Shown here: positions 1-40,561 of the stretch, piece by piece | Position numbering within the stretch: position 1 is the stretch's first letter | How the letters are laid out: each line of letters opens with the position of its first letter | Source of the DNA: a virus | Taxonomy: Duplodnaviria > Caudoviricetes | Strand: one strand, 5' to 3' | IMG/VR virus record: IMGVR_UViG_3300028361_000056 | Span: 1-40,561 of that record | DNA length: 40,561 nucleotides | Notes under the pieces: model-generated | What the model was told of the DNA's origin: nothing | Seen by the model: the letters and a program-made list of their open reading frames with translations, nothing else | Database searches by the model: none | Translations under genes and position numbers: made by a program

Positions 1-108
1 TATCGACTGGAAGAAAAACGTCAACTTTGTTTAAATAGTGGTTTAAATGTGATAATATCAAGTAATGTCAACACTATTATAGAAATGATAAATATTAATA
101 TAAAATGA
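1..108 (+). CDS. 3' end of an ORF running in from outside the window, possibly the endonuclease separating the gp46 halves
   Basis: Frame 1 is open from base 1 (YRLEEKRQLCLNSGLNVIISSNVNTIIEMININIK*); its TGA overlaps the ATG at 105 (ATGA). Identity is inferred from context only. Confidence 0.4.
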   Translation, partial: YRLEEKRQLCLNSGLNVIISSNVNTIIEMININIK

Positions 109-479
109 TAAAAAAGAAATTAAGTATTGAAAAGATACATACCTTATTTCATAAATATGGTGATTTAAATATAAATGTTAATACACCATATGGATATAAG
201 CATATTGAGGGATGTGAAATTACAGCACAAAATTCTGATGTGATACGTATCACAACGGATGATGAAAAATTTGTAGATGTTTCACCTAACCATTTATTAA
301 AAACTAAAAATGGAAAATTTGTAAAAACGATATTACTAAATCCAGGTCAATCAATCCAAACCATCGATGGTAGTTCCAATATAAATACAATTGAAATTCT
401 CCCATACAAAAAGGACTTAATGGATATACAGGTAGCAGATGTACAACAATATTATTCAAACGGTATTGTTTCACACAAC
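105..479 (+). mobile_element. Intein C-fragment (125 aa) lacking the N-terminal Cys block; atypically split intein
   Basis: Block B-like VSPNH, block F DIQV, and terminal GIVSHN followed by Ser+1. In-frame stops lie upstream of 105 (TAG 36-38). Confidence 0.8.
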
Positions 480-2399
480 AGTTCACTTTTCGATACATTA
501 TCATTTTGTATATATGATAAGACTTCCAGAACCAATGTTTCTAAGAATATTCTTAATAATCAGAAAGATGAGTTTTATTGTAAATTTAACTTTGAAATCG
601 ATGGGGTAGATTACTTCATAGAACGTAAAGCTAAATATGTACGCAAGAAAACCGCGGTCAAAGTTGATGTGGAGTTCTGGCGAGTAAATAATGGTGTAGT
701 GGAATCACTAAATGGTGAACAACGTAGGGACACAAACTCTAATATTGAAAAATACTTAGGTAAGTTCGAGGATTTCGTATTAACCACGTTATCTTTACAG
801 GGAAACAATGCTTTGTTCATAGATAAATCACAATCAGATCGTAAGGAAGTGCTTTCACAGTTCATAGGAGTCGATATATTCGATAAATTATTCCAAAGCG
901 CCCAAGATGAAAATAGAGAAAACGCAACTCTAATACGTAAATTTAAACGTGATGATTTTACAACTAAGATGGCGGATTTAGAAGTACAGTATTCACGGAA
1001 TACCCGTGAGTATAACATATCCAAGAAATCAATAGTGGATATGGATGGTATTATTTCAGATTACAATAAAGAACTTATTAAATTAAATAGTAATTTAGTC
1101 AAATTGAATTGTGATTCAGTTAGTATAGATGAGCTACTAAAACGAAAAAGGTTACTTGAACAAAACCGGGATAATTCAGTTGAATCACGTAAAAAAATAG
1201 AAAAACGATTAACACTATTAGAAGAACTTCAAATTAAGTTAGATGAATTTCTTGATGGGTTCGATGAAGATAAATTACGCGATGATTTGAGTTCAATTAC
1301 CAGGAAAAGAGGTAGTTGGTCAAAATTACAATCTGAAATATACAAGTATGATGTAAAAAAAGATAACCTACAATCAAGGTTGGAACATTTGGAATCACAT
1401 AAGTATAATCCTAATTGTGATATTTGTTTGGATAATAATAAATCAATCATAGATACCAAGAAAGAGATTATCGATGAACTAAATGATTTGGATTTGAATT
1501 TATCAAAATTGAGTATCATAGAAGAAACTTTAAAGAAAGAGATTTCTATACTTGAACCAGTTGAAAATAAATGGGAATCATACAAGGATTCACAAGATAA
1601 GGAAAATAAGGTAAATAGTGAAATAAACAATTTACATAGTAAGTTATCTGCATCTGAAACCCGTGAGTTAGATATCAGACACCAAATAACAAACCAAGAA
1701 AATCTAATTAAAGAATATTACAAGAACGAAAAACAAATAAAACAAAATCAAAAGTTACGTAGTGATATACAAATAATAAACACGGAATTAAGAAAAACAG
1801 AATTAGAAAAATCTAAGGTAACAAAGAGAATGTTATCTTTAAATGGAATAGTATCTTCGATAAAAACTCAAAAGGAACATATCGAAAAACAAATAGAAGA
1901 AGTAAAAAATCTGGAATCACAGACTAAATTATTCGATTACTACTTGAATGCATTGGGTAAGGATGGAGTATCATATGAACTTGTAGAAAAAGCTCTACCT
2001 ATGATTGAGGGCGAGGTTAATAACATCCTAGGCCAGATTGTAGAGTTCGGTATGCAGATTGAAATCGATGGTAGAAATATTAACGCATATATCGTATATA
2101 ATGATCATAGATGGAGTTTGGAAATGTGTAGTGGAATGGAAAAATTCATATCAGGACTTGCAATTAGAGTTGCACTCATTAATGTATGTAATCTTCCAAG
2201 ACCCAACTTCCTAGTAATAGATGAGGGGTTCGGTACGTTGGATAGTGAAAATCTACAATCATTATTCATGTTGTTTACCTACCTCAAAACTCAATTTGAT
2301 TTTGTGATGGTAATATCTCACATAGATTCAATGAGGGATGTAGTTGATGATTTAATAGAAATTAAAAAAGAAGATGGGTTTTCCCATGTTAAATATTAA
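105..2399 (+). CDS. gp46: gp46/SbcC/Rad50-like recombination ATPase, C-terminal fragment preceded by a split-intein C-part
   Basis: Begins at SSLFD, the second half of Walker A. Also Q-loop LSLQG, long coiled coil, Zn-hook CDIC, signature CSGMEK, Walker B FLVIDEGFGTLD and H-loop VISH. Confidence 0.9.
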   Translation: MIKKKLSIEKIHTLFHKYGDLNINVNTPYGYKHIEGCEITAQNSDVIRITTDDEKFVDVSPNHLLKTKNGKFVKTILLNPGQSIQTIDGSSNINTIEILPYKKDLMDIQVADVQQYYSNGIVSHNSSLFDTLSFCIYDKTSRTNVSKNILNNQKDEFYCKFNFEIDGVDYFIERKAKYVRKKTAVKVDVEFWRVNNGVVESLNGEQRRDTNSNIEKYLGKFEDFVLTTLSLQGNNALFIDKSQSDRKEVLSQFIGVDIFDKLFQSAQDENRENATLIRKFKRDDFTTKMADLEVQYSRNTREYNISKKSIVDMDGIISDYNKELIKLNSNLVKLNCDSVSIDELLKRKRLLEQNRDNSVESRKKIEKRLTLLEELQIKLDEFLDGFDEDKLRDDLSSITRKRGSWSKLQSEIYKYDVKKDNLQSRLEHLESHKYNPNCDICLDNNKSIIDTKKEIIDELNDLDLNLSKLSIIEETLKKEISILEPVENKWESYKDSQDKENKVNSEINNLHSKLSASETRELDIRHQITNQENLIKEYYKNEKQIKQNQKLRSDIQIINTELRKTELEKSKVTKRMLSLNGIVSSIKTQKEHIEKQIEEVKNLESQTKLFDYYLNALGKDGVSYELVEKALPMIEGEVNNILGQIVEFGMQIEIDGRNINAYIVYNDHRWSLEMCSGMEKFISGLAIRVALINVCNLPRPNFLVIDEGFGTLDSENLQSLFMLFTYLKTQFDFVMVISHIDSMRDVVDDLIEIKKEDGFSHVKY

Positions 2400-2425
2400 A
2401 ATTATGAAATGAAATAATTCCCATT

Positions 2426-2881
2426 ATGTTAAATAGTAGAACCATACTAATATTATCCACCTCACTTTTGTTATCTTCGTGTAAGACATCAAAAAGTGTC
2501 GTGGTTGATTTTGATTATATATCAGAATATATCTATGTGGTAAATTTATTAGAAGAAAATGAAATAAAATTTAAATTCAATAAACTAAAATACATAAAAT
2601 CGGTATTTCTACCAGGTGCGCATGGTATGTATAATCGTAAATTTAAAGGAATATACATAGAAACTGGATTATGGAAGTCTGATTGGTATATGATTCAAGG
2701 TGATGTGCGTATAGCTGTACTTGCACACGAAATGGCCCATAGTCAAAGAATTTCACATAACAAGGATACCACTTCATTAATGTGTGATAAAGTTGATTTA
2801 CACCTATCCCATTTAATAAAAACAAAGGGAATTGATAGTTTAATAATAGATGCATTTAGATTAAAAAGAATTAATCACTGA
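2426..2881 (+). CDS. Lipoprotein zinc metallopeptidase (metzincin/matrixin-like)
   Basis: Signal peptide with lipobox LLSS-C; HEMAHSQRISH (HExxHxxxxxH); Met-turn SLM. Confidence 0.7.
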   Translation: MLNSRTILILSTSLLLSSCKTSKSVVVDFDYISEYIYVVNLLEENEIKFKFNKLKYIKSVFLPGAHGMYNRKFKGIYIETGLWKSDWYMIQGDVRIAVLAHEMAHSQRISHNKDTTSLMCDKVDLHLSHLIKTKGIDSLIIDAFRLKRINH

Positions 2882-2891
2882 TTATCCTGTT

Positions 2892-3068
2892 TTAAACTCT
2901 TACTTTCATTATTCTATTCGGATCAACTTTAGGTAATTCTTTAATTGGATTTATCTTATTCTTTATTAGTGATTCAACAAGACCACTCATTGAATGACCG
3001 TTTTCTTTACAATACTTTTGTAATTTATTACGCGTATCTATTCTAATCTGTAATGTTGTATATTTCAT
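2892..3068 (-). CDS. Small ribbon-helix-helix DNA-binding protein (58 aa, not in ORF track)
   Basis: Manual translation MKYTTLQIRIDTRNKLQKYCKENGHSMSGLVESLIKNKINPIKELPKVDPNRIMKVRV: beta strand, helix, G-x-S turn, helix, as in Arc/CopG proteins. It fills the gap between two + genes. Confidence 0.7.
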   Translation of the reverse strand: MKYTTLQIRIDTRNKLQKYCKENGHSMSGLVESLIKNKINPIKELPKVDPNRIMKVRV

Positions 3069-3114
3069 TTTTCTATGGATTTCTATAGATGATGTGTCAA
3101 TAAATATTAAAATT

Positions 3115-3123
3115 TATATTTAT
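3115..3123 (+). promoter_or_regulatory. TATATTTAT(A) motif, candidate late promoter
   Basis: 18 nt before ATG 3142; the motif recurs upstream of several structural genes. Confidence 0.5.
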
Positions 3124-3141
3124 GAGTATAACAACCTATAT

Positions 3142-6100
3142 ATGGCCAGAATCAAGAGTTACTCTCCTTTTCAAAATTTAACAAACTTACAAGTTTTTAC
3201 AATAGATAGTGGGTTGAATTCCGAATATTTCAAAATATCGGAACTAACAACTACATTAACAGGTGGTAAAAACGCATTCTTAATTGAGGGTTCTCCGTTC
3301 TTAAAGGAGACAACCGAGGTAAAAATAGAAATTCTTGATGTCGAGGGAAATCCCGTTTACTTTGAACCAGGTGATGGTATTCCTGAATATTATGAAGGTA
3401 CATCAAAGGTAATTTCGATGCACGTTTATGATGATACACCAATAGGGCCTGGAAAAATAACTATTTTAGGAGAACTTAAAAATTACATAGGTAACGTTGG
3501 TGAGATACTTGATATTCCGGAAGAATGGCAGGGAATATATAATGTAAAGTGGGAACAAAATATTATTATTAACAAAAATCTTAATAATAAAACAATTGTA
3601 AGGTTTTACCAACGGCCACTGGTATCTATTACTGAAATAGTAAAACCATTATTTAATAAAACATCACCGACATTAACACAGAGTGGTAGTGTTGTCGGAA
3701 TACCACAATTACCATCACAGGGCCAAGATTTAAGAAATTGGAACGCGGGTACTTTTTATAAATTAAGAATAACGGATAGTGGAATCTGGACTACCGCGGT
3801 AGATGAAAATAATATTAACATCCCATCGTTGGGATATGGTGGTAGAATAATAGAGGTACTTAATAATAAGGAAGTTTTAGTTGATGTTCCATATACCATA
3901 AATAATGATGTACAATCGTTTAATACCGCATCGTATGAAGTTACATATCAAGATATAGAAAACGGAAGTACCACCGATACAGGGGTTATAAGTTCATTTG
4001 GTATAATAGATATCACTCGATTAAAAACGTTTGCAGGTGATGTTGCTCGTGTAAAAATATTTAGAAAATCAAGAAATACTGCAGGGGATTTCCAACTCGT
4101 ACAGGAATCCAAATTGGAATCAAATGAACTATTACGTGATTTAACAATTTTAACAGAAACAGAGGTAAATTATGGATTCTTTAGTGATTCAAATTTATCT
4201 ACATATTGGGTAACCTCCTCCGATTCACATCCAACAACGATTAATAATAGTGTATTGGCTTCTTCGGTTAAGTTCGATTACAATACACTATCGGGTAGTA
4301 TTCAAACATTATCATTATTAGATGATGTATCAATATCGGAAAATTCGGAATATACACTCTCATTCAGAACATTGATCAGTGGATCGGTCGACTCGACTAA
4401 AACATTACGGGCGTATATAAGTGGAACAAATGGTACACAGGATTTCATATCACTTAATAGTTCAAACGCACTTTTAACACGGGAGGAAATAAGTCAAAAC
4501 ATAATAACAACATTTAGTGGTTCTGCTAAATTAGTATTCGAAGTAACGGGTGATGATTGGTATATATCCAATGTATCGTTGAGAAATTCACAGGATACTT
4601 CATTTTCACCAGATGAATTTACCATATTACAGGATATACCTAGAAAGTTAGAAACGGAAACATTCGATTTTCGGTTTGAATTCTATGATATAAATAATAA
4701 TTATATACCAGTAGATGTAATAACTACAAAAGAATTCGATGGTGGCAATGATTTCTCGACAGGAGGTGGGACAGGTGGATCGTTCATAACATTTGAGTCC
4801 GATAGAAACGCTTTTAGATTTTCATCCGGATCAGTTGCAAATCCACCATTCCAACAAATACAATTTATTATAGGTGGTAATACATCTGGTTCAATTACAT
4901 ATGCATCATCCGCGTTTGATATCGGTGGTACATTTATTGATCCATTATCATATACGGGAGATTATCCTGGTGCAATATCAAATCCCACTACTACTGGTGG
5001 ATTGGTGACCGTTGCCAGTTTTAGTGGATCGGATGATACATTTACAGTAGGTTCTATAATATATACTGCAAGCATTGATGGGTTCACGGAATATGAGACT
5101 ATATTCAGATTAGAGGATGGTGAGAGCTTTCCCGCATTGACCGTAACATCTAATGCAAATCAATTTATATATGAACCAACTACGTTATCACCAAAGCCAA
5201 GTGGACAATCCATTAACATACGTGCTAAACGAACCAATCTGGAATCCACATCTACCATTTTAACGGTCAATTCATCTAGTGATAGTGGTAATCCACCACC
5301 ATTGATAGAGGGTGGCACTGATACCGTGACTGGAATTACAACATATTCGATTACATCATTACAATATTCTGCATCAAACGCAGGAGCGGGATTTCCACAA
5401 ACAACGTATTCGTTTACTGGATCAGATGTGTTCGGAAACAACTATTCAGATGAAGTTACATTATCCCCTGTTATAAATTTTGATGGTATTTCAATTGTAC
5501 TTTCAAATGAAACTTCAGCATTTAGGGCGAATTCCGTTGGGGCAGTATCTGCATCGGAATTCAATCAGGGTGATGGGGAGGTAGATGTTAGGTTGGGAAA
5601 TAACGTTATCCAACATAGTGATGGCTTGGTAGTTAGAAACTCATTCGATATTGTGGGGGTAACTGGTTCTTCCGGGGTTACCGTCAACGAATCCAGCCCG
5701 ATTACCAACACATATGGTATATCCGCAATGACAGAAGATACTGGAAGTGTGATTTTAGATTTAACATATCTAGCGGGTGACAATACAACAACGGTAGATT
5801 TTAGGAAAAAAGTAACATATAGTAAGGTACGTTCTGCGACTCCGGTTGTTAATTTTGTAGTGAATCCACAGAGTCAGGGGGTTGAATCCAATGCCGAGTT
5901 TAGTGTAGTGGGTACTCCTGATATTGTTACCCTGAATATAAGTGAGGCTGGTACTGCATACTCATATAATGGATCAGGTGCATCTAACCCGTTCGAATAC
6001 TCTATAACTTCGGTAATAAGTGGTAGTATATCCGGTCCGAATGTGCAACCGAACACTCCTACAAATGAATTCGGTACAAACGGTGTCGCTACAATTGAAT

Positions 6101-7914
6101 ATAGGAATTCTGAAAATACATTGACAACGGGTATAGTAAATAATTTCTATGTCGGTGTTTCGGTACAAGGTGGTACTGGATCTATAGGACCAAGTGGATC
6201 TGCTGGTGTATCGGGAACAAAAGTTGCAACGGATACAGTTTATTATCAAATATCCGCTGCAACAGCACCGAGTACCCCTAGTGCAACTAATTATACTTTA
6301 AGTACCTCTACGTTTACAGGATTAAGTGGATTATGGGGTGGATCTGCACCTATTTTTTCTGGTAGCAATGGATCAAAATATTGGTTCTCAAAATTTACCG
6401 CAGAGGAGAATACACCCAACGGTAATGTTGCAAGTGGAACTAACCTATCATTTTCATCACCACAACAGGCGATTGGATTTGCTGGACTGGTAACATTTAC
6501 GGGAGCAGATTCCGTGAATAACGGTGAAGGTGGTGAGTTAACATTTGGATCATCCGGTAACACCGAAATCAGAGGTGATGTAATTACAACTGGAACGATA
6601 AAATCTACAAATTACTCGGCAGGAACACTACCATATACCAATACTGGGACCATTATTTATATGAACAATGGTGCTATATATTCGGAGAATTTTGGTATAG
6701 ATACAAGTGGGAATTCATTTTTCAGGGGAGATTTAACTGGAGCAAGTGGAACTTTTAGCGGAACGGTAACAATCGGTGGAACTCCATTAACTTCAACTAA
6801 TACATTGAATTCAAATACCACATCTACAAACGTAGGATTAGGTAATGTTCAAAATTTAAATGCACAAAATCAAGCACAAACAGGTATAAATGCAGGTACA
6901 GTTATTAACAATGGTGGAATTGTTCTAAGTGGTGGAGGTGTCATCAAAACAATAAATAAGGATTCTGCTGCCGATACAACTTCTGGGATCTTTTTAGGTC
7001 ACGATGGGAACAATAATTATGATTTTGCTATTGGTAATGAACTCAACTCCATGATATGGGATGGATCAGAAGGATCACTTACTATAAATGGAAATATAAC
7101 CGGTGGTACTATTAATATAAATAATGGTCGGTTTCAGATTGACTCCACTGGGAGTGTTACCTTTGCGAATTCAGGAAGTATAGATTTTGTAGCCGGATCA
7201 GTGATTAATTTGGGAAACAATTCAAGAATAAACGGAGGTATACTTAGATCACCATTTATAACGATGGATACAACTAATATATCGACAACAGGTATATTTT
7301 GGAGTCCGTCCGGTAGGTTTGGTGGTCAAACCCTTAGATTTCAATCAAACGGCAGTTTGGGTGAACCATCTAGGACTACTGGTTATATATATGGAGCGGA
7401 AACAGAATTATTCGGTAGTTTTGATAATACACACCGTTTGATACTTGCCGCACGTGATGGTATAGGTTTCAGACAACTCTCCGGGCAAAACGAAATCTTT
7501 AGATTTTCAATGGAGATGGATACTGGTAATTTCAGTGCAACGGGAAATATTACAGCGTATGCTTCCGATGATAGACTGAAATATAGATTAGGAAATATAC
7601 CAAATCCATTGGATAAACTAAAATCATTAGACGGATTCCTTTACAAATGGAACGATGTAGCTAAGAATACGGAATTAAATACCGATGATGATATTCACAT
7701 CGGTACATCTGCACAACAAGTACAAAAATTATTTCCAGATATAGTTTTCCCTGCCCCGTTTGATGTGGATAAAGGTAAATCTTTATCAGGTGAAAACTAC
7801 TTAACGATACAATACGAAAAATTGACTCCTTTACTAATAGAGGCAGTCAAGGAATTATCAAATACAGTAGATGAATTACGAAACGAAATTAATCAATTAA
7901 AAAAGGATAAATAA
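3142..7914 (+). CDS. Large tail fibre/virion protein with C-terminal peptidase S74 intramolecular chaperone
   Basis: S/T/G-rich beta repeats; C-terminal AYASDDRLK...GTSAQQVQ..FP...IQYEKLTPLLIEAVKEL. ATG 3142 is preferred over GTG 3094 because the promoter-like motif lies between them. Confidence 0.8.
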   Translation: MARIKSYSPFQNLTNLQVFTIDSGLNSEYFKISELTTTLTGGKNAFLIEGSPFLKETTEVKIEILDVEGNPVYFEPGDGIPEYYEGTSKVISMHVYDDTPIGPGKITILGELKNYIGNVGEILDIPEEWQGIYNVKWEQNIIINKNLNNKTIVRFYQRPLVSITEIVKPLFNKTSPTLTQSGSVVGIPQLPSQGQDLRNWNAGTFYKLRITDSGIWTTAVDENNINIPSLGYGGRIIEVLNNKEVLVDVPYTINNDVQSFNTASYEVTYQDIENGSTTDTGVISSFGIIDITRLKTFAGDVARVKIFRKSRNTAGDFQLVQESKLESNELLRDLTILTETEVNYGFFSDSNLSTYWVTSSDSHPTTINNSVLASSVKFDYNTLSGSIQTLSLLDDVSISENSEYTLSFRTLISGSVDSTKTLRAYISGTNGTQDFISLNSSNALLTREEISQNIITTFSGSAKLVFEVTGDDWYISNVSLRNSQDTSFSPDEFTILQDIPRKLETETFDFRFEFYDINNNYIPVDVITTKEFDGGNDFSTGGGTGGSFITFESDRNAFRFSSGSVANPPFQQIQFIIGGNTSGSITYASSAFDIGGTFIDPLSYTGDYPGAISNPTTTGGLVTVASFSGSDDTFTVGSIIYTASIDGFTEYETIFRLEDGESFPALTVTSNANQFIYEPTTLSPKPSGQSINIRAKRTNLESTSTILTVNSSSDSGNPPPLIEGGTDTVTGITTYSITSLQYSASNAGAGFPQTTYSFTGSDVFGNNYSDEVTLSPVINFDGISIVLSNETSAFRANSVGAVSASEFNQGDGEVDVRLGNNVIQHSDGLVVRNSFDIVGVTGSSGVTVNESSPITNTYGISAMTEDTGSVILDLTYLAGDNTTTVDFRKKVTYSKVRSATPVVNFVVNPQSQGVESNAEFSVVGTPDIVTLNISEAGTAYSYNGSGASNPFEYSITSVISGSISGPNVQPNTPTNEFGTNGVATIEYRNSENTLTTGIVNNFYVGVSVQGGTGSIGPSGSAGVSGTKVATDTVYYQISAATAPSTPSATNYTLSTSTFTGLSGLWGGSAPIFSGSNGSKYWFSKFTAEENTPNGNVASGTNLSFSSPQQAIGFAGLVTFTGADSVNNGEGGELTFGSSGNTEIRGDVITTGTIKSTNYSAGTLPYTNTGTIIYMNNGAIYSENFGIDTSGNSFFRGDLTGASGTFSGTVTIGGTPLTSTNTLNSNTTSTNVGLGNVQNLNAQNQAQTGINAGTVINNGGIVLSGGGVIKTINKDSAADTTSGIFLGHDGNNNYDFAIGNELNSMIWDGSEGSLTINGNITGGTININNGRFQIDSTGSVTFANSGSIDFVAGSVINLGNNSRINGGILRSPFITMDTTNISTTGIFWSPSGRFGGQTLRFQSNGSLGEPSRTTGYIYGAETELFGSFDNTHRLILAARDGIGFRQLSGQNEIFRFSMEMDTGNFSATGNITAYASDDRLKYRLGNIPNPLDKLKSLDGFLYKWNDVAKNTELNTDDDIHIGTSAQQVQKLFPDIVFPAPFDVDKGKSLSGENYLTIQYEKLTPLLIEAVKELSNTVDELRNEINQLKKDK

Positions 7915-8318
7915 TGCCACTACCCGCATCCGGACCTATATCGTTTGATGATTTGAACGATGATTTGGGAAATTCTATAGGAACTACATTAAGTATTAGA
8001 ACCGCTGCAGCTGCAAAAGGATTAACAACTCCAGATTCCATGGATGAATTCTATAGTACACTTACCATAATTCCAACAGTTGAAAGTGTTCCCTCATCAA
8101 CTGGTTTTTTTAATATAACTGTTATCGGTGATTCCAATTGGACAGTGAGTACATCCGTATCTTGGTTAGTGACATCAGTCAATTCAGGTACAGGAGATGC
8201 TACAATTACAGTCCAATATACAGATAACCCATTTAACTTCCCAAGATCAGGATTTGTCATTGTAGCATGGGGGGGCCAAAATCGGACTTGCTCAGTTTCA
8301 CAGCAGAGTAGTTTTTAA
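7914..8318 (+). CDS. Tail-associated protein with BACON-like domain
   Basis: N-terminus MPLPASGPISF typical of phage tail adhesin partners; W-x7-WL..SGTG...N....R...VSQ BACON pattern; translationally coupled to the fibre (TAATG). Confidence 0.65.
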   Translation: MPLPASGPISFDDLNDDLGNSIGTTLSIRTAAAAKGLTTPDSMDEFYSTLTIIPTVESVPSSTGFFNITVIGDSNWTVSTSVSWLVTSVNSGTGDATITVQYTDNPFNFPRSGFVIVAWGGQNRTCSVSQQSSF

Positions 8319-8625
8319 CTAAGGATTAGTAAGATATTTTCCGTACATTAACAACTGGACGTGCATACCCAGTGCAATTGTGATTACAGTAATAATATTA
8401 TGGTGCTACAGTATATAGTACGAACTCAATATAATGATTTCTATGGTACATAGAGGAATTCCTATACACTTTTACTTCGAGTACATCAATCTATCGTTAG
8501 AACTCCTTAAAAACTGTAATACGATCCACTTTTACACTCACATGATTAGTTCATAATATCTATTTTGAGTACTTCAATGGATACTGATACCATGGATATA
8601 TAATTTTATAAATTTAAAAAGTTTA

Positions 8626-8640
8626 TGTTAAATTTTAACA
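8626..8640. promoter_or_regulatory. 15-bp palindrome TGTTAAAWTTTAACA, candidate operator
   Basis: Perfect inverted repeat, also present at 38808-38822 and 39503-39517; extra half-sites at 8658 and 8667. Confidence 0.5.
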
Positions 8641-8900
8641 GTATGGTAAAAATTTAGTGTTAAAAATGTTAAAGTTTGTACGTTTACTTAATGTTTGGAT
8701 ATATATTTATAGGAGGATAAGCAATTTAAAGTTTTAATAAATTATTAATTATAAAATTAAGAAAAATAATATACAGGACAACTTAAATGTAGCAAGTATA
8801 ATAGTACAGCAGTAGTAAATATTTTTAGTTATCCTTTATACTATTTATTAATTATTTCAACTGCAAGATAATTCATAAATTATCCTTAATTAATATATCC

Positions 8901-8910
8901 TATATTTATA
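8901..8910 (+). promoter_or_regulatory. TATATTTATA candidate late promoter (second copy at 8702-8711)
   Basis: 23 nt upstream of ATG 8934. Confidence 0.5.
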
Positions 8911-8933
8911 AGATATAACGGTATATAATAAAA

Positions 8934-11546
8934 ATGAGTGAATTAAGTAAATATTTAGTGGAACAAATTATGCTAGAGGATAATGGTGTTATAAAAAACA
9001 CAGTAGTCGTATATTCAGGTAGATTCCAACCATTCCACAAAGGCCATTATAATACATACGAAGGACTGATCAAAAAATTCGGGAAGGATAATGTATATAT
9101 TGGCACGTCCAATAAAGTAGACTCCACCAAATCACCTTTCAGCTTTAATGAAAAGAAAAAGGTAATGGTTACCATGTTCGGTATACAACCATCCAATATA
9201 GTGCAGGTAAAAAACCCATACGCACCGACGGAAATACTAAAAAAATTCGATGAGAACACGACAGGATTTATAACGGTTGTTGGTGAAAAGGATTCCAATA
9301 GATTGGGGGGTAAGTACTTTACAAAATATAACGGTAATGTAAATCAACCATATAAAGATAGGGGGTACGTTTATATATCACCTAGTCAGCCCAACTCGGT
9401 AAGTGGCACGGAAGTAAGGAACGGATTGTCCATTGGCACATATGAAGATAAAAAGGAATTCTTTGAAAAACGTGCATATCCAAGGTTCAATAAATCAATA
9501 TTTGATTTACTTACATCAAAATTAAACGAAAGAATTGAAATACAGAAAGAAGTAATAGAAGATTGGTTATTGAATGAATCATCCTCTACATTAGGATCAC
9601 AATCAGATGCAGATGATGGTCCGACTTTTATGTTTCCTAATTACGATGTATTTAGTGTTATATCACAAAACCGAGCAAAGAAAATAGGATATGATGTAGT
9701 AAATATGATAATGACCAGGGAGTTGGAGGATTATTACGAGCACCCAACGTATCCTAACGGGCCCACAAACTCGGTATCATATTATCCAGCAGGTGTGATG
9801 GGAGCGAATACACCTAACAACCAAATAGATATTTATTCAAATGGTGCGTATGCAAAGTGGTATAAACATATGACTAGAAAGGCGACTTTAACCGGATACT
9901 CAATAATATATACCCAAGTTGAACGTGATACACAGAAAAAAATATCCAAATTGGCAGGTGATGATGCTAAAGGTGATTTAAAGTTCAAAAACTTGAAAAC
10001 TCCAAATATTAATATAGATGAATCTATAACCCTGCCAATAGAAATTGGAGATACTTTGTTAATGGGAAAATTCAAGAACAAAAAAGTGGTTGTTAAAAAT
10101 ATCGGTAAAGATGAACATGGTGTACCTACTATAAATGGAAAAAAGGTATTCACTTTCAGATATGGAAAAAAAGGTACTAATATATTTGATACTATTGTAG
10201 AATTTGAAACAGATATGAATGAAATTGCTGGTACTGAAATGAGGTGTAGAAAATGTGGACACTCATGGCCACTTGAAGTCGAGGATCAGGAAAACTATAC
10301 TTGTCATAATTGTGGGTGGGATTCACAAACTGAACAATATAATTTGGATTCACCTTATATAAAGAAAAATGGATTATTGGGAAAACCAAGGACGAACATA
10401 TATGAGGCAATAGTCGATACCTTTCAGAATTTAGGTATACTTCGTAAAGATATGCCACAAATCGAATCAGATGATGTGGATAAGTACTTAGAGTACCTTA
10501 CACAAAGTGGAATCAAGTACCAAAGTGGAAAATATCCGATTTACAAATTAAAACTGACCCAAAGGGATATCAATCTGGACAAGGTAGATAAATTATCAAC
10601 GGTAAGTAAATCAAATTTATCCAAACCCATTATAATATCAAAGGATAACTATATACTCGATGGTCACCACAGAGTTCTTGCATTATATTCAATGAACGAA
10701 AAGGAATCAATACCAACCATAATGGTAAATTTATCCATAAGGGAACTATTAAAGGTAACACATCAATTTGATGATGTAAGTTACAAAACAGTAAATGAAT
10801 CTTTGGACATGGTAGATAAAATAGATAAGGAACGTGAAAAATTACATAAGGAAGTTCTACCATTGATATCCATAAAAAAAAGATTATATTCAAAAATGGA
10901 TATTTCAGAACCAAAGGGTATTGAAGAAAAAAAATTAGATAGAAAAATAGCAGATATTTATTCTAAAATAAATCAACTTATACGTAGGAAAAACAAACTT
11001 AAAAAAAATAAGGTGTTAGAAATAAATGAAGCAAAGAATAAATTAAAATTAACAATACCATCCGATATAAAAAAAATTCATGCAGCATTCAAAAAAAGCG
11101 GCAAAAAACTTTATATTGTCGGTGGAGCAGTCAGAGATGCAATATTAGGTGTTTCTATAAAGGATTTCGATTTAGCTACGGATGCAAAACCAGATGAATC
11201 ATTGGAAATCGCTAAAAATGCAGGATTTTCCACGGCGGAAGTCGGTAAGGCTTTCGGTGTAGTAATAGTGGGGGGACATGAGGTCGCTACGTTCAGGCGT
11301 GATGTTGGTAAAGGCCGTAGACCAGATGCAGTTGATTACACCGATATAGAAGGTGATGTGAAACGTAGGGATTTGACCATAAACGCTTTATTCTACGATA
11401 TGGATAGAAGTGAGATAGTCGATTTGGTCGGTGGTATAGCGGATTTAAAGAATAATAGAATTAGAACCGTAGGTAAGGCATCCGAAAGATTCGAAGAAGA
11501 TCCACTACGAATGTTAAGATTTTTAAGATTTTTACACTCAATATAA
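8934..11546 (+). CDS. Multidomain protein, piece 1: HxGH nucleotidyltransferase + Zn ribbon + ParB-like domain + head of class II CCA-adding enzyme/poly(A) polymerase
   Basis: SGRFQPFHKGH; CRKC..CHNC; PIIISKDNYILDGHHR; IVGGAVRD..KDFDLATD, EVATFR, RRDLTINAL and EDPLRMLRFLRF, followed directly by a stop. Confidence 0.85.
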   Translation: MSELSKYLVEQIMLEDNGVIKNTVVVYSGRFQPFHKGHYNTYEGLIKKFGKDNVYIGTSNKVDSTKSPFSFNEKKKVMVTMFGIQPSNIVQVKNPYAPTEILKKFDENTTGFITVVGEKDSNRLGGKYFTKYNGNVNQPYKDRGYVYISPSQPNSVSGTEVRNGLSIGTYEDKKEFFEKRAYPRFNKSIFDLLTSKLNERIEIQKEVIEDWLLNESSSTLGSQSDADDGPTFMFPNYDVFSVISQNRAKKIGYDVVNMIMTRELEDYYEHPTYPNGPTNSVSYYPAGVMGANTPNNQIDIYSNGAYAKWYKHMTRKATLTGYSIIYTQVERDTQKKISKLAGDDAKGDLKFKNLKTPNINIDESITLPIEIGDTLLMGKFKNKKVVVKNIGKDEHGVPTINGKKVFTFRYGKKGTNIFDTIVEFETDMNEIAGTEMRCRKCGHSWPLEVEDQENYTCHNCGWDSQTEQYNLDSPYIKKNGLLGKPRTNIYEAIVDTFQNLGILRKDMPQIESDDVDKYLEYLTQSGIKYQSGKYPIYKLKLTQRDINLDKVDKLSTVSKSNLSKPIIISKDNYILDGHHRVLALYSMNEKESIPTIMVNLSIRELLKVTHQFDDVSYKTVNESLDMVDKIDKEREKLHKEVLPLISIKKRLYSKMDISEPKGIEEKKLDRKIADIYSKINQLIRRKNKLKKNKVLEINEAKNKLKLTIPSDIKKIHAAFKKSGKKLYIVGGAVRDAILGVSIKDFDLATDAKPDESLEIAKNAGFSTAEVGKAFGVVIVGGHEVATFRRDVGKGRRPDAVDYTDIEGDVKRRDLTINALFYDMDRSEIVDLVGGIADLKNNRIRTVGKASERFEEDPLRMLRFLRFLHSI

Positions 11547-11549
11547 TAT

Positions 11550-12440
11550 ATGAAACCAACACGAAAGAAATGGTCTGCTACGGAAATTAAATTTTTAAGT
11601 GATTTATATATAGTAGATGGAATGGGATTGAGTGAATTATATCCCATATATATTAAATCGTATTGCAGGACTAAAACGGCAGTACATTTAAAAATAAAAA
11701 AATTGAAATTACAACATACAAAAAAACAGACCAGTGATATAAAGAGTAGAATTAATACTGGAACTGGAAATGGTATGTATGGTAAGGTTGGTTGGAGTTT
11801 GGGTAGAACCAAGGAATCATGTGATATTTTAAATGAAAATTCTAAAAAAATATCAAAGTCAAGACTAATACAATCAAAATTAGGAAATCTACCTGATATA
11901 TCTGGTGAAAATAATCCTATGTTTGGTGTAATTCCATTTAATAAAAATAAAACAAATATAGAATTGTTTGGTACACAAAAAGCTAAATTGATTTCTGATA
12001 TGATAAGTAACGGTCAGGTTAATTTTTGGAAAAATATTAATATAGATGAAAAAAATAAAAGAATCGATTTATTAAATAAAGCTAGAATACATCATAATAT
12101 TAAAACATCCATTGAAGTTAAAATGGAAAATTTTTTGATTGATAATAATATATTATATGAGTATAATAAAAAAATAGGTAGATTTTATGTTGATTTTTAT
12201 TTACCACTATATAAGTTGGTAATTGAATGTGATGGTGATTACTGGCATGCAAATCCCATATTATATAATGATATTAAATTAGATGAAACTCAAATATCAA
12301 ATAAATCCAGGGATAATAGGAAAAATTTACTATTAAATGAAAGGCATATATCATTTATTAGAATTTGGGAACATGATATTAATAATAATTTCAATGAAGT
12401 AAAAAATAAAATATGGGAACTACTGATAAGGAAAATTTAA
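11550..12440 (+). CDS. Free-standing homing endonuclease (NUMOD-like repeats + DUF559/Vsr-like PD-(D/E)XK domain) inserted in the CCA enzyme
   Basis: GNGMYGK and GENNPMFG repeats; FYVDFYLP..LVIECDGDYWH..RD..K..IRIWE. Confidence 0.8.
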   Translation: MKPTRKKWSATEIKFLSDLYIVDGMGLSELYPIYIKSYCRTKTAVHLKIKKLKLQHTKKQTSDIKSRINTGTGNGMYGKVGWSLGRTKESCDILNENSKKISKSRLIQSKLGNLPDISGENNPMFGVIPFNKNKTNIELFGTQKAKLISDMISNGQVNFWKNINIDEKNKRIDLLNKARIHHNIKTSIEVKMENFLIDNNILYEYNKKIGRFYVDFYLPLYKLVIECDGDYWHANPILYNDIKLDETQISNKSRDNRKNLLLNERHISFIRIWEHDINNNFNEVKNKIWELLIRKI

Positions 12441-14926
12441 TTATATTAAAGAATAATTCACATCTACTAAAGACTATAAGTTCTGAAAGAATCCGTGATG
12501 AATTTACTAAATCGTTAAAAAGTGCAAAATCCACTAAAGATTATCTAACTATGTTGGATAAAATTGGGTTTACTAAACTAATATTACCTACTTTGACCGT
12601 TAGTAAGCCCTACATCGATGAGAGTGATTATATAGTGTTGTTATCGTGGATATTACGAAAGAATACAATAGATTCACTTAATAAGAATTTAAATAAACTT
12701 AATTATACTTCGGATGAAATAAAACAAATTGTATTCCTATCATCATTACAAAACTTTAATCCATCGGAAGTATCACAATTTAAAAAGAAACACAACAATT
12801 CAGGATTAAGTGATTCACAGATACTACGTTATGGTAAATTAATAAGTAAAGATTTAAAGAAATTTGTAAAGTTTAACCTATCGGTAAAGGGAAACGAAGT
12901 GCCAAGTGATGTAAAGGGAGCTGATATTGGTAAGTGGATAAACGATTTGGAGACCAAAAAATTCTTAAATGAGGGAGTAAATGAGGGAGTAAATGAGGGA
13001 GTAAATACAAAGGAATTATCAAAAAAATACGGAGTACAACTTGATATCTATGAGTACCCTGATTACTTAGAACTAAGTAGAATAATTGTTCCAAAGGATA
13101 AAAGAGGACAGGGAATTGGTTCAAAGGTAATGTCCGATATAATATCATACGCAAAACAGAACAAAAAGGATATATTCTTAACACCATCCACCGACTTTGG
13201 GGGTAATAGGGGTAGATTGGTAAAATTATATAAATCATTTGGATTTAAACCGAACAGCGGTAGTAATAGAGATTTCAGAAGTAAGGAAAGTATGAAACTA
13301 ACGAATGAAATGGCAAAATCAGATTTGGACACTATTGAGAGATATGCTGATTCAAAACTATCACCGGAGGATATTGAATTTACAAAACATTTTTTTGATA
13401 GGTTGAACGATCCTAGAAACGGCAAAGAAATAACGGTTGGGGAACTTACTGGGTTCTTTAAGAGATTATCAAAGCACAAAAAGAACTTTATAGCATTTTT
13501 GTCAAAATATAATGATATTGTAATAAAGGATAAAAAAACTAAAATAAATATACCATTTATTAAGCAATCCAATAAAGTAATTGCAAAAACTGTAATGAGG
13601 AAGAATGATTTTAAAGTTAGTGTTCCTGCGTTTGTGTTCGAATCACCCCAAACCGATTCAGTAGACAAAATAGTAGAGGATATGGATTTGTTCCTACAGA
13701 AACACTTTGGAATAAAAAACCCAATTACAGAGGGCGGTGATTTTGTTGTGTGCAATGAATGTAACGGTAAATTTAAACAAATCCAATATAGACACTTAAA
13801 GTATTCACATAATATGACGATGGATGAATATAAACAAAAATATCCAAATTCATTATTGGTAAGTGAGTCATCCAAATCATTTGGGGATAAAAATCCAATG
13901 AAAAACAAAAGTGTTATAGATAAACACAAAAAAATAATGTCTAGTGATACTCACAAAGAAAAAATGAGTGAAGTGATGACTGGTAAAAACATAGGAAACA
14001 TACGAGAAGATTTAAGAAAATTAAATAAGAATTCAGAATTTAGAAAAAAAATAAGTGATGGAGTAAAAAAATCATATGAAAATAACCCAGAGCTTAGAAA
14101 ACAAAGAGGGAAAATCGGTAAAAAATACGGATTTGGTAATAAAAAATTAGTAGATTCTTTATATGAAAAACTAGGTTGGACACGACCAGAGGATAAAGAT
14201 GAATTTAAGTTATATACTGAATTAGTAAGACGAAAAACCAACGAAAATTACCAAAAGTATTTTAGCGAAATACCAAATGCTAAAAAAAGAAGTAGAGAGT
14301 TCCATTTAGATCATAAATTATCTATAAAGGATTCATATAAAATGGGATTACCTATAAGTGTAGTATCACATTATAAAAATTTGTGTATTATCGGTGGTAG
14401 ATTAAATGAAAGTAAAGGAGCTACTTCATCAATAACATTAAATGAACTCATATATGATACATTGGATTCATTAAATCCATTTGATAATAGAATATTATTA
14501 CAATGTGGTGGAAGCTACGGGCATATGAACCATCCGTTCGATACAAGTATCAACTTAACGTTCGGCCAATTGAAAGATATAGCAAACAAGGCACTTGATG
14601 GTGAACTTGAACTTACCCGTGAAAAGTGTGTATATGGTGATGCAATGATACAGACAGAAAATCATGGTGAAATGACATTACGTGAATTCGTCGATGGTAA
14701 CGTATTTGATAAAGTTCTTGCATATGATGATCAAACTGGTGTTAGTACTTATAAGGATGTTATTGCAAAGATGAATAATGGTGATACTGATGAATGGTTA
14801 GAAATCGAATTAGAAAATGGGCAGATAATTCAAGTAACTCCAAATCATAGAATTTATGTAGAAAATATTGGATATGTTCAAGCACAAGATTTAACAGAAG
14901 ATATGGAATTAAAAATTAATAAATAA
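12413..14926 (+). CDS. Multidomain protein, piece 2: CCA-enzyme body + GNAT acetyltransferase + unknown phage domain + HNH + start of ligase-like domain + split-intein N-part
   Basis: ISSERIRDEF; VPKDKRGQGIG..LYKSFGF; FTKHFFDRLND; HLDHKLS..NL..N..K; GHMNHPFD..TREK, then CVYGD..VTPNH. Confidence 0.8.
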   Translation: MGTTDKENLIILKNNSHLLKTISSERIRDEFTKSLKSAKSTKDYLTMLDKIGFTKLILPTLTVSKPYIDESDYIVLLSWILRKNTIDSLNKNLNKLNYTSDEIKQIVFLSSLQNFNPSEVSQFKKKHNNSGLSDSQILRYGKLISKDLKKFVKFNLSVKGNEVPSDVKGADIGKWINDLETKKFLNEGVNEGVNEGVNTKELSKKYGVQLDIYEYPDYLELSRIIVPKDKRGQGIGSKVMSDIISYAKQNKKDIFLTPSTDFGGNRGRLVKLYKSFGFKPNSGSNRDFRSKESMKLTNEMAKSDLDTIERYADSKLSPEDIEFTKHFFDRLNDPRNGKEITVGELTGFFKRLSKHKKNFIAFLSKYNDIVIKDKKTKINIPFIKQSNKVIAKTVMRKNDFKVSVPAFVFESPQTDSVDKIVEDMDLFLQKHFGIKNPITEGGDFVVCNECNGKFKQIQYRHLKYSHNMTMDEYKQKYPNSLLVSESSKSFGDKNPMKNKSVIDKHKKIMSSDTHKEKMSEVMTGKNIGNIREDLRKLNKNSEFRKKISDGVKKSYENNPELRKQRGKIGKKYGFGNKKLVDSLYEKLGWTRPEDKDEFKLYTELVRRKTNENYQKYFSEIPNAKKRSREFHLDHKLSIKDSYKMGLPISVVSHYKNLCIIGGRLNESKGATSSITLNELIYDTLDSLNPFDNRILLQCGGSYGHMNHPFDTSINLTFGQLKDIANKALDGELELTREKCVYGDAMIQTENHGEMTLREFVDGNVFDKVLAYDDQTGVSTYKDVIAKMNNGDTDEWLEIELENGQIIQVTPNHRIYVENIGYVQAQDLTEDMELKINK
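12966..13006 (+). repeat. 12-bp tandem repeat TAAATGAGGGAG x3.4 encoding LNEG-VNEG-VNEG-VN
   Basis: Exact copies read directly, at the CCA/GNAT domain junction. Confidence 0.95.
13739..14512 (+). mobile_element. In-frame HNH homing-endonuclease-like insert (about 258 aa) with no intein motifs
   Basis: CNEC..H...H Zn finger, GDKNPMK and NUMOD3-like helices, HNH core; lies between ITEGG and LLQCGG-SYGHM. Confidence 0.6.
14627..14923 (+). mobile_element. Split intein N-fragment (99 aa)
   Basis: Cys1 block A CVYGDAMIQT, block B IQVTPNHRIY, and A.DL before the stop; acidic. Confidence 0.9.
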
Positions 14927-14976
14927 CCACCATCGGTTTTTTCTCAACTCATATATTATAATAAAGATATATAAAT

Positions 14977-15708
14977 ATGGAAACTTGTAAATATTGTGGT
15001 AATGAAATAAAAATCAAGGGTAAGTTGAGTATGATTGGTCATATTACAAACTGTGTTGAATTTAAAAAATGGAAAGATATTACATTTACATATGAATATT
15101 TATATGAAGAATATGTTAATAAAGAAAAATCGGCCTTGCAGATAGCAAATGAAAATGGATGGAAATCTTCTACAATTATAAATAAACAATTACGGAAATT
15201 GAATATATCAGTTAGAAGTATTAAGCAATCACATTATACTGAAAAATATAAAGAACGAATTGAAAACACAAATATAGTACGTTATGGAGCAATTAATCCA
15301 TTATCACGTGGAACAATACCGTTTGAAAAAAAAAATACTACTGTATTAAAAAAATATGGAGTTGATAATGTTTGGAAAAATGAAATTGTTAAAGAAAAAA
15401 TAAGAAAATCAGGTGCATTTAAAAAATTATTTCCGAATTATAATATAAAATCAATACCAATTATAGAACAGTACGGTAAAGAAAATGGATATAATTTCCA
15501 ACATGCAGAAAATGGTGGTGAATATTATGTAGAAGGATTGGGATATTAGTTAGATGGATATGATGTCGATAAAAATGTGGCATTAGAAATTGATGAACCA
15601 CATCATTTTACAAACAGTGGTAAATTAAGAAAAAAAGATATTATACGTCAAGAAAAAATAGAAAATAAACTTGAATGTAAATTTATAAGAATTAGATATG
15701 AAAATTAA
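14977..15708 (+). pseudogene. PD-(D/E)XK-type homing endonuclease between the split-intein halves, with an in-frame TAG
   Basis: The frame continues after TAG 15547-15549: GY*LDGYDVDKNVALEIDEPHHF..RKKDIIRQEKIENKLECKFIRIRYEN*. The putative catalytic acidic residues lie after the stop. Confidence 0.8.
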
Positions 15709-15802
15709 ATCAATAAAAGCTATAAAAAAATCACAAACCAGATATGATTTAACGGTTGATGATTTTTCATGCTACTATGCAAATGATATATTAGTTCATA
15801 AT
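15698..15802 (+). mobile_element. Split intein C-fragment (35 aa)
   Basis: MKIKSIK..RYDLTV..YYANDILVHN followed by Thr+1; basic. Confidence 0.9.
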
Positions 15803-16891
15803 ACAGATGGTCAAGCACTTGCAATATCGTGGAAAAATGGTAAATTAATAGCAGCTCGTAATAAGGGACACTTGAAGAACAAAGGTGAAAACGCACTTGA
15901 CATTAACGGTATATCCGATAAGTTCAAGGGTAGGGGTGAATTGGAAAAGGCATACAACTTTGCAATGTCGGATTTATCCAATGCAATAAAATCACTATCC
16001 GATAAACAAAAGGATAAGGTATTCCAAGAAGGTGGTTCGTTCATGAATTTGGAGGTAATATATCCAACTTCGGTAAACGTAATACCATACGACCAAGCTT
16101 TATTGGTATTCCATGGAACTATGCAGTATAATATAGATGGAGTTGCAATCGGTGAGAACCAGGATGCAGGTAGAATACTAGCCGGTATGATAAAACAAGT
16201 AAACCAACAAGTACAGAAGAAATATACAATTCAGGGACCACCTGTAATTGAATTACCAAAATCACAAAAGTTATCATCACTTAAACCTCAATATATTTCA
16301 CAAATATCAAAACTACAGAGTGAATTTAAATTAAAGGATAGTGATGGTGTCGCTGAATATCATCAGTCCTGGTGGGAAAATTGGATTACGAAGAATTCCC
16401 CAACCAAATTGGATAAAAATACATTACAGGGATTAACTAAAAGATGGGCGTTCTTTGATAAATCATATAGGTTGGATAATAAGAACATTAGTGATGATAC
16501 CACGTTGAAATGGGCAAAATCACATGAAAATGATAACCATGCTAAAATATCAAAGGATAATTTAATGAAATTTGAAAATATATTCTTAGGTATCGGTGCA
16601 GATGTACTTGAATTTACTTCATCTGTCCTTGCGGTCAATCCCGATACGGCGGTAAGGAATATTAAAAAGAGACTGGATAAAACAATTAAGGATGTAAGGT
16701 CGGGTGGTAGTGAAAAACAAATTGCCAAGTTGGAACTGGAACTTAAAAGGTTGAATGCCATTGGTGGTGTTGATAAAATAGTACCTAATGAAGGAATTGT
16801 ATTTAGATATACTGCAAATGATGAAATTTACACACTGAAACTAACTGGAAGCTTCGCGGCCCTTAACCAGTTGTTAGGTATTTTTTACTAA
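15698..16891 (+). CDS. Multidomain protein, piece 3: split-intein C-part + remainder of a KxDG nucleotidyltransferase (RNA-ligase-like) domain
   Basis: Splicing joins REK|TDGQ (motif I). Later motif-like segments: NLEVI, LVFHG, EGIVFR, LKLTG. Confidence 0.7.
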   Translation: MKIKSIKAIKKSQTRYDLTVDDFSCYYANDILVHNTDGQALAISWKNGKLIAARNKGHLKNKGENALDINGISDKFKGRGELEKAYNFAMSDLSNAIKSLSDKQKDKVFQEGGSFMNLEVIYPTSVNVIPYDQALLVFHGTMQYNIDGVAIGENQDAGRILAGMIKQVNQQVQKKYTIQGPPVIELPKSQKLSSLKPQYISQISKLQSEFKLKDSDGVAEYHQSWWENWITKNSPTKLDKNTLQGLTKRWAFFDKSYRLDNKNISDDTTLKWAKSHENDNHAKISKDNLMKFENIFLGIGADVLEFTSSVLAVNPDTAVRNIKKRLDKTIKDVRSGGSEKQIAKLELELKRLNAIGGVDKIVPNEGIVFRYTANDEIYTLKLTGSFAALNQLLGIFY

Positions 16892-16940
16892 ACCACCCCG
16901 TAAATTTATACAAAAACATTATTTTATTATACTTATAGGT

Positions 16941-17747
16941 ATGATAGTATATAAAGTTACAAATAAGATAAGTGGAAATGTTTATATTGGACAAACCATA
17001 AAAAGTTTAGAGGATAGAAAACAACAACATATAAAATCCATTGAAACGGGTAAAACTCATTTTTACAATACACTTCGTTCCTATGGTGAAGATAATTTCC
17101 TATGGGAAGTTATAGATACTGCTAAATCCAAAAAAGAATTAAATAAAAAAGAAATTCATTGGATAAACGAATATGACTCAAAAAATAATGGGTATAATAT
17201 GGTAGATGGCGGAACTGGTGGATATAATGAAGAAGCTGTAAAAGCTAATCGTAAAAAGAAAGGAAAAAAATGGGAAGATATATACACACCAGAAGGACTT
17301 TTAGTAATGCAAGAAGTTTCTAAACAATTGGGTATAAAATTAGGTGAAATTTCTAAAAATAGAACGGCCGAAGAAAAAATAAGAATAGCTAGAATGGGAG
17401 CAGATGCACTAAATAATTCAGATTACCAACATACAGAAGAAACGAAGAAAAAAATATCGGATGCACAAATCGGTATAACATATGAAGAACGATACGGTAA
17501 GATAAATTCAGAAAAAGTTAAAAAGAACGTGTCCGAAGGAACAAAAAAAGCAATGGCTAAATTAGATTGGGATAATCTTATGGAAAAGGCACTAAAGGGA
17601 AGAAAAAACTATTGGGATAGAAAACACGAAGAACAACGAAAAGAAATAGTGAGATTAAAATCAGAAGGATTTAAGGTAAAGGAAATTATAGCTAAATTGA
17701 ATGTTTCATATCCTACATACTATAAGAGATTATCCGAAATTCAATAA
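16941..17747 (+). CDS. GIY-YIG homing endonuclease with NUMOD3-like repeats
   Basis: IVYKVTN..VYIGQT..R..H, E..WI, GYN..GG; HTEETKKKIS. Confidence 0.9.
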   Translation: MIVYKVTNKISGNVYIGQTIKSLEDRKQQHIKSIETGKTHFYNTLRSYGEDNFLWEVIDTAKSKKELNKKEIHWINEYDSKNNGYNMVDGGTGGYNEEAVKANRKKKGKKWEDIYTPEGLLVMQEVSKQLGIKLGEISKNRTAEEKIRIARMGADALNNSDYQHTEETKKKISDAQIGITYEERYGKINSEKVKKNVSEGTKKAMAKLDWDNLMEKALKGRKNYWDRKHEEQRKEIVRLKSEGFKVKEIIAKLNVSYPTYYKRLSEIQ

Positions 17748-17769
17748 TTTTCTATTAATTTTTAGTTTA

Positions 17770-17779
17770 TATATTTATA
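17770..17779 (+). promoter_or_regulatory. TATATTTATA candidate late promoter
   Basis: 30 nt upstream of ATG 17810, at the head of the terminase cluster. Confidence 0.5.
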
Positions 17780-17809
17780 TATGAAATCATGTTATAAATA
17801 ATACGAAAT

Positions 17810-18475
17810 ATGGCAAAAAAAGAATTTAACAAGAGCTTCATGCATCCAACACGTAGAAAACTAGTCAATATGGTACAGACGGGTGGTGAATATGAAGCGG
17901 ATACCAAGACAGGTTGGACAAGGGAATCTATAGAAAAGCGTGAAATTGGTGATAAATGGGAAGATGAACACCATAAATACGAGCAACACAAAGGTTTCGT
18001 TATGAAAACTGGTAAAAATTCCGAAGTGTATGAAGAAATAAGAAATTATTTACGTGAAACACATAATTGCAAAAACACAAATTGTCAGACGGTAAAACTA
18101 AAACGAGTAGATGCTAAATTAATAAAAAAATCTGGTTATTGCTTGGATTGTCTATCGGTAATAGAAACCGAAATAAGAGCAAAGGGATTCTGGGAACCAT
18201 ATCAGAACTATAAAATATGGACTCGTATGTTAATCGATGGAAAAATTCGTTTGGAACAGATGAAAGAGGCCCATGATGATGCAAAACAAGTATATGAGTA
18301 TCTGAATGATGATGGTAGTTATGATCAATGGGAAAATCCACAGAATGTGGATGAAATGAAGGCCGACATGATGTTGGTTATCGAAACCGGAACAAGGGAG
18401 ATACAGCAACTTGAAGAAATGAGAATGAAATCATTCCAAGAGTTAAAGGATGGAAATCTGGAACAGTATGTCTAA
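17810..18475 (+). CDS. Hypothetical phage protein with a Cys cluster
   Basis: 221-aa ORF with CKNTNC..CLDC. Confidence 0.6.
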   Translation: MAKKEFNKSFMHPTRRKLVNMVQTGGEYEADTKTGWTRESIEKREIGDKWEDEHHKYEQHKGFVMKTGKNSEVYEEIRNYLRETHNCKNTNCQTVKLKRVDAKLIKKSGYCLDCLSVIETEIRAKGFWEPYQNYKIWTRMLIDGKIRLEQMKEAHDDAKQVYEYLNDDGSYDQWENPQNVDEMKADMMLVIETGTREIQQLEEMRMKSFQELKDGNLEQYV

Positions 18476-19103
18476 AATAAAAAACATTTTAATATTAATA
18501 TTGATCGGTATCGGAATTTTTATTTGGGTAACGCGACCTAATCCGACCGACTTAACGGAATATATAAAAATCGGTGGAAGTAAATATGAATTATTGAGTA
18601 AACAACGCGATACCATATATTCGGATACCACGATTACCAAAATAGAGTATATACCATCACCTCCAAAAATAATCAAGGAAATAGTTGAGATACCCATCAA
18701 TGTCGACACACTCGCAATTCTAAAAGATTATTATCAGAAGTATTATTATGAAGATGTAATAGAAAATATTGATGGTATGGGTAGTATCGCTACCATAAAG
18801 GATACGATAACACAAAACCGAATTGTATCACGTACTTCAAAATTCGATATAAAGAACAAAACAATTACGGAAATAATCACCGTAAAGGAACCAGAAAAAT
18901 TAAAAGTGTTCATGGGCGGAGGTGTACAGTTCGGTACTAAAGAATTCGGATTGAACGGTGCTTCCGTGGGTATTTTAGTAAAACCTAAAAACGATAAGGT
19001 ATTCAGATTAGATGTTGGTGCATTCAACGATTTCGGTTCGGAACAAATCACCCCATATATAGGTGTCGGGGCGTATTGGAAGCTAACATTCAAAAAAAAG
19101 TAA
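18468..19103 (+). CDS. Membrane-anchored protein with beta-rich C-terminus
   Basis: MSKIKN followed by a hydrophobic helix; ATG 18468 is preferred over 18450. Confidence 0.6.
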   Translation: MSKIKNILILILIGIGIFIWVTRPNPTDLTEYIKIGGSKYELLSKQRDTIYSDTTITKIEYIPSPPKIIKEIVEIPINVDTLAILKDYYQKYYYEDVIENIDGMGSIATIKDTITQNRIVSRTSKFDIKNKTITEIITVKEPEKLKVFMGGGVQFGTKEFGLNGASVGILVKPKNDKVFRLDVGAFNDFGSEQITPYIGVGAYWKLTFKKK

Positions 19104-19104
19104 A

Positions 19105-19944
19105 ATGGTAAAGCAGAGTTTAAAGGATATAATCCGTATGGAATATATAAAGTGCTCGCAGGATCCAATACATTTTATGAAAAAGTATTGTATGATTCAA
19201 CATCCAGTCCGCGGAAAGATACCGTTTCACTTATTTCCGTTCCAAGAGGATACTTTGACGGATTTTACAAAAAACCGTTATAATATTGTATTAAAATCAA
19301 GACAGACGGGTATATCCACATTAGTTGCTGGTTATTCGTTATGGAAAATGATTTTCAACGAGGATTTTATGGTAATGGTAATTGCAACAAAACAAGAGGT
19401 TGCAAAAAATCTGGTAACCAAGGTAAGGGTAATGAACGACTATCTACCTAGTTGGTTGAAGATAGAATCGGCCGAGGATAATAAACTTTCACTTAGATAC
19501 ACAAATGGTTCTATGATAAAGGCTACATCATCCGGTGGCGATGCAGGACGTTCCGAGGCACTATCCCTATTGGTGTTCGATGAAGCTGCATTTATCCAAA
19601 ATATAGAGGATATTTGGATTTCATCACAATCTACCCTATCAACGGGTGGTGATGCTATTATATTATCTACCCCGAACGGTGTGGGTAACTTTTTTCACAA
19701 AACTTGGGTAAGAGCCGAGGAAAACCCAGAGGATAACGAATTCAATCCAATAAAACTACATTGGAGCGTACACCCTGAAAGAGATCAAAGGTGGAGGGAT
19801 AAACAAGATGCTATTATAGGTAAAAAGGGAGCGGCGCAGGAATGCGATTGTTTGTGGGGGGAATCTACTGTAATGGTATTTGATGAATTTACGGGTGAAG
19901 AGCGATGGATTACTTTAAGTGATTTATATGATATTTTGGAATAA
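19105..19944 (+). CDS. terL: Terminase large subunit, ATPase half + 31-aa split-intein N-part
   Basis: LFPFQ, Walker A KSRQTGIST, Walker B LLVFDEAAF, STPNG. Confidence 0.93.
   Translation: MVKQSLKDIIRMEYIKCSQDPIHFMKKYCMIQHPVRGKIPFHLFPFQEDTLTDFTKNRYNIVLKSRQTGISTLVAGYSLWKMIFNEDFMVMVIATKQEVAKNLVTKVRVMNDYLPSWLKIESAEDNKLSLRYTNGSMIKATSSGGDAGRSEALSLLVFDEAAFIQNIEDIWISSQSTLSTGGDAIILSTPNGVGNFFHKTWVRAEENPEDNEFNPIKLHWSVHPERDQRWRDKQDAIIGKKGAAQECDCLWGESTVMVFDEFTGEERWITLSDLYDILE
19849..19941 (+). mobile_element. Atypical split intein N-fragment (31 aa)
   Basis: CLWGESTVMVFDEFTGEERWITLSDLYDILE* after the extein AQECD. Confidence 0.85.
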
Positions 19945-19982
19945 ATAATATCTATACAAGAATGTGAATGTAAGAAATATGA

Positions 19983-20063
19983 ATCAGACGAAAAAAAGAT
20001 ATAGAACGTCAATTAGAAATAGAAAATTTACTTAAATGTAAGTTTATACGTATTCAAATATAA
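19983..20063 (+). pseudogene. 26-codon relic of a homing endonuclease C-terminus
   Basis: IRRKKDIERQLEIENLLKCKFIRIQI*; 17/22 identical to the C-terminus of the 14977-15708 nuclease; its TAA overlaps the TerL-C ATG. Confidence 0.8.
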
Positions 20064-20404
20064 TGCAAAAATATACATTACGAACTAATACCAGATATAA
20101 AATAAAAACACCAAGTGGGTATCAATCATTCGGTGGTGTTCGTAAGCTTAAAAAGGAATCACATTATAAAATCTGGCTATCCAATGGAAAAGTATTAAAA
20201 TGTTCATTAACACATAAATTTATATCTAATGAAATAGAAATATCAGCTGATAAATTACAAATAGGTGATGAAATAGATAGTGAATCCAATGAATCAGTAT
20301 CCATACTTAATATAATCTACTTAAATAGAAATATACAATTATATGATATTGTAGAAGTTGGTAATGGTAATATATTTAATGTGGATGGTATTGTTTCTCA
20401 TAAT
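20063..20404 (+). mobile_element. Atypical split intein C-fragment (114 aa)
   Basis: KIKTPSGY, KCSLTHKF, LYDIVEV..GIVSHN followed by Cys+1. Confidence 0.9.
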
Positions 20405-21271
20405 TGTGACTTTATATCATCCGGTAATCAAGTAATCGATGCAGAGATATTACAGTTTTACAAAGAAACACATTGTCAGCCCCCATTGGAAAAAACAGGT
20501 ATAGATGGAAACCTATGGAAGTGGGAATATCCCGATTACAATAAATCATATATGGTTATAGCAGATGTCGCCAGAGGTGATTCGACTGATTATTCGGCGT
20601 GTCATGTAATAGATGTTGAAAACGCGGTACAAGTCGCCGAATATGTGGGTAAACTTGGTACACGGGATTTTGGTAATTTCCTGGTATCACTTTCAACCGA
20701 ATATAACGAGGCCTTACTTGTAATAGAGAACGCAAATGTAGGTTGGGCAGTGATACAACAAGTAATAGATAGAAATTATGGAAATCTTTTCTATATGAGT
20801 AAGGATTTAAAATATGTTGATACGGAAAGACAGATGACCAACCGATATTATGCAGAAGAACGTAATATGGTCGCGGGCTTTTCGACAACTTCCCGAACTA
20901 GACCGCTTATCATCTCCAAATTGGATATGTATTTCAAAGAACAATCCATTACGATACGTTCGACTCGATTAATAGAACAATTGATGGTATTCATATGGAA
21001 CGGTAGTAAGGCGGAAGCAATGAGGGGGTACAATGATGATTTGGTCATGGCAATGTCCATTGGATTGTGGGTACGCGATACCGCATTGAGATTAAGACAG
21101 GAAGGTGTTGATTTAACTAAACGAGCATTAGGTGGAATAACCCAACAGAACGAACCAATAGGGTTCTTTAGTGGTACTGGTCAAGAAGATGACCCATGGA
21201 CAATGAAAGTAGGTGGTAAGGATGAAGATTTAAAATGGTTGCTAGGCGGCCACCCAAATAAAAAAGGTTAA
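20063..21271 (+). CDS. terL: Terminase large subunit, nuclease half, preceded by a 114-aa split-intein C-part
   Basis: CDFISSG, IADVARG..DYS, IENAN, GYNDDLVMA; joined product is 536 aa. Confidence 0.93.
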   Translation: MQKYTLRTNTRYKIKTPSGYQSFGGVRKLKKESHYKIWLSNGKVLKCSLTHKFISNEIEISADKLQIGDEIDSESNESVSILNIIYLNRNIQLYDIVEVGNGNIFNVDGIVSHNCDFISSGNQVIDAEILQFYKETHCQPPLEKTGIDGNLWKWEYPDYNKSYMVIADVARGDSTDYSACHVIDVENAVQVAEYVGKLGTRDFGNFLVSLSTEYNEALLVIENANVGWAVIQQVIDRNYGNLFYMSKDLKYVDTERQMTNRYYAEERNMVAGFSTTSRTRPLIISKLDMYFKEQSITIRSTRLIEQLMVFIWNGSKAEAMRGYNDDLVMAMSIGLWVRDTALRLRQEGVDLTKRALGGITQQNEPIGFFSGTGQEDDPWTMKVGGKDEDLKWLLGGHPNKKG

Positions 21272-21282
21272 TTGTATAAATC

Positions 21283-21292
21283 TATATTTATA
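21283..21292 (+). promoter_or_regulatory. TATATTTATA candidate late promoter
   Basis: 24 nt upstream of the portal ATG. Confidence 0.5.
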
Positions 21293-21316
21293 TACAATAA
21301 AGGTAAAAAATAATTA

Positions 21317-24300
21317 ATGGTAGATACAACATTTTATGGTAGATTAAAGAAATTATTTTCTTCCAAGGCAATCATCACAATTGATGCTGACGGTAAAAGG
21401 AAAGTAATTGACCACGATGAAAAACAACAGACTAATATATCTGGGTTACGGGATAGGTACACCAAACTTCAAAAAAGTTTCTACCAACAATCAGGTGCGG
21501 AACAATCTATGGCATATCAACAAGTCCGTAGGGAAGTTTTCCGGGATTTTGATGCAATGGATAATGACCCCATCATATCCTCCGCGTTGGACATATATGC
21601 AGATGAATGTTTGTCGGGAGATACTTTAATTCCATTATTAGACGGGACAAAGAAAACTATTAAAGAATTGTATGATGAAAATACAACTGATATTTGGTTA
21701 TATGGGTTGGATAATGATAATACATTCAAACCCGTTAAGGCAGATAAAATTGCATATAATGGCAAAAAACAACTGTATGAAATAACATTCGATGATGGTA
21801 CTAAGATAAAATGTACAAGTAATCATATATGGATTGATTTTAATGGAAATCAAATATTTACTGATGATTTAACTATAGGTGAAAGTATATTAGGATATAA
21901 TATTATAAATGAATTTGCAACTTCAAATAATCATAAAGTAATATCAATCAAAAAAATTGGTATAGAAGATACATATGATGTAGTCAATGCAGGTGATAAT
22001 CATATATACGCATTGGAATCAAATGATGGTTCTAAACTATATACACATAATTCAACATTAAAAAATGAAGCTGGTGATGTGTTAGTCATTCAATCGGATA
22101 ATGATAAGGTACAGGTTTTATTGGATAACCTTTTTTATGATATTCTTAACATTGAATTCAACTTATGGCCATGGGTTCGTAACCTGTGTAAGTATGGGGA
22201 TTTATTTTTATCCATGGAAATTGTAGAGAATCAGGGTATAATCAACGTAACACCTCAATCGGTATATAATGTTGAGAGAAACGAACGAATCGACCCGACT
22301 AATCCAAAATCTGTTAATTTTAAGGTGGAATTGGATCCTGATATGAAAGGCACCTATGATAATTATGAAATGGCTCATTTCAGATTGTTATCGGATACAA
22401 ATTGGTTGCCATATGGTAAATCAATGATAGAGAATGGTAGACGGTTATGGAAGCAACTTTCATTAATGGAAGATGCAATGTTAATCCACCGTATCATGAG
22501 GGCGCCGGAGAAAAGAATATTTTCCATTGATATCGGTAATATAGCACCGAACGAAGTGGACAACTACATGCAACGTATCATCAACAAGATGAAAAAAGTA
22601 CCATTCCTCAACAAGAGTGATGGTGATTATAACTTAAAATACAATATGCAAAACCTAACAGAGGATTTTTATCTTCCTGTACGTGGTAAGGATAGTGGTA
22701 CTAGGATAGAAAACCTACAAGGATTGGATTATAGTGCAATCGAAGATATCGATTACCTAAAGAACAAATTATTTGCTGCATTGAAAGTTCCAAGAGCGTA
22801 TTTGGGATATGAAGAAAACGTATGTATAGTACCAGAGACAAAAATTCCATTACTAGACGGTACTGTAAAAACAGTAGCCGAACTTATAGTTGATTTTGAA
22901 AACGGCATACAAAATTACACATATTCAATTGATGTTAATCAAAACATAGCACCAGGTAAAATAGAATGGGCTGGAATGACTCGTGAAAATGCAGAATTGG
23001 TAAGAGTGTGGTTGGATAATAACGAATACATAGATTGTACTCCTGATCATAATTTCTTAACTCGTGATAATAATTGGATAGAAGCTAAGGATTTGAAACC
23101 AAATCAGTCACTAATGCCATTGTATCTAGATAACGGTGGATATAAAGATAATTATACTACTGTATATAATCCAAAAACCAAAGATTATAAATTAGTTCAT
23201 AATATAATATCTGAATATTATGATATAAAGAAAAATAAAAATGTTATACATCATAAGGATTTTAATTCAAGGAATAATAATCCTGATAATTTAGATGGGT
23301 CCATGTCATTTTGGGAGCATAGAGAGTATCATTCTAATTTAACTGAAAAAACATTAAATTCTCCCAAAAATATCCTAAAACGAATATCAGATCCTAATTG
23401 GATAAAATCAGCAATAGTTGGTGGTAGAATAGGTGGTCTGAAATCAGGTAAACGTTTAGGTGAATGGGTTCGAAAATTTGGTCCGTCTAATAAAGGAAAT
23501 AGGTCTGGTCTTGATGTGAATTGTCCAACTTGTAATGATGTATTTTACAAAACTAATTCATCATCTAAAATATATTGTTCAAAAAAATGCAATACCAACC
23601 CTAAATATAATACGAAATATGATAAAATCTCAAAGTCTGAACTTAATGAAGTAGCTAGTCAATCATCATCATTTTCAGATTTAGAGAATAAATTAAATAT
23701 AGATAGAAATACTCTTAATAGAATTTTTGATAGACATAATATAGATAAAGTATCATTTATACAAAATAACATGCCACTAGCATTGAAAAATAAAAATTTT
23801 GTTAGAAACTATCCTATATTAAATCATAAAGTAGATAGAGTTGAATTTTTAACAGAAAATAGGGATACTGCTGATTTACGAATATCAATGCATCATAATT
23901 TTGCTACGAATGCTGGTGTAATAATACACAATTCTGGAAAAGCAACTTTAGCAGCAGAAGATGTTAGATTCGCACGAACGATTGAACGTATACAACGGAT
24001 GGTTATATCTGAACTAACCAAGATGGCGGTAATTCACTTATATTCCAATGGAATTACGGATTCGGAAATGGCCAACTTTTCATTACAATTAATCAATCCA
24101 TCTACGATATACGAACAGGAAAAGGTAAATCTTTGGAGTGAGAAAATCAGATTAGCTTCAGATATAAAGGATCTTAATATGTTATCTAAAGATTGGATAT
24201 ATGAAAATATATTCAAAATGACTGATAAGGAAAGGGATTTGCAAAAAGTAAATGTAATACAAGATTTAAAGGATAAATTCAGATATACATCGATTCAGGA

Positions 24301-24607
24301 TGAAGGTAACGACCCCGCTGTTCAACCAGAACCGAACGATGTAGAGGAATCTTTGAGTAATATCAAAAAAGAACTAACTGTGAATAAGGGTGGTAGACCC
24401 AAGGAAGGTAATACATACGGAAAGGATAAACATCCATACGGCCGAGACCCTTTGGGTGATAAAGAAAGGAAATCTGCCATGTCCGGTAGGACTTCCGAAT
24501 CAAAAATTAAGGGATATATAAATGGAATATCATCAAATCGTAAATATTTAAATGAGAGAATTGATATGTTGGATGATAGAAATATTATAGATGATACTAA
24601 AAATTAA
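21317..24607 (+). CDS. gp20: T4 gp20-like portal protein with two inteins (578 aa after splicing)
   Basis: ALDIYADE, LMEDAMLIHRIMRAPEKRIF.ID.GN, EDFYLP.RG, ALKVP, EDVRFAR. Confidence 0.93.
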   Translation: MVDTTFYGRLKKLFSSKAIITIDADGKRKVIDHDEKQQTNISGLRDRYTKLQKSFYQQSGAEQSMAYQQVRREVFRDFDAMDNDPIISSALDIYADECLSGDTLIPLLDGTKKTIKELYDENTTDIWLYGLDNDNTFKPVKADKIAYNGKKQLYEITFDDGTKIKCTSNHIWIDFNGNQIFTDDLTIGESILGYNIINEFATSNNHKVISIKKIGIEDTYDVVNAGDNHIYALESNDGSKLYTHNSTLKNEAGDVLVIQSDNDKVQVLLDNLFYDILNIEFNLWPWVRNLCKYGDLFLSMEIVENQGIINVTPQSVYNVERNERIDPTNPKSVNFKVELDPDMKGTYDNYEMAHFRLLSDTNWLPYGKSMIENGRRLWKQLSLMEDAMLIHRIMRAPEKRIFSIDIGNIAPNEVDNYMQRIINKMKKVPFLNKSDGDYNLKYNMQNLTEDFYLPVRGKDSGTRIENLQGLDYSAIEDIDYLKNKLFAALKVPRAYLGYEENVCIVPETKIPLLDGTVKTVAELIVDFENGIQNYTYSIDVNQNIAPGKIEWAGMTRENAELVRVWLDNNEYIDCTPDHNFLTRDNNWIEAKDLKPNQSLMPLYLDNGGYKDNYTTVYNPKTKDYKLVHNIISEYYDIKKNKNVIHHKDFNSRNNNPDNLDGSMSFWEHREYHSNLTEKTLNSPKNILKRISDPNWIKSAIVGGRIGGLKSGKRLGEWVRKFGPSNKGNRSGLDVNCPTCNDVFYKTNSSSKIYCSKKCNTNPKYNTKYDKISKSELNEVASQSSSFSDLENKLNIDRNTLNRIFDRHNIDKVSFIQNNMPLALKNKNFVRNYPILNHKVDRVEFLTENRDTADLRISMHHNFATNAGVIIHNSGKATLAAEDVRFARTIERIQRMVISELTKMAVIHLYSNGITDSEMANFSLQLINPSTIYEQEKVNLWSEKIRLASDIKDLNMLSKDWIYENIFKMTDKERDLQKVNVIQDLKDKFRYTSIQDEGNDPAVQPEPNDVEESLSNIKKELTVNKGGRPKEGNTYGKDKHPYGRDPLGDKERKSAMSGRTSESKIKGYINGISSNRKYLNERIDMLDDRNIIDDTKN
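21608..22051 (+). mobile_element. Mini-intein (148 aa) in portal
   Basis: CLSGDT..KCTSNH..TYD..THN|S. Confidence 0.92.
22823..23932 (+). mobile_element. Intein (370 aa) with HNH endonuclease in portal
   Basis: CIVPET..DCTPDH..IHHKDFNSRNNNPDNL..CPTC..CSKKC..IIHN|S. Confidence 0.92.
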
Positions 24608-24624
24608 CTTTAACTTGTAAATTT

Positions 24625-24634
24625 TATATTTATA
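24625..24634 (+). promoter_or_regulatory. TATATTTATA candidate late promoter
   Basis: In the gap between the portal and the head cluster. Confidence 0.5.
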
Positions 24635-24763
24635 TAGGAGTTTTTGTGTGTATTAAATTACGGAATATAATCAAAAACAAGGTTTTATTGTTATATACGA
24701 ATGGTGAAATCAATTAAAAATCTATTAATTATAAATTTAATAGAAAAATAGGAATAATAAAAG

Positions 24764-25627
24764 ATGAGTAAGATAAGAAATAGTAAATTCAAAAATACTG
24801 GAATTCTTTTTGAATTATTGACCAAACAAATTACTTTGGAAATTTTAAATAATTCCCCAAAGGAAAATGCTAGGGAAATAGTAAGGGAATTCTTTGCGAG
24901 TAGAACTGAATTAAACAAGGAGCTTAAATTGTACAATCTTCTATTGAACGAAAAATATAATTCGGAGAACAAGGCGGAAAAATTCATAGATGTAGTTCTT
25001 GAAGCTAGAATGAAAATAGATGAAAAGAAACTATCCCGTGAAAAGTATAACTTGGTTAAGATCATTAAGGAAAACTTTCAATTGGATAATTTCCTATCTT
25101 CCCCTATAACTAATTATAGGGTACTTGCATCCATACATAAGTTATTCGAAGCAAGGAAAAGTGATTCCATTGATATCAAGGATGCATTTAATTCCAAATA
25201 TACGATAGTGGAACATATTTCCACTAAACCAATACAATCCAAATCCGATAAGAAAGATATGGTAATAGAAACATATAAGACTCAAGAAAAAGACCTTAGA
25301 ATGCTTACCTATAAAATCTTGGTAGAATCTTTTAATAAAAAATATACAAACTTAAATGATGATCAAAAGGATTTATTGCGTGAGTATATTAACAATGTCA
25401 CGAACACTACAAAGTTCGGTGATTATTATTCGACCCAACTGAAAAATTCCATAACGGAGCTCCATACATTATATACCAATATTACTGATACGATTACTAA
25501 GATAAAATTGAAGGAAACAATTAACGTATTGAAGAAACAAAGAATCGGTAAAAAAATAAGTGATAATCAGGTCTCAGCATTGATGATATCATACGAATTA
25601 ATTAAAGAAATAAAAAATGTCGGATAA
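24764..25627 (+). CDS. Hypothetical helical protein in head module
   Basis: 287-aa ORF; position downstream of the portal. Confidence 0.6.
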   Translation: MSKIRNSKFKNTGILFELLTKQITLEILNNSPKENAREIVREFFASRTELNKELKLYNLLLNEKYNSENKAEKFIDVVLEARMKIDEKKLSREKYNLVKIIKENFQLDNFLSSPITNYRVLASIHKLFEARKSDSIDIKDAFNSKYTIVEHISTKPIQSKSDKKDMVIETYKTQEKDLRMLTYKILVESFNKKYTNLNDDQKDLLREYINNVTNTTKFGDYYSTQLKNSITELHTLYTNITDTITKIKLKETINVLKKQRIGKKISDNQVSALMISYELIKEIKNVG

Positions 25628-26993
25628 ACTAGAAAATCTCAAATCTTATATCCGTGAGCTCGTAATTGAAATCGAGGATGAGTTGGATGAATCAACTGCG
25701 ACTGGTGATATATCTGGATATCAGACTCCCAATGCATTTGGTGATGATTCAAAACAATCAAAAAAGAAAATAAAAGATGTGGCGACACAATCGGGGTATA
25801 CAGTTGTAAATGAAGGAATCAAATCATCCGAGGTTAAAAAAACTATATCCAATTTAATAAAATTAACTAAAGATAAATCCTTCCTTAGTATAAAAAACGT
25901 ATTCAGTAAAAGTTATACCGAAACTACGGATATAATAATGATCGAATATTCTTATGATAGAGAATATTCAAGTATGGGTAGTAATACCAAGTGGTTCAAT
26001 ATTCAATTTCAGAAGGAAGATAGGGATGCTGTCATAAAATTACTTACTCCTATTTTAAAAAAATATAATCGTAAAGTACCTAAACTTCTAGATGAAAGTG
26101 ATCCATGTTGGAAAAACTACAAACAAATTGGTACAAAGCAAAAGAACGGTAAGGACGTTCCTAATTGTGTTCCTAAAAACGAATCCATATTAAAGGAATA
26201 CGAATACGCACCACCAAAAAAGGATATCCTACGCAACACCAATGGTATAATGAGTTTAATCGGTAGTAATGGAATTAGATTTATCCTTAAACCAGAAACC
26301 AAGGTATTTCAAAACGGTGGAACATGGATATTCACCGATGGCAAATCAGATATGTGGTTAAATTATCGAAAACCAGTATCGGTTGTTAAAAAATTGGGAA
26401 GAGCTGGTAACACTACAAAGAATCTATACAACAACGCAATGGATTCAAAAAGATATAATGAAGATTCAATTCCAGGTGGATTATCGGATAATAAAACCTT
26501 AGAGGATATTGTCAATCACCATAAAAACGAATCCATGACTAAAGACGAGTTTATAAAACGATTAATTAACACAACAATAGTTGATGCAAAAAGTGGACAA
26601 GGTAGAATATCCATTGATGGTTTTATGTATTTCGTCCAGAAAAAAGGAGATAAATCAATCACTAAAAATGATATTATTTCAGTAGCCAAAAAATTACCGA
26701 ATATAACTCTTAAATCTGGAGTTATGTCCGTTAAGGAATCAATCAAAAGGACTAATCGTTGGTTGGAACTTAAAAATGATGAAACTAATCCTAATGAGAA
26801 ACTAGCAATGGGATTAAAGGAATTGAAATACAAGTTACGAGAAGTTGAATCATTCATTCGGTGGTATAATAAAATTGGTAAAATGAACGAACTGGATTCA
26901 GATTCATATTGGAAACGGACAAACAAACATATTTATAAAATAAAAGAGCGATTAATTAATATCGCTAGAACAATTCAAGAACTAGAAAAATGA
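25617..26993 (+). CDS. Modular head-associated protein
   Basis: Modules separated by LDE/VNE/KNE/VKE, including CWKNYKQIGTKQKNGKDVPNCVP and IPGGLSD. Confidence 0.6.
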   Translation: MSDKLENLKSYIRELVIEIEDELDESTATGDISGYQTPNAFGDDSKQSKKKIKDVATQSGYTVVNEGIKSSEVKKTISNLIKLTKDKSFLSIKNVFSKSYTETTDIIMIEYSYDREYSSMGSNTKWFNIQFQKEDRDAVIKLLTPILKKYNRKVPKLLDESDPCWKNYKQIGTKQKNGKDVPNCVPKNESILKEYEYAPPKKDILRNTNGIMSLIGSNGIRFILKPETKVFQNGGTWIFTDGKSDMWLNYRKPVSVVKKLGRAGNTTKNLYNNAMDSKRYNEDSIPGGLSDNKTLEDIVNHHKNESMTKDEFIKRLINTTIVDAKSGQGRISIDGFMYFVQKKGDKSITKNDIISVAKKLPNITLKSGVMSVKESIKRTNRWLELKNDETNPNEKLAMGLKELKYKLREVESFIRWYNKIGKMNELDSDSYWKRTNKHIYKIKERLINIARTIQELEK

Positions 26994-27841
26994 AAATATC
27001 ACGATCGAGATTAAAGGAACTGGTTAAAGAAACCATGATAAGGGAAAACGAATATCAAGAATTTTTTAAAAAGTGTCTTGAAAAAACAGGAAAATCTATT
27101 CCAGAAATGAGTGAGGATGAAAAAAAGGCATTCTTTAACAAAATCGACAAATCTTGGAACGGTAAGGGTGAAAAAAAGGAATCTGTAAGTAAATTAGATG
27201 AATCTACAAGACGAAGTAATGACTTCTTTAATGATTCCAAGCACGGAAAAGCTATCTACAAGATATTAGGTGGAAAAGAATTCAAAGCTGGTAAAGTAAA
27301 ACAATATTTAGATTCTATACTTGATAAAGCTGGTGACGTAAAGGGAATCCGTATATGGGATTTTATTGGAAACGAATTGGGAATGGATACACGTAAATAC
27401 GGAAACCAACCTGTAAGAAAATATGAATTTGCGTTAATGGATGCTATTGATGATTTATATAATGTACATAATAAAAAAGAATCTGTAACCGAAGGTGAAC
27501 TACCACCAGCACTTAAAAAGGCAATTGAAGATAAAAAGAAAAAGGATGGTAAAACTGAATCATTAACTGGTAACCAAAGTAAATTGGACGTTGATGGAGA
27601 CGGTGATATTGAAGCGGACGATTTAGCAGATTTACGTAATGGTAAAAAAACAAACGAATCCAAATCAAAGTTAAACGAAGAAAAAATATCAGTAGGAAGT
27701 AAAGTAGTTATTAATTACCCAACATTCGTAAAACCACAAAATGGCGTTGTATCACAAATATTGAAATCAAATAACGGATTGGTATATGTAATGAAAGGTT
27801 CAGGTGGAGTTTGGGATGAGAAGCATGTAACTTTGATATAA
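26990..27841 (+). CDS. Modular head-associated protein with EF-hand-like loop
   Basis: MKISRSRLKELVKE leader; DVDGDGDIEADD; xxE linkers. Confidence 0.6.
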   Translation: MKISRSRLKELVKETMIRENEYQEFFKKCLEKTGKSIPEMSEDEKKAFFNKIDKSWNGKGEKKESVSKLDESTRRSNDFFNDSKHGKAIYKILGGKEFKAGKVKQYLDSILDKAGDVKGIRIWDFIGNELGMDTRKYGNQPVRKYEFALMDAIDDLYNVHNKKESVTEGELPPALKKAIEDKKKKDGKTESLTGNQSKLDVDGDGDIEADDLADLRNGKKTNESKSKLNEEKISVGSKVVINYPTFVKPQNGVVSQILKSNNGLVYVMKGSGGVWDEKHVTLI

Positions 27842-27849
27842 TAAATTCA

Positions 27850-28035
27850 ATGAAACTAAGTAGAATAAAAGAAATAATAGAAGAAGAGATTACCAATGTA
27901 AAATGGGGTAGGACTCATGTTATAAATGAAAATAATGAACCACTATCGGAACGTGAAATTCGTAAAATAATACGTAAGGAAGTTTCTGCATTATTTTTTA
28001 CACTATTTAAACAACGTAAAGTATGGGGAGGATAA
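27850..28035 (+). CDS. Small head-cluster protein
   Basis: MKLSRIKEIIEEE leader and an internal IRKIIRKE repeat of it. Confidence 0.55.
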   Translation: MKLSRIKEIIEEEITNVKWGRTHVINENNEPLSEREIRKIIRKEVSALFFTLFKQRKVWGG

Positions 28036-28036
28036 T

Positions 28037-28342
28037 ATGATAAAGTTCAAAAATTTAATAATAGAGAGAACAGATAAAACTATACACAGTAAAGGTGAAG
28101 TTGTAGCTACTAATTATAAGTTAAAAAAAGATACTAAAGGTTGGTGGAAGTCGAATGGGTTTGCTGATGAGGATTCTCGTATAACGTTAAAAAAGGGAAC
28201 TGTTATAGATGGTGTAATAAAACATTCAAATGAATCATATTCTATGTATTCTGAATTAACAGGTAAACAAATTGGAAGCACTTTATTTTCATCCCAATCC
28301 ACAAGATGGGAAAGTGATGAATTGAAATTCAAAAATAATTAA
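28037..28342 (+). CDS. Small protein with capsid-targeting-like leader
   Basis: MIKFKNLIIE N-terminus. Confidence 0.55.
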   Translation: MIKFKNLIIERTDKTIHSKGEVVATNYKLKKDTKGWWKSNGFADEDSRITLKKGTVIDGVIKHSNESYSMYSELTGKQIGSTLFSSQSTRWESDELKFKNN

Positions 28343-28351
28343 AAAATCACG

Positions 28352-28945
28352 ATGAGAAATCTATTAATAGAAACAAACCTCTTTAAAGGTAAACTGAACG
28401 AAGATGAAAATGGACGTACAATAGTCCGTGGTGTCCTTCAACGTGCAGGTGCACCCAATCAGAACGAAAGAGTATATCCAAGACAAATACTTGAACGGGA
28501 AGCTATCAAATATCAGACTCTAATCAAGGAACGAAGGGCATTGGGTGAGTTAGACCACCCTGATTCATCGGTAATCAATTTAAGGAACGTTTCCCATAAT
28601 ATACGTGAAATACATTGGGAGGGTGATAATTTAATGGGAACTGTAGAGATATTACCAACTCCATCGGGGAACATTCTTAAAGAACTTTTAAGAGCGGGAA
28701 TCCTATTAGGTATATCATCTAGGGGTATGGGTTCTGTTACACCATTAAGAGAAGGCGGTGTAAAAGTTGGTGAAGATTTTGAACTTATAGGTTGGGATTT
28801 TGTATCAAATCCATCTACTCACGGTGCGTTCATGAGTCCTGTTAATGAATCAAAACTACAAAATATCATACCAGTGTGTGATATTTACTGTAAATCACAA
28901 GATTTAATGCGAGAAATAATAATGGAATTAACTCCATTAATATAA
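28352..28945 (+). CDS. gp21: Prohead core protease, T4 gp21-like
   Basis: N.N.RVYP, GELDHP, VSH, TPSG, GISSRGMGS, DFVSNPS. Confidence 0.93.
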   Translation: MRNLLIETNLFKGKLNEDENGRTIVRGVLQRAGAPNQNERVYPRQILEREAIKYQTLIKERRALGELDHPDSSVINLRNVSHNIREIHWEGDNLMGTVEILPTPSGNILKELLRAGILLGISSRGMGSVTPLREGGVKVGEDFELIGWDFVSNPSTHGAFMSPVNESKLQNIIPVCDIYCKSQDLMREIIMELTPLI

Positions 28946-28958
28946 TAACACAAACATT

Positions 28959-29144
28959 ATGAAAGAGAAAAAATTCGATTATAGAAAATACATATCACAA
29001 AATAAATTTGAGATAGGTAAAGTAGACAAGACAAGTAACTTTGTAAATAGTGTTTTCGAAGAGAATTCCGGTGTTGATGGGACACCAAAAAGAAAATTGG
29101 TATCACTTATTGTAGAAAATAATCTTTCAGATTTAAAAAAATAA
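28959..29144 (+). CDS. Small head-cluster protein
   Basis: FDYRKYISQNKFEIG leader shared with the next ORF. Confidence 0.55.
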   Translation: MKEKKFDYRKYISQNKFEIGKVDKTSNFVNSVFEENSGVDGTPKRKLVSLIVENNLSDLKK

Positions 29145-29148
29145 TATA

Positions 29149-29325
29149 ATGGCATTCAATATAGTAGAATATTTAGAAAAAAATAAAATAGAACTAGGTT
29201 CTATTAAGAGGGAAATAGGAACTACAATCTCAAAATCAGGACAAAATGATTTACGACGTACAACTTATGATGTAGAAATTAAAGATGGTAAATTCAATTT
29301 GTCGACCAATACAAAAACAAAATAA
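29149..29325 (+). CDS. Small head-cluster protein (58 aa, not in ORF track)
   Basis: MAFNIVEYLEKNKIELGSIKREIGTTISKSGQNDLRRTTYDVEIKDGKFNLSTNTKTK; fills the gap and resembles the upstream ORF leader. Confidence 0.6.
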   Translation: MAFNIVEYLEKNKIELGSIKREIGTTISKSGQNDLRRTTYDVEIKDGKFNLSTNTKTK

Positions 29326-29332
29326 TAATTCA

Positions 29333-30289
29333 GTGATAAATTTAAAAAAAATATTATTAGAAAAATTCGAGTTGGGAAAAATACAAACTAACCAACACAG
29401 AGCTTTTGCTATAGTTAACGAATCCGATGATGATAAATATTCTCACATTGGGTACGGAAAATATAAAGTAAAAGGAACTGAAAATGATTCTAATGCTATT
29501 GTTTTTACAAAAGATGATAATGGTAAGTATATTCGGGGAAAATCCACAAATTCGGATGAACCTACAAAACCAGTAGTAAACATTTTTGATGAACCCAAGA
29601 AAACTGAACCAAAACCATCAAAACCATCCACCACGGATACAACATCAAAATTAGATACAAAATCATTTGATAATTTTGATAAAATGTTAAATATGGAGGG
29701 AGTCGGGTTTAATGCGGGTATGGCAAATAATTGGTTCGGCAGATATGATTCACAGATTCAAAAATTTGACAAATCACAAATGAAATCACTTGATCAATAT
29801 AGAGATTTGCATTATAATGCAATTAATAAACTGGAAAGAGGTACAGTACCTCAAAGTTGGAAAGATAAAAACAAAAAAAAAGTTTTAGAATTGAAAAAAA
29901 TATCCGATACAATATCATCTAGTATTAAGAATACAAAAACAACAGAAGATATTATTTCATATCGTGGAGTAGATGGATCAAGGGATGAAAAGGTTGCACA
30001 ATTTTTTAATAATCTAAAACCTGGTGATGAATACCAAGATACCGGGTTTTCGTCCACAAGTATAAATAAATCAATCGTAGAGGGAAAATTCAGTGCGACC
30101 AAAGGTAAGGGTGCAAACATAAAAATATTAATTCCGAAGGGTTCAAGTGCATTACCAATGCAAAATATTGGTTCTACATCAACCAAACAAATGTATGATG
30201 ATGAATTCGAAGTATTATTGGATAAGGGTTCAAAATTTAAAGTAATATCAAGAAAAGGAATAAATATAACCGTAATGTTAATACAATAA
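29333..30289 (+). CDS. ADP-ribosyltransferase (R-S-E / VIP2 / Alt-like)
   Basis: SYRG, GFSSTS, ILIPKG, DEFEVLL..GSKFKV. GTG 29333 is preferred over ATG 29285, which lies inside the upstream ORF. Confidence 0.85.
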   Translation: MINLKKILLEKFELGKIQTNQHRAFAIVNESDDDKYSHIGYGKYKVKGTENDSNAIVFTKDDNGKYIRGKSTNSDEPTKPVVNIFDEPKKTEPKPSKPSTTDTTSKLDTKSFDNFDKMLNMEGVGFNAGMANNWFGRYDSQIQKFDKSQMKSLDQYRDLHYNAINKLERGTVPQSWKDKNKKKVLELKKISDTISSSIKNTKTTEDIISYRGVDGSRDEKVAQFFNNLKPGDEYQDTGFSSTSINKSIVEGKFSATKGKGANIKILIPKGSSALPMQNIGSTSTKQMYDDEFEVLLDKGSKFKVISRKGINITVMLIQ

Positions 30290-31191
30290 TGAGAAAGAAT
30301 AAATTTCAAAACGATACCATGGGTGGTTTATCGAAATTAAATACTAATAAAAATTTATCAGAGAGAAAATTGACTGGTATCAAGAACGGTTCTGGTTGGA
30401 CGACTGCAGATTATATAACCTCACCTCATGTGAATTTAAGTGAAACCGTAGGAAAAGTACACTATTCCAAGAAACTAAAGGATGGTACAACATTTCAAGT
30501 AGTAGATAGGGAAACATCAGGTATGAGGGGAAAACAAGATAAGTTTAAAATGCAAACCGTTGATAAAAGTGGAAAAGTTGTAAAGGATTATGGATCACAT
30601 CCAAGTATTAGTGGAGGACCAGCATTTGTTAAGAATTATCTTAAAGAAACTGATAACAATAGAAAAATAAAATCCATATCAGAAAGAAATACATCCAATT
30701 TAATTCAAAGTGTAAAGGAGGGAAGTGGTTGGACAACTGCAGATTATATAACGAACGCACCTCATGTGAATTTAAGTGAAACCGAACGAATTGTAACTCT
30801 ACTTAAATTAGCTAAAGAGGGATGTCTAGTAGATGAAACCAAATTAACCGGAAAGGAACGAAGTAAGAAAGAAATACATCCTTCTAGTTTTATGACGATT
30901 GAGAATGTCAAGAAAAAGTACAGTAAGATAAAGGAAAGATATAAAATACATGAATCAATAAACGAAAGACCCACTATTGATAAACTATATTCAGATGAAA
31001 TATCAAAAGTGACAGGTGCAAGAAGTAAAGCCGTGAATGATTTTATCGAAAGAAATGATTTAGATGATCATAATTTATTTCAATTCCTCATAAAGGGAAG
31101 TATAAAAGATAGGATGAGTTTCATTACCGCATTGGTAGGAAAACCAGGAAACAAGTACGAAAGGGCGCTAATTAGTAAATTAAAGAAATAA
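30289..31191 (+). CDS. Modular head-associated protein with internal duplication
   Basis: GSGWTTADYIT..PHVNLSET occurs twice; the C-terminal module is paralogous to 33176-33412. Confidence 0.6.
   Translation: MRKNKFQNDTMGGLSKLNTNKNLSERKLTGIKNGSGWTTADYITSPHVNLSETVGKVHYSKKLKDGTTFQVVDRETSGMRGKQDKFKMQTVDKSGKVVKDYGSHPSISGGPAFVKNYLKETDNNRKIKSISERNTSNLIQSVKEGSGWTTADYITNAPHVNLSETERIVTLLKLAKEGCLVDETKLTGKERSKKEIHPSSFMTIENVKKKYSKIKERYKIHESINERPTIDKLYSDEISKVTGARSKAVNDFIERNDLDDHNLFQFLIKGSIKDRMSFITALVGKPGNKYERALISKLKK
30393..30784 (+). repeat. Near-identical direct repeats (30393-30448 and 30726-30784)
   Basis: tggttggacRactgcagattatataac..cacctcatgtgaatttaagtgaaaccg in both copies. Confidence 0.9.
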
Positions 31192-31193
31192 TA

Positions 31194-33173
31194 ATGACAA
31201 ACGATGATACACGTGTGGGACGTAAGTTTTCCAATGAAGTAAAAAGACACTTCTTGGAAATAGTATCCACATATTCCAAATATCAGGAACAAATAGATAG
31301 AAAATCGGATATATCCAAGATTGCAGAAACCTTGGGAGGTATTACCGAGGCTGCAAGAGAACTTGCACTTAATGAGGCAGATGATTGGTTCGATGCACAT
31401 ACTGTTAAAAGAAATATGAAAGAGTTGGAAAAACTTGGTAAAGATTTCGATAAAGTAGCAGTCGAATCAAAATCATTAGATGAAAGATTACATGGATTAT
31501 ATGAGGATATGGGGCATATCCTATCAAGGTACTACAAAGTTGGTGAGTTAACGGAGGATGAGGTAAAATCAAGATTAGGTATGAACGAAGGTAAATCCGA
31601 ATCACGACAAACAGCAGTTGCATTTGAAAAGGCAATCCTTGCATTAAGTAGAGTGAAAACCGAAACTTGGATAAATAACCAAGAACATGATCAAATATTA
31701 AAAATACAAAATACCTTATTAAGAATGTCAGCCAAAGCCGAGAAACGTATAATGAACGAATCAATGAACAAACCAAAAAAATCACCGTGTTCATGTGGAT
31801 GTGGCACGTGTGATAGTGTACTAACAGAAAACAAACTAATGGAATCTGCAATGGGAGAATTACAATTACTTGCGAAAGAATCAAATACATTTCAGATATT
31901 CCAAAAATCGGTATATAGAGAATTCCCAAATCTACCAAAAACAAAAGATTCTGTAAAGTGGTTGGAATCATTATATAATACAAACGAATCCATAAACGAA
32001 ACCAAGTTCATTGCATTCTACAATAACAAACAACATGAGATAGAAGGAAAGGATTTATGGGATGCAAAGAAAAAAGCAATTGCACAATTAAAAATACCTA
32101 AATCAAAACAAGGATTGTTATCTATTAAATCATCAGATTCCATGAAAAACCAAGATTTTAGGTATGAAAATATATTAGATGAGATAATTGATGAAGTATT
32201 AGCCGAATCCCGTGAAATAAAAGTTGGTACTAAACTAACCCATAAACACGATAAGAACATATCAATAGAATTAATTAGTACAACTAATAGAGGATGGAAA
32301 GTTAAACAAACAGAACCCAAAGGGCCTCGTTCAACTAAAACCACAACTCAACACTATGATTCACAGGATATAAGTGGTGATAAATCTTTATTCGAATCAA
32401 TAGATCTTAAAGATTTCAAAATAGGTGATTTTGTTTCACTAAAAACTAAAACAGGTGGCTCGGAAGGTTACATTGTAAGCAAACACCCAAGTTTGGGATT
32501 CCAGTTATCGGATCAATGGGGGGGTAGTAATGAAAAAAAATGGTACAATCCAAAGGGATTCAAAAAAAATATAAAATTATCCAAGGATGTGGTTAAATAT
32601 AAACCAGTACTTGATTTAATCAAAAAAAAGGCATTAAAAAACGGTGATCAACAACTGGGTGAATCATTAAACGAAGATGCCAAAAAAGTTTGGAAGAAAA
32701 ATGGAAAGTTATTCGTAGATAGTGATTTTGTTAATTTTTCAAAAGGTAAATTACCAGGAAACGGATTAAAACATGCTGGTTACGGTGATTTTTATTTAGA
32801 TTTAGTTGGTGGTGTAATCACTTTTATGCGACACCATGATAAATTTGATGGTATGAGTGGTAGATCACATACCATGTCAGATGATAAAGGCGGGAAGTTA
32901 ATGGCTCAGTTGATTAAAAAAATGGGTGCTAAAATAATTCAAGAATCCATAAACGAGAACGAAGGTGGAACTAATAGTGCATCTAAACTTGCAAATAAAT
33001 TAAATACAGGTAATGAAACCAAGTTCTATGATGCATTAACATCATTAGAAGAAAAAATGGGATTTAAAGAATACCAAATTTGGTTAACAAACGCATTAAA
33101 GGGTTACGGTTCAAATAGAAAGACATCTAATCAAGGTGAAACAGAAGAGGAATTATTCTTAATATCTAAATAA
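31194..33173 (+). CDS. Modular head-associated protein
   Basis: Helical N-terminal domain followed by about 7 short modules bounded by MNE/LTE/INE/LAE/LFE/LNE/IQE. Confidence 0.6.
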   Translation: MTNDDTRVGRKFSNEVKRHFLEIVSTYSKYQEQIDRKSDISKIAETLGGITEAARELALNEADDWFDAHTVKRNMKELEKLGKDFDKVAVESKSLDERLHGLYEDMGHILSRYYKVGELTEDEVKSRLGMNEGKSESRQTAVAFEKAILALSRVKTETWINNQEHDQILKIQNTLLRMSAKAEKRIMNESMNKPKKSPCSCGCGTCDSVLTENKLMESAMGELQLLAKESNTFQIFQKSVYREFPNLPKTKDSVKWLESLYNTNESINETKFIAFYNNKQHEIEGKDLWDAKKKAIAQLKIPKSKQGLLSIKSSDSMKNQDFRYENILDEIIDEVLAESREIKVGTKLTHKHDKNISIELISTTNRGWKVKQTEPKGPRSTKTTTQHYDSQDISGDKSLFESIDLKDFKIGDFVSLKTKTGGSEGYIVSKHPSLGFQLSDQWGGSNEKKWYNPKGFKKNIKLSKDVVKYKPVLDLIKKKALKNGDQQLGESLNEDAKKVWKKNGKLFVDSDFVNFSKGKLPGNGLKHAGYGDFYLDLVGGVITFMRHHDKFDGMSGRSHTMSDDKGGKLMAQLIKKMGAKIIQESINENEGGTNSASKLANKLNTGNETKFYDALTSLEEKMGFKEYQIWLTNALKGYGSNRKTSNQGETEEELFLISK

Positions 33174-33175
33174 TT

Positions 33176-33412
33176 ATGAAAAATATACAAAAAGAAGGTA
33201 GTGAATCCAAAGGCATTGCACAATTCACAGGAACAAGAGAATCTGCAGTACAGAAATTTTTGGATGATAATAAAATTGATGAATTTAAGTTATTTTCATT
33301 CTTAGCAAAAGGAACATTGAAAGATAGAATGGGATTTGTAACCGCGTTGGTTGGAAATCCAGGAAACAAGTATTTTAAGAATATCGTATCTAAGTTCGGT
33401 AAAAAAAAATAA
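33176..33412 (+). CDS. Stand-alone copy of the KDRM.F.TALVG.PGNKY module
   Basis: Aligns by eye with the last ~65 aa of 30289-31191. Confidence 0.65.
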   Translation: MKNIQKEGSESKGIAQFTGTRESAVQKFLDDNKIDEFKLFSFLAKGTLKDRMGFVTALVGNPGNKYFKNIVSKFGKKK

Positions 33413-33501
33413 ATACGATATCAAAATAAAATAAAATTTAGTGAAAATTGATAAAATTCTATCTTTTTTAAGAATTTTAACACTTTTTTGTATTTTTAAA
33501 A

Positions 33502-33518
33502 TACATTTATATACTTAT
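33502..33518 (+). promoter_or_regulatory. Overlapping variant late-promoter motifs TACATTTATA / TATACTTAT
   Basis: Upstream of the scaffold-capsid pair. Confidence 0.4.
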
Positions 33519-33667
33519 CAGTATATGGTCTATCCAATATAGTCCGAAATGATTAGTTGATTAATGAATATCCGCGTTCTATGTAGGATCACCGAACTTT
33601 CAACTTAAACCTTTCCTATTGAAATTCCCAATAATTTCAGAAAACAAACAAATAAAGTAAAAAACAA

Positions 33668-34855
33668 ATGGCAAATTCAAAATTGTTAAAAAGTGCAATC
33701 GCTGATGCAAAAGCTGTCAGAGAAACTGCAATCGCTAACGCCAAAATCGCCTTAGAAGAAGCTTTCACACCGAGATTACAATCAATATTATCTCAAAAAC
33801 TTCAAACAGAAATGGATGAAGAAGATGAAGAAGATGAATATGATGTAAACGAGGAATACGGAAGTGAAGATGCACCAACAGGTTCATCATCTTCAATCGG
33901 TAAAGGCTCGAACGGTACAGAAAGTGGAACTGATGGTAAACAACCATCCGGTGATGCAACACAATCTCACACAGATTTAGATCCTAATACAGGAAAGATT
34001 TCTGATAAGGTGGGAACAGAAGATGATAACGTATCCGTTGTCACAGAAGAAGAACAAGAGGATGATGATTCCGACGGGGTTATCGATGATCCGACTGGAG
34101 CAATCTACAATGAATCAGATGATGAATTCGATGCAGAATCACAATTTGGTGGTGATGATGAAGAAGAAGATGAAGATGAATTGGACTTGGAATCTATTAT
34201 TCGTGAATTGGAATCCGAAATGGGTGATGATGAAGAAGAATATATGGAGGACGAAGATGAAGTTTCCGATGATGAAGAAGATGCAATTGAAGCATCAACA
34301 AAAGATCATGAGGACGAATTCCATAGTGATGATATTGAAGATGATGATATCGACCTTGATGATGAATTCGATGAAGATGATGATATCGACCTTGATGAAA
34401 TCTTACGTGAAATGGGATATGGTGATGATGATGAAGAAACATTAGAAGAAGAAGGTGATGAATACGATTACGAAGAAAAAGATGCTGAATTAGAAGAAGC
34501 TTACAAAGTTATTAAATCCCTACAAGGAACTATTAATGAAGTAAATCTTTTAAATGCTAAACTTCTTTACAGCAACAAGTTATTCCGTAGTTATGAGTTG
34601 ACCAACGACCAAAAAATGAAAGTAGTTGAGACACTTGATAGAACTTCAAATGTAAGAGAAGTAAAATTAGTATTCGCAACACTTGCTGAATCTTTAAAGT
34701 ACGGAACTAGTACTCATAAGAAAAAATCAAGAAAGATTACTGAAAACTTCGCAAGTAATGTTGTTAAATCAACTGCTCCTAAAAAAATAATAAATGAATC
34801 AACTGATTTCGCTGAAAGATTTAAGACTTTGGCTAACATTGGACAAAAAAAGTAA
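33668..34855 (+). CDS. Prohead scaffold/core protein (gp22-like position)
   Basis: Very D/E-rich centre with helical termini; directly upstream of the major capsid gene. Confidence 0.75.
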   Translation: MANSKLLKSAIADAKAVRETAIANAKIALEEAFTPRLQSILSQKLQTEMDEEDEEDEYDVNEEYGSEDAPTGSSSSIGKGSNGTESGTDGKQPSGDATQSHTDLDPNTGKISDKVGTEDDNVSVVTEEEQEDDDSDGVIDDPTGAIYNESDDEFDAESQFGGDDEEEDEDELDLESIIRELESEMGDDEEEYMEDEDEVSDDEEDAIEASTKDHEDEFHSDDIEDDDIDLDDEFDEDDDIDLDEILREMGYGDDDEETLEEEGDEYDYEEKDAELEEAYKVIKSLQGTINEVNLLNAKLLYSNKLFRSYELTNDQKMKVVETLDRTSNVREVKLVFATLAESLKYGTSTHKKKSRKITENFASNVVKSTAPKKIINESTDFAERFKTLANIGQKK

Positions 34856-34881
34856 TTAATTAATCAAACAAAAACAAAAAA

Positions 34882-36483
34882 ATGGCAAATTTTAATTTAT
34901 CTAAATTAATGGAAGGAAAGAACCCACAATCCGTAATGCTAGAGGAAACTCGTGGATTAAAGAGTAAATGGGAAAAAACTGGACTTCTAGAAGGTTTAGA
35001 CAATAGACAACAATCACAGATTTCTGTATTGTTAGAGAACCAAGCAAAACAATTGCTTGATGAGGCTACCGCTACAGGTACAGCCGCTGGTTCGGAAGAA
35101 TGGAGTGGGGTTGCCCTTCCGTTGGTACGAAGAATTTTTGGTGAAATTGCAGCGAAGGAATTCGTTTCGGTACAACCAATGAACTTACCATCCGGGCTTA
35201 TCTTTTACTTGGATTTCAAATATGGTACTAACCAACCGGGAAATCCATCATTTCAAAATACTTCTTTATTCGGTGGGACAGGTACAAAAATTGGATCAAC
35301 CGATTCAGCGGTAAATGGTTTATATGGTGATGGTAGATACGGTTATACCGTAAACGATCAAAGTGCTACCGTAGCAAATGCAGATTTAACATTCGCTACT
35401 GCTTCTTGGGCAGAGGTTGGGTTCGATTCTTCATTATCCGCATCGGTTGCAGCTTCAAATATTTCAAAAATATCATTCGCAAAAACTGATATTTCAAATC
35501 CAGATTTAGAGGCAGTACGTTCGTTCTACGTATCATCTTCTGCTTTCGCTGTAGCGGATGCGTTCTATCCTGCTCATACAACCACAACTGCAACCGATAT
35601 CGTATTCTTCGCTAATACAGAGGGTATTGATACAGGTGATTTGTTAGTTCAATTTTCAGTTGCAAACGCAGCCGAGAATAGAGGTGATTTCGAGGACAGA
35701 ACTCCAACTGAACCAGCTACCGATATCGGTATCCCAGAAGTTGATTTGGAACTTAAATCAGAGGCGATCGTTGCTAAGACACGTAAATTAAAGGCTGTTT
35801 GGACTCCTGAACTTGCACAAGATTTGAACGCGTATCACAGTATCGATGCTGAAGCTGAATTAACTTCAATGTTATCTGAATATATTTCTTTGGAAATTGA
35901 CTTGGAAATCCTTGATATGTTAAAAACAAATGCTTTAACAACTGAATACTGGTCGGCTACAATCGGTGAAGAATATTCAGCTACTTCTGGACTTTGGTCA
36001 TCTGGTACTGGTGCAGGTGTTGCATACCAAAAGAATACTTGGTTTCAGACACTTGGTGTTAAATTGAACAAAGTATCTAACAAGATACACCAATTAACAC
36101 TTAGAGGTGGTGCTAACTTTATTGTTGCATCTCCGGATGTATGTACTATCTTGGAATCAATCCCTGGATTTACTGTAAACGCTGATAAAGATGCAATGAG
36201 TTTCGCCGCAGGTGTTACCGCCGTTGGTTCTATGTCAAACAGATATACCGTGTACAAAAACCCTTATATGACTTCTAATGAAATCTTATTAGGATTCAAA
36301 GGTTCTAACTTCTTGGAAAGTGGAGCTGTTTATGCACCGTATGTACCGTTAATCATGACTCCACTGGTTTATGATCCTACAAACTTTACACCTCGTCGTG
36401 GAGTTATGACGAGATACGCTAAGAAAATGGTTCGTCCAGAGTTTTATGGTAAGATTTATGTAAAAGATTTAGATAAAATCTAG
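34882..36483 (+). CDS. gp23: Major capsid protein, T4 gp23-like
   Basis: LLENQ, LVRR, VQPM..PSGLIF, AKTRKLKA.WT.ELAQDL.AYH.IDAEAEL, YAPYVPL, P..GVMTRY. Confidence 0.96.
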   Translation: MANFNLSKLMEGKNPQSVMLEETRGLKSKWEKTGLLEGLDNRQQSQISVLLENQAKQLLDEATATGTAAGSEEWSGVALPLVRRIFGEIAAKEFVSVQPMNLPSGLIFYLDFKYGTNQPGNPSFQNTSLFGGTGTKIGSTDSAVNGLYGDGRYGYTVNDQSATVANADLTFATASWAEVGFDSSLSASVAASNISKISFAKTDISNPDLEAVRSFYVSSSAFAVADAFYPAHTTTTATDIVFFANTEGIDTGDLLVQFSVANAAENRGDFEDRTPTEPATDIGIPEVDLELKSEAIVAKTRKLKAVWTPELAQDLNAYHSIDAEAELTSMLSEYISLEIDLEILDMLKTNALTTEYWSATIGEEYSATSGLWSSGTGAGVAYQKNTWFQTLGVKLNKVSNKIHQLTLRGGANFIVASPDVCTILESIPGFTVNADKDAMSFAAGVTAVGSMSNRYTVYKNPYMTSNEILLGFKGSNFLESGAVYAPYVPLIMTPLVYDPTNFTPRRGVMTRYAKKMVRPEFYGKIYVKDLDKI

Positions 36484-36511
36484 TATTTAACAAATATCTT
36501 AAATATTTAAT

Positions 36512-36539
36512 AAAAACCTCCTTAATTGGGGGTTTTTTT
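36512..36539 (+). terminator. Intrinsic terminator after the major capsid gene
   Basis: AAAAACCTCC-TTAATT-GGGGGTTTTTTT hairpin plus T-run. Confidence 0.85.
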
Positions 36540-36619
36540 ATGTCATTTCCGTAATTATTATATCTATACTAAGAAATTAGTTATTCCATGAAATATTTAT
36601 TTGTTAGTGAATCCTAAAA

Positions 36620-36665
36620 TTTAACATAATAAATTTGGAAATATTAACTAATTATCGTATATTGT
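36620..36665 (+). promoter_or_regulatory. Bacteroidota-type promoter with upstream TTTAACA box
   Basis: TTTAACA-N7-TTTG-N20-TATATTGT. Confidence 0.6.
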
Positions 36666-36683
36666 GGGATTAAACCTAAATGA

Positions 36684-38459
36684 ATGAATACTAAAAGAAA
36701 ATATAAAGATATAATTTGTAAACTATGTGATGGTAAATTTAAAACAAATGGATTCGCCACACATATAACTAATACACATAAAATTTCAATAGATGAGTAT
36801 GTAAATAAATTTGGAGAATATCGGCCAAAGAATTTAGATTATAATTTAAGATCAAAATCCAAGGATGGAAAATCTTGTTTAATATGTGGTGATAAGTTTG
36901 CATCCGAGCGTCATTTATCATTTCATATAAATAAATTCCACAATATAAGTAAAAGAGAGTATATCGTGAATTATGAATTAAATGGTGTAGTTCCCAAGTG
37001 TAAATGTGGATGTGGTGAGGAAGTTACTATAAAAGAACGTGGTAATAACCACTATAGTGAATATAAGAGTGGTCATAACAAATCTACATTAGGATATACG
37101 TTTTCAGATAAAAGTAAAAAGTTAATGTCAGATATTAGAATAAACAATCTAAATATAACTAAATCGGATACTGCTCCAGAATTATTATTTATAGATTTTT
37201 TAGAAGAAAACGATATAAATTATAAAAAACAAGTACAAACTGAATACGGTTGTATTGATTTCTATTTACCGGATTATAATAAATATGTTGAAATTGATGG
37301 TGAGTACTGGCATCCGACAAATTCAAAATCATTGACATTTATGCACATGAGTTCCAGAATTTCGGATTTTCGGAAATCTACTATGAACGATTTAATTCGT
37401 ATTCGAGAATTTGATGTTCCAATGTTACAATCGATAGAAGATTTAATAAAATATAATTATGTATATGATTTTACGTTAAATTATGATGATATAATTATAG
37501 AGAAATCATTTTATGAATCATATTTAGAACGAAAGGGTGTTGAAAAACTTCAATATTATATGTGGGTGGTTAAAAAGTTTATTCGAACATTTTCTCCTGA
37601 ATTTCCATATCCAAAAGCAGATGAAACCTTAAATGATGTACAAATATATATTGATAATTACGATTTCACACAATCTTATGATGAATCAAACAAGGAATTT
37701 AAAGGAACGTGTTATCATATAGGAAATTCTTATCTAAAATCAAAATTTAAATCATATTGGAATAGTAAGTATTCAAAAATGGGAAAAACTCCATTGGAAG
37801 CTTTTAACGATGATATTATTTTAAGTAAGATGTTATTTTTTGGAAGTGGATGTTTAGTTAATGGTCGGTCATATAATTTATCATTGAAAAAAATAATAAG
37901 CCACATATCACAGCATAAATACTGTGTATCATTTTTTAAACCATTACTTGCTGCTACTATTTATGACAATTTTTTAAAAGGTATTGAAACTCCAAAAGTA
38001 ATTGATCCTTGTGCTGGTTTTGGTGGCAGGATGGTGGGATTTAAGAGTCGATTCCCATTAGGTAAATATATTGGAATAGAACCCAATGAGGAAACATATA
38101 GTGAACTCGTTGAATTATCTAAATCATACAGTGGAATCACATTACATAACTGTACATTAGAAGAATATATTAAATCTGGAAAATCAATAGAATGTGACAT
38201 GACATTTACTAGCATTCCATACTATACAACTGAAATATATTCAAATCATATCGATTATGAATCATTTGAGGATTGGAAATTGGAATTTATTGGTAATTTG
38301 TTAAAATTTAAAAATTTAATACTAAATATTCCACAAAATTTAAAAGATTGTTTTCCTGATGAAATTATTGAAGATACATATTACATTAAGAATAATACAT
38401 CACATTTTAACCGAAGTAACGGTAATGTTAAGAGGGAACTACTATTAAAACTTAAATAA
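36684..38459 (+). CDS. Zn-finger/DUF559-like endonuclease fused to a SAM-dependent DNA amino-methyltransferase-like domain
   Basis: Two C2H2-like fingers, CKCGCG and IDFYLP..VEIDGEYWH, then IDPCAGFGGR, IGIEPN and FTSIPYY. Confidence 0.75.
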   Translation: MNTKRKYKDIICKLCDGKFKTNGFATHITNTHKISIDEYVNKFGEYRPKNLDYNLRSKSKDGKSCLICGDKFASERHLSFHINKFHNISKREYIVNYELNGVVPKCKCGCGEEVTIKERGNNHYSEYKSGHNKSTLGYTFSDKSKKLMSDIRINNLNITKSDTAPELLFIDFLEENDINYKKQVQTEYGCIDFYLPDYNKYVEIDGEYWHPTNSKSLTFMHMSSRISDFRKSTMNDLIRIREFDVPMLQSIEDLIKYNYVYDFTLNYDDIIIEKSFYESYLERKGVEKLQYYMWVVKKFIRTFSPEFPYPKADETLNDVQIYIDNYDFTQSYDESNKEFKGTCYHIGNSYLKSKFKSYWNSKYSKMGKTPLEAFNDDIILSKMLFFGSGCLVNGRSYNLSLKKIISHISQHKYCVSFFKPLLAATIYDNFLKGIETPKVIDPCAGFGGRMVGFKSRFPLGKYIGIEPNEETYSELVELSKSYSGITLHNCTLEEYIKSGKSIECDMTFTSIPYYTTEIYSNHIDYESFEDWKLEFIGNLLKFKNLILNIPQNLKDCFPDEIIEDTYYIKNNTSHFNRSNGNVKRELLLKLK

Positions 38460-38531
38460 TCCATAAAAACCTTATGTATCCCATTTATTATACATATATT
38501 TATTAAATTTATATTTATAATAAACCTTACT

Positions 38532-38753
38532 ATGAGTACATTACAGATTACCCTATCCGTTATTTTATCTATTATTAGTATTATATCGATTATCTGGTCC
38601 ATTCGGGAAATCAAATCTACACCGGAAACAATGGATTTCAATAATGATATACGTACAATTTTTAAATCACATTTAAAAGATAGTATTGCGGTTTCCATAT
38701 TGGTATTCCACATCTTTGCAATTTTAATATCAATTTTATATATTGTGTTTTAA
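38532..38753 (+). CDS. Small two-TM membrane protein
   Basis: Two hydrophobic helices; TATATTTATA at 38510-38519 upstream. Confidence 0.55.
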   Translation: MSTLQITLSVILSIISIISIIWSIREIKSTPETMDFNNDIRTIFKSHLKDSIAVSILVFHIFAILISILYIVF

Positions 38754-38807
38754 CAAACTAACCATCAAATATTCAAAATTATTAAATTATAAATAAATAA
38801 TAATAAG

Positions 38808-38861
38808 TGTTAAAATTTAACATTTTATATTAGGAATTCTCATGTCTTATTCGTATATTTA
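38808..38861 (+). promoter_or_regulatory. Bacteroidota-type promoter with full palindromic box
   Basis: TGTTAAAATTTAACA-N7-TTAG-N20-TATATTTA. Confidence 0.6.
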
Positions 38862-38888
38862 CTATGTAATAAGTTTTAAGAGAGAATT

Positions 38889-39515
38889 ATGAAAACTATA
38901 TTATTTATACTATCCTTTGTTTGTTTGTTTAACTTCAATACTTATTCACAATCTAATTGTGCATGTGATGATTCACAAATTGAATTATTAGCCTATGTGC
39001 CAATGAGGACATATCACTTCGACAGAACCCCATCCCTAGAATATCATAAAACCGAAGGTGGGAACATTGGAGTTGTTGGGGTTTATCGAAAAACCAAAAA
39101 AAACAACATATTTTATGATACTAATTTTGGTATTATTAGAAATTCATATAATAAGGTTTCAGTAATAGCTCAAAAGGGAATTGGATTCAAAACACGATTT
39201 GTTAATGTATCCGTGAACTTGGGATTAGTTTCTGGATACAAGATTTTGTTTGTTGAATCTATTGCAACCACTAGGACTATTACTATAGATCTCCCTCGTG
39301 GTGAGTTATTCGGTGATTCCCAAGTCAGTTTTGACAGGACAACTACAAGACATATTAAACCAAGTGTTATAAAGGAATATCTACCTGAAATCATGAGAGA
39401 ATGGGGAATAATTCCCACTGCAAACTTATCAATCTCACTAAACACAGGAATGATATCTCCCATGTTGGTTATATCTCCAGAATATTTAAACGCTGGAATA
39501 CTTGTTAAATTTTAA
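38889..39515 (+). CDS. Secreted, probable outer-membrane beta-barrel protein (PagP-like pattern)
   Basis: Signal peptide, amphipathic strands, TYHFDR..RNSY..GLVSGY, C-terminal Phe. Confidence 0.5.
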   Translation: MKTILFILSFVCLFNFNTYSQSNCACDDSQIELLAYVPMRTYHFDRTPSLEYHKTEGGNIGVVGVYRKTKKNNIFYDTNFGIIRNSYNKVSVIAQKGIGFKTRFVNVSVNLGLVSGYKILFVESIATTRTITIDLPRGELFGDSQVSFDRTTTRHIKPSVIKEYLPEIMREWGIIPTANLSISLNTGMISPMLVISPEYLNAGILVKF

Positions 39516-39556
39516 CAAATTAAATTAGGAATTGTAAAATGTAATTCGTACTTTGG
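39503..39556 (+). promoter_or_regulatory. Bacteroidota-type promoter with full palindromic box
   Basis: TGTTAAATTTTAACA-N7-TTAG-N20-TACTTTGG. Confidence 0.6.
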
Positions 39557-39696
39557 TAATCTTATAACTAAAAGGATAGAACTTATGAAACGAATAACAA
39601 TAACAATAGATGTTAACACAGATAGGGATTTAGAAAGTATTAAATCCGGACTACCCAAGGGAATGTTAATATAGTTTCAATAAAACAACATTAATT

Positions 39697-39906
39697 ATGA
39701 AAAACGTAAATTACATCAGAGAGACCATAGAAAGTTTTAATAACGCAGTGGTAATCAAGACAGAAGATTTGAATCCAAATGGATATACCCCTATCACCAA
39801 AATAACTTTCAAGGGAACGTTTTTTTCAATTCAAGGAATCAAACGAGTATTGGAACAAAAAGTTAAAGTTGGGGATAACCAAACATATTACGTAATAATT
39901 AAATAA
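39697..39906 (+). CDS. Hypothetical protein
   Basis: 69-aa ORF in a tight + strand run. Confidence 0.5.
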   Translation: MKNVNYIRETIESFNNAVVIKTEDLNPNGYTPITKITFKGTFFSIQGIKRVLEQKVKVGDNQTYYVIIK

Positions 39907-39912
39907 ATAATT

Positions 39913-40188
39913 ATGATAAACTGGAGAGAAATTTCAAAAGTAGGATTACCCAAAAATGACCAAATCGGGTATTTAGTATCCGATGGTGAAAACGTGGATT
40001 ACAGTGGCATTGAACTATGGTATGATTCCAAGATTGTGGCTGGGAAAATTAAATATGAACCGAATGGAAATGGAAAATGGATAGGAGGATCTGTATATGC
40101 GAATTATGAAGAAGTAAGTGGTACTACATTTGATTTTTACCCCACACATTGGTGTCCTGAAACTGAATTAAATTTACCAAAAAAATGA
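39913..40188 (+). CDS. Hypothetical phage protein (DUF551-like termini)
   Basis: W..IS...LP..YLV..G N-terminus and PTHW.P..LP C-terminus. Confidence 0.55.
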   Translation: MINWREISKVGLPKNDQIGYLVSDGENVDYSGIELWYDSKIVAGKIKYEPNGNGKWIGGSVYANYEEVSGTTFDFYPTHWCPETELNLPKK

Positions 40189-40385
40189 GTAAGATGACAG
40201 AATACTATCCAACGTTAGTAGGTAATAAATGGTACGCATCCTATAAACATAAGTGTTATTTAACGGATATCGTAAATGAACTACAATACCGTGACCTATT
40301 GGGTGATAAATTAGAATTCTATAATCGTGATCATGCAATCAATTGGTGTAATACTAGAAATGAATTGGATAATTTAACATATTAA
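40185..40385 (+). CDS. Hypothetical protein
   Basis: 66-aa ORF with ATGA overlap to the upstream gene. Confidence 0.5.
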   Translation: MSKMTEYYPTLVGNKWYASYKHKCYLTDIVNELQYRDLLGDKLEFYNRDHAINWCNTRNELDNLTY

Positions 40386-40418
40386 ATTTTGATATACTGA
40401 ATCAATTCACTACATTTG
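40373..40418 (+). promoter_or_regulatory. Bacteroidota consensus promoter with TTTAACA box
   Basis: TTTAACA-N7-TTTTG-N19-TACATTTG (exact TAnnTTTG). Confidence 0.7.
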
Positions 40419-40445
40419 TATATAATGATTAAAGAGATAGAAATT

Positions 40446-40561
40446 ATGAGTGACTACAAAGAATTTGATCGACATAGTTGTTTTGATAATAGAATCTTCG
40501 ATTTACATAGAAGAAATGTTTCCGATGTTTTTGAATGGGCAATGTGGGAGGATGGAAAGGA
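40446..40561 (+). CDS. Hypothetical protein, truncated by window end
   Basis: MSDYKEFDRHSCFDNRIF.. open to the end, 27 nt after the promoter. Confidence 0.5.
   Translation, partial: MSDYKEFDRHSCFDNRIFDLHRRNVSDVFEWAMWEDGK

Follow-up and report, generated by a model that had tools for sequence, protein, structure and literature searches.

The question raised by this locus is whether three consecutive open reading frames, pieces 1 to 3 in Table 1, encode one long precursor of enzymes that is packed into the phage head and cut there by the phage's own protease. The window, i.e. the whole stretch of 40,561 nucleotides that was analysed, belongs to a lake phage related to T4 which bears a polyprotein gene in its head cluster, and the locus has likely been entered by three homing endonucleases, i.e. 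selfish nuclease genes. In the first-pass annotation the three ORFs were taken as one gene. Without the intein parts the lengths do add up to 870+738+362=1970 residues, a CCA enzyme straddles pieces 1 and 2 and a KxDG domain straddles pieces 2 and 3, and the common ancestry stands, but one chain of about 1970 residues is not supported, as the CCA enzyme is interrupted by a Vsr-like endonuclease gene with neither an intein nor an intron. Junction 1 has no splicing element, and two precursors are therefore expected, one of 870 residues and one of about 1100 residues after trans-splicing, which is predicted to be possible for pieces 2 and 3 only.

Table 1. Coordinates of the polyprotein pieces, their modules and inserts, and the head protease gene in the window.
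Feature	Position	Strand	Remarks
Promoter-like motif TATTTATA	8903..8910	+	31 nt 5' of start codon
Piece 1 ORF	8934-11546	+	870 aa
Leader MSELSKYLVE/QIMLE	8934..8978	+	predicted capsid-targeting propeptide
HxGH nucleotidyltransferase, NadM/NMNAT-like	8979..9530	+	GRFQPFHKGH ... SGTEVR; PF01467 E 2.5e-7
Pair of unnamed modules, residues 216-363 and 364-423	9579..10202	+	present in 122/142 and 141/142 relatives
CxxC...CxxC zinc ribbon and linker	10224..10406	+	weak Pfam Zn_ribbon_4/HypA matches; 92/142 relatives
ParB-like module (DGHHR)	10407..10799	+	phrog_2859 E 1e-28, phrog_620 E 2e-4; 9/142 relatives
Basic segment between VNE622 and INE699	10800..11030	+	in 1/142 relatives
Class II CCA-adding enzyme, N-half	11031..11546	+	DFD, RRD, EDPLR; ends at stop
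Vsr-like free-standing endonuclease ORF	11550..12440	+	296 aa; DUF559/Vsr matches
Piece 2 ORF	12413-14926	+	837 aa; residues 739-837 are the intein N-part
CCA enzyme, C-half	12413..12973	+	own ATG, no leader; PolyA_pol_RNAbd E 4.7e-8; junction alignment
LNE-GVNE-GVNE tandem, candidate cleavage sites	12965..12997	+	sequence
GNAT acetyltransferase module	12998..13309	+	PF13508 E 9e-7; 7/142 relatives
FTKHFFDR module, RegB/RelE-fold putative endoribonuclease	13310..13642	+	77/142 relatives
C2H2-like/HNH insert, in frame	13733..14506	+	fused to ligase N-terminus; LLQC in place of xxE
RNA-ligase-like domain, N-part	14507..14626	+	ends at motif I lysine (GGSYGHMNHPFD...TREK)
Split intein, N-part	14627..14926	+	Cys1, 99 aa, acidic (20 D/E vs 7 K/R); TIGR01445 above cutoff
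15-nt intein-less target copy, reads EKTDG	14929..14943	-	adjoins endonuclease upstream region
Vsr-like endonuclease gene between intein halves	14977..15702	+	in-frame TAG at 15547-15549
Piece 3 ORF	15698-16891	+	397 aa; residues 1-35 are the intein C-part
Split intein, C-part	15698..15802	+	35 aa, ends HN, Thr+1; TIGR01443 above cutoff
RNA-ligase-like domain, C-part	15803..16891	+	TDGQ, NLEV, LLVFH, EGIVF, KLTG
gp21-like prohead protease, proposed processing enzyme	28352..28945	+	Peptidase_S77 E 1.6e-27; T4 gp21 5JBL E 1.3e-17

The enzyme broken at junction 1 was correctly placed in the class II CCA/poly(A) polymerase family, as the CCA-type motifs DxD, RRD, EDxLR and SxERxxxE are all present and in a PDB search with the N-half a CCA enzyme (E 1.4e-27) ranks above poly(A) polymerases (E 1.2e-22). 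The N-half matches PRK13299 below the cutoff (E 9e-41), and in NCBIfam the CCA and PcnB models score almost equally, both below cutoff; judged by its sequence the split enzyme appears nearer to CCA enzymes than to poly(A) polymerases, and its CCA-adding specificity is putative. Three non-coding bases precede the endonuclease ORF, which overlaps piece 2 by 28 nt. No Hint match that would point to an intein is found at this junction, and a group I intron was rejected on the blank Rfam result and the three non-coding bases. The same site is broken by relatives of the Vsr-like gene in stand-alone CCA genes of other phages, with both halves intact. The halves are 82–83% (N) and 55–58% (C) identical to intact polyprotein CCA enzymes, yet the residues at the junction agree with the split stand-alone enzymes; no split CCA within another polyprotein turned up in the 7 viral and 10 metagenome endonuclease loci that are closest. 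As far as the available part of Crona et al. 2011 (PMC3045599) describes it, nrdA-a/mobE/nrdA-b of phage Aeh1 is likewise split by a free-standing endonuclease with no intron or intein, but here the enzyme is a CCA enzyme, the nuclease is Vsr-like and there are no added tails, the halves abutting intact sequence. Like NrdA-a and NrdA-b, the CCA halves from the two precursors would have to re-associate.

At the second junction a split intein is inserted directly after the motif I lysine of the ligase-like domain, and its sequence has the residues for trans-splicing, Cys1, His-Asn and Thr+1. Intein halves of opposite charge (99 and 35 aa) with a Vsr-like gene between them resemble the fractured genes of Dassa et al. 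2009 (PMC2677866, in the part available), from which the locus differs in its host, an RNA-ligase-fold domain in a cargo polyprotein, and in the premature stop of the endonuclease. This TAG is shared by assembly L001, and the frame is open in L077; recoding was judged unlikely since the major capsid gene also ends in TAG. The 15-nt target copy is exact, single in the window and the same in L077, and no further intein alleles were found in viral contigs.

The ligase-like character proposed for the KxDG domain agrees with the fold of an intact relative (L078, model pLDDT 93.6), for which RNA ligases occupy ranks 1–8 with Z 7.7–8.6, close to the stated background of the tool of 7–8, and with a Foldseek E value of about 1e-3. 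At this moderate Z the model suggests a nucleotidyltransferase fold of the ATP-dependent RNA ligase type, like NgrRnl/Rnl5, REL1, Trl1-LIG and T4 Rnl1/Rnl2. Unlike the known RNA ligases it has just 10–15% identity, a large helical insertion and no sequence match, the searches of PDB, Pfam and PHROG giving nothing significant. Residues E124, E370, G371 and K382 are invariant, and the motifs resemble motifs I, III, IIIa, IV and V. DUF6267, on which no literature was found, makes up 24% of the Atlas neighbours.

The gene had been placed behind the structural-gene promoter motif, and TATTTATA precedes 22 of 23 distinct polyprotein relatives, with 0.48 expected by shuffling; in the window it is additionally found before gene 17810 and the portal gene. 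The leader of piece 1 was compared with MKTYQEFIAE of T4 IPII/III. Such short leaders of T4 type, ending hydrophobic-x-Glu, are by inspection also present on the 23 representatives and are absent from piece 2. The HxGH module has NadM-type motifs, with NMNAT as top PDB matches (E 6e-6), below the family cutoffs and with PPAT matched too, and it also matches the cytidyltransferase families phrog_395/3041. A cytidylyltransferase of a T4-like cyanophage, at best a possible orthologue, has been detected in virions with three peptides (PMC10665884), which lends indirect support to a presence in virions. No informative family match was obtained for the two unnamed modules, and the ParB-like module is free-standing in L077 with the leader MIRLKSLIHE.

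In the middle of piece 2, the structure model of the FTKHFFDR module (pLDDT 93.6) has T4 RegB (2HX6, PF10715) as first fold match (Z 7.7, 103 aligned, rmsd 3.1), followed by RelE/ParE at Z 6.2–5.1, and its invariant H27/R31 align with H48/R52 of RegB. The Pfam family RegB_T4 is found in 13 of the 29 members, at best with E 3e-4, and by hhalign the probability of the match to RegB is just 0.3%. The module is modelled as a putative RNase of RegB/RelE-like fold, which differs from T4 RegB in its 10% identity, in having no second invariant histidine in the alignment, and in its late cargo context as against an early gene. Homologues in the cultured phages PANV1 and Melnitz sit outside the head clusters. 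The HNH domain had been counted among the delivered enzymes; it is instead a mobile insert, likely a homing endonuclease, carried by 12/266 proteins and 1/79 loci, and an LLxC scar remains in relatives that do not have it. An intein reading of 'LLQ/C' was rejected, as Q, L, K, T or V can stand before the Cys, and no Hint domain was found.

Intact single-ORF relatives number 3387 proteins of 633–2000 aa. The comparison of domain order proposed earlier gives a clear pattern in the 142 complete ones, all of which have the HxGH nucleotidyltransferase N-terminally and the KxDG domain C-terminally with reshuffled modules between them; a protein of 1832 aa (P0007) has the HxGH, CCA, RegB-like, GNAT and ligase modules in a different order. 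Cultured relatives are Microcystis phage Mel-JY01 (WWT39297.1), on which no literature was found, and Flavobacterium phage immuto (genes 183 and 191). A terminase gene lies downstream in 55/55 loci having at least 5 kb downstream and a protease gene in 22/23 having about 10 kb; the gp21-like protease ascribed to the window is indeed encoded there. Two genes of the head region, 25617 and 31194, share modules with the polyproteins and are rich in NE[SGA] (3 against 0.4 and 5 against 0.7 expected). An ART catalytic domain in the polyproteins was rejected, as the matches are to the non-catalytic N-terminal module of 29285-30289 only. The contigs examined gave no joints and no variants, and a PADLOC scan nothing informative.

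The claim that xxE motifs mark nearly every boundary was the starting point for the seam analysis. All listed motifs are present, LVE10, LNE199/215, IDE363, MNE430, IYE491, VNE622 and INE699 in piece 1 and LNE187/VNE191/VNE195, TNE299, VFE410 and ITE440 in piece 2. In a blind test with Glu masked, module starts and ends of 23 representatives were scored for [ILVM]xE, which was found at 100/143 starts and 93/143 ends with a background of 12–15% (12% for the starts), counts that are not independent because homologous seams recur across the representatives. The control residues D, K, Q and N are not enriched at the seams. For the window protein alone the enrichment is modest, with 5/8 ends (p=0.016) and 1/5 starts (p=0.65), and with hand-drawn, not blind, cores there are 19 xxE in 241 linker residues against 19 in 1729 core residues. 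The predicted density at boundaries is found for the family. The ligase seam of the window protein has no Glu: [ILV]xE stands before the ligase in 120/121 close proteins, and the sole exception is the window protein (LQC/GG). Stand-alone genes sharing polyprotein modules begin with h-x-x-h-h-x-E in 10/20 cases, against 59/710 other ORFs (p 2.6e-6). The motif [ILVM]xE also occurs 19 times inside module cores.

Since the module joints match the motif of the T4-type head protease, the polyprotein is likely packed, cut and injected, and a modular precursor that is loaded into the prohead, cut by the gp21-like protease and injected as a mixed cargo is our preferred reading, with a probability of roughly 0.6. 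The N-terminal leader would bring the polyprotein into the prohead, the protease would cut after [ILVM]xE at the seams, and the freed nucleotide- and RNA-acting enzymes would enter the host as a mixed set with fixed ends, the NMNAT-like transferase and the RNA-ligase-fold enzyme, and a swappable middle, here ParB-like, CCA, GNAT and RegB-like. The cargo might restore NAD and damaged tRNA/RNA and also modify or cut host molecules, each activity and an anti-defence role being predicted. The gp21 cleavage sites in T4 Alt are ITE-6 and LTE-619 (PMC5694885, available part), and according to the parts available of this paper and PMC9026906, IPI-III and Alt share with the polyprotein a gp21-like protease of the same cluster, a short leader ending in [IL]xE and an enzyme cargo, but lose terminal propeptides only, whereas about 10 internal seams here would free many enzymes. 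The polyvalent proteins, as described in the accessible portion of Iyer et al. 2017 (PMC5512222), are similar in having 2–15 disparate domains from a pool with GNAT, ParB and BECR-type RNases, a late-gene context and predicted injection; they differ in that processing of the polyprotein would occur in trans by the head protease. The main text of that paper never mentions 'CCA' and has 'prohead' once. Pfam gave no match to the zincin MPTase, MuF or ArdC-N in the polyprotein and relatives scanned, many middle modules being unnamed. No account of the polyprotein family or the split CCA was found in the literature, and supplements of Iyer 2017/2021 may list such proteins; PMC9239159 contains no virion mass spectrometry.

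The modules had been read as a dedicated injected repair kit which would jointly heal, seal and re-tail tRNA and restore NAD. The ligase fold and the NMNAT-like domain are present in all 142 relatives, HD and AAA_33 kinase domains in some (P0147; HD in 4/28), and CCA enzymes and ligases serve RNA repair in jumbo phages (PMC7824862). The middle is however a shuffled pool, with the RegB-like RNase fold in 77/142, CCA in just 30, ParB in 9, GNAT in 7 and many unnamed modules; no kinase or phosphatase family matches the window polyprotein, and the window has no tRNA gene. NadM is moreover reported to need NadV (PMC9503650), and none is found among the 27 proteins scanned in the window, the genome being partial. 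A coherent kit is therefore unlikely, and mixed cargo fits better because the FTKHFFDR module has a putative RNase fold and CCA is found in only 30/142.

The motif is retained at the majority of seams in diverged proteins and is amplified here (LNE-GVNE-GVNE), which makes it improbable that fused stand-alone cargo genes just kept remnants of their xxE leaders and that the protein works uncut, in the late cytoplasm or in the head. Such remnants would agree with the xxE leaders of the stand-alone versions, with piece 2 having no leader and with the loss of the Glu before the ligase in 26/119 distant relatives, but in the examples inspected such relatives often have another xxE slightly upstream. 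Piece 2 has no direct route to packaging because it has no leader, and this, with the premature TAG of the second endonuclease, might also mean that in this genome the sequence 3' of the CCA break is decaying or unpackaged. This appears quite improbable, as both pieces still have long open frames with every motif, the same break occurs in other phages with both halves intact and piece 3 is 62–78% identical to its relatives. A degraded core component of the gp22/67/68 type, rich in xxE and never delivering enzymes, would suit the NE[SGA]-rich genes 25617 and 31194 with their shared modules, but is very improbable given the strongly conserved catalytic-type motifs and the higher density of xxE in linkers than in cores.

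A tentative extension of the preferred mixed-cargo reading, which we regard as doubtful, is that in a very large group of aquatic T4-like phages the head protease is a general 'polyprotein maturase', by which any xxE-flanked module taken up by one gene between its fixed NMNAT-like and new-family RNA-ligase ends is delivered in the virion. In this phage the endonuclease-split CCA enzyme would serve as a clasp to bring the leaderless second precursor, with the GNAT, the RegB-like RNase and the trans-spliced ligase, into the head, and packaging would therefore depend on a fragmented enzyme re-forming. If the mixed-cargo reading is true, a group of tailed phages that is widespread would process polyproteins in the style of eukaryotic viruses, a leader with xxE seams would be a sequence rule predicting injected anti-host cargo in metagenomes, and two families would be gained, one of uncharacterised RNA ligases and one of RegB-like RNases; the cultured relatives Mel-JY01 and immuto make packaging testable. 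The locus shows that a polyprotein gene of this kind can withstand invasion by three different endonucleases, one of which splits the CCA enzyme without splicing, and it supplies a natural split intein.

The three ORFs referred to here as pieces 1, 2 and 3 carry the domains and all the xxE motifs listed in the first-pass annotation, and they do derive from a single gene, since uninterrupted relatives match all three in line. Piece 3 was matched by 3387 proteins of 633–2000 aa (7984 candidates scored), and among the matches listed the N-terminus corresponds to piece 1, and the ligase start to residues 695–739 of piece 2 followed directly by residues 36–397 of piece 3. Both the N-terminal HxGH nucleotidyltransferase domain and the C-terminal KxDG domain are present in 142/142 complete intact relatives. 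Of the remaining modules, two unnamed ones occur in 122 and 141 of these relatives and the Zn ribbon in 92; 77 have the FTKHFFDR module, 30 CCA, 9 a ParB-like domain and 7 GNAT, and none has HNH. The middle modules differ in order and content between relatives. The gene is located in a 40.6-kb part of a T4-like head cluster (terminase, portal, gp21-like protease, scaffold-like gene and gp23-like capsid), and the public sequencing runs containing this DNA are lake-water metagenomes, two of them possibly the ones it came from. Downstream of the polyprotein gene the terminase is found in 55/55 loci and the protease in 22/23. The window protease matches gp21 (E 1e-17), and the capsid protein shows LLE52 and LDE61 near the position where mature gp23 begins, in a weak alignment. 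The polyprotein gene is real and family-wide, and its product is probably processed by the protease as cargo, predicted to work like T4 internal proteins and polyvalent proteins but organised differently; our literature search found no description of this family.

T4 gp21 cleaves after Glu, for instance in Alt at ITE-6 and LTE-619 (PMC5694885). The 142 relatives were reduced to 23 representatives at a 75% identity cut; with the test residue masked, BLAST comparisons between these gave the breakpoints, and motifs were then counted. The expected enrichment at boundaries was found family-wide, with [ILVM]xE at 100/143 module starts (background 12%) and 93/143 ends (background 15%), although p-values overstate independence as homologous seams recur among representatives. 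Versions with D, K, Q or N are not enriched in the same test, and the window protein by itself gives 5/8 ends and 1/5 starts. Linkers are seven times denser in the motif, using hand-drawn cores that were not blind, and the motif directly precedes the ligase in 120/121 close and 93/119 distant proteins. Leaders direct cargo into the prohead (PMC9026906, PMC7411985, PMC9958956), and one resembling that of the polyprotein is found in 10/20 stand-alone genes sharing modules vs 59/710 other ORFs. A cyanophage cytidylyltransferase has been detected in virions (PMC10665884), which supports packaging only indirectly.

The KxDG domain of L078, an intact one-ORF relative, gave a confident fold prediction, for which RNA ligases take all of the first 8 places among structural matches (Z 8.6–7.2, rmsd 3.9–4.9, 177–201 residues aligned), with Trl1 and Rnl1 first by Foldseek (E about 1e-3). 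These moderate but consistent scores point to an RNA-ligase fold, and so do not bear out the refuting case named in the first-pass annotation, a KxDG domain lacking that fold. The CCA half is nearer CCA enzymes than poly(A) polymerases in PDB, though NCBIfam fails to tell the two apart, and the NadM-like matches of the HxGH domain stay below cutoff. For the FTKHFFDR module the best structural match is T4 RegB (Z 7.7) and RelE/ParE come next, with weak Pfam RegB matches in 13/29 members. Its invariant H27 and R31 align with H48 and R52 of RegB (probability 0.3%), where H48 presumably has a role. The RegB R52L mutant serves as a regB-defective control (PMC1702504). The modules had been read as a coherent repair kit, a known jumbo-phage theme (PMC7824862), and HD and kinase domains are present as extras in some relatives; however, a RegB-like RNase fold alongside GNAT and ParB suits this less well, and fits better with mixed cargo as carried by polyvalent proteins (PMC5512222, PMC9503650).

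The suggested continuous chain of about 1970 aa does not hold, as no splicing element was found at junction 1-2. At junction 2-3, within the ligase domain, an intein N-part (Cys1, acidic) follows ...TREK and the C-part ends with HN, then TDGQ, with a Vsr-like endonuclease gene between the halves. By sequence this is a classic fractured gene, an arrangement described earlier (Dassa 2009, PMC2677866). The related locus L077 is identically arranged with an open endonuclease frame, and the window gene has an in-frame TAG that recurs in a second assembly. In both window and L077 the intein-less site (EKTDG) is copied on the reverse strand just upstream of the endonuclease.

A second Vsr-like gene occupies junction 1-2, leaving 3 non-coding bases and overlapping piece 2 by 28 nt, and its closest relatives associate with CCA-type genes. 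Among seven viral loci with at least 43% identity, five (three distinct sequences) have a stand-alone CCA gene interrupted at that same residue, and the other two adjoin an intact gene; the best 10 metagenome loci comprise three with both CCA halves, one with an N-half that stops at the same position, five adjoining an intact nucleotidyltransferase gene and one ambiguous. The window halves are 82–83% and 55–58% identical to intact polyprotein CCAs, vs 59% and 38–42% to split stand-alone ones. Because the halves are nearest the intact CCAs but the residues at the break, unlike the rest, agree with the split ones, we infer a homing event whose conversion tract was short. Without a splicing element two precursors are expected, and the CCA halves would re-associate like the pieces of Aeh1 NrdA (PMC3045599). 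In run X2 part of this region forms a separate contig at half the flanking depth (5.9 vs 11–12), which may represent another allele at the endonuclease that splits CCA; no joint is listed.

The HNH insert, located between ITE-GG and LLQC-GGSYGHM, is the third invader. It occurs in 12/266 proteins and 1/79 loci, in most cases joined to the beginning of the ligase. Four proteins (P0138, P0154, P0222, P0223) keep the LLxC-GG start without an upstream HNH, likely a scar of endonuclease loss, and KELLLM-GG is a further Glu-less class. What distinguishes the window is all three invasions within one gene, plus a predicted second precursor that lacks a leader.

Coordinates of features in the window
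Feature	Position	Remark
SbcC-like ORF	105-2399	
Piece 1	8934-11546	870 aa
Separate contig, run X2	11831-12622	
Piece 2	12413-14926	837 aa
Piece 3	15698-16891	397 aa
GIY-YIG/NUMOD3 homing endonuclease	16941-17747	directly after ligase
Terminase	19105-21271	atypical split intein: short N-part, long C-part
Portal	21317-24607	two intein-domain stretches, one with HNH
Stretch with ORFs 25617 and 31194	25617-33412	
Alt-like ADP-ribosyltransferase gene	29285-30289	after protease
Zinc-finger/Vsr-like nuclease fused to methyltransferase-like domain	36684-38459	downstream of capsid gene

The 116-nt terminase intein spacer still encodes QLEIENLLKCKFIRIQI, by its sequence left over from an endonuclease of the Vsr-like family seen in the polyprotein gene, and the start of the SbcC-like ORF resembles an intein C-part in sequence. 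The non-catalytic N-terminal module of the Alt-like gene follows xxE and recurs within the polyproteins of loci L023, L060 and L061. NE[SGA] is overrepresented in head-region ORFs 25617 and 31194, which resemble additional modular cargo or core components. L077 has a leader-bearing stand-alone ParB-like gene in place of the GIY-YIG/NUMOD3 endonuclease. Flavobacterium phage immuto (L215, 107131-118931), which being cultured offers a test system, has an NMNAT-annotated modular gene upstream of the terminase, and likewise a RegB-like gene with the leader MKKSQLRQIIKE.
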